Positions 1 through 64,000 of a stretch of DNA of 64,000 bases are shown here, piece after piece. The notes under the pieces were generated by a model that saw only the letters and a list, made by a program, of their open reading frames with translations, was not told where the DNA came from and did not search any database. The DNA is from Candidatus Poseidoniales archaeon. GTDB lineage: Archaea; Thermoplasmatota; Poseidoniia; Poseidoniales; Thalassarchaeaceae. Both the position numbers and the translations under genes were made by a program. Each line of letters starts with the position of its first letter. Positions within the stretch are counted from its first letter, which is position 1. The stretch covers positions 137,127 to 201,126 of the forward strand of contig JAPOFX010000001.1 of NCBI GenBank assembly GCA_028283505.1. Direction: 5' to 3'.

Positions 1-441
1 AGTGAAAACTACATTTCGGACGAATGCTCGGTATCTATCCAGGAAGGAGAGGACTGGTGCCTGGGGGAATCCAACTACACGTCCCTTGGAATAATCGGGA
101 GCCTTCCTAGCACCTCCGTAATGTACAATCCACTCGTCTTAGACACCAGAAGTAGGGCGTCGATACTAAACTCCCTGATCGATTTAAACTATGATATGTA
201 TCTGGAGAATTACTCCCGTCCAGGTTTTGGGACATATACCGGATGTTATGATATATCTGTCCACAAGGTATTCGAGAATATCCCAAAACATAGCTGTGGA
301 GACGAGATTCTAAAAAATATCTTGAATGGACCCGGAATAGTTAGAACCAACTCACAAGAACATCTAGGCGAATACTCTGAGGATGTTCTAATGGTCCCAG
401 GGGGTTTCTACGCCGTCGAGGAATACATGTTGACGGAATAA
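1..441 (+). CDS. Partial CDS (5' end outside window); possible solute-binding component of the downstream phosphonate-type ABC importer
   Basis: Frame 1 is open from base 1 with no stop before the ATG at 121, so the listed 121..441 ORF is probably the tail of a longer gene. Stop at 439-441. It lies 73 nt upstream of the PhnC/PhnE-like genes on the same strand. No diagnostic motif was recognised, so function is from context only. Confidence 0.3.
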   Translation, partial: SENYISDECSVSIQEGEDWCLGESNYTSLGIIGSLPSTSVMYNPLVLDTRSRASILNSLIDLNYDMYLENYSRPGFGTYTGCYDISVHKVFENIPKHSCGDEILKNILNGPGIVRTNSQEHLGEYSEDVLMVPGGFYAVEEYMLTE

Positions 442-514
442 TCCAATTGATGCTAGATAAATTTCCTTCCATCAATACCATATATGGGTTTAGGACCGCC
501 TAAACTATACCAAG

Positions 515-1228
515 GTGGGAGTAATGCAGGCAGGCTCCTTTTTCGTTCAACCAATCTTGGTTCTGAAGGATGTGGTAATAGGATATGATTCCTCAGATCC
601 ACTTGTCAAAGTTCCTGATTTGCAGGTCTTCCCGGGAGAAATAATCGCAATCGCAGGACCCTCAGGCATAGGCAAGTCAACCCTTCTAAGGACAATAGCT
701 GGATTGGTGAGCCCTATATCTGGAACTCTCGAAGTGTGTGGCAAAACCCTTCCAGAAAGTCCTCCAAGAGGACATCTCGGCTATGTCCCCCAAAAACTGG
801 GGCTCGTCCGGCACGCTAGCGTAAGACACAACGTGGATCAGGGTGCGAGAGCTGGAACTAGGTTACGAAAAGAAAGGAATGAACGTTCGACAGGGGCAAT
901 AGAGCAAATGGGACTAACCGACAAGTCCAGAGAGCCGATAAGAAGGCTCTCGGGCGGACAACAGAGGAGGGTCGCGACTGCTCGCACACTGGCTCAGAGG
1001 CCCAGGCTAATTCTGGCAGATGAGTTCCTCAGTGAATTGGATGAAGAGACACTTTCTTCTGTTTTGGAAGCAGTAACTAACTACGTAAGGGAAAACGACG
1101 CTTGTCTTATAGTCGTGGAACATGACATCACTAGAGCTAAGATGATGGCCGACAAGCTCTTGGTAATTGATGACGGAAGAGTAAACCCATTCATCAAGGG
1201 AACGAAAGCATTGGAGGTCAATATATGA
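515..1228 (+). CDS. phnC: ABC transporter ATP-binding protein, phosphonate-import type (PhnC-like)
   Basis: Walker A GPSGIGKST, ABC signature LSGGQQRRV and Walker B LILADEF. GTG start. 4-nt overlap with the following permease gene. Confidence 0.75.
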   Translation: MGVMQAGSFFVQPILVLKDVVIGYDSSDPLVKVPDLQVFPGEIIAIAGPSGIGKSTLLRTIAGLVSPISGTLEVCGKTLPESPPRGHLGYVPQKLGLVRHASVRHNVDQGARAGTRLRKERNERSTGAIEQMGLTDKSREPIRRLSGGQQRRVATARTLAQRPRLILADEFLSELDEETLSSVLEAVTNYVRENDACLIVVEHDITRAKMMADKLLVIDDGRVNPFIKGTKALEVNI

Positions 1229-2142
1229 GGGTTTCAATCGATAGTGGGATCTTAACTAAATCCTTTCTTTGCATACTTATGTTAGCATTCCTTGTACTGA
1301 ATGGTATGGTAAGTGATTGGGGAAGGCTAACCGGAGGTTTCGGAAATCTGAAAAATTTCTTTTATCAGTCACTTTGGCCTCCTGATTGGAGCGTTCTGGA
1401 ACCACAGGTGTACCCGGTTTGCACTGCAAGATATCCCTTTGAGTTCACCTGTTCTACCGCGTGGATAGGAGTCATAGAGACAATCAAAATAGCGTTTGTA
1501 GCGACGGTCTTTGGCATGGCTTTGTCTTTCCCCCTCTCCCTTGCCGCCGCTCGAAACCTCAGTCCAGGTTGGCTATCCTTCTCATCAAGATTTATCCTAT
1601 CAGCATTTAGAAGCCTCCCCAGCCTAATCTGGGCAATATTCTTTGTAATTCTAATCGGTATGGGGCCACTTTCAGGAGTTTTGGCAATGACAGTGTATAC
1701 TGTGGGATACTTGGGTAAATTGTGGTATGAGGCGATAGAGGGCCTGAGTAAGACTCCCTTGGAAGCCGCACAAGCAATGGGTTTGAGCCAGTATGAGACT
1801 GCCCTTAGTGTAGTCGTACCTGAATCAGCAAACGAACTGATTTCCCACTCCATTTTCCTATTCGAGTACAACTTCAGATCTGGGACAATTATTGGCATAG
1901 TTGGAGCCGGTGGAATCGGGTATTACATTGACTTGTATCTGAGGTTCCTGCAGTACGACAAGGTAGTGGCTTATCTTCTCATAATATTCCTAGTGGTACT
2001 AATAATCGACTTCATATCCATTTATGCAAGGTCTTTCTTCACTGAAGATGACGATCTCAAGGCCCCCTCATGGTTCGAAGTAATATATGGCCTCGGGAGA
2101 GCAGCGAGCAATCCCTCGTCGTTTTATCGTGGACGGCGATGA
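1225..2142 (+). CDS. phnE: Phosphonate ABC transporter permease (PhnE-like)
   Basis: Polytopic membrane protein. The C-terminal half carries the PhnE-type pattern EAIEG..PLEAAQAMG..VVVPE..FEYNFRSGTIIGIVGAGGIGYY. Translationally coupled to the ATPase. Confidence 0.75.
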   Translation: MRVSIDSGILTKSFLCILMLAFLVLNGMVSDWGRLTGGFGNLKNFFYQSLWPPDWSVLEPQVYPVCTARYPFEFTCSTAWIGVIETIKIAFVATVFGMALSFPLSLAAARNLSPGWLSFSSRFILSAFRSLPSLIWAIFFVILIGMGPLSGVLAMTVYTVGYLGKLWYEAIEGLSKTPLEAAQAMGLSQYETALSVVVPESANELISHSIFLFEYNFRSGTIIGIVGAGGIGYYIDLYLRFLQYDKVVAYLLIIFLVVLIIDFISIYARSFFTEDDDLKAPSWFEVIYGLGRAASNPSSFYRGRR

Positions 2143-2144
2143 TA

Positions 2145-2396
2145 TCAGGAATCCGCAACAATCCTGATTGCGCCGTCTTCATAGAATATCTGTATGCTAT
2201 CTGGTACCTTCGTGGTAAGGGAGGCTAGTGCTTGGTATACTTCATCTTTCTCGACCTTGAACGCCTCGGCCGCTCTCTCTGTCGACCATGGAACTTCCAC
2301 GAAGTCAGACGCGGAAATCCACCTTAGAAGGCGACTTTCAAATTCTGTGAGATCCTCTGCAGACAATATTATCACATTCCCTATGGGATGGCACAA
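2145..2396 (-). CDS. Hypothetical small protein (83 aa), co-directional with and 22 nt downstream of gpsA
   Basis: The ORF fills the gap between phnE and gpsA. No motif recognised. The overlapping + strand ORF 2194..2472 looks like an antisense artefact. Confidence 0.4.
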   Translation of the reverse strand: MCHPIGNVIILSAEDLTEFESRLLRWISASDFVEVPWSTERAAEAFKVEKDEVYQALASLTTKVPDSIQIFYEDGAIRIVADS

Positions 2397-2418
2397 ATCA
2401 ACCTATCCCAGTAGATTA

Positions 2419-3420
2419 TCAGTTCTCGACCATCATCTTGACAGCATCTTCTGCCTCGATTCTTCCATCTAGAAGCTCCCCTAGGGCTCCTATGAAAGAA
2501 GTCCTTACGCCCAATTTTGGGGCCCTGGCCAGGAACATTCTGGTAGCCCTAACGCCCTCAGCCACCATGTGCATCTCATTCAGTGACTGGTCCAGACTCT
2601 TTCCGGATCCAAGCTTCTCCCCAAGGGTTCTATTCCTGCTCCGGGGGCTTGTCGCGGTGACATACAGATCCCCAAGTCCCGCTGGTCCAAATGCGGTGGT
2701 TCTGGACGCTCCCATTGCCTCCAAGAGGACCATTCCTTCGCTAAACCCCTTCAAAACCAGAGCCGCCTTGAGGTTATCTCCTCCAATAGAGTCTTTCAGC
2801 CCGTCTACCAATCCACACGCAAGGGCCACACAGTTCTTGTACGCGCCCCAAAGCTCTGCACCATTCGGGTCATCTGCTGGGAGAAGGAAGAGAGTCTCGG
2901 TGGAAAGCCTCTGGGAGATCCTTTCAGCGACTCCATGATCATGACATGCAACAATTGCTGTCGTAATGACTCCTCGAGCGACCTCTGGAGCTATGGTCGG
3001 CCCCGTCATCACAACCACAGGATTAGACTTCCCAGCTTCCTCCAACCTCCTTTCTATAGAATCAGAGATTAGCCCCGAACCCCCCTCATCTTCCGGCGCC
3101 AGTCCCTTTGCCAGATCTAGAATTACCTGAGACGGCCTCAAACTTGGTACAATCCTGTCCACGACCTCGAGAATCACACCGCTAGGGAGGGATAGCACGA
3201 GTATCTCGCAGGACTCGACAATATCAGAGAGCTCCATGGTGACCTGTAGCTCTGGTATCTCATGACCACTCAGGTATTTCTCGTTCACAGATTTCGTCAT
3301 CAACGACTCGTAAACCTCCTGCTCGATGGTCCAACCAAGGACATTGTGACCGTCCTCGCACCACACCTTGGCTAGAGCTGTACCCCAGTTGCCTAGTCCG
3401 ATAACCCCTATTCGTGCCAT
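2419..3420 (-). CDS. gpsA: NAD(P)H-dependent glycerol-3-phosphate dehydrogenase (bacterial GpsA type)
   Basis: Motifs seen: N-terminal Rossmann motif IGVIGLGNWGTALA, GPTIAPEVA, YKNCVALACGLVDGL, GLGDLYVTATSPRSRNRTLG and MVAEGV. The ATG at 3420 (MARIGVIG) is preferred over the TTG at 3435 used by the ORF track. Confidence 0.85.
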   Translation of the reverse strand: MARIGVIGLGNWGTALAKVWCEDGHNVLGWTIEQEVYESLMTKSVNEKYLSGHEIPELQVTMELSDIVESCEILVLSLPSGVILEVVDRIVPSLRPSQVILDLAKGLAPEDEGGSGLISDSIERRLEEAGKSNPVVVMTGPTIAPEVARGVITTAIVACHDHGVAERISQRLSTETLFLLPADDPNGAELWGAYKNCVALACGLVDGLKDSIGGDNLKAALVLKGFSEGMVLLEAMGASRTTAFGPAGLGDLYVTATSPRSRNRTLGEKLGSGKSLDQSLNEMHMVAEGVRATRMFLARAPKLGVRTSFIGALGELLDGRIEAEDAVKMMVEN

Positions 3421-3513
3421 GTGCTTCCGCCTCAAGAGGGGGTTAAGACCCTATTCAATGGTTACCCCCCCATACGTTGAGTTCTTGACTGATGAATGAC
3501 CCCGAGCAGCCAA

Positions 3514-3598
3514 GCAGGGGTACCCGAGTGGTCAAAGGGGCTGGGTTTAGGTCCCAGTGCGTAGTGCTTCGCAGGTTCAAATCCTGTCCCCTGCACCA
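3514..3598 (+). tRNA. tRNA-Leu (anticodon UAG), long variable arm, genomically encoded CCA
   Basis: Acceptor stem GCAGGGG/CCCCTGC (7 bp). Anticodon stem CTGGG/CCCAG with loop TTTAGGT (U33, anticodon TAG, purine 37). Long variable arm. T-loop TTCAAAT. Discriminator A followed by CCA. Confidence 0.9.
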
Positions 3599-3655
3599 TA
3601 ATCGTCCCGCGATTCGCCACATCTTTGATAAACAGGGGATTATTGTAATACTCAC

Positions 3656-6067
3656 ATGTCCAGACTAGATGTACTAACTGCCAGCCTGTTACTTATTGTA
3701 GCCTCTCTCTCGGGGTGTATCACCGAAGAACTGGTTGATGATATCCTCGGGTGCATGGATGAGAACGCTGCCAACTACGAAGAAAATGCCACTACTGAAT
3801 TAGTAGGTGACTGTATTTACATGGCCACTGCGGAGACTTTCATGGAAGCCATGACTGACGTAGGTAGCATCGAGGATATACTAGAAGACACTCCCAAGGC
3901 TGGATACTCTCAGTCGATTTCATCGAGCGAATGGAACCAGGATTTGGGGATGCAGATGGACGTCGAGATAGAGGACATCGTAATGGCGGATCTTAATACC
4001 GACTCAGTCTACGTTCACAACTCAATTTCGATTGCAGGGCTATTGCAAATTGAATACACTCATGTGCAGGTCGGCGAGGTTGTCAATATCCACCTGTTAA
4101 TGGGTGGAATGATGGCTCAAGGAGATGCAACACAATCCGTCTCCCAAACCCGTGATGCAACCCCCAATGTTTTGGAGGTAATAGCAGAACAGGCAGGACT
4201 CTTCACTGGCGAAGATGATGACGGGGAAGATGATGATGGACCAGTCGTATCTGATGGTATTCCAGAAGACGCAGTAATTACAATCACCATGAGCGATGAT
4301 ATGGAATCCCAGACCATGACAATGGAGTATACTGAGGATGGCGCTGAGATCACTACGACTATTCACATAGATCAGAATCAAGATCTTGTTTCCATGAGCG
4401 TGGAAAGCGACAATGGCTCTGCGACCTCATCACTAACGTATGAGGTGATGTGGGGAGATGCAATAGTCATCGAGGTGGATGACACACTTCCAAGAACCTC
4501 GATTCCAGTTTGGTTTGATTCTGAGATATTCAACGATGTCAACGACCACGATGACCACGGTGATGACGACTCAGAAGAGATGTTCCCATGCGATGGTGGG
4601 AATACGTGGATCCCTTGGGATTGGGTAAATGACGGCCATGAAGATTGCGAGGACGGTTCTGATGAGTACGACGATGATGGATCAGATTCCGATAACGGGC
4701 CAGAAATGTGGATGTGTGACAACGGCGAAGAAATACCTGGGGATTGGGTGAATGACGGCTATGAAGATTGCGAGGACGGTTCCGATGAGTACGACGATGA
4801 TGGACACGACGATTACACATTCTACTGCTCAAATGACGGTGAAGATTACGCTGAATCAATGGGGGGAATCCTGTGCCCTGAAGGGTCAGGAACAACTCCT
4901 GAATGTCCAAATGGAGAATCTTGTGTGTGCATTGATGTCGATGGTTCTTGTGACGACGGAGATGACGATTGGGGATATTACGCAGACGACGATGATGGAT
5001 CAGATTCCGATAACGGGCCGGAAATGTGGATGTGTGACAACGGCGAAGAAATACCTGGGGATTGGGTGAATGACGGCTATGAAGATTGCGAGGACGGTTC
5101 CGATGAGTACGACGATGATGGACACGACGATGACGATGGACCACCATCACCTGAGGATGTAATGTATATGACCGACTCAGATGGAGATGGCAACATGTCC
5201 CAAGAAGAGTTTGTTACATACTGGAACAATGAAAATCCGGACGCGCCGATAGACTCAGACCAATCCTTCCTAACAACTGAAGACGTAGAGGATTTGATCG
5301 AGTTGTGCGACTACGATGCTCCATCAGATCTCATTGATATCAATGAAATGCTGTGCTTCATCGATAACCTAGTCGGAATGATGCCTGATGATGAAAACAC
5401 CCTGAGTCTGGATGACTTTTTCAGTCACTTTGATACTGATGGTGACGGACATCTCACGGCAACTGAATTCATAGATGTCAACGATGTTCCCGATGACGAG
5501 CAGGACGATGTTCACGACATGTTTGACATGTATGACAATGATGATAGCGGTGGTCTAGATCATTCTGAATTCGAGCCTCTTTACGATATGATGGTGGACA
5601 GTGATCATGACGACAGTGATGATGATAGTGATGGTATGGAGCGAAATGACGCTACTGGATTTGTCGCGGACAATCAGACACTTAACGCTCCGATAACCGA
5701 CTTTGAAGTTCACTTCCTCAGCGACTGTGAGGAGGAGTATGACGAGGATGAGAATCAAATGGTTCAGCCGGATCTAAGTACCTGCACAAACGAATTCAGT
5801 ATCCCCCTAAACGGCGGAGACTCGGAAGGTGTTACGATTACTTACACTGACCACGATGGGGATGGCCTAGTCTCTCCTGGTGATGAGGTGTATGTCGAAT
5901 GGGGCGAATATGATGGCGAGGAGATTGACAAGATGGAGATTTACGATAACTGGGCTTCCCAGTATTCATCAGAATCATCAGCTAATCCGCCTGTATTGCC
6001 AGGATTCGGAGCTGTCTTGGGGGCAATAGCCCTCATCGGTGCCTCAATGGCATCCCGGAGAGATTAG
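3656..6067 (+). CDS. Hyper-acidic Ca-binding cell-surface protein: signal peptide with lipobox, three LDL-receptor-class-A-like modules, Cys-rich spacer, four EF-hand loops, PGF-CTERM anchor
   Basis: N-terminus MSRLDVLTASLLLIVASLSGC. Three copies of C-x13-DC-x-DGSDE (for example CDNGEEIPGDWVNDGYEDCEDGSDE). EF-hand loops DSDGDGNMSQEE, DTDGDGHLTATE, DNDDSGGLDHSE and DHDGDGLVSPGD. C-terminus PPVLPGFGAVLGAIALIGASMASRRD. Confidence 0.85.
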   Translation: MSRLDVLTASLLLIVASLSGCITEELVDDILGCMDENAANYEENATTELVGDCIYMATAETFMEAMTDVGSIEDILEDTPKAGYSQSISSSEWNQDLGMQMDVEIEDIVMADLNTDSVYVHNSISIAGLLQIEYTHVQVGEVVNIHLLMGGMMAQGDATQSVSQTRDATPNVLEVIAEQAGLFTGEDDDGEDDDGPVVSDGIPEDAVITITMSDDMESQTMTMEYTEDGAEITTTIHIDQNQDLVSMSVESDNGSATSSLTYEVMWGDAIVIEVDDTLPRTSIPVWFDSEIFNDVNDHDDHGDDDSEEMFPCDGGNTWIPWDWVNDGHEDCEDGSDEYDDDGSDSDNGPEMWMCDNGEEIPGDWVNDGYEDCEDGSDEYDDDGHDDYTFYCSNDGEDYAESMGGILCPEGSGTTPECPNGESCVCIDVDGSCDDGDDDWGYYADDDDGSDSDNGPEMWMCDNGEEIPGDWVNDGYEDCEDGSDEYDDDGHDDDDGPPSPEDVMYMTDSDGDGNMSQEEFVTYWNNENPDAPIDSDQSFLTTEDVEDLIELCDYDAPSDLIDINEMLCFIDNLVGMMPDDENTLSLDDFFSHFDTDGDGHLTATEFIDVNDVPDDEQDDVHDMFDMYDNDDSGGLDHSEFEPLYDMMVDSDHDDSDDDSDGMERNDATGFVADNQTLNAPITDFEVHFLSDCEEEYDEDENQMVQPDLSTCTNEFSIPLNGGDSEGVTITYTDHDGDGLVSPGDEVYVEWGEYDGEEIDKMEIYDNWASQYSSESSANPPVLPGFGAVLGAIALIGASMASRRD
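4670..4813. repeat. 144-bp direct repeat, copy 1 (encodes an LDLa-like module)
   Basis: gacgatgatggatcagattccgataacgggcc..gatggacacgacgat is identical to 4988..5131 except for one base (gggccA versus gggccG). Confidence 0.9.
4988..5131. repeat. 144-bp direct repeat, copy 2
   Basis: Near-perfect copy of 4670..4813, offset by 318 bp and in frame. A more diverged third copy lies at about 4589..4669. Confidence 0.9.
5990..6064 (+). other. PGF-CTERM archaeosortase-type sorting signal
   Basis: A Ser-rich linker (SSESSANPPVL) is followed by the PGF tripeptide, a hydrophobic helix (GAVLGAIALIGASMA) and a basic tail (SRRD) at the extreme C-terminus. Confidence 0.8.
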
Positions 6068-6129
6068 ATTGGGCGTCCAATAGCTCCAGACGATACCTCA
6101 ATATCCAACAACTGAGTGGCAGGTCTACC

Positions 6130-6831
6130 ATGCCACTCCTGTCAATGAATAATCTAAAGAGGCACTATGAAACTCCTGCGGGAACTGTGAAGGCCCTTGA
6201 TGGAATCAATATTCAGATAGACGAGGGAGAGAGGGTTCTTCTCTTGGGTCCCTCGGGATCAGGAAAGACCACTCTTCTGAACTGCCTATCGGCCTTGGAT
6301 AGTCCTACTGACGGCTCATACATTTTCATGGGGTCAGAAGTCCCTAGGGGCAACTCTGAGGAAATGACCTCATTCAGAAGGGAGAACATAGGATACGTGT
6401 TCCAGTTCTTCAACCTCCTCCAGGATCTTACGGTGATTGAGAACATTTCGCTCATTCAGGAGCTGGCTGGGAACAGGGACAAGTCTAGGGCGGAGGAACT
6501 GCTCAGATTAGTCGGGCTCCACTCCGAAAGGAATAGGTTCCCCGGAGAGATTAGCGGAGGGCAGCAACAGAGGGTTGCTATTGCCAGAAGTATAGCCAAG
6601 AGGCCTACTCTTCTCCTAGGCGACGAACTCACTGGGAATCTAGATTCTGAGACCTCCGACAAGGTGATGCAAGTTCTCGTTGAGGCCTGTGAGAAGGAGA
6701 ACATCACGGCTGTCCTGGTTACTCACGACGAATCTCTGATCGCATATGCAACCAGGGTTATCAGGATAGATAGTGGTCGGATAGTATCAGATGAAAAGAC
6801 AGTTTCAAGCGAGAAAGAGACCATTTCTTGA
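6130..6831 (+). CDS. ABC transporter ATP-binding protein, MacB/LolD type
   Basis: Walker A GPSGSGKTT, Q-loop region, signature ISGGQQQRVAIARS and Walker B LLLGDELTGNLD. Followed by an FtsX-type permease. Confidence 0.8.
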   Translation: MPLLSMNNLKRHYETPAGTVKALDGINIQIDEGERVLLLGPSGSGKTTLLNCLSALDSPTDGSYIFMGSEVPRGNSEEMTSFRRENIGYVFQFFNLLQDLTVIENISLIQELAGNRDKSRAEELLRLVGLHSERNRFPGEISGGQQQRVAIARSIAKRPTLLLGDELTGNLDSETSDKVMQVLVEACEKENITAVLVTHDESLIAYATRVIRIDSGRIVSDEKTVSSEKETIS

Positions 6832-6840
6832 GGTGGAATA

Positions 6841-9297
6841 ATGTTAGGCTCCTCCAATCTACTGAATAAGAGACTCGCAAGGAGTCTTTGGGGGACAAAA
6901 CTTCGACTTTCCGCTGTAATAGGCATGATCTTTGTTGGCGTTTTTGCAGGGATAACCTTTGGAGGATACTCAGCAAATTTAGGGCCGATGTACGACTCAA
7001 TCTATGAGGACAGTGATTCGGGAAGCAATCTAGCGGATATCTGGATTGATAATGAGAGCTCCATTTGGTCTGCTGATCAGGTTCAATCCCTCTGCTCAGA
7101 GATTGAGTCCTCATGGCCCGAGGGAGCTGAATCCCTGGATCAATGCGAGGGCAGGATCGTGATGAATGGTGCGATGTTCCACATGACTGACTCCGGTCAA
7201 AATGTGATTAATTCCGTATGGCACGGGATACCTCACGACTCCGATGTAGACAAGCCATGGTTCCCAGACGGACACTCCCAAGGTACGCCGGCTAAGGCAG
7301 AGGACGAGATAGTGATTGACGAGCATGTTAGGGAGGCGCTTTCTCTGAGCCTACAAGACGTAGTAACAATTGGGGTAGGGGAGGGAAGTATGAATTTCAC
7401 AATAGTTGGGTTCGCATACCATCCATTGCACATATACATGGCTCCAGAAGGATCTCTATTCCCCCCTGAATCAGGCGAGTTCGTCGTTGGCTACCTTTCC
7501 AGTTCTGGAATGGAGAGGCTTACGGGCTTGTCACAGGGATCTGCAAATACCATAGTTCTGGACATATCGGGTACTCCATCCTTCGACCTTTCTGACACTG
7601 AGGAGTATGAGGGCGAGGAGTTGGACGGAGTAAAGGAGGCTATCGCCAGTTCTATGGATGAAAATGGCATGGACGGACGAATAAGAGACAGGGGGCAGGT
7701 CGAGTCAGTAGAGCTCATGAGGTTAGATCTAGAGGGTACCAAGACTATGGCAGCCCCGTTTACTATCCTAATCCAACTGATCGCCGCCATAACAATCGCT
7801 CTTAGCTTACAGAGGCTGGTCCAGAGCCAGACTCGTGAGATAGCCATCCTCAGGACCCTTGGGTTACCTAGGAAATCGATAATGTCGGGGTATCTGATTG
7901 CTCCTTTGGTAATCGGTGGATTCGGCTGTCTAATAGGATCTATAGCCGGTCCATATGGTATGAACGGAATGCTCGATTTCTATGAGGGAATAGTGGGGGT
8001 TCCAATAATTGAGAGAGAAATACCCAGTGAAATATACCTCTCAACCACGGGCATCACCATGTCAATAGTTATCATTTCTGGGGTCTATCCCGCGTGGAAG
8101 GCGACTAGAATAGATCCCCTGAAGGCTCTCGGTGGGAGCTCTGAAATCAGAGTTGGATCAAACTATCTGCAGACACTAACCAGCTGGATGCCTACCCTAC
8201 TGGGGCTCTCAGTTCGCTCGAGCCTCAGAAAGCCAGCGAGACTAGGGATGACATTCCTTGCTGTAGGAATATCTCTGATGCTGGCGGGTTCGATTCAGAT
8301 GATGACTGTCGCATTGAATGATACCATAGTAGGGGGTTTGAGGGAAGGCCAAACCTGGGATGCACAGGTTTTCGTCCAACCCGGCGGGGAGTCCGAAGTA
8401 GTAGAGTGGGCAATTGATAGAGGCGCCTCATATGAGATAGTTATCGAGGCCCCAGTCGGAACCCTAATTGACCCTTCAGAACTACAGAGAAGCTTCGTTT
8501 TAGTGGGACTGGGGGGTTATGGAGATGGCGAATCAATGAGGCAGACGGAAATTATTGACGGTTCAGAACCAGCTGCAAATACTACCATAACAGAGGTCAT
8601 GATGGACGAGGGGTCATTACAAATGATTGGCTGGGAAGTGGGGGACAGACAATCGGTATCAATATCTGGTAACGAATTGGAGGTAGATATTGTGGGATCT
8701 GTGAGAGGAGAGATTTCTAGAACCATGTTCTTCCACCAGACAGACTTGGCAGGGATAATTGGATTCAACGCTACAGCAGTATACCTTGATTTCCCAGAGG
8801 GGGTTTCCGTTGATGAGGAGCTCGGGAAATTATCCAGTGGAATTCAAGAGAGGGAATCACTTCTTAGAGGGATCGAATCTCTACTCGATCAACAAACCCA
8901 AGTTTTGGGTACGATAATGGTATTGGGATTCATATTCACTCTAGCTGTCATGTTCAATACTATGGTTATGAATCTCGCTGAGAGGGATCTCGAATTGGCT
9001 ACTCTGAGGGTGTTAGGGGCATCTACTGGAAGCCTTTCAGTAATGCTTCTCTTCGAAAGTACCATTATTGGTTTGATAGGGGGCCTGTTTGGTGTGATCT
9101 TCGCCTTCGGTGGCGCTATAGGTCTGGCGGCCGAATTCTCAACATGGCAATTCTACTTCCCAGTGGTCCTAGTCCCGAACGTCGCTTTCCAGCTCATTTC
9201 AGTGGTATTACTGATTTCTGTAGCAATGGTACCAGTTGGAATCGTTAGGCTCAGAAACATGGATCTCGTCGAGAAAGTCAAAGACCTGTCCCAATAA
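6841..9297 (+). CDS. ABC transporter permease with two FtsX/MacB-like modules and large extracytoplasmic domains
   Basis: 818 aa. There are two blocks of four TM helices, each preceded by a large hydrophilic domain. FtsX-like patterns EIAILRTLGLPRKSI and ELATLRVLGASTGSL. Confidence 0.7.
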   Translation: MLGSSNLLNKRLARSLWGTKLRLSAVIGMIFVGVFAGITFGGYSANLGPMYDSIYEDSDSGSNLADIWIDNESSIWSADQVQSLCSEIESSWPEGAESLDQCEGRIVMNGAMFHMTDSGQNVINSVWHGIPHDSDVDKPWFPDGHSQGTPAKAEDEIVIDEHVREALSLSLQDVVTIGVGEGSMNFTIVGFAYHPLHIYMAPEGSLFPPESGEFVVGYLSSSGMERLTGLSQGSANTIVLDISGTPSFDLSDTEEYEGEELDGVKEAIASSMDENGMDGRIRDRGQVESVELMRLDLEGTKTMAAPFTILIQLIAAITIALSLQRLVQSQTREIAILRTLGLPRKSIMSGYLIAPLVIGGFGCLIGSIAGPYGMNGMLDFYEGIVGVPIIEREIPSEIYLSTTGITMSIVIISGVYPAWKATRIDPLKALGGSSEIRVGSNYLQTLTSWMPTLLGLSVRSSLRKPARLGMTFLAVGISLMLAGSIQMMTVALNDTIVGGLREGQTWDAQVFVQPGGESEVVEWAIDRGASYEIVIEAPVGTLIDPSELQRSFVLVGLGGYGDGESMRQTEIIDGSEPAANTTITEVMMDEGSLQMIGWEVGDRQSVSISGNELEVDIVGSVRGEISRTMFFHQTDLAGIIGFNATAVYLDFPEGVSVDEELGKLSSGIQERESLLRGIESLLDQQTQVLGTIMVLGFIFTLAVMFNTMVMNLAERDLELATLRVLGASTGSLSVMLLFESTIIGLIGGLFGVIFAFGGAIGLAAEFSTWQFYFPVVLVPNVAFQLISVVLLISVAMVPVGIVRLRNMDLVEKVKDLSQ

Positions 9298-9306
9298 CGG
9301 CGATAC

Positions 9307-10089
9307 ATGCGAGTAGTTACTTGGAACCTGAACGGAATCAGGGCCGCCCATAGAAAAGGACTCTACAATTTCATAGATAGGATAGATGCCGATGTGATGC
9401 TATTCCAAGAGGTCAGGGCCCTGCCAGAACAAATGCCGAAGGATTGGAAGGAGCCAGAAGGGTACGATGTCATTTGGCATCCCGCGCAGAAGAAAGGGTA
9501 TTCAGGCGTGATGTCCTGTTCGAGGGTCGGCATGGAAGAGATTGGCAGGGGAATCGACACTGACTTAGATGAGACAAGGGACCCCGAGGGAAGGGTTTTG
9601 CATACAAAGCACAATGGAATGCATTGTGTGAACATCTATCTCCCAAATGGCAGTTCAAGAGATCAAAGGCAAGCTTACAAGGATCAATGGATCGAGGATT
9701 TGATGGAGTGGGCAGAAATGTTCGTGGGTTCGGAAGAGCCAGCAATTCTTTGTGGAGATCTGAATATTGCCCATACCGAGGATGACATATGGGATCCAAA
9801 AGGGAATAAGAGGTCATCCGGATTCCTTGAGCATGAGAGGGAGTGGTTCACAAGACTTCTGGATAGGGGATGGCATGACTTGCTCAGAATCCACATAGGG
9901 TCACAAAAAGGGCCTTACACATGGTGGTCAAATTTCAGAAGAGCCAGGGAGAGAGACAGGGGTTGGAGAATTGATTATGTCCTTGCGAATGATGTAGCGA
10001 GGTCTATGATGAAATCAGCTGAAGTCATGAGGGAAGGTGGAATGGTTGTTTCAGATCATGCACCTGTCATTGTCGACTTCGATATTTAG
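9307..10089 (+). CDS. xth: Exodeoxyribonuclease III / AP endonuclease
   Basis: N-terminus MRVVTWNLNGIRAA, plus LFQEV, ILCGDLNIAH, GWRIDYVL and the C-terminal SDHAPV motif of the EEP (ExoIII) family. Confidence 0.85.
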   Translation: MRVVTWNLNGIRAAHRKGLYNFIDRIDADVMLFQEVRALPEQMPKDWKEPEGYDVIWHPAQKKGYSGVMSCSRVGMEEIGRGIDTDLDETRDPEGRVLHTKHNGMHCVNIYLPNGSSRDQRQAYKDQWIEDLMEWAEMFVGSEEPAILCGDLNIAHTEDDIWDPKGNKRSSGFLEHEREWFTRLLDRGWHDLLRIHIGSQKGPYTWWSNFRRARERDRGWRIDYVLANDVARSMMKSAEVMREGGMVVSDHAPVIVDFDI

Positions 10090-10161
10090 GCCCGATAGTT
10101 CTGTTTAACGGCTATATGGCCCCAAGCCACCATTCAAGAGGTGAAGCGTCGGCGAACAATC

Positions 10162-10935
10162 ATGGCGAATACGCTGGAAGAGAGGCTTGAGAGAATCCTT
10201 CCAGGTGGAAAGGGCGTCTGGATACCAATGGATCACGGGGCATCCGGCTTTCCCGTCGACGGACTTACGGATACCGAATTCGTGATCGATTCAGTGATCA
10301 GAGGCGGTGCCGATGCTATCGTATTGCAAAAGGGTCTTCTCAGCTATCACCATTCTAGGAATGGCTGGGATGGATATGTTTGCCACGTCTCAGTCTCCAC
10401 CATTCACGGAGGGGGAAGATCCCAAGACAAGGTTTCCGTGGCAACAGCTTCAGAAGCACTCCTCCGGGGTGCGAGCGGAGTTTCAGCTCAAGTGAACTTG
10501 GGCGATAATTACGAGCCGGAGATGATACAGAGGCTCGGTGAATTATCCAGGCAAGCATATTCGGAAGGATTGCCCGTCCTTGGCATGGTATATCCGAGAG
10601 GCCCTAATCTTGTTATCGAGGAAGGCGACTCAACAAGGGGTGTGGCTCACGCTGCAAGAATCGCATGGGAACTAGGGTGCCATGTGGTAAAGGTCCCATG
10701 GACAGGTTCTCCAGAGTCCTTCTCCGAGGTTGTCGAGGCAGTGCCTATCCCGGTTCTACTGGCAGGCGGAGAAAAAAAAGGTGATTTCAGCGAAACCCTA
10801 TCCATTGTCAGGGAGGCTGTGGGTGTCGGCTGCTCAGGTATTTGCTTCGGTAGACAGATTTTCGGCTCGAAAGATCCAGAGTTGTGCGTAAAGGCCCTGA
10901 GGGAAATTGTTCATGCTGGCGAGAATACACTCTGA
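10162..10935 (+). CDS. aroA': 2-amino-3,7-dideoxy-D-threo-hept-6-ulosonate synthase (AroA', class I aldolase DhnA family)
   Basis: DhnA-type class I aldolase pattern (IPMDHG, candidate Schiff-base Lys in HVVKVPW, LLAGGEK). It lies directly upstream of dehydroquinate synthase II. The ATG at 10162 is preferred over the GTG at 10141. Confidence 0.65.
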   Translation: MANTLEERLERILPGGKGVWIPMDHGASGFPVDGLTDTEFVIDSVIRGGADAIVLQKGLLSYHHSRNGWDGYVCHVSVSTIHGGGRSQDKVSVATASEALLRGASGVSAQVNLGDNYEPEMIQRLGELSRQAYSEGLPVLGMVYPRGPNLVIEEGDSTRGVAHAARIAWELGCHVVKVPWTGSPESFSEVVEAVPIPVLLAGGEKKGDFSETLSIVREAVGVGCSGICFGRQIFGSKDPELCVKALREIVHAGENTL

Positions 10936-10947
10936 TGAGGTGGCGTA

Positions 10948-11895
10948 ATGGAGTTATGGTTGGATGCGGAGATGTATGGGGGCCCCACCCAAGATACAGA
11001 CGGGGTAAGAGTTTGGGATGGATCTAGCTCGGATGTCGCGATGGTGGACATAACGGATGCTAGAGCGCAAAAAGAAGCCATTTCCCTGATAGGGAGTGTT
11101 CCTTGGATATTGATAAGGTGTAAAGACTGGAAGATGATACCACTTGAAAATTTAGTAGCATCTTCTAGAGGAAGCGGGACCAAATTAGCCATTGCAGTCT
11201 CAAAGAAAGTTGAACTGCAGGGGGTGGCATTCGCACTCCAACATGGAGTTGATGCCGTGGCTCTCCCACCAGAAAATAAATTCCCGGATCTCTGGTCAGT
11301 TGCAAGATCAATTGTGAGAGATAATGGAAATGGAAGCTCCGATGTGGACCCCCCTTCTCTGTCTTATGCCAGAATTACATCTGTAACTGAAGGAGGAATA
11401 GGAGAAAGGGCCTGCGTCGACCTTACGGAGAGGCTACTGGAGGGCGAAGGTATCGTAGCCGGATCAATTTCTTCTTGCCTCGGTATGATTCACGGAGAGA
11501 CGATCCCCTCCCAGTATGTCCCAACTAGGCCATTCAGGATCAACGCTGGGGCTTTACACTCTTATGTCATAATGGGTGATGGAACAACGAAGTACCTCAG
11601 CGAATTAGAATCTGGAGATCGGGTTTCTATCTTCTCTGTGGACGGTTCAATCAGAGAAGCGACCATTGGGAGGCTTAAAATCGAAAGAAGACCACTGCTA
11701 AAGATATCCTTTGAATCAGGGGAGTTTACCGGTCATGTGATGGTCCAGCAAGCCGAGACAGTACGCCTTGTTTCGAGTGATTCGAAACCAATCTCAGTGA
11801 CGGATATCTCTCAAGGCGATGAAATCATTGTAGTCATTGACAACAGCATGCGTCACATAGGTAGTGCAGTACCAGGGGAGGTCAGAGAATTATGA
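10948..11895 (+). CDS. aroB': 3-dehydroquinate synthase II (archaeal AroB')
   Basis: Conserved block RITSVTEGGIGERACVDL..GEGIVAGS..YVPTRPFRINAGALHSYV..TKYLSELESGD..IGRLKIERRPLL, typical of the archaeal DHQ synthase II family. Confidence 0.8.
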   Translation: MELWLDAEMYGGPTQDTDGVRVWDGSSSDVAMVDITDARAQKEAISLIGSVPWILIRCKDWKMIPLENLVASSRGSGTKLAIAVSKKVELQGVAFALQHGVDAVALPPENKFPDLWSVARSIVRDNGNGSSDVDPPSLSYARITSVTEGGIGERACVDLTERLLEGEGIVAGSISSCLGMIHGETIPSQYVPTRPFRINAGALHSYVIMGDGTTKYLSELESGDRVSIFSVDGSIREATIGRLKIERRPLLKISFESGEFTGHVMVQQAETVRLVSSDSKPISVTDISQGDEIIVVIDNSMRHIGSAVPGEVREL

Positions 11896-12746
11896 CAATT
11901 CTAGGTACAGGTGAGGCATTTGGAGCAATTTCAATTCTTCATGCATTGGGTACAGGAAAGGGTTGCTCAATCCCCGTCGAACTCCCAATTAGAGTCAATA
12001 TCCATGATTTTGAAATGAGAAATGATAATGATAAGCACGGAATTTTATCCATAATCTCATCAATTTGGGGTGAGAAGGGATACCCGGTTCCACCTGTCAT
12101 AGGCTGGGAGGTGATTAGCGAAATCCCCATTGGCCAGGGCCTAAAGTCTAGCTCAGCTCTTTCCTGTGCAGCAATCAAGGCACTCGATAAGGCATCTTGG
12201 ACGTGCCTTTCGGATTATGAGATAGTTGACTTAGCTGTGGAGGCGCAGAGGAGATCAGGTTGCACAATTTCCGGAAGTATGGACGATACATGGGCTACGC
12301 TAACTCCTGGATGGAAAGCAGTGGACTCCTCAAAACCTCCTGAAGACTCGATTCTCTTTGAAGGAGACATAGAGCCCGGATTTTCAGTCCTAATTGGGCT
12401 GAGGGGTTCAAGGAACAGTGATATTATAATCGAGTCATTTTACAAAAACTCGCATATCTTTGATAGAGCGCTCGCATCATTGATCAACGGATCCATACTG
12501 GATTCACTATCCTCAAATGGAATGGCTGTGGCTTCTTCTACGGAAGACTTCGAAGCACTGAGGATCAGTAATCTGATGATAGCCTCTGGTGCTGTGGCCG
12601 CTGGTATAAGTGGCTCTGGACCTGCTATTGCTGTAGTCTGCTATGCCTCGGACTCTGAACACATCAGGGGAAAACTTTCCGAGCTGTGCGATGAGGTAAT
12701 ATCAACTCAGTTCTTGTTATCCGAAGAGCTAGTCGAGGAGGCATAA
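11892..12746 (+). CDS. aroK: Shikimate kinase, archaeal GHMP-kinase type
   Basis: GHMP motif PIGQGLKSSSALSCAA. Length of about 280 aa. 4-nt overlap with aroB' and located next to aroC. Confidence 0.7.
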   Translation: MTILGTGEAFGAISILHALGTGKGCSIPVELPIRVNIHDFEMRNDNDKHGILSIISSIWGEKGYPVPPVIGWEVISEIPIGQGLKSSSALSCAAIKALDKASWTCLSDYEIVDLAVEAQRRSGCTISGSMDDTWATLTPGWKAVDSSKPPEDSILFEGDIEPGFSVLIGLRGSRNSDIIIESFYKNSHIFDRALASLINGSILDSLSSNGMAVASSTEDFEALRISNLMIASGAVAAGISGSGPAIAVVCYASDSEHIRGKLSELCDEVISTQFLLSEELVEEA

Positions 12747-12747
12747 C

Positions 12748-13848
12748 ATGGGAATGGGTCTCGGTGAAAACCTCAAGGTTACAATTTTTGGCGAGAGTCA
12801 TGGAAAGTGTGTGGGGGCATTGATTGAGGGGATCCCTCCCGGTACTCCAATAGATCCAGAAACCCTACTTCAGGATCTGCAGAGAAGGAAGCCCGGTAGG
12901 AAGGGGATGTCTCAGCGTTCTGAGGATGATCGATGTGAGATTATGTCAGGAGTCTTTGACGGAAAGGCTACTGGTTGGCCAATATTGATGCTTACTATGA
13001 ACTCAGATGCCAAATCGAAAGATTACTCATTCCTGCCCGATCATCCCCGTCCAGGGCATGCCGATTTGGTCGAGTCCGTTAGGTCCCAGGGTTCCGCCGA
13101 TCTGAGAGGGGGCGGCTCTCAGTCAGCTAGGCTAACATTCGGTCTGGTCGCTGCTGGAAGCCAAGTCAGATCTATTCTGGATAAGGTTGGATGGTCATGC
13201 CATGCTCACTTGCATAGTGTAGGGAACATTCAGTCAAAGCCACTTTTCGAATTAGACAGAAATAAAGAATTTGACCCAGGATCAGATTCAGGGAGACTGA
13301 ATTGTAGGGATCATGAAGCCGCAATTTTGATGTCACGTGAGATCGAGAAAGTCAGAAAAGAGAGGGATACCATAGGATCCGTGGTTGAGTTATTGGTAGA
13401 AGGTCTACCAATAGGGGTTGGGGAACCGTGGTTTGATGGCATTGAACCGTCCTTGGCGAGAGCACTCATGGCTATACCAGGTGCGAGGGCAGTGGAATTT
13501 TCTCATGGAGTAAAATCCTCTACAATGAGGGGGAGTGAGCATAATGACTCTTGGTTGCCCGGAACAGACTACCCAATTCTTGATGGCGCGTCCGAGGGAA
13601 CCGCCGACGGCTCATTGGGAGGGCGCTCAACTGGTGCTCCAATCTCAGTGAAGGTCCATTTTAAGCCACCAAGTAGCCTTCCCCAGAAGCAGTTCACATT
13701 GCACCTGCCCTCGAATCAACGTCAATACCTCGAAGTCGGAGGAAGGCATGATCCTGTGTTGGGTCCCAGGGCCGCGCCTGTAGTAGAAGCAGTTTCCATG
13801 CTCGTTATGGCGGATTTAGGAATAGCCGGAGGTTTCATTTCAGGCTAA
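12748..13848 (+). CDS. aroC: Chorismate synthase
   Basis: N-terminus LKVTIFGESHGKCVGALIEGIPPG, plus LQRRKPGR, RPGHAD and GGRHDP motifs. Confidence 0.85.
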   Translation: MGMGLGENLKVTIFGESHGKCVGALIEGIPPGTPIDPETLLQDLQRRKPGRKGMSQRSEDDRCEIMSGVFDGKATGWPILMLTMNSDAKSKDYSFLPDHPRPGHADLVESVRSQGSADLRGGGSQSARLTFGLVAAGSQVRSILDKVGWSCHAHLHSVGNIQSKPLFELDRNKEFDPGSDSGRLNCRDHEAAILMSREIEKVRKERDTIGSVVELLVEGLPIGVGEPWFDGIEPSLARALMAIPGARAVEFSHGVKSSTMRGSEHNDSWLPGTDYPILDGASEGTADGSLGGRSTGAPISVKVHFKPPSSLPQKQFTLHLPSNQRQYLEVGGRHDPVLGPRAAPVVEAVSMLVMADLGIAGGFISG

Positions 13849-14786
13849 GCGTTTCTTTCTCTCATCTGCTGAATCCTCAGGGGGAGATTTACTCCGAACA
13901 TTATTGCAATTATCAGGAATACAATTGCAGTTCCGAGGGCTACTCCATACACACTTGTCAACTCAACGGATTCCCTGAGCCTCTCTGAAGCGACATCTGA
14001 ACTACCGTCAAAGATATCGACAATCGCCGGAATTATGAGATTTATGAGTAGAGTCATCAGAGCTACCACTCCCGCAATAACTGGAGCAATTGCAAGTGAT
14101 GTATGGTATCTTCTGGTTATCTTGTTTACACCCATTACGTATACCTCATTCATCCTGATTGACGTATCTAACATAGAGAACCTGATTACCCCACTTGTCA
14201 GTTCAATGTACATCACTAGGAAGACCGCATACAGAATCAGGATGAACTTCTGAGCAATCTCGCCTTCTGGAAGGAAATCGAACCTGAATTCCACTGTACT
14301 TCCCGCAAACCTAACTGTTACCAGTATCAAAGCAACATAAGAAATTAGGATTGCCCTCCTATCCCTCTGGAAAATCCCGTAGGCGCCTCCAACCAGGCCT
14401 ATGACTATCAAGGAGAGATGGAATAGTCCAGCCAGTGAAGCTAATCCAAGAATATTAGAGATCGCGAACCAGGCAGTCCCAGAGACTGGGGTTATAGCTA
14501 AAGTGAGGAATGATAAAATCACCAAGGATGAAACAGCTCCCACCTGTAGTGATGAGACCATTCTGTCAGCAGGCAGGAACTTCTGTTTAGAAACGACAGG
14601 TCCACCGAAAAAAGACTCGATAAAGCTCGGGACATGTATCTCAGGTATAGCATCCTTTGGTATCTCGGTACTCGACTTCAGCCTACCTGCCGCCTTCTTC
14701 CTGCTGGGTGCTGAGGACCTCACGGTCTTTCCTTCGTAGAGATGGGAGGTATCTCCTCCCCCGTCTACCTTTACCTTGTCAGCCAT
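13845..14786 (-). CDS. Polytopic membrane protein, last gene of the MoxR/DUF58 module
   Basis: 313 aa. A basic cytoplasmic N-terminus is followed by about 6-7 hydrophobic helices. It starts 12 nt after the DUF58 gene on the same strand. Its 3' end overlaps the convergent aroC by 4 nt. Confidence 0.6.
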   Translation of the reverse strand: MADKVKVDGGGDTSHLYEGKTVRSSAPSRKKAAGRLKSSTEIPKDAIPEIHVPSFIESFFGGPVVSKQKFLPADRMVSSLQVGAVSSLVILSFLTLAITPVSGTAWFAISNILGLASLAGLFHLSLIVIGLVGGAYGIFQRDRRAILISYVALILVTVRFAGSTVEFRFDFLPEGEIAQKFILILYAVFLVMYIELTSGVIRFSMLDTSIRMNEVYVMGVNKITRRYHTSLAIAPVIAGVVALMTLLINLIIPAIVDIFDGSSDVASERLRESVELTSVYGVALGTAIVFLIIAIMFGVNLPLRIQQMRERNA

Positions 14787-14798
14787 ATTTCAATCACC

Positions 14799-16118
14799 TC
14801 AGAATCCCCTTGCTCCTGCCAGTGCGGTATTCAGCATCATATCTGGTTCCCAATCCATCACGAAGGCTCCAAGTCCCCGTAATTCGCTCATAAGGATATC
14901 GCGCTCTGTCTTCAAAACCTCGTAACCGGTCCTATCAAGCCTCTTGGCGTCGAACTCGAACTCAAGACTACTTGGAGAGAGGACAGTGACGTCAAAGTTT
15001 CTCGCCCTAAGATCCCTGACAGCATCGACAATTGTAGAGTCATCCTCCAGAGGACTTAGGATGATGATCGGACTGCCTCTGTTTATGTGTGGCATGATTC
15101 TGTTAGTGACTACCTTCAGAGGCGTATTGCCTTTCGCTATTGCCCCAGCCAGCTTCGTAAGTAGGACATAGAGTTGCTTTTTTCCCGTATCCCTGTCCAC
15201 GGAAACTATTTCATCACTGTAAACCACCAATCCTACAGAGTCTCTTCTTGATAAGAAGTACTGAGACAGACTCGCGGCCGCCCTTGTACTGTAGACTAGC
15301 GAGTTGCGGCTGACCGGGCCAGTCTCACTTACAGACCTGCTGTCAATGATTATGATTATGTCACTAACTGCATCTCTCTCGTACTCATTGACCATCATTT
15401 TCCCACCACTCCTAGCGGTTGCAGCCCAATTCACCTTTTTCATCGGATCTCCGGGTATATACTCCCTCAGATTGTAAAAATTCGACCCTTCTCCAGGATT
15501 CCTAATGTTGACAGCACCGGTGAAAATCTTCGGGACTCGACTTTTTATTAGTGCGTCCTTGATATCTTCCATCTTGGGGAATACAAGGAAATCGTCGTAC
15601 AGGTTAACTTCCCTCTCATTGTGGAACAACCCAAATGCATCTTGGATTCTGATGCACACCGGCCCTATCGTGTAGAATCCTCTCAGAGGGGTTTCTATTG
15701 TGTACCTGATTGTGGTCTCTCTTTGTGGCCCTAGTTCCATAAGTACGTAATTCGCACCCTTCTTGACCCTCATAACCTCCGGAACCCGGTCTCTCACCTC
15801 TACGATCTTTGGCAAATTGGATTTATTCTGCAGCCTTAAGGTAACCTCAATCTCACCATCTTCAAAAATTCTAGACGAGGAAATCTTTCTCAAAGCAACA
15901 ATGCTGTTTAGTTGAACACCATCATTTTTCCTCTCTTCTTCTGCTCTTCGTCCAGATGAGGAAACATCGGCATGGTTGGACATGAATGCAGCCCAAGTTA
16001 GGAATGAAAGAAGTACCACTGCAACAGTTACCAGTTGCTGGTTGCGAAGTACCAAGCCAAGAAGGTATAGAGCGATTGCCAATGATGCGAACATCGCTGA
16101 CTTCCTGCTCCACGCCAT
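14799..16118 (-). CDS. DUF58 (vWA-like) protein with N-terminal TM hairpin
   Basis: DUF58 signature YNLREYIPGDPMKKVNWAATARSGGKMMVNEYERD followed by a vWA-like region (IIIIDSRS..). Adjacent to the MoxR ATPase. Confidence 0.75.
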   Translation of the reverse strand: MAWSRKSAMFASLAIALYLLGLVLRNQQLVTVAVVLLSFLTWAAFMSNHADVSSSGRRAEEERKNDGVQLNSIVALRKISSSRIFEDGEIEVTLRLQNKSNLPKIVEVRDRVPEVMRVKKGANYVLMELGPQRETTIRYTIETPLRGFYTIGPVCIRIQDAFGLFHNEREVNLYDDFLVFPKMEDIKDALIKSRVPKIFTGAVNIRNPGEGSNFYNLREYIPGDPMKKVNWAATARSGGKMMVNEYERDAVSDIIIIIDSRSVSETGPVSRNSLVYSTRAAASLSQYFLSRRDSVGLVVYSDEIVSVDRDTGKKQLYVLLTKLAGAIAKGNTPLKVVTNRIMPHINRGSPIIILSPLEDDSTIVDAVRDLRARNFDVTVLSPSSLEFEFDAKRLDRTGYEVLKTERDILMSELRGLGAFVMDWEPDMMLNTALAGARGF

Positions 16119-16158
16119 GTCAAATCTCCTCTTTCACCCTAATAGAGTCCTCAAGACC

Positions 16159-17214
16159 TCAAACCGTTGGGACCGGTACTTGTCTCAGAATGTCGGAAAC
16201 AACCTCCTCATTTTCCAATCCCTTAATTTGGTGTTCTGGTTTTAGGATCAGCCTGTGTGAAACTGCCAATACTGCGACAGATTTTACATCGTCTGGGGTG
16301 ATGAAGTCCCTACCACTCATTGCAGCCGCTGCACGGCTGGTCTTGAGCAAGGCTTGGGAACCACGAGGGGATGAACCGACGAGGACCCTCGGGTCTTCCC
16401 TGGTTCTGGTAACTATCTCAACCATGTACATTCTAACTGCCGGATCGACATACACCTCCTCACATGCTTCTTGCATTGCAACCACTCTTGCTGGGTCAGT
16501 TATCGTCTCCACTTCAACGTCATCCTTCTTCCTTGCTACACGTCGTGCAAGAATCTCGTCCTCATCAGCTCGGTTTGGGTAACCAACACTCATCTTGAAC
16601 ATGAATCGGTCAAGCTGAGCCTCAGGCAGAGGATATGTACCCTCTTGCTCCACCGGGTTTTGGGTGGCCATAGTCAGGAAAGGAGCTGGGAGCTTATGTG
16701 TAACTACTCCGATGGTAACTTGCTTCTCCTGCATAGCCTCTAATAGAGCCGCCTGGGTCTTTGGCGGAGCTCTGTTGATTTCGTCAGAAAGAAGAAGATT
16801 GCAGAATATAGGTCCAGGCTTGAATGTGAACTCTCCCTTTTTGGCATCATAGATGTTGGTCCCTGTGATATCCGCAGGCAACAAATCAGGAGTGAATTGA
16901 ACTCTCTTGAAGTCGCATCCAAGTGCGTCAGCGAACGTATTAGTCATGAGAGTCTTTGCCAGACCTGGGTAATCCTCGAATAGAAGATTTCCATTCGATA
17001 GTATGTTGATGAGCACGTTATCGATTACATGGGATTTTCCAATAATCACCTTCTGAACTTCAGCGCTTATGGCTTCTCCAATCCTTCCGACAGCCTCTAA
17101 CTTTTCGTTTGTCTTCTTGGATCCTCTGGCCTTCGCAGCCTTCTCCTCGTACCCTTTCGATACTACGTCTGCTGGCGGTGCTGGGGGTTTTTCTGCTGGC
17201 GGTGTTGCGTTCAT
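16159..17214 (-). CDS. moxR: MoxR-family AAA+ ATPase
   Basis: Blocks seen are LLFEDYPGLAKT, RVQFTPDLLPADITG, Walker B/sensor region LLLSDEINRAPPKTQAALLEAMQE, ATQNP.EQEGTYPLPEAQLDRF and a C-terminal SPRGS lid. Confidence 0.85.
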   Translation of the reverse strand: MNATPPAEKPPAPPADVVSKGYEEKAAKARGSKKTNEKLEAVGRIGEAISAEVQKVIIGKSHVIDNVLINILSNGNLLFEDYPGLAKTLMTNTFADALGCDFKRVQFTPDLLPADITGTNIYDAKKGEFTFKPGPIFCNLLLSDEINRAPPKTQAALLEAMQEKQVTIGVVTHKLPAPFLTMATQNPVEQEGTYPLPEAQLDRFMFKMSVGYPNRADEDEILARRVARKKDDVEVETITDPARVVAMQEACEEVYVDPAVRMYMVEIVTRTREDPRVLVGSSPRGSQALLKTSRAAAAMSGRDFITPDDVKSVAVLAVSHRLILKPEHQIKGLENEEVVSDILRQVPVPTV

Positions 17215-17260
17215 ACTATTATCTCCAGTTAATCATTGCTTTTGTCAATTGCGTCTGCGG

Positions 17261-18856
17261 TCAATTTCCGCCTCCCCAGCGTCTGATGGATTGCATCAGC
17301 TCTCTGAGCTCTTTAGGGGAGTATTTTCTCTCTTTGGAATAAGCTAGCTCCACAAGTCTTGGATTGCCAATCATCGATTGGATCTCAGCTGGTGGCTTAA
17401 GCGCCATTTGATCTCTGGTGAGGTCATGGTGGACCCTAATTTTCGTGAATAGTGCCTGCTGAACTCTTCTTCTGTATTCACTCGGATTTAGCTTGTTAGG
17501 CCTCTCGGAGAATCTGGTCAAATCAAAAACATGTCTCCAGTTTTCCTTTTCTGGGACAATCATCATTGCAACTAGTAGCAGAAGTCCAACGTTTAGTACG
17601 ACTAGCCATTTTAGGAATGTGTTGGAGGTGAGTAAAACGACAGTACTCATAGCTTCAACGAATGGGGCCGAGACGACTCCCGTGACGTGCCTGCTTTCGT
17701 CAAACACTACCTGAAAGTTGGAGAAATCACTCTTCACTTCTCCGGACAATTCCAGATTATCGAACTCCATCATAGAGTAAATTAGAAGTCTGAAGTAGTC
17801 TCCATTTCCATTCCATTGAGATCCATCGGAATCCTCGAATGCATCATTCCAACAACTCTGGTAGGCACCTATTACCTCACAAACTCTGGGAATCCCCTCT
17901 CCTTGAGCTACTTCATCAGTCCAAAGCATGTTCGAGAAGGCTTCAGGGTCTGAAACGAAAACAATGCTTCCAGTCACCTCTATCTCAGCGGTATTACCAC
18001 CGACGATTGCCTGACCTCCCCTAACTTTGTCGTACACATTAATTCCTGGGTAATCAGCTCTTATCATCAGTGCCAAATCTCCTGGAGCGGGATTTCTGAA
18101 GTCACTTGAATCTCCATTCCCGATTAGATCTATAAATGCGGAGGGAGATGCCTTCGATATTACGGTCACGTCACGATGCCCCGGGTCTTCCCTATCTCTC
18201 TCGGTTTGCTCAAATTTCATTCCCGTGGGCTTTCTGAACATTACTGGAAGAGCGCATGAGTCGTCGTATTGGTCAATCTCGAATGTCCCACACCCATCAT
18301 TTCCAAACTCCGTTGCCTCTTCCTCAAGTGTTCCGATCCCCCAAACGTTTTCCCATGAATATTGACTAACTCCTTCGTCATTCTCAGTGACGTAATACTG
18401 GTTTTCGTCTAGCAGGGGGGAATCAAAGTAAGTCACTCCAAATTTAGAGGCTAGCCTATTTGCGTTAGTTCCGTCAGCGGCCACAATGACCTTGCCACCA
18501 GACTCTGTGACGAAATCGTAAATTGAATCCGCCTCGGTCTGATCAATCGGTTTTTCTGGAGCTATAACGAGTAGCATGGTCCTATGAGGGTATTTCCAGT
18601 CGTTTACTAGCATTGGAGTTGACATGGTGTTAGCAATCGAATAACCATCGTCCTCCTCCAAGCTATCCCTCATATCCTTCAACTGAGCCAGTCCGTCGTA
18701 GTCCCCCTCACTTGAATAAGCAGAATAATGAGTGGCCTTTCCAACTACGAAAATCATTGGCAGGATGAGGAGTAATGCAGTCGTAATCCCCAGAGACCAA
18801 GTGACGTATGTGCCGAATTCTCGACCATCGTCTTTGTTATCCAAGCTAACCAACAC
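17261..18856 (-). CDS. DUF4350-like membrane protein (N-terminal TM, large exoplasmic domain, second TM, basic cytoplasmic tail)
   Basis: Region MLLVIAPEKPIDQTEADSIYDFVTESGGKVIVAADGTNANRLASKFG resembles DUF4350. First gene of the MoxR/DUF58 operon. GTG start. Confidence 0.55.
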   Translation of the reverse strand: MLVSLDNKDDGREFGTYVTWSLGITTALLLILPMIFVVGKATHYSAYSSEGDYDGLAQLKDMRDSLEEDDGYSIANTMSTPMLVNDWKYPHRTMLLVIAPEKPIDQTEADSIYDFVTESGGKVIVAADGTNANRLASKFGVTYFDSPLLDENQYYVTENDEGVSQYSWENVWGIGTLEEEATEFGNDGCGTFEIDQYDDSCALPVMFRKPTGMKFEQTERDREDPGHRDVTVISKASPSAFIDLIGNGDSSDFRNPAPGDLALMIRADYPGINVYDKVRGGQAIVGGNTAEIEVTGSIVFVSDPEAFSNMLWTDEVAQGEGIPRVCEVIGAYQSCWNDAFEDSDGSQWNGNGDYFRLLIYSMMEFDNLELSGEVKSDFSNFQVVFDESRHVTGVVSAPFVEAMSTVVLLTSNTFLKWLVVLNVGLLLLVAMMIVPEKENWRHVFDLTRFSERPNKLNPSEYRRRVQQALFTKIRVHHDLTRDQMALKPPAEIQSMIGNPRLVELAYSKERKYSPKELRELMQSIRRWGGGN

Positions 18857-18925
18857 CCTAACATAGGTTCAATCTAGCACCTACGGTGCTGTGCGGAGCG
18901 CGATTGCCCAATTATATGCTTCGGC

Positions 18926-18933
18926 AAAAAAAA
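18926..18933 (-). terminator. Oligo-T tract (T8 on transcribed strand), candidate archaeal terminator
   Basis: The A8 run on the + strand lies about 60 nt downstream of the stop of the 18995..19930 gene, in the only sizeable spacer of this minus-strand gene string. Confidence 0.35.
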
Positions 18934-18994
18934 TCTCATTTACCGCCCAATGCTAACTCAGTATGCCGATTTAGACATTTACTTGTGAGGTGCA

Positions 18995-19930
18995 CTAGTC
19001 CCGCCTATCCGTCTTGATTGATGCTGAAATAAGAATCATAATTACCGTCAGAAAAACTCCTATATTTGGCAAATTAGAACTTACCACCTCATCAATGGTG
19101 TCGCCCTCATTTCCTCCTTGATCATTTGTCCCCTCTTCCTTCACCGGAGGTGGCTCAACAGTAACTCTGACACTATCACTTGCTATCACAGAACCGCCAG
19201 AGTTCGTGGCGCCGTTCGATGAGATGACAACTTCCACCTCACAATTTCTTTGAGGATGGCTTTGGGACGCGGTAATCACCAAGGGCGAGGAAACTCCATT
19301 CTGTATATCACGACTAGTGAGTTCATCAAGGGAGCTTGTTGTCAGCAATGGGCAATTGTCGGATATCTCCACAGAACCAACCCTATCCGGTGCGTTACCT
19401 AGATTCCTAACTAATACCTCGAGCGTCATTTCAGACCCAGAATTCATCGGTCCAACTGGTTCCGATATGCTGATTTCCAAATCATAAATGGTTGGAATCA
19501 AAAGCTCTCCAGTGCTACTTCTTGAATCCGGAATTGGCTGAGGGACTGAACCCCTTGATGCCAACTGCCCGGTTATGCTAAACTCTTCAGTGGTTTCGGC
19601 GGGATTATCCCTGACATTGATGCCTGAAATTGCTAGGGTGAATGTCTTATTATTTCCAGCACCAATCGTCTCGGACTCTGGTCCGTCGTATTCCCCCTCA
19701 AACGGTATTTCATAGTCAAAATCCACAGTGATTGGTAACAGCTCGTTATTCGAGACGAAAAAGGACACAGTCACAGCCCCCGTTGAACTCAATTTGAAGG
19801 GATTATCTTCATCCTCTTGGGGGTATTCAATCCCTAGTTCCCAACCCGGAGGCTCAGGCTGCTGAGAGGCTACTATTGTCGAACACATGCAAAGTAAAGC
19901 AATGGAGGCGATAATAACTCCGACCTTCAA
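18995..19930 (-). CDS. Secreted CARDB/Ig-like protein with C-terminal TM anchor
   Basis: Signal peptide MKVGVIIASIALLCMCSTIVAS. CARDB-like segment MTLEVLVRNLGNAPDRVGSVEISDN. C-terminal helix IGVFLTVIMILISASI followed by KTDRRD. Begins 2 nt after the FAD-subunit gene. Confidence 0.6.
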   Translation of the reverse strand: MKVGVIIASIALLCMCSTIVASQQPEPPGWELGIEYPQEDEDNPFKLSSTGAVTVSFFVSNNELLPITVDFDYEIPFEGEYDGPESETIGAGNNKTFTLAISGINVRDNPAETTEEFSITGQLASRGSVPQPIPDSRSSTGELLIPTIYDLEISISEPVGPMNSGSEMTLEVLVRNLGNAPDRVGSVEISDNCPLLTTSSLDELTSRDIQNGVSSPLVITASQSHPQRNCEVEVVISSNGATNSGGSVIASDSVRVTVEPPPVKEEGTNDQGGNEGDTIDEVVSSNLPNIGVFLTVIMILISASIKTDRRD

Positions 19931-19932
19931 AC

Positions 19933-20913
19933 TTAGCCCTCCAGTAGGGCACTACATGCTCTTCTGGTTAGAACTTTGACCATTTTTTTCCTGTAAGAGG
20001 GCGGATACCAAGTGTTTAGGACAGGCTTCACCGACCTTCTGACAGACTCAGATAACTTGGTCACACTATCTTTGCCATCCCATCCTTCCAAAGCCTCCAT
20101 GGCCTGTTCAGTGTGTAACACGGGCACGGACTCCAAACCGGTCGTTGCTACACGCAAATCTTCGATGATGCCCCCCTCTCTTTTCCATGTCACTGCGACT
20201 CCTGCTTCAGGGAAATCCCAGCTTTCTCTCTGTCTTAGTTTCTGATAATCTCCTTCCCATTCAAATAGGTCCTCAGGGAAGGTGACATGTGTCACTATTT
20301 CACCTTCCCTTAGCACGTTTCTAGTCATCCCATCAAGTCTGAAGAACTCATTAATTGGCATCTCTCTGGATTCATCGTGTGACGAAAGGTGTATGGTCGC
20401 ACCAAGGCACATCAGAACGGGAGCCAAATCAGCCTGGTATGTTGCAACACATAGGTCGTTCTGATTAGGAATTACTCTACAGTCTGCCCCAGTTCCACAA
20501 TCACATTTATGGCACCAATCTATAGACTCCCGCCACTCCTCAGTTTGATTGTACCAGAAGCACCTAGTATCGAGACAGATATTTCCTCCCAATGTCGCGG
20601 ATCTCCTGACCATCACGCTAGCTATCTTGCTGGCAGTTTGGGAGATTAAAGGATGAATAGAATCCGACTCAACTATTTCCTGAAGGCTTACCATGGCTCC
20701 TATTCTGAGTGGCGAAATTACATACAATTCATCGATTCCTGATAGTGAGATCACATCCTTCTTGGTATTGATGTGCCATTTGTAATTTGGAATAATATCG
20801 GTACCTCCTGAAATCCAGTCGTACTCCCTTCCCTCTGATGATAATTCTGAGGCTTTTGATAGTGCTTCATTCAACGTACTTGGGGTGTGTAAGTTGAACG
20901 GTGGCATCCTCAC
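19933..20913 (-). CDS. Molybdenum hydroxylase FAD-binding (medium) subunit with Cys-rich insertion
   Basis: CoxM/XdhB-type FAD_binding_5 pattern (WISGGTDIIPNYK, ATLGGNIC). Cys-rich stretch CLDTRCFWYNQTEEWRESIDWCHKCDCGTGADCRVIPNQNDLC. 4-nt overlap with the large subunit. Confidence 0.8.
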   Translation of the reverse strand: MRMPPFNLHTPSTLNEALSKASELSSEGREYDWISGGTDIIPNYKWHINTKKDVISLSGIDELYVISPLRIGAMVSLQEIVESDSIHPLISQTASKIASVMVRRSATLGGNICLDTRCFWYNQTEEWRESIDWCHKCDCGTGADCRVIPNQNDLCVATYQADLAPVLMCLGATIHLSSHDESREMPINEFFRLDGMTRNVLREGEIVTHVTFPEDLFEWEGDYQKLRQRESWDFPEAGVAVTWKREGGIIEDLRVATTGLESVPVLHTEQAMEALEGWDGKDSVTKLSESVRRSVKPVLNTWYPPSYRKKMVKVLTRRACSALLEG

Positions 20914-23741
20914 TCCACATCACCCCTATACCTTCTCTCCGTGTGCTTCCATGCGCTTCCAGCTAAACCGGGATCTTCTAAATAACCATCCGGGGGTATT
21001 ACTACCGCTGCCCATCTTGAGTCTTGTTCGTCTCCGGGAATCTCAGGGTCTAGTCCGAAAAGGGCCCCATTGTGATAGGGGGATGGGCTATCTGTAAGCC
21101 TTCTTTCCTTATCCCTTTTTGAGTGATCGATTGACCTTCTTTGCAGAGTTTCCTGCAGGGATGTAAACTCCAGTCTGGGAGGGGCCATGTCTGATGGTTC
21201 CCCAATCCCCTCAGATTTGCACCTTCTCTCGATCGCCTTGTACAATCTGTCTGGTGTGATCGGAAGCTCACTAACCCTTACCCCGATAGCATCGTAAACA
21301 GCGTTAACAACCGCTGGAAGTATGGGAAGCAGAGGCCCCTCCCCAGCTTCCTTAGCGCCAAACGGACCTTCAGGATCATTGGACTCAACGATTATCGGAG
21401 TGACATCTGGCATCTCATGAACCGTGGGTATCTTGTAATCCAAGAGGTCAGGATTCAGAAGATGCCCCGTCCGGCCATACTTCATCTCTTCACTGAGGAC
21501 TTGCCCCAACCCCATGTGGCACGAACCAATAATCTGGCCCTCCACGGCCAACGGGTTGAGTGCCTTACCGCAATCATGAGCTGCCCAGACTTTCGTAACC
21601 TTAGTTTGCCCCGTCTCTACGTCCACATCAACCTCCGCGACATAAGCAGAAAATGAGTACGCAGGAGCAAGTCCGGCAGCTGCGCCTTTGTGTGCCCTTC
21701 CCATCGGGGGTGTACGGTACGAACCCGAGGAAACCAATGCCCCCTTGTCTTCTTGGGCCTTATGTAAGGCTTCCAAGTAAGAAACGCCAACTGCGGGATC
21801 TCTTTTGTCGAAGATTCGACGATCACCGATTACTAGACCCTCGATTTTCGAACCGGTAATTTCACTTGTCGCCTCCAATAACTCGTTCCTTATCTCCATT
21901 GCCGCTGAAATAGCCGCATTGGCATTCATGAAAGTTACTCTCGATGAGTAGGAGCCCAGATCAACCGGAGAAGTGTCACTTTCCTTGCTTCTGACTCTGA
22001 TCATGTCGAGAGGGAGGCCCAGAACTTCAGCCACCGATTGAGCTACAACCGTATCAGATCCCTGGCCTATGTCGGCGGCACCAGTATGGACAGTGACTCC
22101 TCCGTCCATATCGATTTTCAAGTGAACTGTGGCGTGAGGGAACTTGTTTGGGTCCCAATGTATCGGGAGGCCACTTCCAGAGATAAAGAACCCGCAACCT
22201 ATTCCTATGCCCTTCCCAAGAGGCATCTTTCTGAATTTTTCATCCCATCCGGACTCTTCTTTCACCCTTTCAAGACATTCCCTCATACCTATGCTTGTGA
22301 CTCTAAATCCAGTAATCGTGGCACTGTGAGGGGGCAGTAGATTTGCAAGCCTGAAATCAATTGGATCAACCCCAAGCTGTTCAGCCAAATCATCAATCCC
22401 AGTTTCCACGGCGCACCTCGAATTCACCGCGCCATGGCCCCTCATGGCACCACTGGCTGGCTTATTGGTCCACACCCTGGCGCCAGTATAATGGAAAGCT
22501 CCAATTTCATAGGGTGCAGTATGGAGAACTCCGTTGTAATAGGTAGTCACATGTCCGAACGATGCAAAAGCACCTCCATCAATCAGGGCATCGGTCTCTA
22601 TGCCACAGAGTCGACCCTCTGAATCCGCATGCAAAGACATTGATATCTTCGAAGGGTGCCTCCCTCTGTTTACCCAGAAAACCTCCTCCCTGTCGAAATT
22701 AATCCTCACAGGCCTGCCTGTCTTCCTAGCTAGAATAGCCGCGCACATTTCGTGAGGGAAAGGGTCCGACTTCCCGCCAAACCCTCCTCCTACGAATGTC
22801 CTGTACACATTTATCTGATGCATAGGGATGTCCAATACGTCGGCAAGAGCTCTGTGCAAGTAGTGAGGCACCTGTTGAGGAGTGTAAAGCGTCAATCTGC
22901 CAGAAGGGTCCCAGTGAGCCACGACTGCGTGTGGCTCAGTAAACCCATGATTAACCCCGGTGAAAGTCCAGTTTGACTCGTGAGAGGCTAAAGAACTATC
23001 TTTCATATCAGAAATATTTCCAAACTGCTGGAACACCCTTTTCTGTACGTTTGAATCACCAATATGGTATTTGCCTCGGTCATGAATCGGGTTTTCGGAA
23101 TCTTCCAGCCCCTGCTTAATATCATGAATGGAATCAAGGACCTCGTATTCTACCTCAATCAATCTACATGCCTCTCTAGCTGTAGGCTCATCAATAGCCG
23201 CGACACATGCCACTAGATCTCCGACATGTCTGACTTTCTCTACAGCCATGGCGTGCTCGTCTTTGGTAACCGGAAGGACACCAAACTTCCCCGGGGCGTC
23301 TTCCCCAGTAGCTACTCCCAAAACTCCTGGCAACTCTAGTGCTTTACTGATATCGATAGAGAGTACTCTGGCATAATGGTGAGGACTTCTCAGGATTCTC
23401 CCGATTACCTCTCCCTGGAGCCTGATGTCATCTCCATATTTTGCCTGGCCAGTTACTTTCCAATTACTGTCCACTAGGGAAGTGGGTTTTCCGATTACTT
23501 GGCCACTCACCAAGTCATCATGCCTGTGTGGCCCCCATGGCTGTTTCAAAGAACCCCCTTGTGATTCAGGAATTCTCGAGTAATCAGTCGGTTTGGAGAA
23601 ACGATTTCTACCCCCTGAACCCGGCTTAGAGAACGGTAGCTTACCGGGTTGTTGTCTGTATCCAACCATCTCACCCGATTCCGAAGTAACATCTCTTTCG
23701 GAAGCTTCCTTACTTTTGATCGAACGGTCATTATCTGACAT
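20910..23741 (-). CDS. Molybdopterin-binding large subunit, xanthine dehydrogenase/aldehyde oxidase family, with N- and C-terminal extensions
   Basis: Patterns KVTGQAKYGDD, FVGGGFGGKSD and ASGAMRGHGAVNSRCAVE. It lacks the VAYRCSFR motif of form I CO dehydrogenase. At 943 aa it is longer than the usual ~780 aa. Confidence 0.85.
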   Translation of the reverse strand: MSDNDRSIKSKEASERDVTSESGEMVGYRQQPGKLPFSKPGSGGRNRFSKPTDYSRIPESQGGSLKQPWGPHRHDDLVSGQVIGKPTSLVDSNWKVTGQAKYGDDIRLQGEVIGRILRSPHHYARVLSIDISKALELPGVLGVATGEDAPGKFGVLPVTKDEHAMAVEKVRHVGDLVACVAAIDEPTAREACRLIEVEYEVLDSIHDIKQGLEDSENPIHDRGKYHIGDSNVQKRVFQQFGNISDMKDSSLASHESNWTFTGVNHGFTEPHAVVAHWDPSGRLTLYTPQQVPHYLHRALADVLDIPMHQINVYRTFVGGGFGGKSDPFPHEMCAAILARKTGRPVRINFDREEVFWVNRGRHPSKISMSLHADSEGRLCGIETDALIDGGAFASFGHVTTYYNGVLHTAPYEIGAFHYTGARVWTNKPASGAMRGHGAVNSRCAVETGIDDLAEQLGVDPIDFRLANLLPPHSATITGFRVTSIGMRECLERVKEESGWDEKFRKMPLGKGIGIGCGFFISGSGLPIHWDPNKFPHATVHLKIDMDGGVTVHTGAADIGQGSDTVVAQSVAEVLGLPLDMIRVRSKESDTSPVDLGSYSSRVTFMNANAAISAAMEIRNELLEATSEITGSKIEGLVIGDRRIFDKRDPAVGVSYLEALHKAQEDKGALVSSGSYRTPPMGRAHKGAAAGLAPAYSFSAYVAEVDVDVETGQTKVTKVWAAHDCGKALNPLAVEGQIIGSCHMGLGQVLSEEMKYGRTGHLLNPDLLDYKIPTVHEMPDVTPIIVESNDPEGPFGAKEAGEGPLLPILPAVVNAVYDAIGVRVSELPITPDRLYKAIERRCKSEGIGEPSDMAPPRLEFTSLQETLQRRSIDHSKRDKERRLTDSPSPYHNGALFGLDPEIPGDEQDSRWAAVVIPPDGYLEDPGLAGSAWKHTERRYRGDVE

Positions 23742-24359
23742 CTACTCACTCCCTGAGAACCCGGGATGAGGATCACTCTTTGATGAAGTAGAGTTGCCAA
23801 CCCTTCTGCCAGAGACTAATATCTCTGACGCTTTGGAAATCGACTCAACTATTTGTTGATAACCGGTACATCTGCATAGATTTCCTTCGATTGCAGTCTT
23901 TATCTCCGCTTCAGAAGGAGAAGGATTTTTTTCTAGCAAGGCCGCTGAGACAACTAGGAAGCCAGGTGTGCAAAAGCCACATTGGCTCCCTCCGCAGTCG
24001 GCAAAAGTCTGCTGAATTGGATGCAAATGGTGGCCTGAAGATAGACCCTCTACAGTAGTGATTTCGCAATCCCTTACTTCTTGGGCCAGTACTAGACAGG
24101 AAAGCTTTGGAGTTCCATTTATCATCACACTACAGCAACCACATGTTCCCATGTCACATCCTCTTTTCGTACCCAAACTACCGGACTGATCCCTCAATAC
24201 GTCCAGGAGAATCGCATTGCTGTCTATGAAGAAGTCTACGTTTACACCGTTAACACTGGCATTCCATCTGACCTTATCGGGCCCGGGAACCAAAGGTAGG
24301 CTATACTGCACCACATGCTCACCAGAACAATCAACGACTTGAGTATTTTGTTCCCCCAT
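23742..24359 (-). CDS. [2Fe-2S]-binding small subunit of the molybdenum hydroxylase
   Basis: Plant-type cluster motif GCDMGTCGCCSV plus a second cluster motif QCGFCTPGF..LCRCTGY. Abuts the large-subunit start codon. Confidence 0.85.
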   Translation of the reverse strand: MGEQNTQVVDCSGEHVVQYSLPLVPGPDKVRWNASVNGVNVDFFIDSNAILLDVLRDQSGSLGTKRGCDMGTCGCCSVMINGTPKLSCLVLAQEVRDCEITTVEGLSSGHHLHPIQQTFADCGGSQCGFCTPGFLVVSAALLEKNPSPSEAEIKTAIEGNLCRCTGYQQIVESISKASEILVSGRRVGNSTSSKSDPHPGFSGSE

Positions 24360-24365
24360 CTACTA

Positions 24366-25013
24366 TTACTGAATGTCTTCTAACACTTTCTTCATAATTT
24401 CAAACTCAGCTCTCTTCATGTGCTCACCTAACGTGCTTCTGGCCATGCCAAGTCCATCAGCAATATCTTTGAGTTTGATATCCGAATTAGGGTCAAAGTA
24501 ACCCATATTTATGGCGTAAGAGAGTACTTCCTTCTGCTTGTCTGTCAACCCATCAGTCCAACCATTTTTCTCTTCCTTTCTGAAAGAATTAACACTGATT
24601 TTATCCGGTGGAAGTACTACTCTAAGAAGAGATACGAACCTGCTTACAGAGCCAGAAAGTCCGGATAGCCTAAGCTCCATGCCTCTTGTCGAATCTATCC
24701 CGTATGGGGGGTATACTTGAATGTTCGATAGCTCAATAGCGGACTTAGCAAAGGGATGGCTACAAAGAATGCTCGCTACCAACAAATCTCCATCCTCCTC
24801 TAGAACTTCGATAACCTCTAGCCAACTGATTTCTGATAAGTCGGTAATCTCCCTTCCTTCTTTCATTCGTATTTCGGCTAGTTGAACGACTCCCCTTTCG
24901 CTGACAGAAAGATGACTCAGAACCTCTATACTTTCTGCGATCTTCAAGATGTTTGATATGTCACTTGAGCCGTGGAGAGATGAGATATTCCATCTTAGGT
25001 TTACTCTTCTCAT
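24366..25013 (-). CDS. HTH_10 (bacterio-opsin-activator-type) transcriptional regulator
   Basis: C-terminal LTDKQKEVLSYAINMGYFDPNSDIKLKDIADGLGMARSTLGEHMKRAEFEIMKKV is the archaeal HTH_10 pattern. It ends 6 nt before the small-subunit start. Confidence 0.7.
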   Translation of the reverse strand: MRRVNLRWNISSLHGSSDISNILKIAESIEVLSHLSVSERGVVQLAEIRMKEGREITDLSEISWLEVIEVLEEDGDLLVASILCSHPFAKSAIELSNIQVYPPYGIDSTRGMELRLSGLSGSVSRFVSLLRVVLPPDKISVNSFRKEEKNGWTDGLTDKQKEVLSYAINMGYFDPNSDIKLKDIADGLGMARSTLGEHMKRAEFEIMKKVLEDIQ

Positions 25014-25077
25014 ACAATTCTCAACGACTTTATCTTATTGAAACCAACGGTCTGAGAATATATACGAAAAATACAAT

Positions 25078-26298
25078 TTACGTCCAATAAGCCTCTCTGA
25101 TCGCTTGATTTGTTTCCATACACAGTACTACGTCAGACGGCCTCTCATCCATCTGTTGTCCACCCCTCAGGTGATCGATAATTGGTTGCACATTGCTTTC
25201 ATTAACGACACCCCATCCAACTTGGGTGCATGGCGCTACGGGCGAAATAGGCATAGTCCCGGACAATGGGTCCCAGGTCGATGAAGAGGGGTACCAAGCA
25301 GACAAATTGAGAGCATCTCTCAGGTCATCATTCGTTACATTGAGTCCTTCCCCTGAGACTAAGAGTCCCATTCTGGTTATTGGGTCGGCTCCAGAAGAAT
25401 AGTCCCCGAACTCAGCCCTCAATGCCAGTATGATCTTCGATAGCAATCCCGCAGTCCTGGGAGTGGCAAATGATGTTCCTGAGGTCTCGTGGTATCCGTC
25501 GATATCGTCATGATTCGGTAGTATCTGGGTCCAATCGGCGGCAATGTCAGGGTAAGAACCACTCATTGTTTCCTTCTGATCATCCCCCTCCTCGGCATAT
25601 CCAGAAATCCCAATGCTCCAGGGCGGGCCAGCGGTTGAGTCTTGAACGGCAGGAGAAGGAGAGTTGTCAGCAGCGCCAGCATGAATCTTCTTATTTTCCA
25701 CAACGGCGACCCTTGTGGCATCTTCTATTCCGGGGACCGGAACAGATCCGATCGGCCCAAAACTGGTAGTAATTATATCTACAAGAGGCTGATTTGCGGC
25801 TGCCAGAACAGCAGCATCACTGAACCCTTCAACGAAAAATATCACTGCATCGGGGTTTGCATCCAGAACTGCCCCGGTAACTGCCGTTCCATGACCATCT
25901 TGGGGATCATCCAGTATTGGGATATCAGTCCCATCGTCAGGGGAGGTTCCGATTATTCTCGTGCCTCTAAACCAGACAATGTCAGAGGTGGTGATCTGGT
26001 CCCAGCAATCTTCCTTGTCGGCGTCATATCTTTCTTGCCAGGTTCCTTCGGTACTAATGTCACAGATCATTGTAACATTCAATCCCTCGAGAAGTGAGGA
26101 GGGAAAGGATTCGTTCATAATGAAGTGGTTGTGGTATACGTTAATTCCGGTATCAATTGGGGCGACAACGGTATATGCTTCCAAATCAGGTCTATCATCC
26201 GGCAATGGTACTGCAGTACCCTCCTCATCCCAAAGTATACAACCACTCAATAAAGGCAAAAGAAGAACCAACATAATGCCCTTCGCGGTGTACCTCAT
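25078..26298 (-). CDS. Secreted subtilisin-family (S8) serine protease, lipobox signal peptide
   Basis: Signal MRYTAKGIMLVLLLPLLSGC. Catalytic motifs PIDTGI (Asp), DGHGTAVTG (His) and SGTSFATPRTAG (Ser). Confidence 0.8.
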   Translation of the reverse strand: MRYTAKGIMLVLLLPLLSGCILWDEEGTAVPLPDDRPDLEAYTVVAPIDTGINVYHNHFIMNESFPSSLLEGLNVTMICDISTEGTWQERYDADKEDCWDQITTSDIVWFRGTRIIGTSPDDGTDIPILDDPQDGHGTAVTGAVLDANPDAVIFFVEGFSDAAVLAAANQPLVDIITTSFGPIGSVPVPGIEDATRVAVVENKKIHAGAADNSPSPAVQDSTAGPPWSIGISGYAEEGDDQKETMSGSYPDIAADWTQILPNHDDIDGYHETSGTSFATPRTAGLLSKIILALRAEFGDYSSGADPITRMGLLVSGEGLNVTNDDLRDALNLSAWYPSSSTWDPLSGTMPISPVAPCTQVGWGVVNESNVQPIIDHLRGGQQMDERPSDVVLCMETNQAIREAYWT

Positions 26299-26334
26299 GG
26301 ACCCCGGTGTCAGGGGTATAATTTCATACTTCGG

Positions 26335-27186
26335 CTATCTTGTCTTTCTATCGAATGATAGAATCTCGGCGCATATCGCCAATGCAATCTCCTCTGGGGT
26401 ATCGGCTCCGATATCGAGACCAATTGGGCATCTGGCTGGAGATAGTTTTTCCTCAGTCAATCCGGATTCAATCGCTGCCTTCCTGAAACCATTCCACTTT
26501 GTAGTGGAACCAATAACGCCTATTCGAGGAACGCCATCTAAGATTTTGAGCAGTCCTATGAGTAGTTCTTGATCCACGGACCAATCGTGACCTAGGACCA
26601 GTATATCCGAGAATCTTCTAATTGATGACACTGTCTCATTTCCCAGTAATTCATCAACTGAGCTACACAGAATCTCAGAGGCTTTAGGATATCTTTCCAG
26701 ATTAGAGTATTCGCTTCTGACATCAAAAACACTGTATTTCCAGCCAAGGGTTTCGCAAACTATCGACACAGACATGCCTACATGGCCACCTCCTGCAATC
26801 AATATGTGAGGGACAGGCTCAATCACTTCCAAAGACACCCTCAACTGACCCCCGCATAGACTGTCAAGGGCAACGGCCTCTTTTCCCTTCCCCTCTTTGT
26901 GCAGAATGTAGGTCTCAATTTTACCCCCTGTCTTCCTCATTTTGGATTTATCAATTGCTAACATTTCAATCAAGTTTCTCTCGATCTTCAATTCAAGCCC
27001 AGCACCACCCACGGTGCCGAATTTTTCACCCATGGAGGATATAGCTAACTTCGCCCCAGGTTTTCCCGGAACACTCCCCCTAGCCTCTATAACTGATGCC
27101 AAGGCAACCCTTTCTCCGTGATCCAATCTCTCGACGATCCAGGATAGTACGGCACGAGACATGGTCAGGGGAAGGTAATGGTACAC
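26335..27186 (-). CDS. xdhC: XdhC/CoxI-family molybdenum cofactor insertion chaperone
   Basis: N-terminal XdhC_CoxI pattern ALASVIEARGSVPGKPGAKL plus a Rossmann part ILIAGGGHVG. About 280 aa. Confidence 0.75.
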   Translation of the reverse strand: MYHYLPLTMSRAVLSWIVERLDHGERVALASVIEARGSVPGKPGAKLAISSMGEKFGTVGGAGLELKIERNLIEMLAIDKSKMRKTGGKIETYILHKEGKGKEAVALDSLCGGQLRVSLEVIEPVPHILIAGGGHVGMSVSIVCETLGWKYSVFDVRSEYSNLERYPKASEILCSSVDELLGNETVSSIRRFSDILVLGHDWSVDQELLIGLLKILDGVPRIGVIGSTTKWNGFRKAAIESGLTEEKLSPARCPIGLDIGADTPEEIALAICAEILSFDRKTR

Positions 27187-27314
27187 TTTGGATTTCCGCT
27201 AAATAGTTCTGTGAGAATATTAGATTCACTCTAACTCATTCGCCAAATATTTTCACTTGATATTGTTGATTTTATCATCTATAATTTGATATCCAGACAA
27301 TCATCCGTAGATAT

Positions 27315-28556
27315 ATGTCGTCAAGCATCACCCTTGACGAAGCTTTAGAAATTATTGTAATTTCGATGAGAGATGCATTTCTGGCAGTAACCGTATTCGT
27401 TGCTGCAATGGTCCTTTTATTCAGTTGGCTACAATATATCTCAGCTGGGAAATTCGTAATTTGGATTAGAGAGAACAGGAGTATCCAGCCTCTAATTGGT
27501 GCGATAATGGGACTAACTCCGGGTTGTGGAGGTGCGATAATTATAATGCCAATGTACACTAAAGGATATGTCACCTATGGGACCGTGATAGCTACACTTA
27601 TTGCCACTCTTGGTGATGCGGCCTTTGTCCTGATTGGGGCGGTTTTTCAGGATTTTTCATTCCTAGTGCCAGTTATTGCTGTACACTTAATCTCATTCGT
27701 CGTTGCGGTAATCTGGGGATTTACAGTCGATAGATTAGCGGTAACTCCTGCATCCCCATTAGGAATAATATGGAAAAAAGCTGATTATGAAACCCGCAAA
27801 GAAGACTACATCTCGGATCCTTTTGAAGAGAATGAAATAATTTCCGATATGCCCAGAGAGGCTCAAGATGGGTTTGGTTACAGAATTCTTCACCAGGGGT
27901 ATAGAATATGGTGGGTAGTAACAATCGTTGGTTTTTTGTTGGCGACCCTTCTTCTATTTTGGTACGCACAAGATCCCGAATACTCTCCCAACTTGGTCTG
28001 GGACCCATTCACACGTGACGGCCTGATAACTTGGGTCGGGTTCACAGGGACCCTTCTTTCTGTAATACTCTACATCTCATCAAAGAATTTCATACGGGAC
28101 GATACAGAGGCCACAATTGGGGACAAGCTGAACTCGTTTGATGAAACCCTGGTGCACGCTGCCTCCGAGACTGCTTTCGTTACATTTTGGGTGGTTTTGG
28201 CATATCTAATTTTTGAGTTCGGCTTGATATTCTCTGGAATTTCAGAAGCAGACCTAAGTGAAAGGGGAGCTGGAGCAGAGGCAATTGCGATAGCCGCCAT
28301 GATAGGACTGATTCCAGGTTGTGGGCCACAGATAATTGCAATTTCTGCGTATGTAGAGGGAATAGTTTCCTTCCCAGCACTGGTATCCAACGCAATATCG
28401 CAGGATGGGGATGCGCTATTCCCCCTTCTGGTAAGGCACAAGACAGCTTCAATTTGGGCAACGATTCACACCACGTTTCCTGCGTTATTAGTGGGGTTAA
28501 TATTCATGTGGATTCTTGGCGAATCTCACTTTCTCACAGAAATTCTACAGCCCTGA
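27315..28556 (+). CDS. Internally duplicated polytopic permease with paired PGCG motifs (possible metal/oxyanion transporter)
   Basis: Two homologous halves: GLTPGCGGAIIIMPMYTKGYVTYGTVIATLIATLGDAAFVLIG and GLIPGCGPQIIAISAYVEGIVSFPALVSNAISQDGDALFPLLV. About 10 TM helices by eye. The family assignment (ArsP_2-like) is from memory only. Confidence 0.5.
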   Translation: MSSSITLDEALEIIVISMRDAFLAVTVFVAAMVLLFSWLQYISAGKFVIWIRENRSIQPLIGAIMGLTPGCGGAIIIMPMYTKGYVTYGTVIATLIATLGDAAFVLIGAVFQDFSFLVPVIAVHLISFVVAVIWGFTVDRLAVTPASPLGIIWKKADYETRKEDYISDPFEENEIISDMPREAQDGFGYRILHQGYRIWWVVTIVGFLLATLLLFWYAQDPEYSPNLVWDPFTRDGLITWVGFTGTLLSVILYISSKNFIRDDTEATIGDKLNSFDETLVHAASETAFVTFWVVLAYLIFEFGLIFSGISEADLSERGAGAEAIAIAAMIGLIPGCGPQIIAISAYVEGIVSFPALVSNAISQDGDALFPLLVRHKTASIWATIHTTFPALLVGLIFMWILGESHFLTEILQP

Positions 28557-29136
28557 GAAATCTGTCAACATCATCTTTCGTGTCTACATTTAGGTGCAGA
28601 AATCTATCATCAACAGGGATTCTTTGAGGGTAAATTACTTTGTTGAGTGGGATATCTGAAGGAGATTTTAGAATTCTGTTACAATCCTCTTCTGAAATCA
28701 GAAGCGGGTGCCCACCCCTTCCGTCAAATGTGGGGCATGTACTGGAAACTTTGCTCATAAGAAACTCGACAGTAGCCTTCGAGAAACCAGGCCTATCAAC
28801 CGGTACGATCAGAATTCTATCGGGCCCTCCAGAGTCCATTTTGAGGAATTTCAGACCTTCTTTGACAGTGCCCGTCCTCCCTGACTCAGGAGAGTAATTA
28901 ATGATGACCTCAATGTCACCAACTGATTCCTTAACTTTTTGATAAAGCTCATTTCTGGTCACAACGACGGGCGACAGTCCCAGCTCGGTTAACCTTCTAG
29001 AGATCCATGAAACTAGTGTTTCCTCTCCTACTTCAATCAGAGCCTTTGGATACCCAAGCCTACTGCTCTCTCCCGCGGCTAGAACTATACAACCAATTTC
29101 TGTCTCACTTATTTTCACGAAGCATCTCTCTTCCAA
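28534..29136 (-). CDS. mocA: MobA-like NTP transferase, probable molybdenum cofactor cytidylyltransferase (MocA)
   Basis: N-terminal IVLAAGESSRLGYPKAL nucleotide-binding motif. About 200 aa. Located in a molybdenum-hydroxylase neighbourhood. The start overlaps the ACAD stop by about 30 nt and is uncertain. Confidence 0.65.
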   Translation of the reverse strand: MEERCFVKISETEIGCIVLAAGESSRLGYPKALIEVGEETLVSWISRRLTELGLSPVVVTRNELYQKVKESVGDIEVIINYSPESGRTGTVKEGLKFLKMDSGGPDRILIVPVDRPGFSKATVEFLMSKVSSTCPTFDGRGGHPLLISEEDCNRILKSPSDIPLNKVIYPQRIPVDDRFLHLNVDTKDDVDRFLRAVEFL

Positions 29137-30259
29137 TAATCAGCCTCTGAATCTGGCTTGACCCTTCAAAAATCTGAACGACCTTTGCACCCCTCATCCT
29201 TCTGGCCACTGGGTACTCCTCTGAGTAGCCATAGCCCCCAAAAATCTGAACAGCATCAGTTGTAACCTCCATCGCCATGTCTGCTGCAAACCTCTTGGCA
29301 TGTGCAGCTTCCAATGTATTCCTGTGCCCCGCGTCACACTTCAGGGCCGCTCTCCAAGTCAGGAGTCTAGCCGCATCGATCTTTGTTGCCATATCTGCTA
29401 GCATGAATGATACAGCCTGATGTTTGAAGATCGGTTTACCGAAAGCACTCCTATCTGTTGAGTATGCGACAGCTTCCTCGAGGGCACCTCTAGCATTGCC
29501 AACCGCATGGGCAGAAATGGTAGGCCTCGAGAAATCAAAGGCTTTCATGGCGTTCATCCAACCTCCATTCTCCTCCTCACCGATGAGATTTTCCACTGGT
29601 ACTCTTACGTCATTGAATGTCACAGAGCGCGTGTCTGAACATCTTTGACCCATATTTTCCTCCTTCTTTCCAAGTTCTATTCCAGGGGAATCAGCATCAA
29701 CGATGAAACCACTCATTCCTTTGTAGCCAGCACTCTTGTCAGTGTATGCTAGAACGAAAAACCAATCAGCATATCCCGCCCCAGTTATCCACATCTTGCT
29801 ACCATTGATGATATACTCGTCACCATCCTTCACGGCCTCGGTTTTGATTGATTGAACATCGCTACCCGCTCCTGGCTCTGTAACGCAGTATGACGCAATG
29901 CATCCTTCAGTAACCTTGGTCATGTAACGCTCCTTCTGATCTTCTGTACCTCCGGTCAGAATCGGGTATGAAGCAAGCATTGTACTTCCACACGCAGTGG
30001 CGAATCCTGGGTCGCCAGCCCCGAACTCTTCGCAAACCAGAACCTCTTCGAAAGAGCCCATGCCACCGCCACCGTATTTTTCGGGGATCTTCAGAGTTAG
30101 AAGTCCGAACTCATTGGCTTTCTTTATTGCCTGCCTAGGAAACTCACTCGTACTGTCCCATTTACCAGCATTTGGTTTCACTTCCTCTTCAGCAAAATCT
30201 CTGGCAAGTTGCTGAAGCATGCGTTGTTCCTCGCTCAAAACAAAGTCGACCATGAGCAT
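29105..30259 (-). CDS. Acyl-CoA dehydrogenase (short/branched-chain type)
   Basis: ACAD N-terminal pattern LSEEQRMLQQLARDFAEEEV, middle-domain CVTEPGAGSD and C-terminal IFEGSSQIQRLIIGR carrying the catalytic Glu. Confidence 0.85.
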   Translation of the reverse strand: MLMVDFVLSEEQRMLQQLARDFAEEEVKPNAGKWDSTSEFPRQAIKKANEFGLLTLKIPEKYGGGGMGSFEEVLVCEEFGAGDPGFATACGSTMLASYPILTGGTEDQKERYMTKVTEGCIASYCVTEPGAGSDVQSIKTEAVKDGDEYIINGSKMWITGAGYADWFFVLAYTDKSAGYKGMSGFIVDADSPGIELGKKEENMGQRCSDTRSVTFNDVRVPVENLIGEEENGGWMNAMKAFDFSRPTISAHAVGNARGALEEAVAYSTDRSAFGKPIFKHQAVSFMLADMATKIDAARLLTWRAALKCDAGHRNTLEAAHAKRFAADMAMEVTTDAVQIFGGYGYSEEYPVARRMRGAKVVQIFEGSSQIQRLIIGREMLRENK

Positions 30260-30277
30260 TGGAGCGGGTACTCAGTC

Positions 30278-31198
30278 TTAGAGGTAGAGGTATGCCATGT
30301 AGAAAAAATATCCAGCAACCATGGCTAAACCCGTCCTTCGACCGATTTCCCTACCGTTCAAAAGCATCGCAGCAATTGCACCGGAGGTAAGAAGCATGAC
30401 CCATATGTCCCTCTCAGCAAAATCAGGATTTATCGAGATCCCTCCTCCTATTATCGCGGTTGCTCCTAAAATCCCCAAGATATTCATCATGTTGGATCCA
30501 AGTACGTTACCTACTGCAACACCTCCTTGCCCCCTTATTCCTGCCACTATAGTTACCGCCAATTCAGGTAGGGAGGTCCCTAGCGCTACGACCGATAGTC
30601 CAATCACCGCTTCCGATATACCCATATCCGAAGCAATTCCTGTAGCACCTTGAATCAAGAACTCCGCCCCTTTCCAAATAAATAATCCGCCAACTATGGT
30701 CACTATCGTCGCTAATGATATCTTATTCGGCACCCAACTTTCCTCTATTTCGATATCATCATCCGACTTTAGGTATGAATAGCCGTAGTATCCAACCAAA
30801 CAAACTAACATCGAAGCGCCGAATATTTGGTCGATAGAGCCCAAAACAACGGCGCCTAGGAGGGCGAAGGAGGCCATCATCATGGCCTTTGCATCTCTCC
30901 TTACACCAATCCCCGGGTCACTAGCCGCTCCGAGCATTGATGCTGTACCCAGGACTAACATTACATTGGCAACGTTAGATCCCATCACCCCTCCAACAGC
31001 CAGATCAGGTTGACCTCCTGCCACAGCTTCGAGTGAGACCGCTAATTCTGGGAGGGATGTCCCGATAGCCACAACGGTGAATCCAATAAGCAAGGGAGGT
31101 ACCCTCATCCTTCCGGCAATCACTACTGCCCCTTGAACAATGATCTCTCCTCCTGCCATTAGAAGAATGAACCCCCCTATCACCAGAAGCCAGTCCAT
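30278..31198 (-). CDS. Ca2+/cation antiporter (CaCA family, YrbG-like)
   Basis: Two alpha-repeats GTSLPELAVS and GTSLPELAVT in a roughly 10-TM protein. Confidence 0.8.
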   Translation of the reverse strand: MDWLLVIGGFILLMAGGEIIVQGAVVIAGRMRVPPLLIGFTVVAIGTSLPELAVSLEAVAGGQPDLAVGGVMGSNVANVMLVLGTASMLGAASDPGIGVRRDAKAMMMASFALLGAVVLGSIDQIFGASMLVCLVGYYGYSYLKSDDDIEIEESWVPNKISLATIVTIVGGLFIWKGAEFLIQGATGIASDMGISEAVIGLSVVALGTSLPELAVTIVAGIRGQGGVAVGNVLGSNMMNILGILGATAIIGGGISINPDFAERDIWVMLLTSGAIAAMLLNGREIGRRTGLAMVAGYFFYMAYLYL

Positions 31199-31247
31199 GT
31201 TCGCCGGGTAGTAATTCTCCTCATGACCGTTTCCGATTAATTGTTAC

Positions 31248-34109
31248 CTAACTGCATGATCTTAGTATGTGGCGGTAGACTAAATCTGGGGTTGGGATGG
31301 TATGGTCCTCCAAGGTCGGAGAAAATGGAACAGGAGTATCTAGGGCGCCAAGGACGACTGGTGTTGACTCTAAACTCCAGAAGGATTGCTCAATTACCCT
31401 GCTGCTTATGGTATGTCCAAGTCCGCCTGTCCACTGGGCCTCTTGCAGGACTATCATCCTGCCAGTCCTTTTCACAGAGTCAATGCAAGTTTTTTCATCA
31501 AAAGGTTGTATAGTCCTCAAGTCTATCACCTCAACCTCAAATCCATCTTTTGAAGCCATTCTGGAGGCCTCTAACGCAACATGAACCATTGCTCCCCAGG
31601 AGATAATAGTCAGGTCGCTGCCCCCTCTGACTATTCGAGCCTTACCAATTGAAAGATTGCCTGAGGATACTCTGTCTTTCACAGACTCAGTATCTACTAT
31701 CTGATTAATCGAGGTTCCCCACCCTGTTTTACCTCCTCTGAGCCCATAGAGTCCTATGTGTTCCAAGAAAAGGACTGGATCGGGAACCGAATGCCCCTCT
31801 ACCAGTAAGTCATATGCGTCCTGGGGATTGCTTGGGAAGGCGATAACTAGTCCAGGGTCATTTGTGAACCATGATTCAATCATATTCGCATGAAATGGCC
31901 CACTCCGGGTCTTCGCTCCCAATGGAATCCTAACAGTGAGCGGTACGTCAGCCCCCCACCTCCATCGTAGCTGAGCGGCATTGTTGATCAATGGATTCAT
32001 GGCCAGTGCCGCGAAACCTCCAAACTGAATTTCGGCCATTGGCTTCATTCCTCCTAATGCAGCCCCCGTGGCAGAATGAATGATTATAGCTTCCGAAAGT
32101 GGCATATCCAGAAGTTTTGATTGGTGCCCTCTAGCCTTCAATGGAAGATTCATTCCGAATGCTCCAGCAATTTCCATATCCTCTCCCATGAATACTACCT
32201 CGTCCCCGTAAATTTCTGCTATCTCAACCATAGCATTTTGGATAGATCTGCTGAATGTCCAAGAATTAGGAGCATCCGAGAAGACCAACGCCTCTTCACC
32301 AGGTCCCAAGAGAGGTTCTGTACCACTCCTATCGCTGTTCAAATCAGTAATCTGTTGCGAGTGACTTCGTGCATCGATCAGACTAGTGACTCCTTCTCCT
32401 ACGGAATGCCCCTCGGGCCATGGCATAGACTCCATGTCATCCCTGCAAGATTTCACCATTTCCCTTTCCTCCTCCTCGATTAATGAGATGACTTTCTCAC
32501 TGCATCCCATCCGAATTAACAACTCTCTATGATTCGGAAGAGGGTCCTTATCTGCCCAGTAACTTAGTAATTCCTTGTCTACATATCCAGGGGGATTTCC
32601 AGAAACGGATCCAAGGTAGAGATCGTCATGATGGTGAGCATGCCCACATCCTCTCATGGTCTCGACATGAATCAATGTTGAACCTCCTCCAGATAGGGCA
32701 ATCTCTCTGGCAACGGAGGTGGATGCGTAGAATTGAGCTGGGTCGGAACCGTCTATGCTCCATGAGGGAATTCCCATTGAGATTCCTTTATCTCCAAAAG
32801 TTTCAGCTCCCGATTGCCCCAAAACAAACGTATCCAGAGCTATCTGATTATTCTGAATCATGTAGCAGATTGGAAGGCCACGAGTACCTGCCAAATTCAT
32901 AGCCTCCCAAAATTCACCGCTACTGCTGCAACCCTCGCCAACCGGGGCCAGATGGAACCTGGATTTACTCAATCTTTGGGCGGCCAATGCTATGCCGGTC
33001 GTGGTAGCACTCGCTGTGGGGAGAGGAGCAGTTGGGGGGAGGACCCTTTTTCCCCAGTTCCCGATATGTAAATCGCGTCCTCCAGACCCAGGGTTGCCAC
33101 CATCCATGTAAGAATCCGCCTTCCCCATCTGCGCTGCAAACACTTCAGTAGGAGTTTGTCCCATGGCCATTGCCAAACCCGTGTCTCTGATCATCGGCGC
33201 GATGACATCTGCACTATCAATTTCCGACTCCGGCAGATCTATGGCTCTGGACATAGCTGAAGCACAAGCTACAACCCCCTCTTGCCATGTAGACCTAAAC
33301 CCCTTGCCTGTGAATTTCCCACCATCAGGAGTCTCCAATCCATTCGTAAACAGGTCTTTCAAGTGTTCATCTACAATCCTTGTTCTGGTCATCCACCTTT
33401 GCCACATTATTCTTTGGTCAAGAGTAACCGAGTGATAATGCGCAATTCTACGCAAGCAAATTCTCAGGTCGACAATAAGTCTGGTAATTCTCCGTGAAAT
33501 GTGGGAAGACCCATTCCTTCTAGGGATAATCTCTATTTCCTGAATCCCAATTAAATTTGGCTCCAACAATCTCTGAGACAGGATGTCCGCCATTTTTTCC
33601 TCGAATCTCAAACTAAATGAATGGTATGAATCGCCGTCAAAAAGTTCGGGAGGTGATGAAGACTCCCAGCACATCGCAACCGTATCCAGGTAACCCTCAT
33701 TTCTCTCAGATACGAATCTTAGCAATTCAGTACGAACCTTTTCCGAAGCTATTTTACTTGGGAAACTCAAGCCCTCCTCCGGCCTCCATTGGTTTGCGAA
33801 TATTGGCACAAGTCCAGATTGCCCCTCGTCCCTAATCTCGCCATTTTTACCTATGATCGTCCCTGAATTGGATTCGTCTCTAGCTAGGACCTCTTTCATG
33901 AGGGCATAATCATCAAGCTTCATCGACCTTTCCCAGATATCAACGGAGCCCCTCCTGCCTTTACCGGAAGGGGACCTGTCCAATGTCGCCCTTACCCTCT
34001 CCCCACAACTTATGCAACTTCTATCAAGCTTGGAGGTAGAGACACTCCTAACCTTCCAAATCTGGTGCTTCTCACATTTCGGACATTTCCACAAACCCTG
34101 ACGTCCCAT
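31248..34109 (-). CDS. Fused 2-oxoacid dehydrogenase E1 component (alpha+beta) with a ~230-aa N-terminal zinc-ribbon-containing domain
   Basis: N-terminus CPKC-x19-CISC. The E1-alpha ThDP region covers GRDLHIGNW .. GEGCSSSGEFWEAMNLA .. YMIQNNQIA. The E1-beta region covers VVFMGEDMEIAGAFG..LLDMPLSEAII..AEIQFGGF. 953 aa in one frame. Confidence 0.8.
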   Translation of the reverse strand: MGRQGLWKCPKCEKHQIWKVRSVSTSKLDRSCISCGERVRATLDRSPSGKGRRGSVDIWERSMKLDDYALMKEVLARDESNSGTIIGKNGEIRDEGQSGLVPIFANQWRPEEGLSFPSKIASEKVRTELLRFVSERNEGYLDTVAMCWESSSPPELFDGDSYHSFSLRFEEKMADILSQRLLEPNLIGIQEIEIIPRRNGSSHISRRITRLIVDLRICLRRIAHYHSVTLDQRIMWQRWMTRTRIVDEHLKDLFTNGLETPDGGKFTGKGFRSTWQEGVVACASAMSRAIDLPESEIDSADVIAPMIRDTGLAMAMGQTPTEVFAAQMGKADSYMDGGNPGSGGRDLHIGNWGKRVLPPTAPLPTASATTTGIALAAQRLSKSRFHLAPVGEGCSSSGEFWEAMNLAGTRGLPICYMIQNNQIALDTFVLGQSGAETFGDKGISMGIPSWSIDGSDPAQFYASTSVAREIALSGGGSTLIHVETMRGCGHAHHHDDLYLGSVSGNPPGYVDKELLSYWADKDPLPNHRELLIRMGCSEKVISLIEEEEREMVKSCRDDMESMPWPEGHSVGEGVTSLIDARSHSQQITDLNSDRSGTEPLLGPGEEALVFSDAPNSWTFSRSIQNAMVEIAEIYGDEVVFMGEDMEIAGAFGMNLPLKARGHQSKLLDMPLSEAIIIHSATGAALGGMKPMAEIQFGGFAALAMNPLINNAAQLRWRWGADVPLTVRIPLGAKTRSGPFHANMIESWFTNDPGLVIAFPSNPQDAYDLLVEGHSVPDPVLFLEHIGLYGLRGGKTGWGTSINQIVDTESVKDRVSSGNLSIGKARIVRGGSDLTIISWGAMVHVALEASRMASKDGFEVEVIDLRTIQPFDEKTCIDSVKRTGRMIVLQEAQWTGGLGHTISSRVIEQSFWSLESTPVVLGALDTPVPFSPTLEDHTIPTPDLVYRHILRSCS

Positions 34110-34265
34110 GATAAGCTCCTAAATAGTCATAGTACAACAATTATTCGCATTACTATGTCTATTTATACCACTATTAATCTAAGTTTTCAATATTTGCAAT
34201 GATTATCATGGAAAATTACAATATAAACCATAATTAAACGTTATACTGAATGCTATTATACCGTT

Positions 34266-35384
34266 TCAATATTTTATTACAGACGAATCAATACTATCTG
34301 ACCAGAGATGAACTCCTCCTTCCAGATTATATACGCCATTGACATCCCATCCATTTTGCGTCAGGTACCTAACTACAGCTCCTGATCTACCTCCAGTTCT
34401 GCAGTAAACTACTATGTCCATATCATTGGGAATTTCATTCATTCTATCTGGGACAGAAGTATGAGTGATTCTTAGGTCCGTCCCTTCCAAGGAGACAATC
34501 GCTTCCTCTGACTCTGATCTAACATCAAGTAGGAAAAACTTCCATCCTCCATCCCTACGGTCTACGAATTCACTTGGAGTAACTGTCTTCATCTGTATCC
34601 CTTCCTTCCCTATTTCCGAGGTGCGCACTCTCCCGGGAATTGAATCGAATGACAGGACCCTAGTAATCATTGTCAGTGAATCTATCGTCAATAGCTTACC
34701 TCTCAGAACTTCCCCCACTCCTAGAATCACCTTTATTGCCTCTGTGGCTTGAATTGTTCCTACAATTCCAGGAAGGATTCCGAGAACACCAGCTTCTGAA
34801 CAATTTGGTGCCAATTCAGGAGGTGGGGGAACAGGAAATAGATCCCTGTAATTCGGGCCTTCTTCAAAGTTGAACGTTGATACCTGCCCCTCAAATCTGT
34901 GTATGCTACCAAAAATCCAAGGCTTACCTAATTTTTCACATACATCTCCAATTAGGTATCGTGAGGAAAAATTATCGGTTCCATCAATCACTATGTCGTA
35001 TTTTTCGATCATGGAATCAGCATTCTCTGTATCCAGTCTAGATACATAGACATCAACTTCAACCTGTGGATTCAACTCGTTCAATCTTTTCTTCGCAGAT
35101 AGAGCCTTAGGCTCGCCAACCGAGGATGTTGAGTGAATTATCTGCCTTTGTAGATTCGAGGACTCCACGACATCATCGTCAATGATCCCAATCCTTCCAA
35201 CACCAGCCGCAGCGAGATACATCATTGCTGGAGAACCAAGACCGCCAGCTCCTACCACCAATACAGATGACTCTAGAAGCTTGATTTGACCCTCCTCGCC
35301 AACTTGTGGGAGAACTATGTGCCTGGCATATCTCAGGCGTTCGTTATCCGATAACTCCTCTGACACAGATCCCCCCTGGAGCAT
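34266..35384 (-). CDS. MoeB/ThiF/UbaA-type E1-like adenylyltransferase fused to a C-terminal rhodanese domain
   Basis: RYARHIVLPQVGEEGQ, nucleotide loop VVGAGGLGS, and a C-terminal rhodanese domain with active-site loop CRTGGRS. Confidence 0.8.
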   Translation of the reverse strand: MLQGGSVSEELSDNERLRYARHIVLPQVGEEGQIKLLESSVLVVGAGGLGSPAMMYLAAAGVGRIGIIDDDVVESSNLQRQIIHSTSSVGEPKALSAKKRLNELNPQVEVDVYVSRLDTENADSMIEKYDIVIDGTDNFSSRYLIGDVCEKLGKPWIFGSIHRFEGQVSTFNFEEGPNYRDLFPVPPPPELAPNCSEAGVLGILPGIVGTIQATEAIKVILGVGEVLRGKLLTIDSLTMITRVLSFDSIPGRVRTSEIGKEGIQMKTVTPSEFVDRRDGGWKFFLLDVRSESEEAIVSLEGTDLRITHTSVPDRMNEIPNDMDIVVYCRTGGRSGAVVRYLTQNGWDVNGVYNLEGGVHLWSDSIDSSVIKY

Positions 35385-35409
35385 TAGGGCATTGTACTTA
35401 TCCCGTATA

Positions 35410-36336
35410 CTAATGCTGGTCTTCCAACCATTTTTCTGCGTCCATAGCAGCTTGACATCCCATTCCGGCGGCAGTTATGGCTTGCCTGTATCTAGTATCA
35501 ACCACATCTCCTGCCGCAAATACTCCTTCAACGCTGGTCATGGTATTTTTCCTGTGAAGAATGTATCCGTTTTCATCAGTTTCGACTTGAGACTCAAGGA
35601 AATTGGTGATTGGCTTGTGTCCTATGGCGATAAATGCTCCAGTGCACTCCACAGTCTCAGTAGTGTTGTCCCTGGGGTCTTCCAGAACTGCCCCTGTAAG
35701 TCCATTCTCATCTGATAGCCAAGATTTTACTATTCGATGGGTCTTAATCTCGATTTTAGGATGATTAACCGCTCTTTCATACATTACTTTTGATGCTCTG
35801 AAGACATCTCTCCTGTGAACTATAGTGACTTTTTTGGCGAATCTCGTAAGGAAAGTTGCCTCCTCCATAGCAGAGTCGCCACCGCCAACCACAATCACCT
35901 CCTCATCTCTGAAAAATGCTCCATCGCAAGTTGCACACGTAGAAATCCCCCTTCCTTTCTGAGCATCCTCTCCTTCCACGCCCAGCCAAATTGATTCCGC
36001 ACCTGTGCAAATTATGATCGACTCTGACCTGAACTCCTTGCCTTCCACCCAGACCTTGTATGGCCTTTCGGAAAAATCTACCTTCTCGACATTTTTGTCC
36101 TGCACCTGAAGGCCAAACCTCTCAGCTTGTTCACGTAGCTCCAACATCATCTCTGGACCACCTATGCCCTTCGGGTAACCGGGGAAATTTTCAATGTCCG
36201 AAGTCAGCATCAATTGCCCGCCAGACATGTAACCAGCAAACATCAGTGGCTCGAGAAGAGCTCTAGCCGAATACAGTCCAGCAGTGTAGCCTGCTGGACC
36301 TGAACCGATTATTATCACATTGCGCACTTCTTCCAC
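35410..36336 (-). CDS. trxB: Thioredoxin-disulfide reductase
   Basis: FAD motif IIGSGPAGYTAG, redox-active CATCDG, NADPH motif VVGGGDSAMEEA and C-terminal GVFAAGDV. Confidence 0.85.
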   Translation of the reverse strand: MEEVRNVIIIGSGPAGYTAGLYSARALLEPLMFAGYMSGGQLMLTSDIENFPGYPKGIGGPEMMLELREQAERFGLQVQDKNVEKVDFSERPYKVWVEGKEFRSESIIICTGAESIWLGVEGEDAQKGRGISTCATCDGAFFRDEEVIVVGGGDSAMEEATFLTRFAKKVTIVHRRDVFRASKVMYERAVNHPKIEIKTHRIVKSWLSDENGLTGAVLEDPRDNTTETVECTGAFIAIGHKPITNFLESQVETDENGYILHRKNTMTSVEGVFAAGDVVDTRYRQAITAAGMGCQAAMDAEKWLEDQH

Positions 36337-36381
36337 ATTGTTGCCAACGGGGGGACGTCCTTCAACATACTCTATGCTAGT

Positions 36382-36804
36382 TCACTCAAGCATTGACGCG
36401 ACAGCTACTACAGAAGCGCGCGCATGAGGCTCGAGTCGAGGCTCAATATGCGCCGGTTCCGCCCCCGGTCCAATAATCCCAAGGCCCACCGGTTTTCCAT
36501 GAACTAGCTGGAGCTCTATTATGGATCTAATGACAGCCTGTCCCATTGCAAGACCGTGCTGAGTCTGTCCCTTCTCGATTATCCCAAGACATGCAGCACC
36601 CTCAATATCATCTCTGCTCAGCAATCTATCCAAGGCCAACGGCACTTCCATTGCACCCGGGACCCATAAGATATCCTCAACGATTAGATTGAGTTTTACA
36701 GCTTCGTCCGTTGACCACTTTAGCATTCTCTCAACTTCTGACTTATGGAACGAACCACAAACAACTCCAATCTTCCGGCGGGATTGTTGACGATTCATAT
36801 TCAC
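36382..36804 (-). CDS. ribH: 6,7-dimethyl-8-ribityllumazine synthase
   Basis: About 140 aa. N-terminal IGVVCGSFH pattern. Sits in the ribB-ribL-ribE-ribH string with a 4-nt overlap with ribE. Confidence 0.7.
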   Translation of the reverse strand: MNMNRQQSRRKIGVVCGSFHKSEVERMLKWSTDEAVKLNLIVEDILWVPGAMEVPLALDRLLSRDDIEGAACLGIIEKGQTQHGLAMGQAVIRSIIELQLVHGKPVGLGIIGPGAEPAHIEPRLEPHARASVVAVASMLE

Positions 36805-37391
36805 GCACCTCGACCTTCAATCAGTCTCTTGGTAGTCTCGACAACAGTCTGTGTCATCGCATCGATTTCAATGTTGACATGCTCGCCAACGGACTTGGTA
36901 CCTAATGTCGTCAACCTCAAGGTTTCGGGTATAATATGGATTGCAAAACGACCCTTTCCATCGGTATCTCCAACAGTCAGTGAGATTCCATCAACTGCAA
37001 TGTACCCCTTCTCTTGTATATAGTCCCCCATTTCAGATGGGCACTGGATAATATAGTCTTGATTTTTTATGGAGGTGATTTCACCTTTGCCCATTATATG
37101 TCCACTCAATAGGTGTCCACCCAGCTCATCACCAAACTTTAGGGCACGCTCGACATTGACGTGTGAACCAGACTTAAGCGAACCCAGAGTGGTCCTCTCT
37201 AGTGTTTCCGGTATTATGTCAAATGATACAGTATTCCCAACAGAAGTTGCAGTCAGGCATACTCCATCAATAGATACGGAACCGCCTATTTTGAGGCCCT
37301 CTGTGGAGGGAATTTCGATTTCCATGGTGACGATTGAGTTGCCTGTGACTGACTTGACATAGCCAGTTCCTTGAACGATTCCGGTGAACAT
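36801..37391 (-). CDS. ribE: Riboflavin synthase, two-barrel bacterial/eukaryotic type
   Basis: MFTGIVQGTGYV start. Internal duplication of the lumazine-binding barrel (GGSVSIDGVCLT and GYIAVDGISLT). Confidence 0.85.
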   Translation of the reverse strand: MFTGIVQGTGYVKSVTGNSIVTMEIEIPSTEGLKIGGSVSIDGVCLTATSVGNTVSFDIIPETLERTTLGSLKSGSHVNVERALKFGDELGGHLLSGHIMGKGEITSIKNQDYIIQCPSEMGDYIQEKGYIAVDGISLTVGDTDGKGRFAIHIIPETLRLTTLGTKSVGEHVNIEIDAMTQTVVETTKRLIEGRGA

Positions 37392-37392
37392 G

Positions 37393-37851
37393 TCAATCCT
37401 CCTCGTAAGGCCCGCCTTCGGAGTTAGGCCAAAGGTCCAGTATCCTAGAAATTATCTTACGAGTCCCATCTAGGTCATCCGATAGCCCCTCAACTCTTGT
37501 GAGTTCTACTTCAGAGAACCCATGTTTGTCGAGACCACTTCTGATCGAGTCAATAGAATGCTTCTGATCATACCCTAAGGCAATAAGGTCAGGCTTTACA
37601 ACACCAAGGATGTCAAAAATAGGGGTTCCTGGTGAGTTACCAATTATGGCCTTGTCTACTGGTTTAAGCCCATTGACCATTCTACATCTTAGATCTTGAC
37701 TAGTAACAGGCTCGTGCTTTTGTGTACGGACTGTGTCATCATGCGCAACAACTACCACCAGTTCATCGCCCAGAGACTTTGCCTGTTCCAGATAATGCAG
37801 ATGACCGGCATGAAGCAAATCGAATACACCAACTGCCATGACTCTAACCAT
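37393..37851 (-). CDS. ribL: FAD synthetase, archaeal RibL type (cytidylyltransferase fold)
   Basis: VMAVGVFDLLHAGHLHYLEQAKSLGDELVVVVAHDD is an HxGH nucleotidyltransferase motif. The ATG at 37851 is preferred because the ORF-track start at 37899 overlaps ribB. Confidence 0.75.
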   Translation of the reverse strand: MVRVMAVGVFDLLHAGHLHYLEQAKSLGDELVVVVAHDDTVRTQKHEPVTSQDLRCRMVNGLKPVDKAIIGNSPGTPIFDILGVVKPDLIALGYDQKHSIDSIRSGLDKHGFSEVELTRVEGLSDDLDGTRKIISRILDLWPNSEGGPYEED

Positions 37852-37876
37852 CTTTTTGCCCTCCTTCAAAGCTACA

Positions 37877-38608
37877 TTAATCCAGATTGATTGAATCAAG
37901 AATGTCCTTTCCCGTAATCATCGGTATTCCATGCTTCTCAGCGTATATTCTCGACTCTTCCAGAGACAAGGCGCCATCTCCATTGGGATCCAGCATTTCT
38001 GCCCCAATCGTACATGGGACATTCCCTGAAAGCCTAGCTATTGAGACCGCCAACTCCGTATGTCCTTGCCTGTTGCTCAGGCCTCCAGGTGACTCCCTGC
38101 ATAATGGAATATGGCCAGGCGTTCTAAATTCGTCCCCCAATGCCTTCATGGCTTTGGATTTGGAGGCATCTGCCATTTCACCGGCAAGCTCTCCGAATCT
38201 TCTTGTTGTTAGTGCCCTGTCTCTGTCAGTGATTCCGGTGTAGGTTTTCCTGTGGTTTAGAGACAATGTGAAGGCAGATCTAGAGTCGTATTGTAAATCA
38301 TCAGTTATGAGGTGACCCAGAATTGGATTTTTTGTTACGAGGGATGAATCAGAGTGTATATCTTGTAGCCATGGAAGGCCGAATTTCTCACCTACTTCGT
38401 TCCCTATTGCGAGAAAAAGTAAGCCCCCGCAATCCTTCCTCAGCCTCCTCATTATCTGAGGTGTAGCAGCAGTGGCTGGCCAAAGAAGATCAGTTTCTTT
38501 CTCTCTAAAATCAGAATCGAAAATCATTACTGGCTCCCCTTTAGCAAAGGCTTCTATCGCCTCGGCGATGCTCCCACTCATGTATTCCGGAGGGGCCATA
38601 CCTACCAC
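37877..38608 (-). CDS. ribB: 3,4-dihydroxy-2-butanone-4-phosphate synthase
   Basis: FDSDFREKETDLLWPA (acidic active-site loop), TPGHIPL and HTELAV patterns. Confidence 0.75.
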   Translation of the reverse strand: MVGMAPPEYMSGSIAEAIEAFAKGEPVMIFDSDFREKETDLLWPATAATPQIMRRLRKDCGGLLFLAIGNEVGEKFGLPWLQDIHSDSSLVTKNPILGHLITDDLQYDSRSAFTLSLNHRKTYTGITDRDRALTTRRFGELAGEMADASKSKAMKALGDEFRTPGHIPLCRESPGGLSNRQGHTELAVSIARLSGNVPCTIGAEMLDPNGDGALSLEESRIYAEKHGIPMITGKDILDSINLD

Positions 38609-38743
38609 TTATTTTCGGTCAGACTGTCTACTATGTTAATCTTTGATTGATACCATCATTTACCCATTGATAAATAATTGTTGATGCCAAATCTTGGAAT
38701 GACTAGTCCGAAGCCCTAAACGTTACCAGCATTAGCCGAGCAC

Positions 38744-41700
38744 ATGGCGGGACGCAGGGCGACGGTGGTCTCGTTAATCGTTCTGCTAATGTTAGTCCCA
38801 ATGGCGTCCTCAAATCTTCATCCTTCTTTTAACAAGAAAGGAGGCCAAGACGCGGACGGCGTTTGGACATCCAGCGCAGAGTTAGATCTCCATTCCGGGT
38901 GGTGGGAGCATTGGAGTAGGGACAGAGATAGAAACTCCCTAGATGATAGACTGGAGTGGATCCTTGAACAGCAAGAGGACTTCCAGAAAGATTGGTGGAA
39001 GAGAGCTGACACCGGTTTCGCAAGGGTAATTGTAGATTATAATCACCACCCATCTGATGCGGATGTTTCGGCGCTAGAAGGATTAGGTGTGGAAGTCACA
39101 TTCCGCCCGAAATATTTGGATTCAGTAATAGCAACAGCTCCCATCCAATCAATCACCTCCTCAGAAGGCATCCGTTCGCTCACTGGGGTTGTGATGATAG
39201 AGGATTTGGGATTAGCAGAACCCCACATGGCCGAGGCCATCCCAAACATGGGGGTAGATCTTGTCTGGAACGATTTTGGTTTTGATGGAACCGGCTCCGT
39301 AGTAGCTGTTCTGGACACGGGAGTCAGAGGAGACCACGAGGGCTTGAACGATATGGATGATGAGCCATTTACAACAGGTTGCGAGCAACCTAGCCCGGAT
39401 CCTCTGGACCCGAACCCGATCTTCGTCGATTGCGATCCAAAGATTATAGCATTCTATGACGCAGTCTTGATGGACGCAGAACAAGATCCATCGTCATCTT
39501 ATGATTCTGGCACCCATGGAACACACGTAGCCGGGATTGCTGCTGGAACTGGAGGAGGGCAAGCAGACCCTTCAACCGGTCAGAGGCATGTTGGAGCTGC
39601 CCCCGGGGCCTTTTTGATCAATATCTTGGCGTGTTGTGACGGGGATATCGAGGATGTAATTCAAGGCGCACAATGGGCAATCGAAAACAAAGACAAGTAC
39701 GGTATCGACATTTTGACCTCATCTCTCGGGGAACAACAACTAGAAGTCCATTTTGACAATGATGGAAGCTCAGCATGGAGTAGGCAGATGGACGCAGTGG
39801 TGGAGGCAGGGATAATTACAACTCTGTCTGCCGGGAATGAGTTTGGGGGAGCCACTTTTGCTGGCTGCAATACAATAGACAGCCCTGGTGATGCCCAACT
39901 TCCGGTTACTGTAGCCAGCCTGGATAAGGATCTAGGACTAGCAATATACAGTAGTAGAGGATACACTTCAGATGGCAGGGTGAAGCCCGATGTGGCTACA
40001 ATCGGATCGAACATCATGGCTCCTGATGCCGCAACAAGTGATGGCTACACGTCAAAGTCAGGAACTAGCATGGCAACCCCACTGATGGCGGGAATTGCCG
40101 CGCTGATGGTTGAAGCTAATCCTGATATCACTCCCGCTGAATTCAAAGATATCATATCTGCACACTCAATTGAGAGAGACCTGCAACTCTTGGATGATCC
40201 GGGTTTTAACGACTGCAGTCTCTTGGAGACACGTCCAGATAACGAGTTCGGATATGGTCAGGCAGACCCAATAGCTTTCGTAGAAGCCGCTGGTAGTATT
40301 GACAGGACACTGAATGTTTCGATGAATCTCGAGACCCTGCAGGAGATTGGAAACCAGTCATATGTCTCTGGTACAGCCTCTGGAGTTGCTCCCGGAATGG
40401 GCATCGTAGAAGTAAGAGTGGGAGGAGGGGATTGGAAAGGAGCCGCCGACATAAAGGGAGATTGGAGTGAATGGAGAGTAAAGCTTGATCCCCATTTAGA
40501 ATCTGGAAATTCTACGATTTATGCCAGACTTGTAGTTTCAGAGGACAGTATTTCGCCAGTAGACGCAAGGAGGGTCATCTTGGTAGATGGAGATGCTTCT
40601 GATGCGATGTCGGGAGATTTTATGCAATTCGGACTCTCTGTATTCTTGTTCCCATTTTTGTGTGCCGTAGCACTAATTTCATTCGTTGCTCTCAGGGAAA
40701 GGTGGGACAAGAAGATCGACCTCTCGACAAAGAGCTCTGATTCAACGTCTAAGTTTAGGAAAACTCTAGAAGCTGTTAATCCCCTTCACTATCCAGGTTA
40801 TCTTGGATCAGCTGTTGAGTCTTGGAAAGGAGGGAAGTCACTTACCGAGAACCAATTCAGAAGGTATGTCTCACTTTCTATCCTGTACACTGCTCAAGGA
40901 CTTCCACAGGGATTCACCTACGTGGCGTTTCCTGCATTCCTGGCTGTTAACGATGTCAGTCCAGTCGCCATAGCACAACTCTGGGCAGCAATAGCATTGC
41001 CATGGACATTCAAATTTGTATGGGGCCCGATGGTGGACGGTATTCAAGCTCCTGACTACGGTAGAAGGAGGCCATGGATTTTATTTGCACAGACAGGCAT
41101 GGTGGTAACACTAGGGTCCTTGCTCTTTGTTTCCGATTTGGCTCAATCCATACAATTAGTAACTTTGATGCTTTTCATCCACAATCTCTTCTCATCTTTA
41201 CAAGATGTGGGTGTCGACGCACTAGCTGTAGACGTATTACAGCCAGACGAAGTTGCCAAGGCGAATGGATTCATGTTTGCCGCCAAGAGAGCGGGATACA
41301 TCCTTGGTGGAGCGATACTTGGAATAATGGCCACTAAATTTGGCATCAAATCAGCCATAGTGATTCAACTCCCATTGTTAGTAATTATCATGGCACTCCC
41401 ATTGTTCCTAAGAGAGAGGCCAGGAGACAAGCTCTTCCCATGGAGTGCCGCGCGAAGATCCAGCCTTTGGGATGCTCAAGAACAGAATTCTGATGAGAAT
41501 GAAGATGAAAGCTCGGACAATACTGTGTTAGAGATTCCATGGATGGAAAATGGGGAAGAAGATCCCTACAGAGCTGCAAATTGGACCGCAAGGAACTTAA
41601 TCTCAAGAAAAATCACTCTCCCTGCGGCTGTCCTTTGGGTATCAATTGTGCTTATTCTTCTGGGGATGGTAGTTTATATCGGAGGTGTGTTACTTGAGGA

Positions 41701-42559
41701 GAACTGGCGAGATCGCCCCGTTTTATTCATGGACATAGTAGATTTCGCAGTGGTATCTCTCTCCGCAGTAGTGATACTACAGCTATCCCAGAAATTAGGT
41801 CTAAGACTCCCCATGGTCCCAAATCCTTTTTCCAACGCAATGACGGGGCCTGCTGTTACGTCATACAATATCGTGAAAGGTTTCTCATTAAGGTCCTCTT
41901 TCCTACTCATATTCCTCTGCCTTCTCTCGGAACTGTATCTTTTTGTCGACCCCATCGTGCTTGATATTTTCATCAATGAGGCTGGCTGGGAGATGGACAA
42001 ATACAGCGCTGTTATGGGAGGTATTGTGATTGCTTTCCTGATGGCGGGGCAGTTGATAGGTGGATTCTTGGGCGATAGATTCGGCGTCAGGGAGGTTGCA
42101 ATGATAGGATTCACACTCTTGGCTCTGGCTAATGCGGGGCTGGCTCTGTTGCAGGGATATTGGGAGAATACAACCATCATGGTTGCCTACCTTTGCCTTA
42201 GAGCAATTATCAATGGATTGGCTTGGATCTCAATTATATCCGTATCTATGCGCCTCACCTACAGCAAAGCTGGTGGCACCCAATTTACAGCATACATGTC
42301 GATGTTCAATCTCTCCGGGGTAATCGCACTTAGTTTAACGGGGAAGGCGATTGAAATTATGGATTACATCTCAGCCTTGTATCTTGGAGCCGCGCTAACC
42401 CTGATGACTGTGATATTCCTTGTGTTCATTGACCCTGACGAGTGTGATAGGGTACTAGAAGGAAGGCTAGAGGGGGGGGATGGAGAAGTTTACGAGGCTG
42501 ACATGGGAGAGGTTCCCGGCTGGTGGGAGGATGAAGAACCGGATGCTGTCGCTTCATGA
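38744..42559 (+). CDS. Fusion protein: secreted S8 subtilisin (with I9-like propeptide and Ig-like domain), TM anchor, and AmpG-like MFS permease
   Basis: Signal MAGRRATVVSLIVLLMLVPMASS. Catalytic triad motifs VAVLDTGV, SGTHGTHVAG and KSGTSMATP. Anchor helix FGLSVFLFPFLCAVALISFVAL. MFS signature ILYTAQGLPQGF..LPWTFKFVWGPMVDG..GRRRPWIL. Uninterrupted 3816-nt frame. Confidence 0.8.
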   Translation: MAGRRATVVSLIVLLMLVPMASSNLHPSFNKKGGQDADGVWTSSAELDLHSGWWEHWSRDRDRNSLDDRLEWILEQQEDFQKDWWKRADTGFARVIVDYNHHPSDADVSALEGLGVEVTFRPKYLDSVIATAPIQSITSSEGIRSLTGVVMIEDLGLAEPHMAEAIPNMGVDLVWNDFGFDGTGSVVAVLDTGVRGDHEGLNDMDDEPFTTGCEQPSPDPLDPNPIFVDCDPKIIAFYDAVLMDAEQDPSSSYDSGTHGTHVAGIAAGTGGGQADPSTGQRHVGAAPGAFLINILACCDGDIEDVIQGAQWAIENKDKYGIDILTSSLGEQQLEVHFDNDGSSAWSRQMDAVVEAGIITTLSAGNEFGGATFAGCNTIDSPGDAQLPVTVASLDKDLGLAIYSSRGYTSDGRVKPDVATIGSNIMAPDAATSDGYTSKSGTSMATPLMAGIAALMVEANPDITPAEFKDIISAHSIERDLQLLDDPGFNDCSLLETRPDNEFGYGQADPIAFVEAAGSIDRTLNVSMNLETLQEIGNQSYVSGTASGVAPGMGIVEVRVGGGDWKGAADIKGDWSEWRVKLDPHLESGNSTIYARLVVSEDSISPVDARRVILVDGDASDAMSGDFMQFGLSVFLFPFLCAVALISFVALRERWDKKIDLSTKSSDSTSKFRKTLEAVNPLHYPGYLGSAVESWKGGKSLTENQFRRYVSLSILYTAQGLPQGFTYVAFPAFLAVNDVSPVAIAQLWAAIALPWTFKFVWGPMVDGIQAPDYGRRRPWILFAQTGMVVTLGSLLFVSDLAQSIQLVTLMLFIHNLFSSLQDVGVDALAVDVLQPDEVAKANGFMFAAKRAGYILGGAILGIMATKFGIKSAIVIQLPLLVIIMALPLFLRERPGDKLFPWSAARRSSLWDAQEQNSDENEDESSDNTVLEIPWMENGEEDPYRAANWTARNLISRKITLPAAVLWVSIVLILLGMVVYIGGVLLEENWRDRPVLFMDIVDFAVVSLSAVVILQLSQKLGLRLPMVPNPFSNAMTGPAVTSYNIVKGFSLRSSFLLIFLCLLSELYLFVDPIVLDIFINEAGWEMDKYSAVMGGIVIAFLMAGQLIGGFLGDRFGVREVAMIGFTLLALANAGLALLQGYWENTTIMVAYLCLRAIINGLAWISIISVSMRLTYSKAGGTQFTAYMSMFNLSGVIALSLTGKAIEIMDYISALYLGAALTLMTVIFLVFIDPDECDRVLEGRLEGGDGEVYEADMGEVPGWWEDEEPDAVAS

Positions 42560-42809
42560 TCACCTAAAGTCCGCGAATACGGACTTCCTATTTTTCAGCC
42601 AGACTGTATGTCCATACTGCGTCAGAGCTGCTATGACTCTTAAGGCGAAAAATTTCACATATACTGAGGTCAACCTTGATAGATTCGAAGGCCTGAGAGG
42701 TGAAGTAGTATCGAAGACAGGACATAGGACTGTTCCGGTGGTCTTTGACCTACGTGGGACTGAACCAATTTTTGTGGGAGGTTCGGACCATCTCATTGAC
42801 TATCTGTGA
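42531..42809 (+). CDS. Glutaredoxin/NrdH-like small redoxin
   Basis: CPYC active site in FLFFSQTVCPYCVRA, then TVPVVF and GGSDHL. The start is ambiguous (ATG at 42480, 42531 or 42543), and all candidates overlap the end of the preceding gene. Confidence 0.7.
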   Translation: MKNRMLSLHDHLKSANTDFLFFSQTVCPYCVRAAMTLKAKNFTYTEVNLDRFEGLRGEVVSKTGHRTVPVVFDLRGTEPIFVGGSDHLIDYL

Positions 42810-43410
42810 TATTTTCAGCTATGGAAGATATCATGTCCCTCATTTCTTCAAATTGGCCTAAATTTACCATGTGGCCCTTTTTGTGCTGAAACCTGGTGAC
42901 AGGCCATCCAGATTCTTCGAATATCTCGATATGTTCCATGCCTGCGTCAAGTGAAACTAAATGATCGCTTTCTCCATGCATCCAAATTACCGGTCGCGGC
43001 TTTAGAAATGGAAGCGAATCCCTCAATTCATCAGGTCTTGCGGTCTTTGTAGCAATCAATATCAGCCCGACAATTGAATTACTTGCCTCAGTCTCTAGTA
43101 AGGCCGATGCCATCGCACCTCCTTGCGAGAATCCCCCAACAATTATTGGACCATCGGGCAGTATCTCTAAGATTGCAGAAATTGACTCTTCCATTTGATT
43201 TAATGACTCATCCCTGGTGACGCCGTCTTCGAAAAGCCACCATGCAAAACCCCCTCTTGTGGGGTGTCTGATTTTCGCTTGCGGACACAAAGTCGACCAT
43301 CCTTTCGGGGTCAGGCTTCTCGCAAGATTCTCCATTTTCTGAGACGTGCCGGTCATTCCATGCATCATAATGAGCGTACCCTTGCTCATGCGATCACTCA
43401 TAGATTCCAT
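42793..43410 (-). CDS. Alpha/beta hydrolase, phospholipase/carboxylesterase family
   Basis: Nucleophile elbow GFSQGGAMA, plus Asp and His regions (HGESDHLV, KKGHMV). About 200 aa. Confidence 0.7.
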   Translation of the reverse strand: MESMSDRMSKGTLIMMHGMTGTSQKMENLARSLTPKGWSTLCPQAKIRHPTRGGFAWWLFEDGVTRDESLNQMEESISAILEILPDGPIIVGGFSQGGAMASALLETEASNSIVGLILIATKTARPDELRDSLPFLKPRPVIWMHGESDHLVSLDAGMEHIEIFEESGWPVTRFQHKKGHMVNLGQFEEMRDMISSIAENITDSQ

Positions 43411-44360
43411 TGGAAAACCAATGCCCCAGCAACTTTGAGGTGGATGTATGAGGATTGGCCACGAACCGTGACTGTGAGTGAGTAATCCCCTGAGTTGGAA
43501 GGAATAGTGCCTATCGCTCCCTTCTCAGTCGCTCCAGACCCCCATGCACGAGTCAGGGGAGAGGCTCCGGCATGGTCTTTCATTGTCAGGGAGCCAGATG
43601 ACGCACCGTTAGATGCTATCTCGACGTCAAGATACCAAACCAAGGTGCCCCAATCTCCTTCTGTTGGATGTCCATCATCAAAAAATGAGTCATATATTTC
43701 CTGATCATTCTCCTCATAAAGCCGATCAATTAAGTCTCTAGCCCTGTAGAAGAACACATCCCCCTGATAGTCCGATCTGGCGACATTTAGATTCATTCGT
43801 AATTGATTCTGCCCATCAGAGTCTTCCCATACCAGCCTTTCTAGGAATCCATCACTTCCGCTAAATGTATACTGCAATTCATGGCCCTCTGAGGATTCCG
43901 CACTAACTCTGGCATTCCCATTGTTTATTGAAACAGTAGTAGCACTCCATTCTTGGCCAAATAGAATGAATGACCATTGATCACCAACAGTCCATGGAAA
44001 TGAGAATACTTGTTGCGGTATTCCATTTTCGTATACAGATAGTCCATCAATTGTCATTCTTCCGAGAAATGGATTATGGTTAATCACTGCGTGCCTCTGT
44101 GCCTCTCTCTCTGAAGAAATTCCGACTTGATAATCCCCTGATTCGTTGTCTATCTCTGCAACAACTAACCTCGCGCTGTCTTCTCCAAATTGTGGTGTAA
44201 TAAACGTGTATAGCCAATTGTTCCCAACTTCCCACTCAGGGAGGAGTATGTCTCCATTGGTAGTTTCTCCCGATTGTCCTGAGTCCCCAGTCTCAATGCA
44301 ACCGGCGAGAATGCACATCAACAACAAACAAGCCATCCCAACCGCAGACCTGCCTCTCAT
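43398..44360 (-). CDS. Secreted hypothetical lipoprotein
   Basis: Signal [21 protein letters not shown] from the ATG at 44360. The ORF-track GTG at 44411 would add 17 residues. No catalytic motif recognised. Confidence 0.55.
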
Positions 44361-44407
44361 GGCGATGCGACAGGGGGCGCAGTCAAGAGACTGACGCTTT
44401 TTTTTAA

Positions 44408-46471
44408 TCACAGTAACCCGGCGATAACAACTGAAACAATTGACATTAGCTTAATTAAAATGTTCAGTGAGGGCCCGCTAGTATCCTTGAATGGATCACC
44501 TATTGTGTCTCCGACAACTGCCGCGGAGTGAGCTTCGTCTCCTTTCTCGGCACCGGGTATCTCGCCTTGCTCAATCGCCTTCTTGGCATTGTCCCATGCG
44601 CCTCCTGCATTGGCCATGAATAGTGCCATAAGGACCCCGGTGGCTGTTGCGCCAGCCAGAGTTCCACCGAGCGCTGCGGGTCCGAGAATGATTCCGATTA
44701 TCACAGGACTCATTATTGCAACTAATCCTGGTAGGACCATCTCACGAAGAGCCGCTTGTGTCGAAATATCGACGCAAGTTGCACTGTCCGGTTCAACTCC
44801 ATCACGACCTTCCAATAGTCCATCAATCTCCCTAAATTGCCTACGAATCTCAGTAATCATGTCTTCTGCTGCACGCCCAACAGATTTCATTGTCATGGCA
44901 GCCACTACGAATGGCAGGGCGCCACCGATTAGTAGTCCTATGACGACATCCGGCTCAGTCAAGGAAAGATCTGCGGCCTCAAGTCCTGCACTGGTTTTGT
45001 ATGCAGCGAATAGTGCCAAGGCGGTTAAAGCGGCACTGCCAATAGCGAATCCTTTCCCAATCGCAGCGGTTGTGTTCCCGATAGAATCTAGTCCGTCTGT
45101 GATATCTCTAACTTGCTTTCCTAGGCCTGACATTTCTGCAATACCTCCAGCGTTGTCTGCGACAGGCCCATATGCATCAACAGTCATTGTAACTCCAACT
45201 GTTCCAAGCATCCCCATTGCGGCCATTGCAATGCCGTACAAGCCTGCATCTCCACCTCCCATCACATCATTAGCGCCATAGATACCTGCGGCCATTAGAA
45301 GTACTGGGATGAATACGGATTGCATCCCCACTGCAAGGCCAGCGATTGCATTTGTCGCACTTCCTGTCTTCGAGGCCTCTCCAATGTAAGGAATTGCTTC
45401 AACCTTTATTCCGAAAACCGGTTCGATTCCTGTGTAGTATTCAGTTACCAAACCAATCAGGATACCCACGAGTGATCCAATCGCCACAGCGTAGATTACT
45501 TTAGTCTCCAAATCTAGGTAGTCTAGAGCGAGATATCCTCCTCCGATAAACAATGCAGCACCAATGAAAGTTGTGTTTCGTAATGCTGCGCCAGGGTCCA
45601 TGTTCTTCATCGCGGTAATCGAAAAGACTCCAATTATGGAAGCGACGTAACCGACAACAGCTAGGACAATTGGAATCATCAGATACTCGTCACCCAGAGT
45701 CTCCGAGCTAGCAGCAGCGATTACCATTGCAGCGATGATGCTACCAACGAAGGACTCGAAGATGTCCGCACCCATGCCAGCTACGTCTCCTACATTGTCG
45801 CCGACGTTATCAGCAATTACTCCGGGATTTCTGGGATCATCCTCTGGGATTCCCGCTTCTACCTTCCCGACGAGGTCTGCCCCGACATCTGCGGCTTTCG
45901 TGTAAATTCCTCCACCGACTCTGGCGAATAGAGCAATAGAAGAAGCACCCATTCCAAATCCAGCAATATTACCAACCGTAAGGAATCCGTCACCATCGGA
46001 TGGGCCAGTCAAGAAATACATTAGAGATATCCCGAATAGTCCTAGCCCGCCGACCGCCAAGCCCATGACAGCACCGCCGTTGTAAGAAGTAGTGAGGGCA
46101 GCGGCCTGGCCACCATTTGCAGCAGCTTGGGCAGTTCGTCCATTAGCGCTCGTGGCCGACTGCATACCACTGAATCCTGCAGCAACGCTGCAAAAAGCAC
46201 CGATAATGAAGGCAACCATGGTCTCGAAACCAAGGCCGTTCTCTTCACCACCGAACAGTAGTAGTGCAGATACCACTGCAATGAAAACAGCTAACATCCT
46301 ATATTCAGCCATAAGGAAGGCCATTGCGCCATCCTGTATTCTACCTGTTATTGTAGCTACAGTCTTGTCCTCAATCTCAATTGAATCGACTTTCTTGTAA
46401 AGCATGAATGCGATAAGTAGGCCAAATATTCCTACTCCCATTCCAATTGTTCCTAGTGTATCTCCTTCCAT
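44408..46471 (-). CDS. hppA: Membrane-bound ion-translocating pyrophosphatase (K+-dependent subtype by the GNTTAA motif)
   Basis: [29 protein letters not shown] and [18 protein letters not shown] (Ala rather than Lys in GNTT[A/K]A), plus [10 protein letters not shown] and [10 protein letters not shown]. Confidence 0.9.
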
Positions 46472-46549
46472 GTGGTATCAACCCGTATCGGTCCGGCGAC
46501 AAAAGTCCCACTTATAATTCAAGCCGTAAAATAACACAATTAGGTACAA

Positions 46550-47452
46550 CTACGACATATGTCTCTGTATGACATCGGCAAAAGCCTCCAGAACTCCAGC
46601 CCCATCGTGATCTTTCTGAAAGGAGAGCATCTCCGCTTCAGTGATATGCCCCCACTCAAATGCTCTCTGAATTCTATGCCTGGCGGCCTCAGGATGGAAC
46701 TGGACCCCCCATGCAGGCATCTTGCGTTGGCGTGAATCTACTACTCTTACAGCAGTAACATGATTATGTTCGGCGGACCCCAAGAGAATGCAATTTTCAG
46801 GGACTGTAATCACATGATCCTGATGAGAATAAACTACCTCTGGGCCTCTACCACTTTGCCATCTGGACTCAAATAACTCATCCGACATGCCATCCTCATT
46901 CAATACCATCTCCCATATTCCACTCGACATTTTTTCTGCTCGTGTGACTTCCGAACCTAATGATTTGCAAAGAAGCTGATGACCAAAACAAATACCCAGA
47001 GTCGGAGATCCCGAGGTTGCTGCCACCCTCATTAAAGAAGACGCACTTTCCATCCATCCCTCCCACATCGTGACATTCCTTCTAGAACCAGAACAAACTA
47101 CCGCGTCCACGCCTAAATTACTCAACCAATGTAACATTCCCGCGTCATCCAAACCAATCGGCAGAGCAATTCTGGAAAATTTGGCTGTGTTCTCACCCAT
47201 TGTTACTTTGCAACTTCTCCAAAATTCGTATTCATCGTCCCATTCTGGAACGTCGTTACGATCGATGAAGAATAGTCCTTCATCTGCTGCTTTACGTCCA
47301 GATTCAAGTGACTGCATCTGAGGGGTCAGGAGAAAAACATCTACATTTCCAAACTCCGCAATTGGCTGGATGACCTCTTGATTCCCTCCGTGTCCGAACT
47401 CCGATCTTTCTACCAGAAGGTCCAGAAGTAGGACTCTGACGTTGCGGTTCAT
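46550..47452 (-). CDS. Class I glutamine amidotransferase-like protein
   Basis: Nucleophile elbow GICFGHQLL and C-terminal QFHPE. The ATG at 47452 (MNRNVRVLLLDL) is preferred over the GTG at 47503. Confidence 0.65.
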   Translation of the reverse strand: MNRNVRVLLLDLLVERSEFGHGGNQEVIQPIAEFGNVDVFLLTPQMQSLESGRKAADEGLFFIDRNDVPEWDDEYEFWRSCKVTMGENTAKFSRIALPIGLDDAGMLHWLSNLGVDAVVCSGSRRNVTMWEGWMESASSLMRVAATSGSPTLGICFGHQLLCKSLGSEVTRAEKMSSGIWEMVLNEDGMSDELFESRWQSGRGPEVVYSHQDHVITVPENCILLGSAEHNHVTAVRVVDSRQRKMPAWGVQFHPEAARHRIQRAFEWGHITEAEMLSFQKDHDGAGVLEAFADVIQRHMS

Positions 47453-47511
47453 AGCACCCGGAAGAAGCGATTGTTTGAAAGGCTCCCGCTTGTTCAGGCA
47501 CACGAGTGAGC

Positions 47512-47790
47512 ATGGTCGACAAACAGGTAATCCTTGATTCAGTGGGTCCTGTTCAGGCTGTACTCGATGCCCATGATGGTGTTGTAAATGTAATTGATAC
47601 TACAGGAGGGGTGATTTCGATATCTCTGGAGGGAGGGTGTACGGGATGTAGTGCCACCCCTATGACTGCAATGCAAATCTACTACTCCCTGATGAAGCTG
47701 GAACAAGTGAACGACGTGATATTCGTAAACGGTGAGTTACCAGCCTACATGAGGGCGTTCATTGATGACAAGATTGGCGGGGAGTCTTAG
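47512..47790 (+). CDS. NifU C-terminal domain (Nfu-like) Fe-S cluster protein
   Basis: GGVISISLEGGCTGCSATPMT carries the CxxC motif. About 90 aa. Confidence 0.65.
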   Translation: MVDKQVILDSVGPVQAVLDAHDGVVNVIDTTGGVISISLEGGCTGCSATPMTAMQIYYSLMKLEQVNDVIFVNGELPAYMRAFIDDKIGGES

Positions 47791-48125
47791 TCCCGTTCTT
47801 TCCTCATCTTCATTATTTCGTGAGGGTTAGTTTCTCCTTGGACATCCTTACCCTTCAGACTCATTGATGCAGATATCGCCACGACGACTGCCACTAGTGC
47901 CATAGGTAGTGCGACATTCCCTGATCCCCATAATTCTCCTCCCATGAAATTAAACACAACCAGTAGAAGAGCCGCAGTCACACACAAGAGAGCTATGCTT
48001 CTCTGTGCAAAAACCTCTCCTGTTACGCTCCTTGAGAAAGTTCCTATTGACATCCAAAGGATTACGGATAATCCACACATTGTAAGTGAAACTGTCTCGA
48101 CGACCTCAACAAACGCGTCTGTCAT
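47787..48125 (-). CDS. Hypothetical membrane protein (3 TM)
   Basis: Hydrophobic 112-aa ORF filling the gap. No motif recognised. Confidence 0.4.
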   Translation of the reverse strand: MTDAFVEVVETVSLTMCGLSVILWMSIGTFSRSVTGEVFAQRSIALLCVTAALLLVVFNFMGGELWGSGNVALPMALVAVVVAISASMSLKGKDVQGETNPHEIMKMRKERD

Positions 48126-48224
48126 GTCCTCCCTAGAGTGTCAATACTTGTGAGGGTTGGGGGAGTTTGTTTACTGCACGGGATATAACGAACCTTCAAC
48201 AAAGGTGAGCTACTAGGTGACATC

Positions 48225-48449
48225 ATGGGTGTGCTACGCGGACTATCTTTGGCCCTGATTGTTATTCTTCCGGCATTCATCCTAGGATTCATAGCGTATC
48301 TTCTGACTGGAGAATTTCTGGTCGGTGGGACCTCAGATATAACAGAATGGGAAACGTGGATGTACGTGCCTTGCTATGGAGTTCCCCTATTTTGCCTAGT
48401 TGTAGCGTTCATATTTGGCATGAGGTCAGGTCGGGTGGAAGACCAGTGA
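48225..48449 (+). CDS. Hypothetical small membrane protein (2 TM)
   Basis: 74 aa with two hydrophobic helices. Its stop overlaps the GTG start of nth (GTGA). Confidence 0.4.
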   Translation: MGVLRGLSLALIVILPAFILGFIAYLLTGEFLVGGTSDITEWETWMYVPCYGVPLFCLVVAFIFGMRSGRVEDQ

Positions 48450-49087
48450 GAAGATTGGATAAGGCCAAAATGATAGGTGAGCAATTAGACTCCTTGTACC
48501 CTGAAACCCCGGTCCCCTTAGATCACAAAGACCCCTACACACTGTTGGTCGCAGTAATGTTATCCGCTCAGACCACAGATAAGAAGGTAAACGAGGTCAC
48601 TCCCTTTCTTTTCGATCTCGCAGATAGCCCACAAAAAATGGCAATGATGGAGGTTGAAGAGATCCACTCGATAATCAGGGAAATAGGACTCGCCCCCACT
48701 AAGGCGAGGAATCTAAAAAAGATGGCACAACAAATAATCCAGTCCGGAGGGGCAATTCGTCCAGATTGGGAGTTCCTCGAATCCTTGGCAGGGGTCGGTC
48801 ATAAAACAGCCGGTGTAGTGATGTCCCAAGCCTTTGGAATCCCTGCATTTCCCGTTGATACTCACATACACAGACTAGCAGACAGATGGGGGCTTTCAAA
48901 CGGAAAGAATGTTGCTAAGACTGAGTACGATCTGAAGAAGGTCTTCCCGGAAGACACTTGGAATCGTAGGCACCTGCAGATAATTTTCTTCGGTAGGGAA
49001 TACTGTCCAGCAAGAGGGCATGACCTATCCGAGTGTCCGATTTGCTCATGGGCGGCCACAAAAAAGCGGATAAAGGAAGGCAGGTGA
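48446..49087 (+). CDS. nth: Endonuclease III (DNA glycosylase/AP lyase)
   Basis: YTLLVAVMLSAQTTDKKVN, HhH region LAGVGHKTAGVV, VDTHIHR, and a C-terminal Cys loop CPARGHDLSECPIC. The start is GTG 48446 or ATG 48470. The 48347 start of the ORF track runs through the previous gene. Confidence 0.8.
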   Translation: MRRLDKAKMIGEQLDSLYPETPVPLDHKDPYTLLVAVMLSAQTTDKKVNEVTPFLFDLADSPQKMAMMEVEEIHSIIREIGLAPTKARNLKKMAQQIIQSGGAIRPDWEFLESLAGVGHKTAGVVMSQAFGIPAFPVDTHIHRLADRWGLSNGKNVAKTEYDLKKVFPEDTWNRRHLQIIFFGREYCPARGHDLSECPICSWAATKKRIKEGR

Positions 49088-49091
49088 TACA

Positions 49092-49667
49092 ATGTTAATC
49101 TTCAGAGGTAGAATTACATCTGTTGGATTCGACTCTGGAAATTCGATCGTGATAGGGGACTGGGTGGAATCGCCTCTCGGTAACTTCACAAATATCATGT
49201 GGTCTAAACCAGACGGTACAAGAATCCTACTCTCACCCTCTCAAAAACACGCCGATTTCGTATCATCACTCTATTCATTCGATGAGGTTTCAATTGTCGA
49301 TTTCGATACAAGACGGGGAAAGCGTGGGATTAAGGTGTTTACCGATAAACTTTCCATATCTGTGTACTGGGGATTTAGATTCTTAATTCCAGTTCCAAGG
49401 CCATTGTGGTTTATTTCCAGTGTAGAGAATTTCTTTGGAAAAATGATATTTGGGTCTTCTACCTACGGAAGAGCTCGTGATGGGAGCAGGGAATGGTATT
49501 CAATTAGGGGTTTTTCAAGAGTTATTTCTGCTGAGGCAAAACTCTCAAAACAGAACTTGGGAATGATGACCTACACAGATTTTCCTGAGAAGTTTGGATT
49601 TAGTAGTCCTCCAAGGATTCCAAGCAGTATTGAGGTACACTCACATATTGATAGAGACAAGGTTTGA
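49092..49667 (+). CDS. Hypothetical protein (191 aa)
   Basis: ORF 4 nt after nth on the same strand. No motif recognised. Confidence 0.4.
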   Translation: MLIFRGRITSVGFDSGNSIVIGDWVESPLGNFTNIMWSKPDGTRILLSPSQKHADFVSSLYSFDEVSIVDFDTRRGKRGIKVFTDKLSISVYWGFRFLIPVPRPLWFISSVENFFGKMIFGSSTYGRARDGSREWYSIRGFSRVISAEAKLSKQNLGMMTYTDFPEKFGFSSPPRIPSSIEVHSHIDRDKV

Positions 49668-49692
49668 TGAACCTAACAGTGTATTCAGCCAT

Positions 49693-50175
49693 ATGACAGA
49701 AGATGTTACGTTGGCTGTAGGAGGGATCGCACCAGAATTTGAGGCATTTTTGAGTGATGGCTCCAAATTCGTACTTTCAGAGGCGCTATCATCAGGAAAG
49801 GGAGTTATTCTCTACTTCTATCCTCGTGATAATACCCCTGGTTGCACCTCACAGGCCTGTGATTTCAGGGATAACTTCGGGAGGATTTCGGACGGTTCAT
49901 GGAAAGTTGTTGGAGTCTCGACAGACTCAGCAAAATCACATCAAAATTTCATCTCAAAACATGAACTTCCTTTCGATCTGATAGTGGACGAAGAAGCCGA
50001 GTTACATTCCCTTTATGGGACTTGGAGGGAGAAGAGTATGTACGGTAAAACCTACATGGGCACAGTAAGATCAACGTTTGCCATATCCTCGGATGGGACT
50101 CTGGCGTGGGTGGGCTACAAAGTCAAAACAAAAGGGCATGTGGACCAAGTTTTGCAAGATTTAGGGATAGAGTGA
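49693..50175 (+). CDS. bcp: Peroxiredoxin, Bcp type
   Basis: GKGVILYFYPRDNTPGCTSQAC contains the peroxidatic and resolving Cys (CxxxxC). The ATG at 49693 is preferred. Confidence 0.8.
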   Translation: MTEDVTLAVGGIAPEFEAFLSDGSKFVLSEALSSGKGVILYFYPRDNTPGCTSQACDFRDNFGRISDGSWKVVGVSTDSAKSHQNFISKHELPFDLIVDEEAELHSLYGTWREKSMYGKTYMGTVRSTFAISSDGTLAWVGYKVKTKGHVDQVLQDLGIE

Positions 50176-50179
50176 TATC

Positions 50180-50422
50180 TTGGACGAAAATGATAGAAGG
50201 AATCTAGTTGAGCGATTTCTAAGGAGATGCGTAACGTACGCCAATGAGTCGATAAGGAGGAAGTCGAATAGGGGAGCTAGCGAAGAAGAAATCGCAAAAT
50301 GGGAGGTTTACAGGGACTTTACATTGCACGCAGCAGATGAAGTAGCTTCAGGCGATTTGGATTCATGGCTTGAGGACGGTCCTGTAGATTTTGAGCCAAC
50401 AAATCAAGATTCAGAGAGCTGA
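50180..50422 (+). CDS. Hypothetical small acidic protein (80 aa)
   Basis: ORF only. Its 3' end overlaps the convergent SepF-like gene by 19 nt. Confidence 0.35.
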   Translation: MDENDRRNLVERFLRRCVTYANESIRRKSNRGASEEEIAKWEVYRDFTLHAADEVASGDLDSWLEDGPVDFEPTNQDSES

Positions 50423-50874
50423 TCGTAGTCCCCAATTCCCAATTCATATTTTTTAGTATCAACTCTCATCATAGCTCCGGGCACCATTAGAAGCGAGTCA
50501 TCTTCGTTAATCGCGAATGCGTGTAGGCCCAATCTCTCGGCCATTTCTTGGACCCTCCTCCTACATCGATCTCTTTGTGTAGGCATGTGTACCATTGAGC
50601 CAAGGTCTACTATGACTAAGCTACCCCTGGAGAGGGGAACGGATATCCCTTCCAAGGGAAGTCTGTGCATTAAATCTGGTTTGATATATACCACACTTCT
50701 TTCAGCCCCAGGAGTTAGCCTCCTGGTCATTTCCGACCATTTTTGGTCCCCTAAATCTAAGTGTAAATCACCCTCTTGGGGCCCGGGGTCTGCAGTCGCC
50801 CTTCTCCTCCTTGTTTCAGAACTCCTAACCTTTGTAGGATCGGGAAGACCAAGCAGTCTGAAGAGGTTCGCCAC
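50404..50874 (-). CDS. sepF: SepF-like (DUF552) protein, candidate FtsZ membrane anchor
   Basis: The layout resembles archaeal SepF. A short N-terminal amphipathic segment (MANLFRLLGL) and a basic linker come first. The core follows: LHLDLGD..VVYIKPD..SRGSLVIVDLGSM..MAERLGLHAFAINEDDSLLMVPGAMMRVD. Recognition is by eye only. Confidence 0.45.
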   Translation of the reverse strand: MANLFRLLGLPDPTKVRSSETRRRRATADPGPQEGDLHLDLGDQKWSEMTRRLTPGAERSVVYIKPDLMHRLPLEGISVPLSRGSLVIVDLGSMVHMPTQRDRCRRRVQEMAERLGLHAFAINEDDSLLMVPGAMMRVDTKKYELGIGDYDQLSES

Positions 50875-50888
50875 GGGTGTCCCCGTGC

Positions 50889-53800
50889 CTACTCATCAAA
50901 GAGTGCTTCGATATCTTCTTGGCTTAGAGCATCATCTACAGACATTACCACTTCTTCCGAGGGCTCACTCTTTCCCTTAGATACATCTGGAACATCCTCA
51001 TCATCCATGGCATCTGTGTCTACAACAATAGATTCAGTCTCTTGCTCTCCCGAGTCCATTTGGACATCTGTGTCAGATGTAACTTGCGAGTCGATTATTT
51101 CCGAATCTTGTTCCGTATTTTCAGTGGCAGGCTCGAGTGATTTTGATTTCGGCCCCTCCCTCCTGCTTTGCGAGTCAAATGGGTCATAATCAGGATCGTC
51201 AAAGGCGTCATCCACTGAAACTTTCTTCAGACTCTTGGTCTGGTCCATCCCTGATACTAGTCCGCTATCACTAGGTGGACTTCTGTTCTTAACTAGCATG
51301 AAACCTCCAGAAAGTGCAATTAATACTACAACAATTATCATTATGCCATATGACGAGACGAACTCGCCAAGGCTAAATGGCGCTGCTGAGACAGTCAGAG
51401 TAAGAGTTGCAGATGACCCTTGTCCTTCGTCTAACGCTGTCATACTAATCCCTCTGTTCCCAGAGCCAACGAACGACCATTCGATCCACTTTCCCTGAAT
51501 ATCAACATCGTTGGCGGCGTCACCATCGCCATCACTATCAACAGAGGTATCCATGTCCCAGTTATACACCATATTCTCCATATCTAAGATGGAGTCACTG
51601 GTCCCATTAGCGCTGAAGAAAACAATTTCTCCCTCCACTGGAGTAAACGTGCTTGCTGAAACTTTGGGAAAGGGATTGACATTTCTCACATCGATTGGAA
51701 TCTCTATCATCGCAGAGCTTCCATCGTCATCAGTTACGTGAAAAACAATCATACTGGGTGAGGTGGTAGCGTCTGGCCACGCCATCTGAAGTGTTCTGGA
51801 CTCAATGTCGCAGTCATCAGCTGCATTTCCAGATCCGTCTGAGTCAACCGTCGGTTGTAGGTCATAGCAATTCTGTAGTGTCAGCTGATCACCAGCAGTA
51901 TCTATGGTATCAATTGTTATGGAAATCTCCGAATCCTCCGCCACTGGCAGAGGGTCTGCAACTGGGCTAATCTGAGGCTCAAGGTTGATAATTTCGATAG
52001 GAATAATCAGTGATTCTGTACTCGCCCCGTCATTATCTATTACCTGTAGGGTTGCTAGATGCAAACCGGAGGTATGGTATGTATGCTGCACCGTACTTTT
52101 TCTGCCCTCAAATGTAATTACCTGGTCTGGATTATTTTCTGCATCGGGACTCCAGAGATGTACAAGTGTGGACAAGTCATTTTCAGAGTCATCAGCCATG
52201 CCTTCAAAAATTAGTAAATCGCCTTCATTGGCGATGTAAACTCCTCTGCTGTCAGGGACCATCCTATTTCCCTCCTTCCATACCTCTGCCCTGGGGTTCG
52301 TTGGTGCTATATTTCGAACTTCGACAGTTTTGTTTGAGTACCCAATATCCCCGTCATCGTCAACAGCTTCGACACTGATTGTGTATGCTCCTTCTTCATC
52401 AGGTGTCACAGTGCAATATACTCCGACTTGCCCTTCTTGACATGGGTAATCTGAAATCCACAGAATATCCATTGGTGCTTGTGGGTTTTGAGTATCGATA
52501 TCGCTTCTTTCCTCGACGTTAAACTGCAATGGAGAGAGAACGTTAGTCCACTCATATTCGGACTCGATAGTAATCTCAGGAGGTCGGTTCACAATCTCAA
52601 TTACGTCACCAATGACTGCCAAGTCATTTTCATTATCTGTGAATTCTATAACGATGTCGAATATTCCGTCGTCGTCCCACTCAAACTCGACAATGCACTC
52701 TTCTCCACCAGATATTTCCACTATCTGATCCTCACTCTCGATAAAGAAATTACATCCAATAAACTCTCCACCATCTGGATCGTACGAGGAACTAGCATCA
52801 AGAATCACAGCAGATTTCGTAAGAGACTGAGCTGGCATATCTAAAGTCGCCACAGGAAGCCTCCCTATCCACAATGAAAATACACCGTTATTGTTGGATC
52901 TGTCACCATCATCAGTTATTGACTCATTAGGATCCACTTGGAAAGAAAGCGAAATTTGCCCTATTGGGTAGGCATTAGGTACTGTCCAATTGACTTCTAC
53001 GATAGCTTGCCCTAAGCTCGGGAGTGAGGGAACTTGGGCAGTCTGCACAGATCCATCAGGAGACTCCACATTCATTGTAGTCGCGGGAGAGGGCAGAAGC
53101 CCTCTATTCTGTATCGGCATGTAGAATCTTAACGTATCCTGGGGAACAGCATTGAAGCCAGTGGAGGACGCCAGGGTTGTAGTTGCTCCCCCCCTTGTCC
53201 TCTCAACAGTAACACCCGAGGAAATAGCCACCAGGTCAACAGCACTCACATTAGGGTCGATGGTGATTGTCGATACTCCGACAATCTTCTCGGAGGGGAT
53301 CCATGCAATTACACCATGACTTCCTGCCTCGCTGCCCCCCTGCGAGTCGTCTATGGAATTTCCGGAATTGAACTCCACATACGCCGTTCCGTTGGATGAG
53401 GTAGTCACTGTTCTGATATCCCCGTCAATTCCATATCGGAACTCCACCTCCTGGCTTCCGGCAGATAGTGCCGAACCATCCTGAGTTACAGTAAGTATTG
53501 CTGTCGTGTTTAAATTGAGTGGGGAAAGAGGAAATTCCAAATCAACTGATATTTCCTTACTTCTTTGAACATCTTCCGGAATATAATTTTGAAGCTCATG
53601 AAATGCATTAATCCCATCTATGATATCAGTACTAGATGACACGTCTCCTCTGACAGCAGGGCAGAACCACCTATACCCGTCAGCCGAACCATTAGCATCG
53701 AATGTTGTCACGTTGTAGGATTGCTGACATTGTGAGTATGGTGTTCCCGGGGCCCCTCTCGACATCACTTGCCAACTCCTCACCTCGCTAGAATCTGAGT

Positions 53801-54452
53801 CTGCCGGGATGTCCACGAAATCACTTGAGCCCTCATATTCTGTCTCTTGGGAATAGCTTGATGTCCAATAGTCTCCGACAGTGAGCGGGAAGTCATAACC
53901 TTCAGTAGGAGGGGAATAAGTTTGAGTAATTGTCAACTCTGCTACATCTACATTTATGGTCCACCAAAAAAACCTATATCCGAAGTCAATCTCTATTGTT
54001 GCTTCTTGTTCGATTACTGCTAAGTCAGAGGCACGAATCAGCTCAATAGTATCCATTTCTATCTCGAGATCTCCATTGTTGCCATCAAGATTGACATTCT
54101 GTGCTTCATAACTTCCTTGGGACTGGGCCTCATATACTAATGTAGATCGATTATCAACAGTAGTGGTGTAGATATCAGTGACTGTCCGATCCAATGTACC
54201 AGTCAGGTATTGAACATCCGTCGAAACTCCAGATGAACCTACAAAGTCTCCGACATCTAGGTATCCATCGTAGACCCACCTATCTCCTACTCTCCAGGTA
54301 GGTATGTCAGCTATTGCCGTATTCCTTTGAGATGAACTCGATACCTTTTCTTCAATCCCTACCTCATCTAGATCCTCCGGAGATATCAGGAACACACATT
54401 GCGATATCAGTATCATTGCCATCATTACGGCCGACGCGGTAGCTCTACCCAT
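50889..54452 (-). CDS. Giant surface protein with CARDB and multiple PKD-like domains, one TM helix and an acidic cytoplasmic tail
   Basis: Signal MGRATASAVMMAMILISQCVFLIS from the ATG at 54452 (ORF-track start 54506). CARDB-like PIQNRGLLPSPATTMNVE..DDGDRSNNN. PKD-like ILDASSSYDPDGGEF and repeats. TM helix IMIIVVVLIALSGGFMLV followed by about 150 aa of D/E-rich tail. Confidence 0.7.
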   Translation of the reverse strand: MGRATASAVMMAMILISQCVFLISPEDLDEVGIEEKVSSSSQRNTAIADIPTWRVGDRWVYDGYLDVGDFVGSSGVSTDVQYLTGTLDRTVTDIYTTTVDNRSTLVYEAQSQGSYEAQNVNLDGNNGDLEIEMDTIELIRASDLAVIEQEATIEIDFGYRFFWWTINVDVAELTITQTYSPPTEGYDFPLTVGDYWTSSYSQETEYEGSSDFVDIPADSDSSEVRSWQVMSRGAPGTPYSQCQQSYNVTTFDANGSADGYRWFCPAVRGDVSSSTDIIDGINAFHELQNYIPEDVQRSKEISVDLEFPLSPLNLNTTAILTVTQDGSALSAGSQEVEFRYGIDGDIRTVTTSSNGTAYVEFNSGNSIDDSQGGSEAGSHGVIAWIPSEKIVGVSTITIDPNVSAVDLVAISSGVTVERTRGGATTTLASSTGFNAVPQDTLRFYMPIQNRGLLPSPATTMNVESPDGSVQTAQVPSLPSLGQAIVEVNWTVPNAYPIGQISLSFQVDPNESITDDGDRSNNNGVFSLWIGRLPVATLDMPAQSLTKSAVILDASSSYDPDGGEFIGCNFFIESEDQIVEISGGEECIVEFEWDDDGIFDIVIEFTDNENDLAVIGDVIEIVNRPPEITIESEYEWTNVLSPLQFNVEERSDIDTQNPQAPMDILWISDYPCQEGQVGVYCTVTPDEEGAYTISVEAVDDDGDIGYSNKTVEVRNIAPTNPRAEVWKEGNRMVPDSRGVYIANEGDLLIFEGMADDSENDLSTLVHLWSPDAENNPDQVITFEGRKSTVQHTYHTSGLHLATLQVIDNDGASTESLIIPIEIINLEPQISPVADPLPVAEDSEISITIDTIDTAGDQLTLQNCYDLQPTVDSDGSGNAADDCDIESRTLQMAWPDATTSPSMIVFHVTDDDGSSAMIEIPIDVRNVNPFPKVSASTFTPVEGEIVFFSANGTSDSILDMENMVYNWDMDTSVDSDGDGDAANDVDIQGKWIEWSFVGSGNRGISMTALDEGQGSSATLTLTVSAAPFSLGEFVSSYGIMIIVVVLIALSGGFMLVKNRSPPSDSGLVSGMDQTKSLKKVSVDDAFDDPDYDPFDSQSRREGPKSKSLEPATENTEQDSEIIDSQVTSDTDVQMDSGEQETESIVVDTDAMDDEDVPDVSKGKSEPSEEVVMSVDDALSQEDIEALFDE

Positions 54453-54502
54453 ACATCCTCTGTGGAGAAGGGGCAAATCAATGTGACTATCGACTGAGCT
54501 AA

Positions 54503-55243
54503 TCACATCGCGCGATAGTCAGGGAGGTCTGCAAGCTCATCTTGTATGAATTGGACAGCCTCTAAGATCTGATCCTTGGCCCTTGCTCCAGTGATAACCA
54601 TCTTTCCACTTCCGAATATCAGGCAAACTACTTTTGGGTAGTCCAGCCTGTAAATCAAACCAGGGAACTGCTCAGGCTCATACTCGACCTTGTCAAAAGG
54701 CAGATGGAATGTAAGATTATTCAGATTGAGCCTTCTTGGAAGGGCGGCCAATGGCTCTCCTTGTTTAATTCCCCTAATCCTTGGATCTTCATTTTCAACC
54801 TCCTCATCGGTCGCCGCCCTGATCCCACCAGCTTCATCAATCACTTTAGTGTTGATATCATCCATTTTGGCTACTCCAGTGTAGTCTTCAGGGAAGAAGA
54901 GTGAGTAGGTAGCGACCATGTTCTGAACTTCTATGTCGACATCAGCAACATCCCATGTGGAAATTCCCGCCGCTCTCAGGTCCCCAATCATTCTCTCGAT
55001 ACCCGTCTCGATGTTCTGTTGGTTCTTACCGCCCGTGCAAACAGCTCTGCCAGATCTGAACATAAGTATTGCCAGTTTTGGATCCACCACCCTGTAAACT
55101 ACACCGGGGAATTGTTCAGGCTCGTATTCACAGTTCAGTTGAATTGCAATATCTGGGAGGTCCAGCTCCTCGGCAACCCTGGTTGACGCTACAACATTCA
55201 CTACAGTTAGGCGTTCTTCATCACTTAGCATGAGTCCTCGCAC
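54503..55243 (-). CDS. tbp: TATA-box-binding protein with an insertion in the second repeat
   Basis: Two TBP repeats: VVNVVAS..CEYEPEQFPGVVYRV..LMFRSGRAVCTG and VQNMVAT..VEYEPEQFPGLIYRL..LIFGSGKMVITG. The start is GTG 55243 or, more likely, ATG 55231. Confidence 0.9.
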   Translation of the reverse strand: MRGLMLSDEERLTVVNVVASTRVAEELDLPDIAIQLNCEYEPEQFPGVVYRVVDPKLAILMFRSGRAVCTGGKNQQNIETGIERMIGDLRAAGISTWDVADVDIEVQNMVATYSLFFPEDYTGVAKMDDINTKVIDEAGGIRAATDEEVENEDPRIRGIKQGEPLAALPRRLNLNNLTFHLPFDKVEYEPEQFPGLIYRLDYPKVVCLIFGSGKMVITGARAKDQILEAVQFIQDELADLPDYRAM

Positions 55244-55253
55244 TTATATTCTT

Positions 55254-55261
55254 CTTATAAA
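55254..55261 (-). promoter_or_regulatory. TATA-box-like element (TTTATAAG on the minus strand) upstream of tbp
   Basis: It is centred about 27 nt upstream of the ATG at 55231. That spacing is canonical for a leaderless archaeal transcript and is too close to the GTG at 55243. Confidence 0.4.
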
Positions 55262-55301
55262 GGATATCAGTATGAAAAATCTGGATAACGCCCCTTTGTG
55301 A

Positions 55302-56270
55302 TCATAAAATTCGCGCCCCTCCAGATCCAAGTTTCGAGACTAGTGGCTTCCCACCTGCGATTTCTATGCATTCAGCGACTCTCTTGGGATGCCGAGTAAG
55401 GGAAACCATGCAACCTCCCCCCCCAGCTCCAGTCAGTTTGGCCCCGAGGGAATGACTATCCACAGCAGAAATTAGATTCTCAAGTTCATTGCAACTGACT
55501 CCAAGGTTACGAAGCCTTTCATGACAGGAGCTCATTGCCGAACCTACTCCTTCCATATCTCCCGCAGACAGCGAAGCAAGCCCGGAAGATGTGATATCCC
55601 CAATTGCCCTGATATCATCCATCTTTTGCGGATATTTCCCAATTAGTTCTGAAACTCCTTCCACCATTTTCCCAGTAGGCGATCCAATTCCTGTAGATCC
55701 CAACACTATCCAGATATCTTCAATTTCTGGCAGTTTCGCCTCACAGACTGACCATGACCTACTTCCCTCAGGAGTCTCTAGGGTAGCGTCGAATACATGC
55801 CTAGTCCCTCTGACCTTATGGCCAGAAACAACGATACATCCCCCAAGCGCACTAGTCGCAGTATCTGTAGGGCTAGCTCTTCCTTTCTGAGCGTTCGCCT
55901 CAGCTGAATGCCCCATCTTGGCGAGAGAAATTAGATCTAGTGGCTCATTTGGTTTAGTGAACTGATGTAATGCTGCCCCCATTGAATTGGAGAGTGCGGC
56001 AGACGAACCAAGTCCAGCAGCCGAGAAAAGGCCGCTCTTGATATCAATTTTCAAAGGACTTCCCTTGTATTGGAATATATCATTGATTATGTGAGAAATA
56101 TGGGGGTGTCTGGACGGCTCAAACGGCATCCCCTCCAAAATCCATCTATCTGACTCACTAATTGTAACCTCTACACCTGCGTCAATTGAGATGGCAACTG
56201 CCGGCTGCCCGTAAACTACCGCATGCTCCCCGAATAGAATGCATTTGCCCGGCGCGAATGCAGTAACCAT
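55302..56270 (-). CDS. mvk: Mevalonate kinase
   Basis: APGKCILFGEHAVVYGQPAVA N-terminus, GHMP motif GLGSSAALS and C-terminal KLTGAGGGGC. Confidence 0.85.
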   Translation of the reverse strand: MVTAFAPGKCILFGEHAVVYGQPAVAISIDAGVEVTISESDRWILEGMPFEPSRHPHISHIINDIFQYKGSPLKIDIKSGLFSAAGLGSSAALSNSMGAALHQFTKPNEPLDLISLAKMGHSAEANAQKGRASPTDTATSALGGCIVVSGHKVRGTRHVFDATLETPEGSRSWSVCEAKLPEIEDIWIVLGSTGIGSPTGKMVEGVSELIGKYPQKMDDIRAIGDITSSGLASLSAGDMEGVGSAMSSCHERLRNLGVSCNELENLISAVDSHSLGAKLTGAGGGGCMVSLTRHPKRVAECIEIAGGKPLVSKLGSGGARIL

Positions 56271-56382
56271 ACATCCCGCCCGCAGTCAAGGGAAATGAGC
56301 ATTGGGATGTGGGGCTTGCATCGGTTCCTTCAAGTTCAACTACCGTTTGGGGAGTCCAAGGCAGTTGCCGAGATGTGAAATT

Positions 56383-58425
56383 ATGGAACATCCACTATTG
56401 CAGTCTTATGGCCCATTGGAGGGTTGGCACATACTGCTCGCAATCGGGGTCGTCTCGATTGGTTTCTTCAGTTATCAGGTTCAGAAGGCAACTAGGCTGG
56501 TCATGTTAGGATCATCCGACAGTAGGTTTGACTCTTGGAGTATCAGAATCAAAGAGTTCATTTCAGGATGGTTGTTCCAGAAAAAAGTCCTCAGAGATAA
56601 GGTTGCAGGGATAATGCATGTTCTGATGTTCTGGGGATTCCTCATGCTATCGACAGACATGTTTGATCTAGCGACTGCAAATGCATTCTCTGATAAGGTA
56701 CTTCCAGAAATCATAGTCGGGCCTTGGAATGGGATGGTTGAGCTGGGATACTTTATGGCCCTGATTGGCTGCGTCAGCGCACTTACTCGCAGAGTGGTAT
56801 TCACACCAGAGAAACTCAAGGGAAAGTCCCAGCTAGAAGGTAATGCCATACTGTTGCTGATATTTACGATTACCACCACCTCATTCATGGTCGAGTCCGC
56901 AGAGTCGCCAAGTGCCTTTTGGGAACCAATAGGATATTGGTTTTCGGAACGAGGTCTTTCAGAACAGACAGTAATACTATCTTATTGGGCTCACATGCTG
57001 GCAATCTCAGTTTTTCTTTTCTTGATTCCACTCTCAAAACACATGCATCTCGTGATGGCAGTTCCGAACGTCTTCTTTCATGACGCTGGTCCAATGGCAA
57101 GAATGAGGCCCTTGGCAATTGGAGATGATGGAAAGGCTGTTCCTCTGGAAGATCTCGATATAGACTCCTTCGGAGTTAGTACATACAATCAGTATTCATG
57201 GAGGCAACTAATCGACGGATGGTCATGCACGTCGTGTGCTAGGTGTCAGGATGTTTGTCCCGCATATGCATCAGGAAAGGGACTCAATCCCATGCAGGTT
57301 ATCCACGATGTCAGAAACTACGCGAATGAGCATGCCCCAATTCTTCTTTCAGGGAACCAGCCCGAAGAAACAATTCTTGAGAGGATTACAGAAGAGGCTG
57401 TTTGGGCATGCACAACCTGCAACGCTTGCGTGGATGTCTGCCCACTGTACATTGAACACGTTCCAAAGCTCACAGATCTCAGGAGAAATGCGATGATGGA
57501 AACCATGGAGTATCCAGAAGTACTCAACACTGCCATGGGCAACATAGAGTCTGCATCTAACCCATACGGCTTTGGTGCGCATGAGAGAGCAGATTGGGCC
57601 TCTGACTTGGGAGTGAAAATTGGCGAGCCAGCAGAGTACATCTACTTCGTTGGTTGCGCGGCAAGCTTCGACGAGAGGAATCAGAAAGTAGCAAGGTCGA
57701 CAATATCCCTTCTCAAAGAAGCAGGACTCGATGTGGGAATTCTTGGTATGCAAGAAGGATGCTCTGGGGATCCAGCTAGAAGAGCGGGCAACGAGTATCT
57801 CTTCCAAATGCTGGCGGAGACAAACATGTCGACGTTCCAAGAATTAGGAGTCAAGAGAATTGTGGCTTCATGCCCCCATTGTTTCCACACGCTGGGCAAG
57901 GAGTATGGAGACTTCGGAGGAGATGATCTGGAGGTTTTCCATCACTCTGAAATTATAGCAAAGCTACAGAAGGAAGGAAAGCTCCCAGAGGCAGAGAAGA
58001 ATGGACGGTCAATCACTTTCCATGATCCATGCTACTTGGGAAGGATTGGAGATATCTTGGATGCCCCAAGATCGGTCATTGGAGGGGTCGACAAAGAAAC
58101 CGAAAGGCATGGCAAAGACTCATTCTGCTGTGGTGCGGGAGGGGCCCAAATGTGGATGGAGGAAGATGCTGATAAGAGAGTAAATGAGATTCGAGCAGCA
58201 GAGATTGCCGAGACTGGTTGCGACACCGTGGCTGTAGGCTGTCCTTTCTGCTCCGTAATGGTAAAAGATGGCTTAGACGCTGTCGGAGCTGATATGGAGG
58301 TCCTTGACGTTGCTGAACTACTCTGGGAACAGATCGTGGCTAGGGATTTGGAGATTCATGATAAGACCAAAAACAGAACAGGAAAAGCCAGGATCTGGAA
58401 ATCATCACTATCGGACCTTGTTTGA
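56383..58425 (+). CDS. Membrane-anchored Fe-S oxidoreductase: N-terminal 5-6 TM domain, two [4Fe-4S] ferredoxin motifs, two CCG (HdrD/GlpC-like) domains; EtfD/HdrD-like
   Basis: TM region at residues ~10-250. Ferredoxin motifs CTSCARCQDVCP and CTTCNACVDVCP. CCG-domain motifs VGCAASFD..CSGDP, CPHC and FHDPCYLGR..CCGAGG. The ATG at 56383 is preferred over the ORF-track start at 56302. Confidence 0.75.
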   Translation: MEHPLLQSYGPLEGWHILLAIGVVSIGFFSYQVQKATRLVMLGSSDSRFDSWSIRIKEFISGWLFQKKVLRDKVAGIMHVLMFWGFLMLSTDMFDLATANAFSDKVLPEIIVGPWNGMVELGYFMALIGCVSALTRRVVFTPEKLKGKSQLEGNAILLLIFTITTTSFMVESAESPSAFWEPIGYWFSERGLSEQTVILSYWAHMLAISVFLFLIPLSKHMHLVMAVPNVFFHDAGPMARMRPLAIGDDGKAVPLEDLDIDSFGVSTYNQYSWRQLIDGWSCTSCARCQDVCPAYASGKGLNPMQVIHDVRNYANEHAPILLSGNQPEETILERITEEAVWACTTCNACVDVCPLYIEHVPKLTDLRRNAMMETMEYPEVLNTAMGNIESASNPYGFGAHERADWASDLGVKIGEPAEYIYFVGCAASFDERNQKVARSTISLLKEAGLDVGILGMQEGCSGDPARRAGNEYLFQMLAETNMSTFQELGVKRIVASCPHCFHTLGKEYGDFGGDDLEVFHHSEIIAKLQKEGKLPEAEKNGRSITFHDPCYLGRIGDILDAPRSVIGGVDKETERHGKDSFCCGAGGAQMWMEEDADKRVNEIRAAEIAETGCDTVAVGCPFCSVMVKDGLDAVGADMEVLDVAELLWEQIVARDLEIHDKTKNRTGKARIWKSSLSDLV

Positions 58426-58490
58426 TTAGAGATCATTTTCCCTGAGCCGAATATAGAGAACGTCATAAGCAACACCACCTAGGGCCGTTT

Positions 58491-58889
58491 ATGGAAGACA
58501 CGTTCTTATTCTTCGGAAGGTCTGTACCCGATCTGGCTAAAATCCTCGGCTCTATACTCGCAATTTTTGGTATCGCAATGTACATCATATCTGGCCAATC
58601 CTCGGTCACTGCATTGATCCCATCATTCATGGGAGTTCCCCTGATGCTTCTAGGATTACTATCAGAAAGGATGCCAGAAAATCGTCATCACCTCATGCAC
58701 GCATCAATGGTTCTTGCACTTCTTATGGTAATCATGCCGATTGCAATGGTCGTGGCAATGGGAGTTCCCGACTCCAACCTAACTGTCACCTCATTATTCA
58801 CCCTGCTAATAATAGGCTCAATTTTTCTGGTAGCTGGTATAAAATCCTTCAGGCATGCCCGCATACTCAGGGAATCTTCGGGTGTTTGA
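58491..58889 (+). CDS. Hypothetical membrane protein (4 TM)
   Basis: Hydrophobic 132-aa ORF. Its stop is immediately followed by the TTG start of the next gene. Confidence 0.4.
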   Translation: MEDTFLFFGRSVPDLAKILGSILAIFGIAMYIISGQSSVTALIPSFMGVPLMLLGLLSERMPENRHHLMHASMVLALLMVIMPIAMVVAMGVPDSNLTVTSLFTLLIIGSIFLVAGIKSFRHARILRESSGV

Positions 58890-59579
58890 TTGAAGCCAAT
58901 AATCGGCGTAACTTGCTTCATGCGTGAAACAGCCTACGGCAATTGGCATAGACACGCAGCAATTCTCCCATCAGCATACGTATCCATGATAGAAATTTCT
59001 GGGGGTATTCCCATGATTATCCCTCCGGCAGTCGATACTACGAAGCTATTGGATATGATTGACGGATTGATTGTTTCCGGCGGTCCCGACATATCTCCAG
59101 CTCTTTACAATCAGGAGGCTGGTCCAATGACAGTGGAATTTTACCCTAAACAAGATGAAACAGAAATTGCACTTATTTCAGAGGCATTAGAAATAGACAT
59201 GCCATTGTTGGGAGTTTGCAGAGGGATGCAAATTCTCTCCGTCGCACATGGAGGAAGTCTCCATCAGCACCTGGATGACACCCCGGGACATGAAGGGCAT
59301 GGGGGATATGACGGAACCTCTACGGACCATTCTGTGATCGCGAAAGAGGGGTCATTGCTTGAGCAGATAATGGGAAGATCATTCATCGTAAACTCGACTC
59401 ATCACCAAGGCGTCGCAGACCCTGGAAAATTGTCAATATCGGCCGTCGCACAACACGATGGTTTGATCGAGGCAGTAGAAAGAACCGATAAGAAATTCTG
59501 CATGGGAGTTCAATGGCATCCCGAGCGTAAGGGGCATGAACAATTGTTCTCCGCATTCGTTGAGGCTGCGAGAGGTTGA
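58890..59579 (+). CDS. Gamma-glutamyl hydrolase-like class I amidotransferase (peptidase C26, PuuD-like)
   Basis: MKPIIGVT start (TTG codon), nucleophile GVCRGMQIL, HHQ and QWHPE. Confidence 0.75.
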   Translation: MKPIIGVTCFMRETAYGNWHRHAAILPSAYVSMIEISGGIPMIIPPAVDTTKLLDMIDGLIVSGGPDISPALYNQEAGPMTVEFYPKQDETEIALISEALEIDMPLLGVCRGMQILSVAHGGSLHQHLDDTPGHEGHGGYDGTSTDHSVIAKEGSLLEQIMGRSFIVNSTHHQGVADPGKLSISAVAQHDGLIEAVERTDKKFCMGVQWHPERKGHEQLFSAFVEAARG

Positions 59580-61048
59580 TGACCATCGGCCCGCTAGAAG
59601 GGGTAATGACGCTCAGGGTATATGATACCAGGTCTCGTTCGAAGAGGGTTTTTACCCCCTTAGAAGAAGGTAAAATTGGAATCTACGCATGCGGGATTAC
59701 TCCTTATTCCCCGAGTCACATTGGACACGCCAGGCAGGCAATAGCATTCGACATAATCGTTAGGTGGCTAAGGAAGAGTGGCTATGATGTAAATTACATC
59801 TCGAATTTTACCGATATCGATGACAAGATAATCTCCGTATCACAGAAAGAAGGAGTGGATTTCTTGGTGGTGGCCAACAGAAACATAGAGGATTATTTCA
59901 CTGTGATGGATAAATTGAATGTGATTAGGGCCAACAGCTATCCCAGAGTCACAGAGACCATACCAGAGATAATTGAGATGATTGAGGAACTGATAAGAAA
60001 GAATCATGCCTATGTTTCTGCCGATGGGGTCTATTTTGAGATAGACACTGCCCCAGAAAAATATGGCCAATTAACAGGGCAGACTCTTGAAATGGTCAGA
60101 AAAGGAGCCGGAGGAAGAGTCGGTAAATCCGGGACAGGAAAGAGGGACCATCGGGATTTCGCATTATGGAAGGCGGCCAAAGAGGGGGAGCCTAGCTGGG
60201 ATAGTCCATGGGGTGCTGGAAGGCCTGGTTGGCACATAGAGTGCTCTGCGATGTCTTTGAAACACCTCGGGGAGAGATTCGACATACATGGAGGGGGTTC
60301 CGATCTGCTATTCCCTCATCATGAAGCGGAGATATTCCAATCCGAATGCTGCCTCGGACATGATCCAGTAGTCCAATACTGGTTGCACAATGGAATGATA
60401 AATGTTGATGGAGAAAAGATGAGTAAATCAGATGGTAATTTCTGGACTGTTAGGGATGCGCTTGTGTCAATCGATCCGATGGTCCTTAGGTATGCATTAA
60501 TCAATGCCCCGTATAGGCAACCAGTAGACTTCAATGCTGTGATGATCGAAGACTCAACAACACACTACGGCCGTCTAATTTCCTCGTACTCAGAGGCTCT
60601 CCACATCTCACATGGAGAGCATAGTAGCTACAATGATATTGAGTCCTTAGCTCATTCTTCTGAGAGGGTAACTAATGGGATGAATGATGATTTCAATACT
60701 AGAACGGCCCTTGTTGAAATACAAACTATCGTCAAGGAGCTTTCCTCACTTCTTCAGTCTAATGCTAGAGAGCCTAAGGTTATCGGTGGCTATGTTTCGT
60801 GGTTGGAGGAATTCGCAGGGGAAGTATTGGGGATTTTGCCCCCGAGGAATGAGGCATTAGAGTTCTATGGACGTAAGCTTTCCAGAAGATCCGAAATTGA
60901 ACCTGAGGTTAGTAAGCTTCTGGAGATGAGGGAGAATGCGAGGGCATCAAAGGATTGGTCCGAGTCAGATAGAATCAGAGACGAGCTTAATGAGATGGGT
61001 GTAACTGTTGAAGACAGCCCCGAGGGAACAAAATGGCGAATTATCTGA
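59579..61048 (+). CDS. cysS: Cysteine--tRNA ligase
   Basis: HIGH motif (SPSHIGHAR) and KMSKS motif, with CGITPY upstream. The start is ATG 59579 or ATG 59606 (MTLRVYDT). Confidence 0.9.
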   Translation: MTIGPLEGVMTLRVYDTRSRSKRVFTPLEEGKIGIYACGITPYSPSHIGHARQAIAFDIIVRWLRKSGYDVNYISNFTDIDDKIISVSQKEGVDFLVVANRNIEDYFTVMDKLNVIRANSYPRVTETIPEIIEMIEELIRKNHAYVSADGVYFEIDTAPEKYGQLTGQTLEMVRKGAGGRVGKSGTGKRDHRDFALWKAAKEGEPSWDSPWGAGRPGWHIECSAMSLKHLGERFDIHGGGSDLLFPHHEAEIFQSECCLGHDPVVQYWLHNGMINVDGEKMSKSDGNFWTVRDALVSIDPMVLRYALINAPYRQPVDFNAVMIEDSTTHYGRLISSYSEALHISHGEHSSYNDIESLAHSSERVTNGMNDDFNTRTALVEIQTIVKELSSLLQSNAREPKVIGGYVSWLEEFAGEVLGILPPRNEALEFYGRKLSRRSEIEPEVSKLLEMRENARASKDWSESDRIRDELNEMGVTVEDSPEGTKWRII

Positions 61049-61063
61049 GACGGAATGCCCAAA

Positions 61064-63613
61064 TCACTCTTTTTCTCTGCTCAATAGATTGAAATTTCCT
61101 CGATTCAGGACCGCTAAGAAACCTATGACTAGAATAATTCCAATGGTTGCCTGTATTACAAAACCGTCCTCGCTTGAATCGCCTTCTCCCGCATCTCCAT
61201 CCTGCCCGGAATCTCCGAATGAGTTATCCTGAATGTACTCGACATTGTGCCTACATTCGACTTCTGCGGGATAATCCCCAGCATCTGTACAAATTCTTCC
61301 GGGTATAGTAAAGGATTTAGATACTTCAAGCTGACAGAATGTTGCCAATCCTGAAACAATACAATCTTCCGTTTCCTCCATAACTACTAGTATGGAGCCA
61401 CAAAGGAGCTTCTGCCCTTCTCTTTCCACTAGGGACGGATGCTCTGAAAGACATTCTTCGAGATGCACACCTTCATCCAGAGTTGTGATGTGGGGGACGT
61501 ATCCGCCTCTTGGTCCATAACTGTCGAAAAAGTCAGGGAGGGTTGGACGACTGACAACCATGGGCCCGTCACCATCAGAGATATTTGTCACTATGGGGTC
61601 AGCCCCTCCTACCGTACCGCCAATTCTGTGCCCCTCTTCATCAAGCTCTATATCATAGAATTCAGACCATAAATCGATATTCCTTCCTTTCTGAAAAGAA
61701 GGAGTCCTATTCAGAACATCGAAGTATCTCTCGTCCCCCATTGTGAAGAGATATTCGATAGGAACGTCCTTGCCATCATTACAACCACTTAGGTAGTCTA
61801 TCATTTCTGAGTAAGATTGCTGAGCCTCAGGAACGCCTTCGTAAGTTATGTCAATCGCTTTCGAAAAACCTTCTCCATGGATTATCTCTGTCTCATCATC
61901 CAAAGCCTGCATTATGTCTACGTCTCCAAAAACGGGGAGTCCGCCAACAACAACCAATCTGACATCAGGGTCCACCGCCTCAATCACATTTCTGTATGGA
62001 TCCGCCTCAAATGTGTCCAATACGACTAGGTCGGCGGCAAGTCCCTCTCTGATCCTGCCAGTATATTCCGACCAACCAATTGCATCAACTATGTTAGTAG
62101 TAATTGTCTGAACCAACTCAAAATCTGTGAATATATCACCCAGTACGTTCCTGTCCCACCAATCAGCTGTCTTCAGCTCATGCATGGAGCTCTTTGAGCC
62201 AGAAGGAGACCAATCCGGACCAATCATGATGTTAACTCCCTCCGTCTTTGCAGTCGCTATATCTGTGGTTTCCCCATATAGGAGAAGGTTGGATGTGGGA
62301 GACCATGCAAGGCTTCCCCCAACAGATCCCAATGCTGAGAATTCAGTCTGGGTTAATCCCGTACCATGAATTATTACTATCTCCCCTACGAGAAGGTTAT
62401 TTTCAACAAGAATATCAAACTCCGCTCTGCTGGACTCATCGATTCCCTCGGCGAGATGTATGAACCATGCATTTAGACTTCCAGATGAATTTCTGTCCTT
62501 TATGTGGTTGCCTTCATACTCTGATTCCAACTCTGTTACCTTTGTCCATATCCCATCTCCACCGAAATTGTAGAGCTCTATGTTTCTCGCAAGCATTGTC
62601 TCAAATGTGTCCGTGTTTCGATTTGCACTTCCTTGCAAGGCGGTATTGCCACCTGCTATCGCTCTTAATTCAGCAAACCTCATCGCAGATGAATCTTCAA
62701 TAGAGCAACCAATATCTTTGGCATCACTGTATCCTGAATAAGATTGCCACTGATATCTATTATCCCACCCTTCGGTTCCATGGTCCCAGAGTGGGATCAA
62801 ATTGTATTTTGCATGATTGTGCGGATCTATAAAACCCGGGTAAATGGTACCACTAGTGGGAATTGATATCACTCCTTCCGCTGATTCTGGTTCCGGTTCA
62901 GAGGAGCTCCAAATTTCCTGAATCATTCCATCAACAATCAGTATCCTTCCATCGTCTATGACGTCATTTTGTGACTCCATGGTCACAATCCTTCCCTCTA
63001 AAATGTATTCCCCTCTGTGAATATTATCCTCTTCCGGCTGTTGAGGGTAACAGCTCCCCATCAAATGATTGACACCTACCCATTCTTGATCATTGGGGCC
63101 TCCTGGAGTTGGACTTTGGTCAGAGAGCTTTGACCAGCTACCATTAGCAGCGTATCCATAGGGTATGCCGTAGTCCGAGTCTTCAGCATCATAGCTTACA
63201 GAATCTATTTCAGCACCGGCTTGATTAGTGATTCTGACTGTATCTCCTTCCCAGTAATTGAATTCGATCTGTGTCTGCGCCCTGTAGAATACCACATATG
63301 ATCCTGGTTCCATGACAGTCCCCCAGGCAATGCTGCACATTGGCGAACCGCCATTCTCCAAGTCATCTATCCACCATCCCCCTATATCTATTGCAGAATC
63401 AGTGGGGTTGTGCAATTCCAGGAACTGATTGGAAAACCTTCCAATTTCTCCATCTCCATTCCAATCTATCCCCCCGTACTCCTCACTATTTGGAGATACG
63501 TATATTTCGTTGATAATGACTGAATCACCAGCTCCTTGCGCTGAAGTAGTGATAATCGGCGATGATACCACTAGAATCATAAAGGCAGTCACGACAATTG
63601 ACCCGGCGCGCAT
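61064..63613 (-). CDS. Surface-anchored lamin-tail-domain (LTD) plus metal-dependent amidohydrolase protein with C-terminal TM anchor
   Basis: Signal MRAGSIVVTAFMILVVSSPIITTSAQG from the ATG at 63613. LTD-like VIINEIYVSPN..NQFLELHNPTDSAIDIGGWWI. Amidohydrolase HxH motif PGFIDPHNHAKYN. C-terminal helix ATIGIILVIGFLAVL. The ORF-track start at 63862 overlaps a + strand gene. Confidence 0.7.
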   Translation of the reverse strand: MRAGSIVVTAFMILVVSSPIITTSAQGAGDSVIINEIYVSPNSEEYGGIDWNGDGEIGRFSNQFLELHNPTDSAIDIGGWWIDDLENGGSPMCSIAWGTVMEPGSYVVFYRAQTQIEFNYWEGDTVRITNQAGAEIDSVSYDAEDSDYGIPYGYAANGSWSKLSDQSPTPGGPNDQEWVGVNHLMGSCYPQQPEEDNIHRGEYILEGRIVTMESQNDVIDDGRILIVDGMIQEIWSSSEPEPESAEGVISIPTSGTIYPGFIDPHNHAKYNLIPLWDHGTEGWDNRYQWQSYSGYSDAKDIGCSIEDSSAMRFAELRAIAGGNTALQGSANRNTDTFETMLARNIELYNFGGDGIWTKVTELESEYEGNHIKDRNSSGSLNAWFIHLAEGIDESSRAEFDILVENNLLVGEIVIIHGTGLTQTEFSALGSVGGSLAWSPTSNLLLYGETTDIATAKTEGVNIMIGPDWSPSGSKSSMHELKTADWWDRNVLGDIFTDFELVQTITTNIVDAIGWSEYTGRIREGLAADLVVLDTFEADPYRNVIEAVDPDVRLVVVGGLPVFGDVDIMQALDDETEIIHGEGFSKAIDITYEGVPEAQQSYSEMIDYLSGCNDGKDVPIEYLFTMGDERYFDVLNRTPSFQKGRNIDLWSEFYDIELDEEGHRIGGTVGGADPIVTNISDGDGPMVVSRPTLPDFFDSYGPRGGYVPHITTLDEGVHLEECLSEHPSLVEREGQKLLCGSILVVMEETEDCIVSGLATFCQLEVSKSFTIPGRICTDAGDYPAEVECRHNVEYIQDNSFGDSGQDGDAGEGDSSEDGFVIQATIGIILVIGFLAVLNRGNFNLLSREKE

Positions 63614-63703
63614 GATATCCCGACGGAATGATATGACTTCAACCCAACTATGCAGGAGCATTGAGTGCGAAGTGCGAAATAGCACTATTTCTGCCCAGCC
63701 ACC

Positions 63704-64000
63704 ATGTCTGGCATTAGGTCTACCTGTGTCGCACTCGTTACAATCATGCTCTCCTCTGTTTCCCTGTCTGGATGTATACATGATGCAATTATTGAGAATC
63801 TGAGTGCCCCATATCCAAAATGGTACGAAGAAATGGAATTTATCGATGACCCGATGAGTCACACAGACTCCTGTTTCAGTACTCCTTGTGTGAGAAATTT
63901 CACAATAGGAGAGCCATTTTCAGATGAAATCTGGGACGAGACTGGCAACAAATGGGCGGTATTTGGGAATGTCGAGGGAGGCAATTGCTGTGAACACTAC
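63704..64000 (+). CDS. Partial CDS (3' end outside window): secreted lipoprotein, N-terminal 99 aa
   Basis: Not in the ORF track because it has no stop within the window. The ATG at 63704 opens a stop-free frame to base 64000: MSGIRSTCVALVTIMLSSVSLSGCIHDAIIENLSAPYPKWYEEM... This gives a basic n-region, a hydrophobic core and an LSGC lipobox like three other proteins here. Confidence 0.6.
   Translation, partial: MSGIRSTCVALVTIMLSSVSLSGCIHDAIIENLSAPYPKWYEEMEFIDDPMSHTDSCFSTPCVRNFTIGEPFSDEIWDETGNKWAVFGNVEGGNCCEHY

Follow-up and report, generated by a model that had tools for sequence, protein, structure and literature searches.

Marine Group II archaea are uncultured, and their cell envelope is known from sequence alone. 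The locus described here, which lies in a 64,000-nucleotide stretch of DNA from such an archaeon (the window), encodes a protein in which modules resembling the class A repeats of the low-density lipoprotein receptor (LDLa) and EF-hands are enclosed by two predicted lipid-anchoring signals. What kind of envelope protein is this, and what might calcium do for it? On balance, it is probably an allele of an envelope lipoprotein that is specific to the family Thalassarchaeaceae, and the paragraphs below examine its ends, its conserved domains, its variable middle and its gene context in turn.

An intact gene with predicted anchoring signals at both ends

The open reading frame is located exactly where a preliminary description of this DNA had placed it (Table 1). 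That description spoke of a hyper-acidic secreted archaeal protein, which is borne out by the composition (D+E 28.3%, K+R 1.0%, net charge about -219) and by the signals found at opposite ends of the chain. There are just eight Lys or Arg residues in 803 amino acids, and every one occupies an invariant or nearly invariant alignment column. A eukaryote/archaeon chimera at this gene can be excluded, because the flanks are archaeal (they carry genes for TBP and a type II DHQ synthase), the G+C content and Asp codon usage are those of neighbouring genes, and near-identical copies are present on Marine Group II contigs of about 1.4-1.5 Mb. The best homolog, with 99% identity, is on a contig of 1.44 Mb.

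Table 1. Features of the gene and its surroundings (window coordinates; aa, residue numbers of the encoded protein)
Feature	Position	Strand	Evidence or remarks
tRNA-Leu (anticodon TAG)	3514..3598	+	ARAGORN; 57 nt upstream of gene
TATA-box-like element TTTGATAAA	3624..3632	+	24-32 nt before ATG
Complete open reading frame	3656..6067	+	803 aa plus stop codon
Signal peptide with lipobox LSGC	3656..3718	+	Sequence; lipobox aa 18-21; Cys21 is the predicted lipidated N-terminus
Small 2-Cys motif CMDENAANYEENATTELVGDC	3752..3814	+	CxDxxAxNY...C; conserved N-A-T sequon
Conserved N-domain	3821..4525	+	aa 56-290 (about 235 aa); Met-rich (6.4%); 11 predicted beta strands plus helices
Hypervariable cassette zone	4526..5137	+	aa 291-494; acidic linkers, three LDLa-like modules, one 6-Cys module; alignments A1 and A2
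LDLa-like module 1 (2 Cys)	4580..4666	+	aa 309-337; Pfam; own HMM 22.7 bits; aligned to LRP2/VLDLR
LDLa-like module 2 (2 Cys)	4706..4789	+	aa 351-378; best Pfam stretch 352-378; own HMM 25.0 bits
Six-Cys module CSNDGEDYAESMGGILCPEGSGTTPECPNGESCVCIDVDGSC	4826..4951	+	aa 391-432; cassette
LDLa-like module 3	5024..5107	+	aa 457-484; recent copy of module 2; own HMM 25.0 bits
Calmodulin-like region, four EF-hands in two pairs	5138..5605	+	Pfam EF-hand_1, _5, _6 and _7 above cut-offs
EF-hand loops	5174-5209, 5309-5347 (13 residues, Cys-flanked), 5432-5467, 5534-5569	+	Loop sequences
Conserved C-domain	5645..5998	+	aa 664-781 (about 115 aa); Cys691-Cys710 pair, N-Q-T sequon, loop DHDGDGLVSPGD
PGF-CTERM sorting signal	5999..6064	+	LPGFG, hydrophobic helix, SRRD
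ABC ATPase, LolD/MacB type	6130..6831	+	Pfam ABC_tran; top NCBIfam match LolD, below equivalog cut-off
818-aa permease, two FtsX domains, MacB/LolCE/ADOP type	6841..9297	+	Pfam FtsX in two stretches; NCBIfam lolCE, ADOP and YbbP all below cut-off

The proposal of a doubly anchored protein stands insofar as both signals are present in the sequence. At the N-terminus, a basic n-region and a hydrophobic core lead to LSGC, which fits the lipobox pattern [LVI][ASTVI][GAS]C. Across 18 diverse family members with 30-70% identity, Gly20 and Cys21 are invariant, and a lipobox is found in 11 of the 16 family reading frames at the loci compared (this one counted), some of the others being fragments or having miscalled starts. 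In Haloferax, experiments have shown that AliA and AliB carry out lipidation at archaeal lipoboxes (PMC12462473); neither protein was found to be encoded within the 64-kb window.

The C-terminal end, PPVLPGFGAVLGAIALIGASMASRRD, has a PGF motif, a transmembrane helix and a basic tail (PPVLPGFG ... SRRD), and is preceded by a Ser-rich stretch. The preliminary description called it a textbook PGF-CTERM. The motif itself is there and is kept in every complete family reading frame at the loci, but the scores of this member stay just under threshold (17.8 bits in Pfam, where the cut-off is 18.8; TIGR04126 11.3 against 24.5). The distant homolog at locus L014 reaches 24.1 bits against the same Pfam cut-off, and 10 of the 18 diverse members match at E<=0.01. 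The C-terminal succession of PGF motif, hydrophobic helix and basic tail, here found family-wide, is that of archaeosortase A substrates, whereas the borderline scores of this member and the added, invariant N-terminal lipobox set the protein apart from other PGF-CTERM proteins. No archaeosortase A gene was found within the window, nor was a report of an archaeosortase in this order or a description of a family with both lipobox and PGF-CTERM found in the literature searched.

A conserved core restricted to one archaeal family

More than 1,261 homologs were retrieved, and all named ones belong to Thalassarchaeaceae (MGIIb) or to Thermoplasmatota. The family thus appears to be restricted to Thalassarchaeaceae, uncultured Marine Group II archaea of the ocean. 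The parts that remain constant, down to 30% identity, are the lipobox, the 2-Cys motif, the N-domain, the C-domain and the PGF-CTERM tail, and the middle varies. As judged from these comparisons, the preliminary description overlooked the conserved core of the protein, which comprises the N- and C-domains.

The invariant columns of the 2-Cys motif are C33, D35, A38, N40, A45, T46 and C53, and some unrelated marine proteins carry this motif in tandem copies. Invariant features of the C-domain (alignment A4) include A-P-x-x-D-F, two Cys residues, Y-x-D-x-D-x-D-G-x-x-S-x-G-D and D-x-W. Among PDB structures, EF-hand and dockerin loops resemble this domain only weakly, and tails like it are found in other PGF-CTERM proteins of Marine Group II.

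For the N-domain, in which an acidic loop at about aa 183-205 is a hot spot for insertions, a search of 1.84 billion proteins returned only 60 representative clusters. It has no Pfam match, and a profile search of the PDB was empty. An AlphaFold2 model based on a 13-sequence alignment (pLDDT 69.5, pTM 0.65) was compared with the PDB by Foldseek, and nearly all matches were to members of the LolA superfamily: LolA from three species, EPDR1, VioE, MucB, SAOUHSC_02783 and DUF1329. For LolA, EPDR1, VioE, MucB and SAOUHSC_02783, E values ranged from 7e-5 to 1e-3 with probabilities of about 1, but TM-scores were only 0.2-0.38 with an rmsd of about 10 A. A LolA/ependymin-type curved sheet is therefore moderately supported as the predicted fold. 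The antiparallel order of the modelled strands agrees with the superfamily that includes LolA, LolB, LprG, RseB and EPDR1, in which hydrophobic ligand binding is the common trait and archaeal clades are included (PMC6363788). Furthermore, LprG and LppX are likewise lipoproteins, and the family gene adjoins genes for a LolD/LolCE-like ABC transporter. Differences from this superfamily include the lack of detectable sequence similarity (none of 13 N-domains matches a Pfam LolA-type family at E<=10), the low TM-scores, and the fusion to a predicted calcium-binding stalk and a second anchor. LolA also shuttles, which a protein fixed at both ends could not do, and the host has no outer membrane to which cargo could be delivered.

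Two-cysteine LDLa-like modules

Pfam Ldl_recept_a (PF00057) matches the protein in three stretches with 38.2 bits against a cut-off of 24.1. With an HMM of our own, derived from 30 six-Cys LDLa modules, the whole protein scores 43.7 bits, far above the best of 1000 composition-matched whole-protein shuffles (5.2 bits). The modules reported earlier are thus genuine matches, although their spacing was misread as C-x13-DC and is in fact C-x16/17-D-C. They are not independent of one another: modules 2 and 3 lie within a 149-nt direct repeat that is 99% identical (4668-4816 and 4986-5134), and module 1 shares 93% identity with them across 72 nt.

When aligned to solved LDLa repeats and to those of LRP2 and VLDLR, the modules fall in register. 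They retain Cys2, Cys5, the Trp and every acidic calcium ligand; Cys3 is replaced by Trp or Glu and Cys4 by Asn, and Cys1 and Cys6 are absent. The motif W-x-x-D-G-x-x-D-C-x-D-G-S-D-E, together with the preceding F-x-C and I-P, is shared with LDLR, VLDLR, LRP2 and glucosidase II beta, and the predicted calcium cage (W..DG..DC.DGSDE) is complete in all three modules and nearly invariant across the family. Canonical LDLa modules have a six-Cys, three-disulfide pattern (C1-C3, C2-C5, C4-C6); here only two Cys remain, aligned with C2 and C5, which form a native LDLa disulfide, the N-terminal lobe is shortened and the host is an archaeon. Exactly two Cys are found in each of 55 distinct family modules, and 11 of the 18 diverse members have an LDLa match.

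Related hits form a series with six Cys in animals, four (C2, C4, C5 and C6) in Myxococcales and other bacteria, and two in Marine Group II. The two-Cys form, considered unusual for an archaeon in the preliminary description, proves to be standard in many other Marine Group II proteins, some of which already carry the NCBI name 'low-density lipoprotein receptor class A repeat-containing protein'.

A calmodulin-like unit

Downstream of the LDLa-like modules there are Pfam matches to EF-hand_1 (42.4 bits, cut-off 25.4) and EF-hand_7 (35.8 bits, cut-off 30), and phmmer matches calmodulin across aa 580-672. A canonical loop was taken to have 12 residues, of which numbers 1, 3, 5 and 12 are ligands, number 6 is Gly and number 8 is hydrophobic. 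Three of the four loops previously listed as canonical fit this pattern (aa 507-518, 593-604 and 627-638). The fourth, DHDGDGLVSPGD (aa 732-743, nt 5849-5884), has Asp at position 12 and is flanked by beta strands of the C-domain in a low-confidence full-length model. Conversely, one EF-hand had been missed; its 13-residue loop DYDAPSDLIDINE (aa 552-564) lies between Cys551 and Cys567, and the one residue that is extra here is absent from other alleles, which have the canonical 12. In the full-length model, which has a pLDDT of just 35, each of the four EF-hand loops has a helix on either side.

The 12-residue loops and the richness in Met are traits of calmodulin-like domains, as would be the predicted helix-loop-helix units in two pairs. 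Unlike calmodulin, this unit would be extracellular and part of a lipoprotein, it has one 13-residue loop bracketed by two Cys, and its EF-hand number varies among alleles. An EF-hand match is present in 12 of the 18 diverse members and lacking in the other six.

A cassette zone and the probable exchange of alleles

The module content of the middle zone differs even between alleles that are otherwise about 90% identical. LDLa-like modules number from none to at least seven per allele, the number of EF-hands changes, and other cassettes come and go; one allele has an SBP_bac_3 domain within the zone. Comparison of alleles thus indicates that the calcium modules are interchangeable cassettes and not the core of the protein. 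Another cassette is the six-Cys module, which recurs with hardly any change in divergent alleles, P0122 and P0132 among them. The label 'EGF-like' given to it previously does not hold, since Pfam yields no EGF family at E<=10 and no other match, and by inspection its six Cys, which include a C-x-C, do not fit the PROSITE-type EGF spacing.

Whole alleles also seem to be exchanged. At loci L012 and L013 the flanks are 72-94% identical to the window and the family N-domain is just 46-49% identical, whereas at L001 and L002 the flanks are 43-75% identical and the N-domain is 83-84% identical. This incongruence is counted as support for the movement of whole alleles between lineages. The loci examined usually contain one family gene, and one has two tandem copies.

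Gene context

A tRNA-Leu gene lies 5' of the family gene in all 14 related loci, two of which are at a different genomic locus, and is the most conserved feature of the context. The motif (T/G)TT(G/C)ATAA(A/G) is found at the same distance from the start in most related loci inspected, which suggests that transcription starts from a promoter of the gene's own and yields a leaderless mRNA. Directly upstream is a gene for a glycerol-3-phosphate dehydrogenase of bacterial type, and the host is suspected of having unusual membranes.

The genes for the ABC ATPase and the permease follow on the same strand after gaps of 62 and 9 nt, and are syntenic in each of the 10 related loci at this genomic site whose sequence reaches them. 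However, this linkage is not universal and may be mere synteny, since the ABC genes do not adjoin the family gene at the second locus type (L014 and L015), and a gene for a membrane protein of about 700 aa is usually inserted between them at the main locus.

What the protein might do

The explanation that we favor, with a little better than even confidence for the whole, is that of a calcium-stabilized, variable envelope lipoprotein whose core may bind hydrophobic ligands, possibly together with the adjacent ABC transporter. The following parts of it are the better supported ones. After export, Cys21 would be lipidated at the N-terminus, and the PGF-CTERM would be cleaved and the C-terminus linked to lipid. 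Both ends would then be held at the membrane, and a loop of about 760 residues would lie outside the cell. The parts that are constant and functional would be the Met-rich N-domain, beside the membrane, and the small C-domain, joined by a hyper-acidic stalk of two-Cys LDLa-like cages and a calmodulin-like unit of four EF-hands. Seawater contains about 10 mM calcium, so the sites would always be occupied and calcium would have a structural role rather than one in storage or sensing. It would fold and stiffen modules that have lost two of the three LDLa disulfides. The stalk would be a recombining cassette zone, differing between strains in length and content, as expected for an exposed surface protein, while whole alleles move between lineages.

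Less certainly, the curved sheet modelled for the N-domain might bind hydrophobic ligands, for instance lipids or their tails, and might cooperate with the MacB/Lol-type ABC transporter encoded downstream. It is a fairly improbable extension that the gene, the LolD-like ATPase and the double-FtsX permease together handle lipids or lipid-anchored proteins in the archaeal envelope. In such a system a LolA-fold lipoprotein, kept at a distance from the membrane by a calcium-stiffened, doubly anchored stalk, would take hydrophobic cargo from the transporter.

The alternative that survives best, although rather unlikely, is a major surface coat of the S-layer type or a variable antigen of the virus-receptor type, in which an abundant acidic coat, crosslinked by Ca or Mg and anchored by its PGF-CTERM, varies in its cassette zone and alleles under pressure from viruses or grazers. 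Such a role fits the extreme acidity, the conserved N-x-T sequons, the allele exchange, the tandem paralogs at one locus, the conserved promoter-like element and the adjoining tRNA gene, and haloarchaeal S-layer glycoproteins are anchored by PGF-CTERM (PMC8875312). However, Pfam detects neither Ig-like nor beta-sandwich lattice domains, small modules and disordered acidic linkers are predicted for much of the chain, and the viral contigs searched contain no family homolog, which says little. A coat of this kind overlaps in part with the calcium-stabilized lipoprotein and does not exclude it.

It seems fairly unlikely that the protein is a scaffold for ligand capture or adhesion. LDL-receptor repeats bind Lys/Arg-rich ligands through an acidic ring plus Trp. 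By analogy, the LDLa-like cages, which keep the ligand-binding Trp and acidic residues, might bind Lys/Arg-rich proteins or particles and feed a protein-degrading lifestyle, and the near-absence of Lys and Arg, with the few that exist at conserved columns, would prevent self-binding. Secreted subtilases are encoded in the window, and the SBP_bac_3 domain in the cassette zone of one allele is an amino-acid-type solute-binding domain. Some alleles, however, have no LDLa module and yet keep the remaining protein and its low Lys/Arg content. Finally, the high-capacity calcium binding envisaged in the preliminary description, read as storage, buffering or sensing of calcium at the envelope and perhaps linked to a CaCA antiporter, is very improbable as the purpose of the protein: there are about eight predicted specific calcium sites and long poly-Asp/Glu tracts, and the Na/Ca exchanger gene (30278-31198) is real, but extracellular sites saturated in seawater can neither buffer nor sense, calcium-module content is not conserved between alleles, and the exchanger gene is unlinked, being 24 kb away on the minus strand and missing from the related loci examined (about 10 kb each side of the family gene).

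Implications for the archaeal envelope

The family is specific to one of the two Marine Group II families, and its ends are strongly constrained whereas its middle is highly variable. With these traits it is a good candidate for a part of the envelope that comes into contact with viruses, grazers and substrates. The series of six, four and two Cys in animals, marine bacteria and these archaea, with the calcium cage untouched, constitutes a natural series for a classic animal module. It makes the dependence of the LDLa fold on calcium versus disulfides directly testable, and it bears on the origin of the module. Furthermore, a family with both a lipobox and a PGF-CTERM would serve as a test substrate for both archaeal lipid-anchoring pathways.

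Conserved ends and a variable middle in the family protein

The open reading frame (ORF) described as coding for a highly acidic surface protein is present as claimed and specifies 803 residues. Asp accounts for 18.4% and Glu for 9.8% of these, Lys and Arg together amount to eight residues, and the net charge is approximately -219. The excess of acidic over basic residues is 0.27, compared with 0.13 in the next most acidic long ORF of the window. Seven of the eight basic residues (K81, R166, R280, R663, K759, R801 and R802) occupy invariant or nearly invariant alignment columns, the exception being R3, within the signal peptide.

More than 1,261 homologs exist in public data. Those that are named come from metagenome-assembled genomes labelled 'Candidatus Thalassarchaeaceae' or 'Thermoplasmatota', and the nearest, 99% identical, is carried by a 1.44 Mb contig. 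The possibility that the contig is a eukaryote/archaeon chimera at this gene, which had been raised in the preliminary description, can be ruled out because the window includes archaeal genes such as those for TBP and a type II dehydroquinate synthase, its G+C content is even throughout, and Asp codon usage in the family gene equals that of its neighbours; the homologs also argue against a chimera. No relatives were found in a scan of viral contigs. Literature searches returned nothing on the family protein, on LDL-receptor class A (LDLa) repeats in archaea, or on archaeosortase in Poseidoniales. The sole related remark places calcium-binding domains among the modules of MGIIa-specific and MGIIb-specific protein families (PMC9258230).

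What most needs correcting in the first reading is the view of which parts of the protein are conserved and which vary. Among 45 close homologs there is almost no variation in residues 22-305, 492-660 and 660-803, whereas residues ~305-492 vary in module content. A more diverse alignment of 18 members, 30-70% identical, retains the lipobox Gly-Cys, a two-Cys motif (CxDxxAxN[YF]..AT..C), the N- and C-domains (~235 and ~115 residues) and an LPGFG...RRD tail. In this same set, LDLa-like modules are detected in 11 members and EF-hands in 12, and the number of LDLa-like modules per allele ranges from zero to at least seven.

A mosaic of cassettes makes up the middle of the protein. The alternatives seen in other alleles (homologs P0096, P0115, P0043, P0059 and P0139) include a module rich in Trp and Cys (YCEWEG...WWYYCE.HD.DW.CTDD.GQ), one of CGGSCG type with several Cys (CQGSTCGDDGCGGSCGTCG), His-rich sequence inserted behind the EF-hands and, in the single case of P0139, an entire SBP_bac_3 solute-binding domain. 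The spacer previously called EGF-like is one such cassette and finds no EGF profile support in Pfam.

The small two-Cys motif, GC[MT]DxxAxN[YF]xxxAT...C, occurs once in the family protein and has no Pfam match there. Unrelated marine metagenome proteins (P0171-P0180) each contain three to six matched stretches of it, with more copies apparent by eye.

Features of the window discussed in the text
Feature	Position (nt)	Strand	Remark
GpsA gene	2419-3435	-	Divergent, upstream of family gene
tRNA-Leu	3514-3598	+	Directly upstream of family gene
Family gene	3656-6067	+
Small two-Cys motif	3752-3814		Within family gene
ABC ATPase gene, LolD/MacB-type	6130-6831	+	62-nt gap after family gene
Double-FtsX permease gene	6841-9297	+	818 aa; 9-nt gap after ABC ATPase gene
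CaCA antiporter gene	30278-31198		Unlinked to family gene
Peptidase_S8/MFS_1 ORF	38744-42559	+	1271 aa
Large acidic ORF	50889-54506	-
Large acidic ORF	61064-63862	-

Calcium-binding modules and end signals

All three LDLa-like modules lie where they had been placed, and the family protein matches Pfam Ldl_recept_a at 38.2 bits (cut-off 24.1). The Cys spacing, reported as C-x13-DC, is in fact C-x16/17-D-C. Because the protein is so rich in Asp, composition was controlled for with an HMM made from 30 LDLa modules of the six-Cys type, on which the three modules score 22.7, 25.0 and 25.0 bits and the best of 1000 shuffles of the whole protein scores 5.2 bits. The modules do not constitute independent evidence, since they are near-identical repeats: modules 2 and 3 form a 149-nt direct repeat with 99% identity, and module 1 matches both at 93% identity across 72 nt.

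In alignments to solved repeats of LRP2 and VLDLR, both Cys residues of each module fall on the positions of Cys2 and Cys5, a native disulfide pair of LDLa. Trp or Glu stands in place of Cys3 and Asn in place of Cys4, and there is no counterpart of Cys1 or Cys6. The modules retain the Trp and all of the acidic residues that bind calcium in LDLa. Exactly two Cys residues are found in all 55 distinct modules from family members. In the public assembly of L013, a related locus, runs of N at ~11700-12500 coincide exactly with the LDLa-like repeats in the family gene. Such repeats seem to disrupt assembly from short reads, and thus module counts taken from metagenome-assembled genomes may be unreliable.

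A query of seven tandem modules found 257 proteins, and 118 listed matches, with the source protein of the query left out, were sorted by Cys pattern. Four Cys residues (C2, C4, C5 and C6) are present in 84 of them, from Myxococcales and other bacteria. Another 25 have two (C2 and C5), their named sources all being Marine Group II archaea, Poseidoniaceae included; a PGF-type tail is present in seven of these 25. Five or more Cys residues (C2-C6 all present; C1 not scored) are seen in seven, of which the six named ones are from animals, and other patterns account for the remaining two. An LDLa-like module with two Cys had been considered unusual for an archaeon, a view that does not hold given these 25 listed matches. 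The two-Cys module is thus a standard component of proteins secreted by Marine Group II, and the form is not peculiar to the family gene. The calcium-cage residues are identical across the two-Cys Marine Group II, four-Cys bacterial and six-Cys animal classes.

The Pfam scan that had been proposed for both calcium modules also places EF-hand_1 above its cut-off (42.4 bits against 25.4). The EF-hand region comprises four EF-hands arranged as two pairs. The four loops listed earlier are all found at their assigned positions, but the fourth belongs to the C-domain; its position 12 is Asp, and it lies outside a helix-loop-helix in a low-confidence full-length model. An EF-hand that was overlooked has a 13-residue loop between two flanking Cys residues. 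A C-domain profile compared with PDB sequences gave weak similarity to EF-loop and dockerin-loop and nothing further.

At the N-terminus, the LSGC lipobox is present where it had been located. The PGF-CTERM tail is likewise at its claimed position, but the HMM match in the family protein is below cut-off (Pfam 17.8 bits against 18.8, with the TIGR04126 score well short). The pairing of lipobox and PGF-CTERM, conserved in the family, is a new element. An NCBIfam search for an archaeosortase among the two multi-pass membrane ORFs of the window that had no earlier identification found none, with one assigned as an arsenic-efflux protein and the other receiving no assignment.

The N-domain

Scanning 13 N-domains against Pfam at E<=10 produced nothing but noise, and an N-domain profile found nothing among PDB sequences. 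Only 60 representative clusters of this domain exist among 1.84 billion proteins. A full-length AlphaFold2 model based on the 45 close homologs reached a pLDDT of 35 and was used for secondary-structure hints alone. A LolA-type sheet was first suspected because this poor model showed helices and then two five-stranded blocks. A second model, of the N-domain and from a more diverse alignment of 13 sequences, has a pLDDT of 69.5, a pTM of 0.65 and 11 strands. Its top Foldseek matches in the PDB are almost exclusively members of the LolA superfamily, including LolA from three species, the ependymin-related EPDR1, VioE, MucB, SAOUHSC_02783 and DUF1329, with probabilities near 1 and E values of 7e-5 to 1e-3. 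Since the TM-scores are only 0.2-0.38, the assignment of a LolA-type fold is moderately supported. The binding of hydrophobic ligands in a curved sheet is the unifying trait of this superfamily, which includes uncharacterised archaeal clades (PMC6363788). Met makes up 6.4% of the N-domain compared with 2.7% in neighbouring genes.

Genomic context

The order of family gene, ABC ATPase gene and FtsX gene is kept, at the same genomic site, in all 10 related loci that reach far enough downstream, most of which have a gene for a ~700-aa membrane protein separating the family gene from the ABC genes. At a second type of locus, also from Thalassarchaeaceae (L014 and L015), the neighbours are unrelated (EamA, MOSC, DDAH and M28), so the link to the ABC transporter is suggestive rather than established. 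The FtsX permease falls into two allele classes, of which the one at 89-92% goes with the absence, and the one at 42-46% with the presence, of a ~700-aa gene that matches PF06695.

In 14 of 14 related loci of both types, the gene immediately upstream of the family gene is a tRNA-Leu gene on the same strand. Its anticodon is TAG at the GpsA/ABC locus, sometimes accompanied by a second tRNA-Leu (CAG), and GAG at L014 and L015. Leu codon usage does not explain this linkage, CTA being used for 27% of the only 41 Leu codons in the family gene compared with 15% elsewhere. At another locus, L010, the tRNA and the family gene are 1.3 kb apart, and the gap holds an ORF that by eye resembles an M28-type peptidase; it is no integrase, and so gives no sign of an integrated element. 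A conserved TATA-like element 24-32 nt upstream of the family-gene ATG suggests that the gene may be transcribed from a promoter of its own, as a leaderless mRNA.

The upstream GpsA gene encodes a bacterial-type NAD(P)H-dependent glycerol-3-phosphate dehydrogenase (270 bits, above an NCBIfam subfamily cut-off) and is syntenic in related loci that reach upstream at this site. Elsewhere in the window, one ORF combines Peptidase_S8 (aa 182-505) and MFS_1 (aa 712-1025), which would be an unusual fusion of a subtilase and a major-facilitator transporter if the ORF is real. Two more large acidic ORFs carry, in one case, lamin-tail and amidohydrolase domains and, in the other, CARDB and PKD domains.

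Exchange of alleles

Judged by flanking genes, L012 and L013 are the loci closest to the window (GpsA 86-87%, FtsX 89-92% and a phosphatase-family gene 91% identical), yet their family genes are only 46-49% identical to that of the window in the N-domain. The flanks of L001 and L002 are far more distant (FtsX 43-45%), and their family genes are 83-84% identical in the N-domain and 86% in the C-domain. The family gene and its flanks thus have discordant phylogenies (window 2419-9297 against L001, L002, L012 and L013). This pattern of allele exchange is typical of exposed surface proteins. In one genome (L008), tandem paralogs of the family gene occupy 9902-12397 and 12410-14614, and the N-domain of the second copy is 43% identical to that of the window.

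Possible functions

Overall, the observations in the preliminary description are confirmed and its interpretation is partly supported. The family protein may serve as a surface coat or virus target, or it may capture basic ligands. More speculative is the proposal that the N-domain binds a hydrophobic ligand and works with the adjacent ABC transporter. A calcium buffer or sensor is the least likely role, because alleles can do without the calcium modules and the CaCA antiporter gene is unlinked to the family gene; a functional link to the antiporter is rejected.

Every component of the family protein is of an already known kind. What is new is the two-Cys form of LDLa in archaea, which takes its place in a series of six, four and two Cys residues, the unannotated N-domain of LolA-type fold (the fold being moderately supported), and the behaviour of the cassettes. 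Beyond the end signals, the homology of the calcium modules, the variability of the cassettes and the exchange of alleles, which are directly observed, a mechanism can be proposed for a tethered surface protein. By analogy with the Haloferax AliA/AliB pathway, which carries out archaeal lipobox lipidation (PMC12462473), and with the archaeosortase A pathway, both ends of the protein would carry lipid anchors. The calcium sites would be permanently occupied in seawater, and the bound calcium may serve to fold the modules, which have lost two disulfides, and to stiffen them. The exposed part of the protein would be its variable stalk.

Follow-up and report, generated by a model that had tools for sequence, protein, structure and literature searches.

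The data presented here suggest, at a probability of roughly 0.7, that a three-gene operon in the stretch of Poseidoniales DNA analysed (the window, 64,000 nucleotides) encodes a ferredoxin-coupled molybdenum enzyme of a clade sister to HcrCAB, the 4-hydroxybenzoyl-CoA reductase (hereafter 4-HBCR). This reading is drawn from sequence comparison: the FAD subunit contains a [4Fe-4S] loop homologous to that of HcrB, and the enzyme itself appears not to be a 4-HBCR and to act on another substrate. The Pfam domains of all three subunits are those of an MCD-type heterotrimer belonging to the family of xanthine oxidase (XO).

The beta (medium) FAD subunit (19933..20913, minus strand; 326 aa, GTG start) comprises a FAD-binding domain, a Cys-rich insert and a CO_deh_flav_C domain. 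The insert, placed by HcrB alignment and conservation, covers the 43 residues from 113 to 155 (20449..20577, minus strand). These residues read CLDTRCFWYNQTEEWRESIDWCHKCDCGTGADCRVIPNQNDLC, exactly as quoted in the original prediction, and include seven Cys (113, 118, 134, 137, 139, 145 and 155); just two others, at 169 and 320, are found outside the loop. At the Cys frequency of the genome's long ORFs (1.17%), the probability of seven or more Cys per 43 residues is approximately 7e–7. The FAD_binding_5 match takes in residues 6-214 against a model of 170 positions, a stretch that is due to the Cys insert, and the FAD motifs GGTD (36-39) and TxGGN (107-111) are invariant. Since E. coli XdhB, when aligned, was gapped over the entire Cys loop, compared with ordinary XdhB/CoxM subunits the loop is a genuine insertion, as had been proposed for this CoxM/XdhB-like protein. 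The best PDB match of the beta subunit in phmmer was 1rm6_B (E value 1.5e–48), which was also the top Foldseek match (TM 0.84) of its AF2 model (pTM 0.84).

The phmmer alignment with 1rm6_B pairs query C118, C134, C145 and C155 with HcrB C122, C138, C146 and C155, so that the equivalence to the HcrB ligands on which the original prediction turned is borne out. The HcrB [4Fe-4S] ligands reported by Unciuleac et al. 2004 are said to be beta122/138/146/155, and this ligand set agrees with the conservation observed here, since the same four positions are invariant. Conservation in orthologues, the other check proposed for these residues, was complete: the four Cys are kept in 82 of 82 Poseidoniales sequences, and the four positions in all 132 family representatives (at 50% identity), where they are flanked by the motifs DTRC, NQ, WR, CxK and CxAT. 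Counted as Poseidoniales orthologues and as full-length representatives of the family, the sequences without any change at these positions number 80 and 130, respectively. The HcrB loop itself has five Cys. The fifth, C117, corresponds to query C113; it is variable across the family (78/132) and kept in 82/82 Poseidoniales sequences. C139 and C137, conserved in 81/82 and 71/82 Poseidoniales sequences, respectively, sit in an insertion (query CDCGTG versus HcrB YK---G) limited to Marine Group II, and 128 of the 132 family representatives are gapped at the column of C139. The predicted ligand set is C118/C134/C145/C155, but given the extra Cys 137 and 139 in Marine Group II, the set could differ.

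Because the four Cys are aligned with those of HcrB and are invariant, an extra [4Fe-4S] cluster beside the FAD is very likely. It is hard to credit, in comparison, that the loop is a structural insert (a zinc site or disulfides) that binds no [4Fe-4S]. That idea draws on the additional Cys in the Marine Group II loop and on the AF2 pLDDT of <50 over residues 115-158, so that the fold gives no geometric support for the cluster, nor does it refute one. Against it stand the clear homology of the loop to that of 1rm6_B, a structure whose published title names an additional [4Fe-4S] cluster, the invariance of the four Cys and their flanking motifs over 132 divergent sequences, and the cytoplasmic location of the enzyme, in which stable disulfides are unlikely.

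The genes are arranged in the order gamma-alpha-beta, as in hcrCAB. The gamma (small) subunit (23742..24359, minus strand; 205 aa; Pfam Fer2_2, Fer2 and Fer2_3) has two [2Fe-2S] motifs; its best PDB match is 1rm6_C (3.3e–42), although the gamma match is not discriminating. Its N-terminus, on inspection of the sequence, has no twin-arginine (RR) signal. The alpha (large) Mo-MCD subunit (20910..23741, minus strand; Pfam Ald_Xan_dh_C, MoCoBD_1 and MoCoBD_2) is an ORF of 943 aa, of which residues 1-20 lack conservation; translation probably begins at M25 (nt 23669). Its core (residues about 82-838) is HcrA-like and is flanked by extensions at the N-terminus (about 25-81) and the C-terminus (841-940) that are kept within Marine Group II. 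The best PDB match is 1rm6_A (6e–191). TPQQVP, GAMRGHG and AKEAGEG are kept at the equivalents of bovine Q767, R880 and E1261, which we take to be the Mo-site Gln, Arg and catalytic Glu. In bit score, the nearest enzyme is HcrA (640), followed at a distance by quinoline oxidoreductase (281), CODH (270) and PaoC (235); the clustering with CO dehydrogenases or other enzymes lacking the cluster that would have spoken against the original prediction was thus not seen. That prediction had also noted that the large subunit is without the form I CODH motif VAYRCSFR, and this was correct. Form I CODH was rejected as an identity, as the large subunit has neither AYxCSFR nor AYxGAGR and scores 281 with TIGR02416 against a cut-off of 991.

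Upstream of the gamma gene, by 6 nt, is an HTH_10 (Bat-type) transcription regulator (24366..25013, minus strand; Pfam HTH_10), followed by an XdhC-type Moco insertion chaperone (26335..27186, minus strand; Pfam XdhC_CoxI and XdhC_C) and a MocA/MobA-like nucleotidyl transferase that is a candidate MCD synthase (28534..29136, minus strand; Pfam NTP_transf_3, 2.4e–23). Homologues of the regulator were present in 42 of 80 related loci, as were homologues of XdhC (42/80), which also adjoins the Thermoplasmata homologue; NTP_transf_3 proteins adjoin both the Planctomycetota and the Thermoplasmata homologues. Recurrent neighbours were Moco-maturation genes alone (XdhC, NTP_transf_3, Aminotran_5 and ThiF), and substrate-indicating genes were not found in the neighbourhoods of Marine Group II or of the nearest other relatives. 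The DUF4350/MoxR/DUF58 block located downstream seems, like the shikimate genes, to reflect synteny general to Marine Group II.

The operon is present as one copy in 148 of 151 Poseidoniales genomes, including 58/58 high-quality genomes and 22/22 genera, and the median identity of the large subunit across the order is 81%. In Thermoplasmatota the gene is patchy (26/101 genomes). The large subunit is the sole one of the XO family in this genome. The possibility that the operon encodes the genome's only molybdoenzyme was rejected, as one MopB-family (PF00384) match was found per genome, that of the present genome being at C17:56508-57617 (84 bits); the sulfite-oxidase family was found in 0/21 genomes. 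Poseidoniales do not have a benzoyl-CoA pathway: class I BCR (HGD-D) was found in 0/41 Poseidoniales genomes, Oah (TIGR03200; best score 56 versus 464) and benzoate-CoA ligase/aromatic-acid CoA ligase (TIGR02262) were over cut-off in 0/41, and AFOR/BamB (AFOR_N) was found in 0/13 genomes of the genus. Marine Group II are photoheterotrophs of oxic water. 4-HBCR is oxygen-sensitive (PMC12771579), a contrast with that habitat which was counted against an Hcr-like reading.

The likeness to HcrCAB of Thauera aromatica (1RM6/1SB3; TIGR03193-TIGR03195) is considerable. Both enzymes have three subunits, each of which finds its best solved-structure match in 1RM6 and its best model among TIGR03193/4/5. 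Gene order is alike, the four ligand Cys and the fifth (HcrB C117/query C113) are shared, and so are three residues surrounding the Mo (Gln, Arg and the catalytic Glu) and the motifs GAMRGHG, GSYSSRVTF and FGAKEAxEG. These features favour a genuine 4-HBCR, which removes the phenolic OH with reduced ferredoxin, but that identity is considered very improbable. The NCBIfam equivalog scores fall below their cut-offs in all three cases (TIGR03194, 820.6 versus 994.55; TIGR03195, 239.3 versus 404.55; TIGR03193, 171.4 versus 257.8), and 0/151 Poseidoniales genomes are over the Hcr equivalog cut-off (maximum 262.7). In the large-subunit tree (a quick IQ-TREE of 33 rows, with long outgroup branches) the HcrA clade (support 100, stem 2.2) takes in the bcr-linked control locus L091, an hcrCAB-like operon adjoining bcr genes and POR, whereas the Marine Group II large subunits form a separate clade (support 99) outside it; the order in which Marine Group II, the sister enzymes and HcrA branch is not fixed by the tree. 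Among the HcrA relatives listed, the best 120 have identities of 74% or more to Thauera, compared with 43.6% for the Marine Group II enzyme (about 33% for beta versus HcrB). Active-site loops differ systematically: GGKSDPFPHE in Marine Group II is GARTExLxFE in HcrA, GFFISGSGLPIHW is SHFVSGTSTPKHW, and 112 of 311 clade-conserved columns differ between the two, the sister enzymes mostly agreeing with Marine Group II. Further differences from HcrCAB are the extra CxC insertion of the beta loop and the conserved N- and C-terminal extensions of alpha (~55 and ~100 aa), and class I BCR, Oah, aromatic-acid CoA ligase and AFOR/BamB, as detailed above, were not found in the hosts searched. The JGI automatic annotation names the enzyme 4-hydroxybenzoyl-CoA reductase; a literature search for Marine Group II together with this reductase found nothing, as did one for furoyl-CoA dehydrogenase together with 4-HBCR.

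Two oxidative identities were also considered. Damashek et al. 2021 listed 'xdhC and yagS' in Marine Group II (PMC9723583), and xanthine dehydrogenase is the sole reading of the Marine Group II enzyme found in the literature (PMC9723583); it would place the enzyme in purine catabolism with the highly transcribed xanthine/uracil permease. Although XdhA is the second-best NCBIfam model and an XdhC chaperone adjoins the operon, this identity is quite improbable, as the XdhA score (NF043082, 539.6 bits) is under its cut-off of 780 and far under that of the Hcr model, TIGR03196 gives 413 against 784, the loop is absent from E. coli XdhB and other solved XDH flavin domains, and uricase, the one urate oxidase included in the search, was found in 0/41 Poseidoniales genomes. 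Moreover, the Marine Group II enzymes and their sisters without exception have an invariant Ser (GGKSD) at the position of bovine Glu802, presumably the substrate-binding Glu that follows GGGFGGK (GGGFGGKE). The other candidate is an oxidative PaoABC-like aldehyde oxidoreductase, in which the [4Fe-4S] cluster would be the exit of the wire to ferredoxin or O2. Aldehyde detoxification, the role this would imply, has been suggested as the task of PaoABC-like systems in marine Flavobacteriaceae (bioRxiv 10.64898/2026.07.15.738685). PaoABC of E. coli (5G5G) and the Methylobacillus aldehyde oxidase (5Y6Q) are oxidative XO heterotrimers in which a [4Fe-4S] loop with four Cys is inserted at the same point of the FAD subunit, the annotation of E. 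coli PaoB reads 'FAD-binding Fe-S subunit', and such an enzyme fits an aerobic lifestyle. It is nevertheless unlikely: PaoC is distant (235 bits versus 640 for HcrA; 27.7% identity), the PaoC model (NF041671) scores 320 against 1180 and NF008514 122 against 322, one of the four Cys is placed differently in PaoABC/5Y6Q, so that PaoB shares three of four positions and HcrB all four, and the small subunit is without a Tat signal, whereas PaoABC is Tat-exported.

Much closer to the Marine Group II enzyme are Hcr-like operons in MAGs of marine Planctomycetota and other Thermoplasmatota (L082-L085, L088-L090), with identities of 53-56% for alpha, compared with the 43.6% to HcrA, and 40-43% for beta. 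They share its gene order, four Cys and active-site signature, with the Mo-site loops GGKSDPFPHE, GFFISGSGLPIHW and PVDLGSYSS conserved throughout the Marine Group II/sister clade, and their neighbours are cofactor-maturation genes alone, with no bcr genes; the CxC insertion and the alpha extensions of Marine Group II are absent from them. By these sequence comparisons the enzyme is assigned to a clade sister to 4-HBCR, common to marine Planctomycetota and other Thermoplasmatota, and is not a 4-HBCR orthologue. A further enzyme for comparison is Ucdh (UcdCFO) of Enterocloster bolteae, which belongs to the XO family and has 4-HBCR as its closest characterised relative. It is the second reductive dehydroxylase known from that family, and its substrate is a phenol that is no CoA ester (PMC12771579, PMC11760930). 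As described, Ucdh is without the [4Fe-4S] loop and uses NADH as its electron source (PMC11760930, PMC12771579), whereas the loop is present in the Marine Group II enzyme.

In the mechanism proposed for this sister-clade enzyme, Cys118/134/145/155 of the HcrB-homologous loop would bind a [4Fe-4S] cluster next to the FAD. An internal wire would then run through Mo-MCD, [2Fe-2S], [2Fe-2S], FAD and [4Fe-4S], the last of which may be the site where an external carrier docks to exchange single electrons. Ferredoxin is the most likely carrier; a small one of 93 aa is encoded on contig C21 of the genome, and the operon has no ferredoxin gene linked to it. The enzyme's own Mo-site residues and a host without the benzoyl-CoA pathway indicate a substrate different from 4-hydroxybenzoyl-CoA. 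The original prediction took the loop to be what distinguishes HcrB and to point to a possible extra low-potential cluster and inverted electron flow, or a ferredoxin partner. HcrB does have the loop and the loop does support the cluster and a one-electron partner, but the feature is not exclusive, since PaoB and 5y6q_B carry a four-Cys loop at this site (bioRxiv 10.64898/2026.07.15.738685), and, because PaoABC is oxidative, the loop does not prove reversed flow. By analogy with the sole characterised enzymes in this sequence space, 4-HBCR and Ucdh, both of which are reductive, we slightly favour a (hetero)aromatic dehydroxylation that is reductive or reversible; roughly as possible is an oxidative enzyme, either a hydroxylase or an aldehyde oxidoreductase, from which ferredoxin receives the electrons. 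More specifically, it is a tentative and rather doubtful suggestion that in Marine Group II and marine Planctomycetota/Thermoplasmatota the enzyme is driven by ferredoxin and works as a reductive dehydroxylase (or another low-potential reductase) on an abundant (hetero)aromatic of marine DOM, in oxic water and without the benzoyl-CoA pathway.

The operon belongs to the single-copy core gene set of Marine Group II. Neither of its public names, '4-hydroxybenzoyl-CoA reductase' and 'xanthine dehydrogenase/yagS', is supported by the tests performed here, and such annotations in ocean metagenomes should not be read as signs of purine catabolism or of anaerobic breakdown of aromatics. Its recognition as a separate clade bearing an HcrB-type [4Fe-4S] loop offers a concrete, expressible target for establishing the role of a low-potential Mo enzyme in these archaea. 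Were it a ferredoxin-driven reductive dehydroxylase, the enzyme would represent a third functional class of reductive XO-family enzymes, after 4-HBCR and Ucdh.

The FAD (beta) subunit gene (window 19933-20913, reverse strand) has a GTG start and encodes a 326-aa protein with the Pfam domains FAD_binding_5 and CO_deh_flav_C. Its Cys-rich insert, residues 113-155 (nt 20449-20577, same strand), is identical in sequence to that quoted in the original prediction, with seven Cys at positions 113, 118, 134, 137, 139, 145 and 155. Only two further Cys occur elsewhere in the protein, and a density this high has P ~7e-7 given the Cys frequency of the genome (1.17%). A single unbroken gap spans residues 113-155 in the aligned E. 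coli XdhB, which marks the stretch as genuinely inserted when compared with ordinary flavin subunits. The AF2 model of the subunit shows a confident fold (pTM 0.84), with loop residues 115-158 at pLDDT <50; a Foldseek search with that model ranked 1rm6_B, the beta subunit (HcrB) of Thauera aromatica 4-HBCR (4-hydroxybenzoyl-CoA reductase), first (E 1.2e-28, TM 0.84).

HcrB was also the top match among all PDB sequences (E 1.5e-48), followed by 5y6q_B (2.4e-23) and 4zoh_B (1.1e-21). The proposed likeness to the HcrB [4Fe-4S] loop was borne out by the 1rm6_B alignment, in which HcrB C122, C138, C146 and C155 coincide with C118, C134, C145 and C155 of the query and HcrB C117 with C113; C137 and C139 are among three residues inserted relative to HcrB. 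Residues 122, 138, 146 and 155 of HcrB are reportedly the cluster ligands, as determined by Unciuleac and colleagues in 2004. When 80 Poseidoniales (Marine Group II) orthologues (57-94% identity) were aligned with the query, C113 and the four ligand-position Cys were kept in 82/82 sequences, C139 in 81/82 and C137 in 71/82. Searched exhaustively, a set of 1.84 billion 50%-identity representatives gave 274 matching clusters at E <1e-30, and a family alignment was built from 130 full-length 50%-identity representatives, HcrB and the query (n=132). Cys occupied the four ligand positions in 132/132 sequences, and that of C113 in only 78. As the fifth of the five Cys in the HcrB loop varies across the family, the four invariant Cys are left as ligands by elimination. 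This loop and the [4Fe-4S] loop of HcrB are homologous, none of the four ligand positions varies, and a [4Fe-4S] cluster is predicted to bind there.

The C139 column is a gap in 128 of these 132 sequences, and Cys fills it in just two, the query and the representative of Marine Group II. The resulting C-D-C motif (window 20497-20505, residues 137-139) lies in a loop insertion that only Marine Group II has; 11/82 Poseidoniales sequences, such as that of a Poseidoniaceae locus (L074), have Ala instead of C137. The motif may provide an alternative ligand, form a second metal site or act as a redox-active pair.

The premise that HcrB alone has such a loop is outdated. Four Cys of 5y6q_B align at the same site, and E. 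coli PaoB (RefSeq name 'FAD-binding Fe-S subunit') has a four-Cys loop with three positions in common with the query; a 2026 preprint describes the motif as characteristic of PaoABC (bioRxiv 10.64898/2026.07.15.738685). Since PaoABC oxidises aldehydes, the cluster is an argument for a one-electron partner and an extended wire but does not indicate a direction. Urolithin C dehydroxylase, the second known reductive enzyme in the xanthine oxidase (XO) family, has 4-HBCR as its closest characterised relative; it is without the loop and uses NADH (PMC12771579, PMC11760930). The genome has at least one gene for a small ferredoxin (93 aa, contig C21); ferredoxin is the putative partner, and the suggested inverted electron flow is conjectural.

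A tight gamma-alpha-beta operon ends with the FAD-subunit gene, which follows those for the small 2x[2Fe-2S] subunit (gamma, 23742-24359) and the large Mo subunit (alpha, 20910-23741). An HTH_10 regulator is encoded 6 nt upstream of the operon; nearby genes encode the chaperone XdhC (26335-27186) and a transferase resembling MocA/MobA (28534-29136). Between the latter two lies a divergent gene for an ArsP_2-family 10-TM permease (27315-28556, forward strand), possibly a metal transporter tied to the Moco genes. On the reverse strand, 2 nt past the FAD gene, begins a 311-aa protein (18995-19930) with an N-terminal signal or transmembrane segment, a C-terminal transmembrane segment and no Pfam match; it has a homologue in 78/80 related loci (median identity 43%) and may be co-transcribed with the operon. 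The block directly downstream (13845-18856, reverse strand), encoding DUF4350, MoxR AAA+, DUF58 and membrane proteins, is found in synteny at 60-73 of the 80 loci from Marine Group II. In the 943-aa large-subunit ORF, the first 24 codons (23670-23741) are unconserved (81% gaps in orthologues); the true start is probably Met25 (nt 23669), which would make the gamma-alpha spacing ~72 nt. Two extensions of this subunit, C-terminal at 20913-21221 (residues 841-940) and N-terminal at 23487-23669 (residues ~25-81), are conserved and align gap-free throughout Poseidoniales, each 20-residue block being 42-68% identical to the query, and are not found in HcrA, the sister enzymes of Planctomycetota and Thermoplasmata or other Thermoplasmatota homologues.

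The large subunit did not side with aldehyde or CO dehydrogenases, the outcome that the original prediction held to speak against it: among PDB sequences it matched HcrA (6e-191, 640 bits) far above quinoline oxidoreductase (281 bits), mycobacterial CODH (270) and PaoC (235), and the form I CODH motif is indeed absent. For the small subunit 1rm6_C ranked first, by a margin that does not discriminate. The three Hcr equivalog models of NCBIfam rank first for all three subunits, with scores below their cut-offs (820.6 vs 994.55, 239.3 vs 404.55 and 171.4 vs 257.8). A role as xanthine dehydrogenase in purine catabolism, proposed for the Marine Group II enzyme by Damashek et al. 2021 (PMC9723583), appears improbable: XdhA models score under their own cut-offs and under the Hcr models, the Glu802 equivalent is an invariant Ser, and uricase is missing from 41/41 genomes.

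Orthology to 4-HBCR itself was rejected, given the sub-cut-off scores and the evidence of sequence, clade and pathway that follows. Thauera HcrA shares 74% identity or more with each of its 120 best database relatives but 43.6% with the large subunit of Marine Group II. At 53-56% identity, that subunit is nearer to its sister enzymes, which are encoded at the loci of the closest non-Marine-Group-II FAD subunits in marine Planctomycetota and one Thermoplasmata MAG. With E. coli PaoC and XdhA as root, a maximum-likelihood tree gave three groups: a clade of Marine Group II enzymes (support 99), the sister group (89) and an HcrA clade (100) whose stem is long, at 2.2 changes per column; the tree did not resolve how the three branch. 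Among 311 alignment columns at least 95% conserved in both the Marine Group II and HcrA clades, 112 differ, the sister enzymes mostly carrying the Marine Group II residue. These changes cluster in segments matching the substrate-contacting loops of bovine XO: GGGFGGKSDPFPHE vs GGGFGARTExLxFE, CGFFISGSGLPIHW vs SHFVSGTSTPKHW, and SPVDLGSYSS vs TPKDNGSYSS (Marine Group II vs HcrA clade). The Mo-site Gln and Arg and the catalytic Glu are retained in both. Among 41 Poseidoniales genomes, none encoded HGD-D (BcrB/C family), and none had Oah/BamA (best 56 bits vs 464) or benzoate/4-hydroxybenzoate-CoA ligase over the cut-off; AFOR (BamB family) was found in 0/13 genomes of the genus. A literature search found no paper treating Marine Group II and 4-hydroxybenzoyl-CoA reductase together.

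An uncultured Logan contig (L091; SRR26541437, 1-14319), which falls inside the HcrA clade, served as positive-context control. Its hcrCAB-like operon has class I benzoyl-CoA reductase genes as neighbours (two each of HGD-D and BcrAD_BadFG), together with one for a 2-oxoacid:ferredoxin oxidoreductase of the POR type, a classical anaerobic aromatic context. No neighbours of this kind were seen at Marine Group II or sister loci, where only NTP_transf_3, XdhC, Aminotran_5 and ThiF recur.

The best 80 related loci were all from Marine Group II MAGs and single-cell genomes, including the original assembly CM001443.1, and span Thalassarchaeaceae (closest, 94%) and Poseidoniaceae (~58%). One locus (L039, JBJKZL010000002.1), labelled Neomarinimicrobiota and binned as Marinisomatota, encodes a Marine-Group-II-type FAD subunit (65% identity over residues 1-324) and probably represents a Marine Group II contig that was mis-binned. 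The window's genome (1.30 Mb, 89% complete) has one XO-family large subunit. The HcrB model matched one gene in 148/151 Poseidoniales genomes, 58/58 high-quality genomes and 22/22 genera, its cut-off being attained in none of the 151. Median identity across the order is 81% for the large, 65% for the FAD and 68% for the small subunit. Across Thermoplasmatota, close large-subunit homologues are patchy (26/101 sampled genomes, Poseidoniales included); those elsewhere in the phylum are 42-60% identical and cover query residues ~70-845. In-frame stops were observed in three homologues, a TGA in a Marine Group II FAD subunit (G030:C6:3252-4187) with TAA and TAG in a pair of large subunits from Thermoplasmatota (G222:C30:6301-8706 and G188:C55:72175-74451), and may represent pseudogenes, sequencing errors or recoding.

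Taken as a whole, these data are best explained by a cytoplasmic Mo-MCD / 2x[2Fe-2S] / FAD / [4Fe-4S] enzyme that would be ferredoxin-coupled and belongs to an uncharacterised sister clade of 4-HBCR.

What the first reader, a model, noticed from the sequence alone, without database searches (positions are those of the whole stretch)
31248..34109. Orphan fused E1 alpha/beta 2-oxoacid dehydrogenase with a novel ~230-aa N-terminal zinc-ribbon domain
Seen in sequence: a single 953-aa frame contains an E1-alpha ThDP-binding region, from ~aa 230, and an E1-beta region (VVFMGEDMEIAGAFG..DMPLSEA..AEIQFGGF). These are preceded by ~230 residues (nt ~33420-34109) with no E1 similarity. That N-terminal region begins with a four-Cys ribbon, CPKC-x19-CISC (nt ~34005-34085). 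No E2 (lipoyl acyltransferase) or E3 gene is adjacent. The flanks are a Ca antiporter and, across a 156-bp AT-rich spacer, moeB. Established knowledge: E1 alpha and beta are normally separate polypeptides encoded with E2/E3. Fused alpha/beta forms exist in some bacteria. Inference: the N-terminal domain could be a regulatory, nucleic-acid-binding or partner-docking module. It might replace the E2 peripheral-subunit-binding interaction or link the enzyme to another acceptor such as ferredoxin. With the ACAD (29105-30259) and the EtfD-like protein (56383-58425), this suggests a branched-chain amino-acid catabolic route.
Basis: partly seen in the sequence, partly recalled or inferred. Interest (0 to 1): 0.6.

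Follow-up and report, generated by a model that had tools for sequence, protein, structure and literature searches.

The report
Fused E1 enzyme with zinc-ribbon head
A Marine Group II ocean archaeon carries a second, single-chain E1 enzyme of a 2-oxoacid dehydrogenase whose front end is a basic zinc-ribbon borrowed from tiny circular virus-like elements, with matching repeat sites before the gene, so the enzyme may switch its own gene on and off (untested).

Summary
Window 31248-34109 (-) is one 953-aa ORF: Zn ribbon, disordered linker, helical module, E1-alpha, E1-beta. It is not an assembly artefact, because more than 100 independent assemblies carry the same frame.

It is "orphan" only by position. 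The same genome has a complete lipA-E1a-E1b-E2-E3-lipB operon on another contig. All 36 Poseidoniales genomes sampled for this have both the fused E1 and a separate beta-type E1 match.

The roughly 230-aa N-terminus has two layers:
- **Helical module (aa ~119-227):** found across the order and only there.
- **Basic Zn ribbon (aa 1-62, pI 10.3):** gained once in a Thalassarchaeaceae subclade. It is homologous to 85-140-aa proteins of 4.3-4.9-kb circular virus-like elements.

Those elements carry pairs of GAATWGTGG sites upstream of the ribbon gene. The E1 gene of every ribbon-bearing lineage carries a conserved array of TAATTGTGGTRAA-type repeats in its AT-rich upstream spacer. Orthologues without the ribbon have none.

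Best reading: an active E1 that shares the single E2/E3, plus a captured DNA-binding head that autoregulates the gene, like PutA or RbkR. DNA binding, substrate and E2 use are untested. The ferredoxin and branched-chain-pathway ideas have no support. Earlier agents of this scan reached similar conclusions in sister genomes.

The parts
31248..34109 (-). Whole gene: 953-aa fused protein (Zn ribbon, linker, helical module, E1-alpha, E1-beta); stop codon at 31248-31250
33924..34109 (-). Module A: basic zinc ribbon, aa 1-62 (C9, C12, C32, C35; RVRATLDRSPSGKGRR). Five-strand sheet, pI 10.3, net charge +9
   Evidence: AF2 pLDDT about 85; charge; stand-alone homologues P0164-P0199; present only in one clade
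33756..33923 (-). Helix aa 67-82 followed by a variable, acidic, disordered linker (aa 83-118)
   Evidence: pLDDT below 50 for aa 83-104, and the columns vary between orthologues
33429..33755 (-). Module B: Arg-rich helical bundle, aa ~119-227. Found across Poseidoniales and fused to E1-alpha. Orthologues without the ribbon start at M-x-QGDLP, equivalent to aa ~96
   Evidence: pLDDT about 90; no fold or profile match
32310..33428 (-). E1-alpha part (aa ~228-600) with ThDP motif G391-E392-G393-x26-N420-N421 (nt 32847-32939), H348 and H490, plus lineage-specific insertions (aa 258-264, 289-300, 496-506)
31251..32309 (-). E1-beta part (aa ~601-953) with E673 (ThDP N1' activation), H740 and E914 (aligned to Glu285-beta of G. 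stearothermophilus E1)
34256..34265 (-). Repeat S1 (AACGGTATAA), degenerate in this genome; invariant GGT at 34260-34262; it starts right after the moeB stop codon
   Evidence: alignment A6
34223..34236 (-). Repeat S2 (TAATTATGGTTTAT); invariant GGT at 34227-34229; 33 nt after S1
34163..34176 (-). Repeat S3 (TAATAGTGGTATAA). This is the only perfect match to the repeat consensus in the 64-kb window. It overlaps a TATA-like TATAAATA
34130..34147 (-). Block CGAATAATTGTTGTACTA, highly conserved across genera. It contains a fourth, degenerate repeat S4 (TAATTGTTGTACTA) 33 nt after S3. The exact 18-mer occurs once in the genome
34116..34120 (-). Shine-Dalgarno-like AGGAG, ending 7 nt before the ATG
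   Evidence: similar GGAG in most orthologues

Best explanation
The gene encodes a second, single-chain (alpha-beta) E1 component of a 2-oxoacid dehydrogenase. It is specific to Poseidoniales (Marine Group II archaea).

**Shown**
- The E1 body keeps the ThDP-binding and catalytic residues.
- It always co-occurs with a separate beta-type E1 match, which in this genome is the canonical E1a/E1b/E2/E3 operon.
- The N-terminus has two layers. An Arg-rich helical module is found across the order. A basic zinc ribbon was added once, in a subclade of Thalassarchaeaceae.
- The ribbon is homologous to a small protein encoded by 4.3-4.9-kb circular virus-like elements.
- Those elements and the E1 upstream spacer share direct repeats with the core AATWGTGG, arranged in pairs 33-39 nt apart.

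**Inferred**
- The enzyme is a homodimer equivalent to alpha2-beta2. It decarboxylates a 2-oxoacid of unknown identity and passes the acyl group to the lipoyl domain of the genome's only E2.
- The zinc ribbon is a sequence-specific DNA-binding head that was captured together with its operator.
- The two heads of a dimer bind a pair of repeats. The pair next to the promoter (S3/S4) overlaps the TATA region, so the enzyme represses its own transcription. Substrate or cofactor state might modulate this, as in the trigger enzymes PutA, BirA and archaeal RbkR.
- The role of the helical module is open. A docking or oligomerisation surface is my guess.
For: **Identity and integrity**
- The ORF is intact in the 120 relatives listed of 1016, nearly all 951-997 aa.
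- GEG-x26-NN, H348, H490, E673 and H740 are invariant in 22 sequences.

**Partners**
- The lipA-E1a-E1b-E2-E3-lipB operon lies on C20.
- This E2 is the only PF00198 match in the genome.
- 36 of 36 Poseidoniales genomes have the fused E1 plus a separate beta-type E1 match.

**Two layers**
- Residues 97-234 match in both families of the order; 105 of 151 class genomes match some part of aa 1-235 and the other families have none. Residues 1-95 match in only six genera.
- Orthologues without the ribbon start at M-x-QGDLP.
- Ribbon bearers form one clade with 98/98 support.

**Ribbon properties and origin**
- pI 10.3 on a protein whose E1 parts have pI about 5.
- Stand-alone homologues exist.
- Three of their contigs are demonstrably circular: unit 4316 bp (L031), 4590 bp (L029) and about 4504 bp (L045). 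Two are IMG/VR viral genomes.

**Shared cis motif**
- Five distinct elements (six contigs) have a pair of GAATWGTGG(G/C/T)G-type sites 36-39 nt apart upstream of the ribbon gene block; in two of them one site of the pair departs from the core.
- All 12 aligned ribbon-bearing E1 genes have three invariant GGT cores inside TAATTGTGGTRAA units, plus a conserved fourth unit.
- Five orthologues without the ribbon have GC-rich upstream regions with no visible repeat array.
- In this window the only perfect site is S3, and three of the 26 matches lie in one 114-nt stretch on one strand.
- In 24 genomes, 5 of the 9 strict pair matches in ribbon-bearing genomes fall exactly upstream of the E1 gene.
Against: - DNA binding, the transcription start site and repression are therefore all inferred.
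- The ribbon and the repeats could co-occur only because they arrived in one insertion event.
- In this particular genome, S1 and S2 have drifted from the consensus (ACGG and TATGG instead of TGTGG).
- The weak fold matches of the ribbon are to the rRNA-binding ribosomal protein eS27 and the MCM Zn domain, at E >= 0.28. RNA binding is therefore not excluded.
- Use of E2 is inferred from co-occurrence and retained residues. The Mg-ligand Asp is Glu, and there are insertions next to the active-site loops. The best NCBIfam hits are far below the PDH E1 cut-offs.
Confidence: 0.5

Rival explanations
1. The zinc ribbon is not a DNA-binding regulator. It binds RNA or another protein, for example the ribosome, the E2 core or a nucleoid protein. 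A different transcription factor reads the conserved upstream repeats.
For: The only weak fold resemblances are to the rRNA-binding zinc ribbon eS27 and the MCM N-terminal Zn domain. Basic zinc ribbons commonly bind RNA. No direct evidence of DNA binding exists.
Against: The same AATWGTGG core, arranged in pairs, lies upstream of the homologous stand-alone genes in five unrelated circular elements and upstream of every ribbon-bearing E1 gene aligned; orthologues without the ribbon show no such array. It is hard to see why a host factor's sites would follow the ribbon into mobile elements.
Confidence: 0.2
2. The fused E1 works outside any E2/E3 complex, as a free ThDP decarboxylase or carboligase or with a non-lipoyl acceptor. 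Its N-terminal helical module replaces E2 docking.
For: The gene is never next to E2 or E3 in the loci examined. It has GEG instead of GDG, a His-rich GHAHHHDD loop with an 11-residue insertion, and other insertions near the active-site entrance. It is at most 35% identical to canonical E1s and falls below all NCBIfam E1 cut-offs.
Against: The equivalents of His291-alpha and His146-beta', which I recall as needed for reductive acylation of lipoyl-lysine in human BCKDH (PDB 1OLS title), are invariant as H490 and H740. E914 aligns with Glu285-beta of the PSBD-binding face in G. stearothermophilus E1 (its role is from memory). The gene always co-occurs with a separate beta-type E1 match.
Confidence: 0.2
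3. The zinc ribbon is a neutral passenger: a remnant of an integrated mobile-element gene that fused in frame and has no function.
For: It was gained once. Orthologues without it appear to manage. In this genome two of the four repeats have decayed.
Against: The four Cys and the RxRxTLDRSxSGxGR motif are kept across genera whose N-terminal 245 residues are only 36-51% identical, with no stop or frameshift in more than 100 assemblies. Non-coding repeats and an 18-nt block are conserved across genera.
Confidence: 0.07
4. The N-terminal region is a separate upstream gene joined to the E1 gene by an assembly or sequencing error.
For: None found.
Against: The same continuous frame appears in the 120 listed relatives and in 12 genomes of several genera. 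The linker varies in sequence but stays in frame.
Confidence: 0.01

Closest known systems
Heterotetrameric (alpha2-beta2) E1 of pyruvate and branched-chain 2-oxoacid dehydrogenase complexes (G. stearothermophilus 1W85/3DUF, T. thermophilus 1UM9, human BCKDH 1DTW)
   Same: Same three Pfam domains. The beta part aligns with 1W85_B/3DUF_B at E about 7e-51. The model superposes on E1-beta chains with TM about 0.8. The ThDP motif spacing, the activating Glu and both catalytic His are kept.
   Different: Alpha and beta form one chain. GEG replaces GDG. There are insertions near the active-site loops and about 227 extra N-terminal residues. The gene is not encoded with E2/E3. Scores are far below the NCBIfam equivalog cut-offs.
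Single-chain 'dehydrogenase E1 component subunit alpha/beta' of bacteria and haloarchaea (e.g. Arthrobacter WP_236822115; named KEGG K11381 in earlier notes)
   Same: Alpha-beta fusion in the same order and a similar core length of about 690-720 aa.
   Different: Only about 29% identical, so the fusion may be independent. The Arthrobacter gene sits next to a lipoyl protein. None of these has the helical module or the zinc ribbon.
Trigger enzymes: PutA (N-terminal ribbon-helix-helix), BirA, and archaeal RbkR (riboflavin kinase fused to a DNA-binding domain, PMC5397151)
   Same: A metabolic enzyme carries a terminal nucleic-acid-binding-type domain on a flexible linker, with candidate operator repeats at its own promoter.
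   Different: The DNA-binding fold would be a zinc ribbon of no described family. Binding and effector control are untested. The domain appears to derive from a mobile element.
Small zinc-ribbon proteins of 4.3-4.9-kb circular virus-like elements (IMGVR_UViG_3300030116_007090, IMGVR_UViG_3300022693_002781; P0164-P0199)
   Same: 31-37% identical to the ribbon part in the alignment. They share the same four Cys, the same basic R-x-R-x-x-LDR-x-PG-x-RGR motif, the following helix ending in RN, and the same AATWGTGG paired repeats upstream.
   Different: They are stand-alone proteins of 85-140 aa encoded on mobile genomes, not fused to an enzyme. Their function is also unknown.

Membership tests
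2-oxoacid dehydrogenase E1, alpha/beta type | E1_dh, Transket_pyr and Transketolase_C domains above Pfam gathering scores | tested here: met
   120.6, 62.8 and 115.3 bits against cut-offs of 22, 27 and 25.9
2-oxoacid dehydrogenase E1, alpha/beta type | ThDP/Mg motif GDG-x(24-27)-NN | tested here: inconclusive
   G391-E392-G393-x26-N420-N421. The spacing and NN are kept. The Mg-ligand Asp is Glu in all 22 sequences.
2-oxoacid dehydrogenase E1, alpha/beta type | Beta Glu that activates ThDP N1', plus the alpha and beta catalytic His of reductive acylation | tested here: met
   E673, H490 and H740 are invariant and align with the G. stearothermophilus and canonical residues. Their roles are taken from established knowledge.
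2-oxoacid dehydrogenase E1, alpha/beta type | Works with a lipoylated E2 and an E3 | not testable with these tools
   E2, E3, lipA and lipB are present in the genome on C20. Co-occurrence is 36 of 36. There is no adjacency and no assay.
PDH E1 alpha/beta equivalogs (NCBIfam TIGR03181, TIGR03182, NF008854) | Score above the curated cut-off | tested here: not met
   130 against 411, 100 against 394 and 183 against 454 bits
Single-chain E1 alpha/beta fusions | Alpha and beta in one polypeptide, alpha first | tested here: met
Single-chain E1 alpha/beta fusions | Common descent with the bacterial or haloarchaeal fused forms | tested here: inconclusive
   About 29% identity to the Arthrobacter, Streptomyces and Halostella fused genes, no closer than to split E1s at 31%. 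No broad tree was possible.
Trigger enzymes (PutA/BirA/RbkR type) | Enzyme and DNA-binding domain in one chain | tested here: inconclusive
   A basic Zn ribbon on a disordered linker. The fold is not a recognised DNA-binding family.
Trigger enzymes (PutA/BirA/RbkR type) | Operator sites at its own promoter | tested here: met
   Four conserved direct repeats lie between the moeB stop and the ATG. The same core is shared with the elements that encode the homologous ribbon. These are candidate sites only.
Trigger enzymes (PutA/BirA/RbkR type) | Demonstrated DNA binding and effector-dependent regulation | not testable with these tools
Described zinc-ribbon families (Pfam) | Match above the gathering score | tested here: not met
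   No Pfam hit for aa 1-235. The stand-alone homologues give only sub-threshold hits to assorted Zn-ribbon models.

The most novel reading that the evidence does not exclude
This would be an archaeal trigger enzyme assembled by domestication. An ancestor of part of the Thalassarchaeaceae captured, from a tiny circular virus-like element, both a sequence-specific zinc-ribbon DNA binder and its paired AATWGTGG operator. The binder fused in frame to a central-metabolism E1. The dimeric enzyme would now read its own promoter and tune its synthesis to 2-oxoacid or ThDP status. That would be a new DNA-binding fold, and a metabolic sensor in one of the most abundant uncultured archaea of the surface ocean.
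Probability: 0.35. Interest if true: 0.75.

Novelty: new variant of a known kind. Interest (0 to 1): 0.5.

Why it matters
Poseidoniales are among the most abundant archaea of the surface ocean and have no cultured member, so how they regulate genes is essentially unknown. If this reading is right, four things follow:
- A conserved second E1 whose substrate could define part of their amino-acid or organic-acid use.
- A rare archaeal enzyme-regulator fusion.
- An undescribed zinc-ribbon DNA-binding family with a predicted recognition site that can be tested directly in vitro.
- A clear case of a gene and its cis element moving from a small mobile genome into a host metabolic gene.

The papers I searched and read on Marine Group II metabolism do not mention this protein.

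Tried and rejected
- **N-terminus, sequence searches.** Pfam and PDB for aa 1-235, and NCBIfam for the whole protein, gave nothing there. A profile of the stand-alone ribbons against PDB, PHROGs and Pfam gave only sub-threshold zinc-ribbon noise.
- **N-terminus, fold searches.** Foldseek against PDB gave no significant match; the best was E 0.28 to eS27. Against BFVD it found two unnamed viral proteins of 124 and 134 aa at E about 1e-3, probably members of the same small-protein family.
- **Helical module.** hhalign against this genome's canonical E1-alpha showed no homology.
- **Upstream spacer.** Rfam found no known RNA and no TPP riboswitch.
- **Phage GenBank.** tblastn with the ribbon and with P0165 gave no match.
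- **Tool limits.** The search for related loci with the ribbon alignment failed because the alignment is too divergent. The search for homologous proteins with aa 1-95 alone was too insensitive.
- **Chance hits discarded.** A second TTGTTGTAC/TGGTATAA pair on C21 lies inside a coding region. A weak ribbon-like hit in genome G128 is a TFB-like zinc ribbon, by my reading of the sequence. The 18-nt block has no counterpart in the circular elements.
- **Ideas rejected.**
  - An internal start producing an isoform without the ribbon is unlikely, because there is no Met near aa 96.
  - An ACAD/EtfD-linked pathway is not supported, because the ACAD is not syntenic in another genus.
Full report
**1. 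Observation**

The minus-strand ORF at 31248-34109 encodes 953 aa. The stop-to-stop frame is only three codons longer. An AGGAG lies 7 nt before the ATG, so the start is well defined.

Pfam finds E1_dh at aa 294-557, Transket_pyr at 621-788 and Transketolase_C at 822-942. Residues 1-235 hit nothing in Pfam or PDB, and the NCBIfam scan of the whole protein gave no match there.

The flanks are a Na/Ca exchanger and an acyl-CoA dehydrogenase downstream. Upstream, across a 156-bp spacer of about 31-34% GC, lies a ThiF+rhodanese (MoeB-like) gene.

**2. Not an artefact, and whose gene it is**

A database search returned 1016 relatives. The 120 listed are nearly all 951-997 aa, come from many independent assemblies, and where named are called Thalassarchaeaceae, Poseidoniales or Euryarchaeota MAGs. 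The linker between the ribbon and the rest varies in sequence but stays in frame. The "joined by sequencing error" refutation therefore fails.

**3. "Orphan" only by position**

In the window's own assembly (1.30 Mb, 89% complete), E2 (PF00198) and the E3 dimerisation domain (PF02852) match only on contig C20. E1_dh matches there, in the fused gene and weakly on C22.

Reading that locus shows lipA, E1-alpha (427 aa), E1-beta (341 aa), E2 (429 aa, with one lipoyl domain and a peripheral-subunit-binding segment by my reading), E3 (480 aa) and lipB in a row. The two other biotin/lipoyl-type domains in the genome lie in small open frames of 135 and 172 aa.

In a sample of the phylum, all 36 Poseidoniales genomes listed had the fused E1 at 61-79% identity plus at least one further match to the beta part. 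Other Thermoplasmatota had only split alpha/beta genes at 35% identity or less over both parts.

**4. Is the E1 body competent?**

Alignment with this genome's canonical E1-alpha, two bacterial E1s and solved structures shows the following:
- The ThDP motif spacing is kept: G391-E392-G393-x26-N420-N421.
- H348 is kept.
- H490 is kept. It is the "GH" of the phosphorylation-loop region, equivalent to His291-alpha of human BCKDH.
- E673 is kept. It is the PLSE motif, the ThDP N1' activator.
- H740 is kept. It is equivalent to His128-beta of G. stearothermophilus and His146-beta' of human BCKDH.
- All of these are invariant in 22 sequences.

The roles of these residues come from established knowledge of E1 enzymes. 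The two histidines are the ones named in the title of PDB entry 1OLS as acting in reductive acylation (seen).

Differences from canonical E1s:
- The Mg-ligand Asp is Glu in all members.
- The loop reads GHAHHHDD and is followed by an 11-residue insertion.
- There are three more insertions: aa 258-264, 289-300 and 339-342.
- All NCBIfam E1 models score far below their cut-offs.

My reading is an active but divergent E1 of unknown substrate.

**5. The N-terminus has two layers**

I searched 151 genomes of the class with aa 1-235.
- Residues ~97-234 match in both families of the order. In all, 105 of the 151 genomes match some part of the query, and the other families have no match. The matches lie in open frames of about 860-1000 aa.
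- Residues 1-95 match only in six genera of the window's own family.

Reading five orthologues without the ribbon shows that they start M-(S/A)-QGDLP-x-I-x-G-x-x-W-x-P, exactly at the equivalent of aa ~96.

An exhaustive HMMER search of 1.84 billion representatives with aa 1-235 found 79 proteins. By length and matched range most look like fragments of these E1s, and the ones I read were E1 fragments, small stand-alone ribbon proteins and one repeat protein that looks spurious (P0194). I did not read all 79. The helical module was seen only joined to this E1.

A maximum-likelihood tree of the E1 core places all ribbon bearers in one clade (98/98), with non-bearers outside. Two rows that my script labelled "noZnR" do have the ribbon; they only carry over-long gene calls. 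This means one gain.

**6. Structure**

| Region | AlphaFold2 result |
|---|---|
| aa 3-61 | five-strand sheet, pLDDT about 85 |
| aa 67-82 | helix |
| aa 83-118 | disordered stretch |
| aa 122-227 | helical bundle, pLDDT about 90 |

The full-length model has pLDDT 72 and pTM 0.76. The N-terminal model has pLDDT 77.

Foldseek of the N-terminal model against PDB finds nothing significant. The best hits are the zinc ribbon of ribosomal protein eS27 and the MCM N-terminal Zn domain, at E >= 0.28. Against predicted viral structures, two unnamed proteins of 124 and 134 aa match at E about 1e-3.

The helical module shows no profile similarity to the N-terminal arm of the canonical E1-alpha.

The ribbon has pI 10.3 and net charge +9 in 62 residues. 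The E1 parts have pI about 5.

**7. Origin of the ribbon**

The stand-alone homologues are 85-140 aa. They share the four Cys, the basic R-x-R-x-x-LDR-x-PG-x-RGR segment and the following helix ending in RN.

The longest contigs recorded for eight of the thirty listed family members are 4.3-4.9 kb.
- L031 is 1.55 copies of a 4316-bp unit.
- L029 has a 55-bp terminal overlap, giving a 4590-bp circle.
- L045 has a 144-bp overlap.
- Two of the elements are listed as viral genomes in IMG/VR.

Their other genes are small and unannotated. The exception is an 81-aa protein that resembles tail-fibre-assembly proteins.

**8. A shared cis motif: the main new test here**

In five distinct elements (L025, L027, L029/L030, L031, L044/L045) a pair of direct repeats lies upstream of the ribbon gene block, on the coding strand. 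The repeats read GAAT(A/T)GTGG(G/C/T)G and are 36-39 nt apart; in L044 and L045 one site of the pair departs from this core.

The upstream spacers of 12 ribbon-bearing E1 genes from several genera align. They show:
- three units of consensus TAATTGTGGTRAA, each with an invariant GGT;
- a highly conserved block, CGAATAATTGTTGTACTA.

A scan of the window shows that this block is itself a degenerate fourth unit, TAATTGTTGTACTA.

In window coordinates the four units are:

| Unit | Window coordinates |
|---|---|
| S1 | 34256-34265 |
| S2 | 34223-34236 |
| S3 | 34163-34176 |
| S4 | 34130-34143 |

They form two pairs, each spaced 33 nt. S3 overlaps a TATAAATA that could be the TATA box.

Controls and statistics:
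- S3 is the only perfect match to the unit in 64 kb.
- Three of the window's 26 loose matches fall in this 114-nt stretch on one strand. At the window-wide density, 0.02 would be expected there.
- The exact 18-mer block occurs once in the genome.
- The five orthologues without the ribbon have GC-rich upstream regions with no visible array.
- A divergent ribbon-bearing genus (L024) has a variant triple repeat, ATTATGTAAAAT.
- With a strict paired pattern in 24 genomes, 5 of the 9 matches in ribbon-bearing genomes are exactly the E1 upstream region. The eight genomes without the ribbon gave a single match, in a GC-rich stretch. This argues for a single-target, autoregulatory role rather than a regulon.

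In the window's own genome, S1 and S2 have drifted to ACGG and TATGG.

No Rfam family matches the spacer.

**9. Neighbourhood**

The order trxB - moeB - E1 - Na/Ca exchanger is kept in the ribbon-bearing genera. The ACAD is present in one (L032/L033) and absent in another (L034). The remaining neighbours are riboflavin and molybdenum-cofactor genes.

In the orthologues without the ribbon the upstream neighbour differs. There is no conserved functional operon, so the branched-chain-pathway inference has little basis.

**10. Explanation and rivals**

Best reading (0.5): a second, divergent but active E1 that uses the genome's single E2/E3. It carries a helical module of unknown role found across the order and, in one clade, a DNA-binding zinc ribbon captured from a small circular element together with its operator. 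The dimeric enzyme would bind the repeat pairs and repress its own promoter.

Rivals:
- The ribbon binds RNA or protein, and another factor reads the repeats (0.2).
- The enzyme works without E2 (0.2).
- The ribbon is a neutral passenger (0.07).
- Assembly artefact (0.01).

**11. Comparison and novelty**

It works like an alpha/beta-type E1 and meets the domain and catalytic-residue tests, but it fails the PDH equivalog cut-offs.

Fused alpha/beta E1s are known in bacteria and haloarchaea at about 29% identity; one sits next to a lipoyl protein.

The enzyme-plus-regulator idea has precedents in PutA and BirA, and in archaea RbkR (PMC5397151, found).

I found no paper that describes this protein.

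Earlier agents of this scan examined the same family in sister genomes and reached similar views. I reached the two-layer and circular-element results before reading those notes. I then tested their repeat-array claim and extended it to the elements.

Verdict: a real, conserved new variant of a known enzyme kind, with a testable and moderately likely regulatory twist.

Noticed in passing
L031 (1-6688), L029, L025, L044, L045: A group of 4.3-4.9-kb circular virus-like elements from metagenomes; two are IMG/VR UViGs. They carry about 8-10 small unannotated genes. These include the basic zinc-ribbon protein, a 144-aa protein that starts MARRRKKSRRRR, and an 81-aa protein resembling tail-fibre-assembly proteins. 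A pair of GAATWGTGGGG repeats lies in the main intergenic region. No recognisable Rep or capsid gene was found, and the host is unknown.
   Followed up: partly
G000 contig C20, locus L006 3437-9592: A canonical 2-oxoacid dehydrogenase operon is bracketed by lipoate genes: lipA, E1-alpha (with an N-terminal arm of about 95 aa), E1-beta, E2, E3, lipB, all on one strand.
   Followed up: partly
window 32591-32644 (aa 489-506): A His-rich loop, GHAHHHDD, is followed by an 11-residue insertion (LYLGSVSGNPP). It sits where canonical E1-alpha has the phosphorylation or lipoyl-entry loop. It is invariant or nearly so across the order, and might bind a metal or reshape the acceptor funnel.
   Followed up: no
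L024 1785-1984 (genome G014, a different genus): The most divergent ribbon-bearing orthologue has a 20%-GC spacer with three ATTATGTAAAAT units instead of TAATTGTGGT, and a diverged basic motif (RTRIMIHRSPTGQGR). This may be co-variation of the site and its reader.
   Followed up: no
window 34223-34265: In this genome and its nearest relative (L008), the two distal repeats S1 and S2 have lost the TGTGG core, while S3 and S4 are intact. Regulation may be weaker or altered in this lineage.
   Followed up: no
window 33429-33520 (aa 197-227) and 33345-33428 (aa 228-255): Two consecutive helices carry many conserved arginines (R198, R206, R207, R220, R221, R233, R238, R242 and R244 invariant; R210 nearly so) in all orthologues, including those without the ribbon. 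This is a strongly basic surface of unknown partner.
   Followed up: no
BFVD entries A0A345N471 and A0A345N4I4: Two unnamed viral proteins of 134 and 124 aa are the only significant fold matches to the N-terminal model (E about 1e-3). They are probably catalogued members of the stand-alone ribbon family.
   Followed up: no
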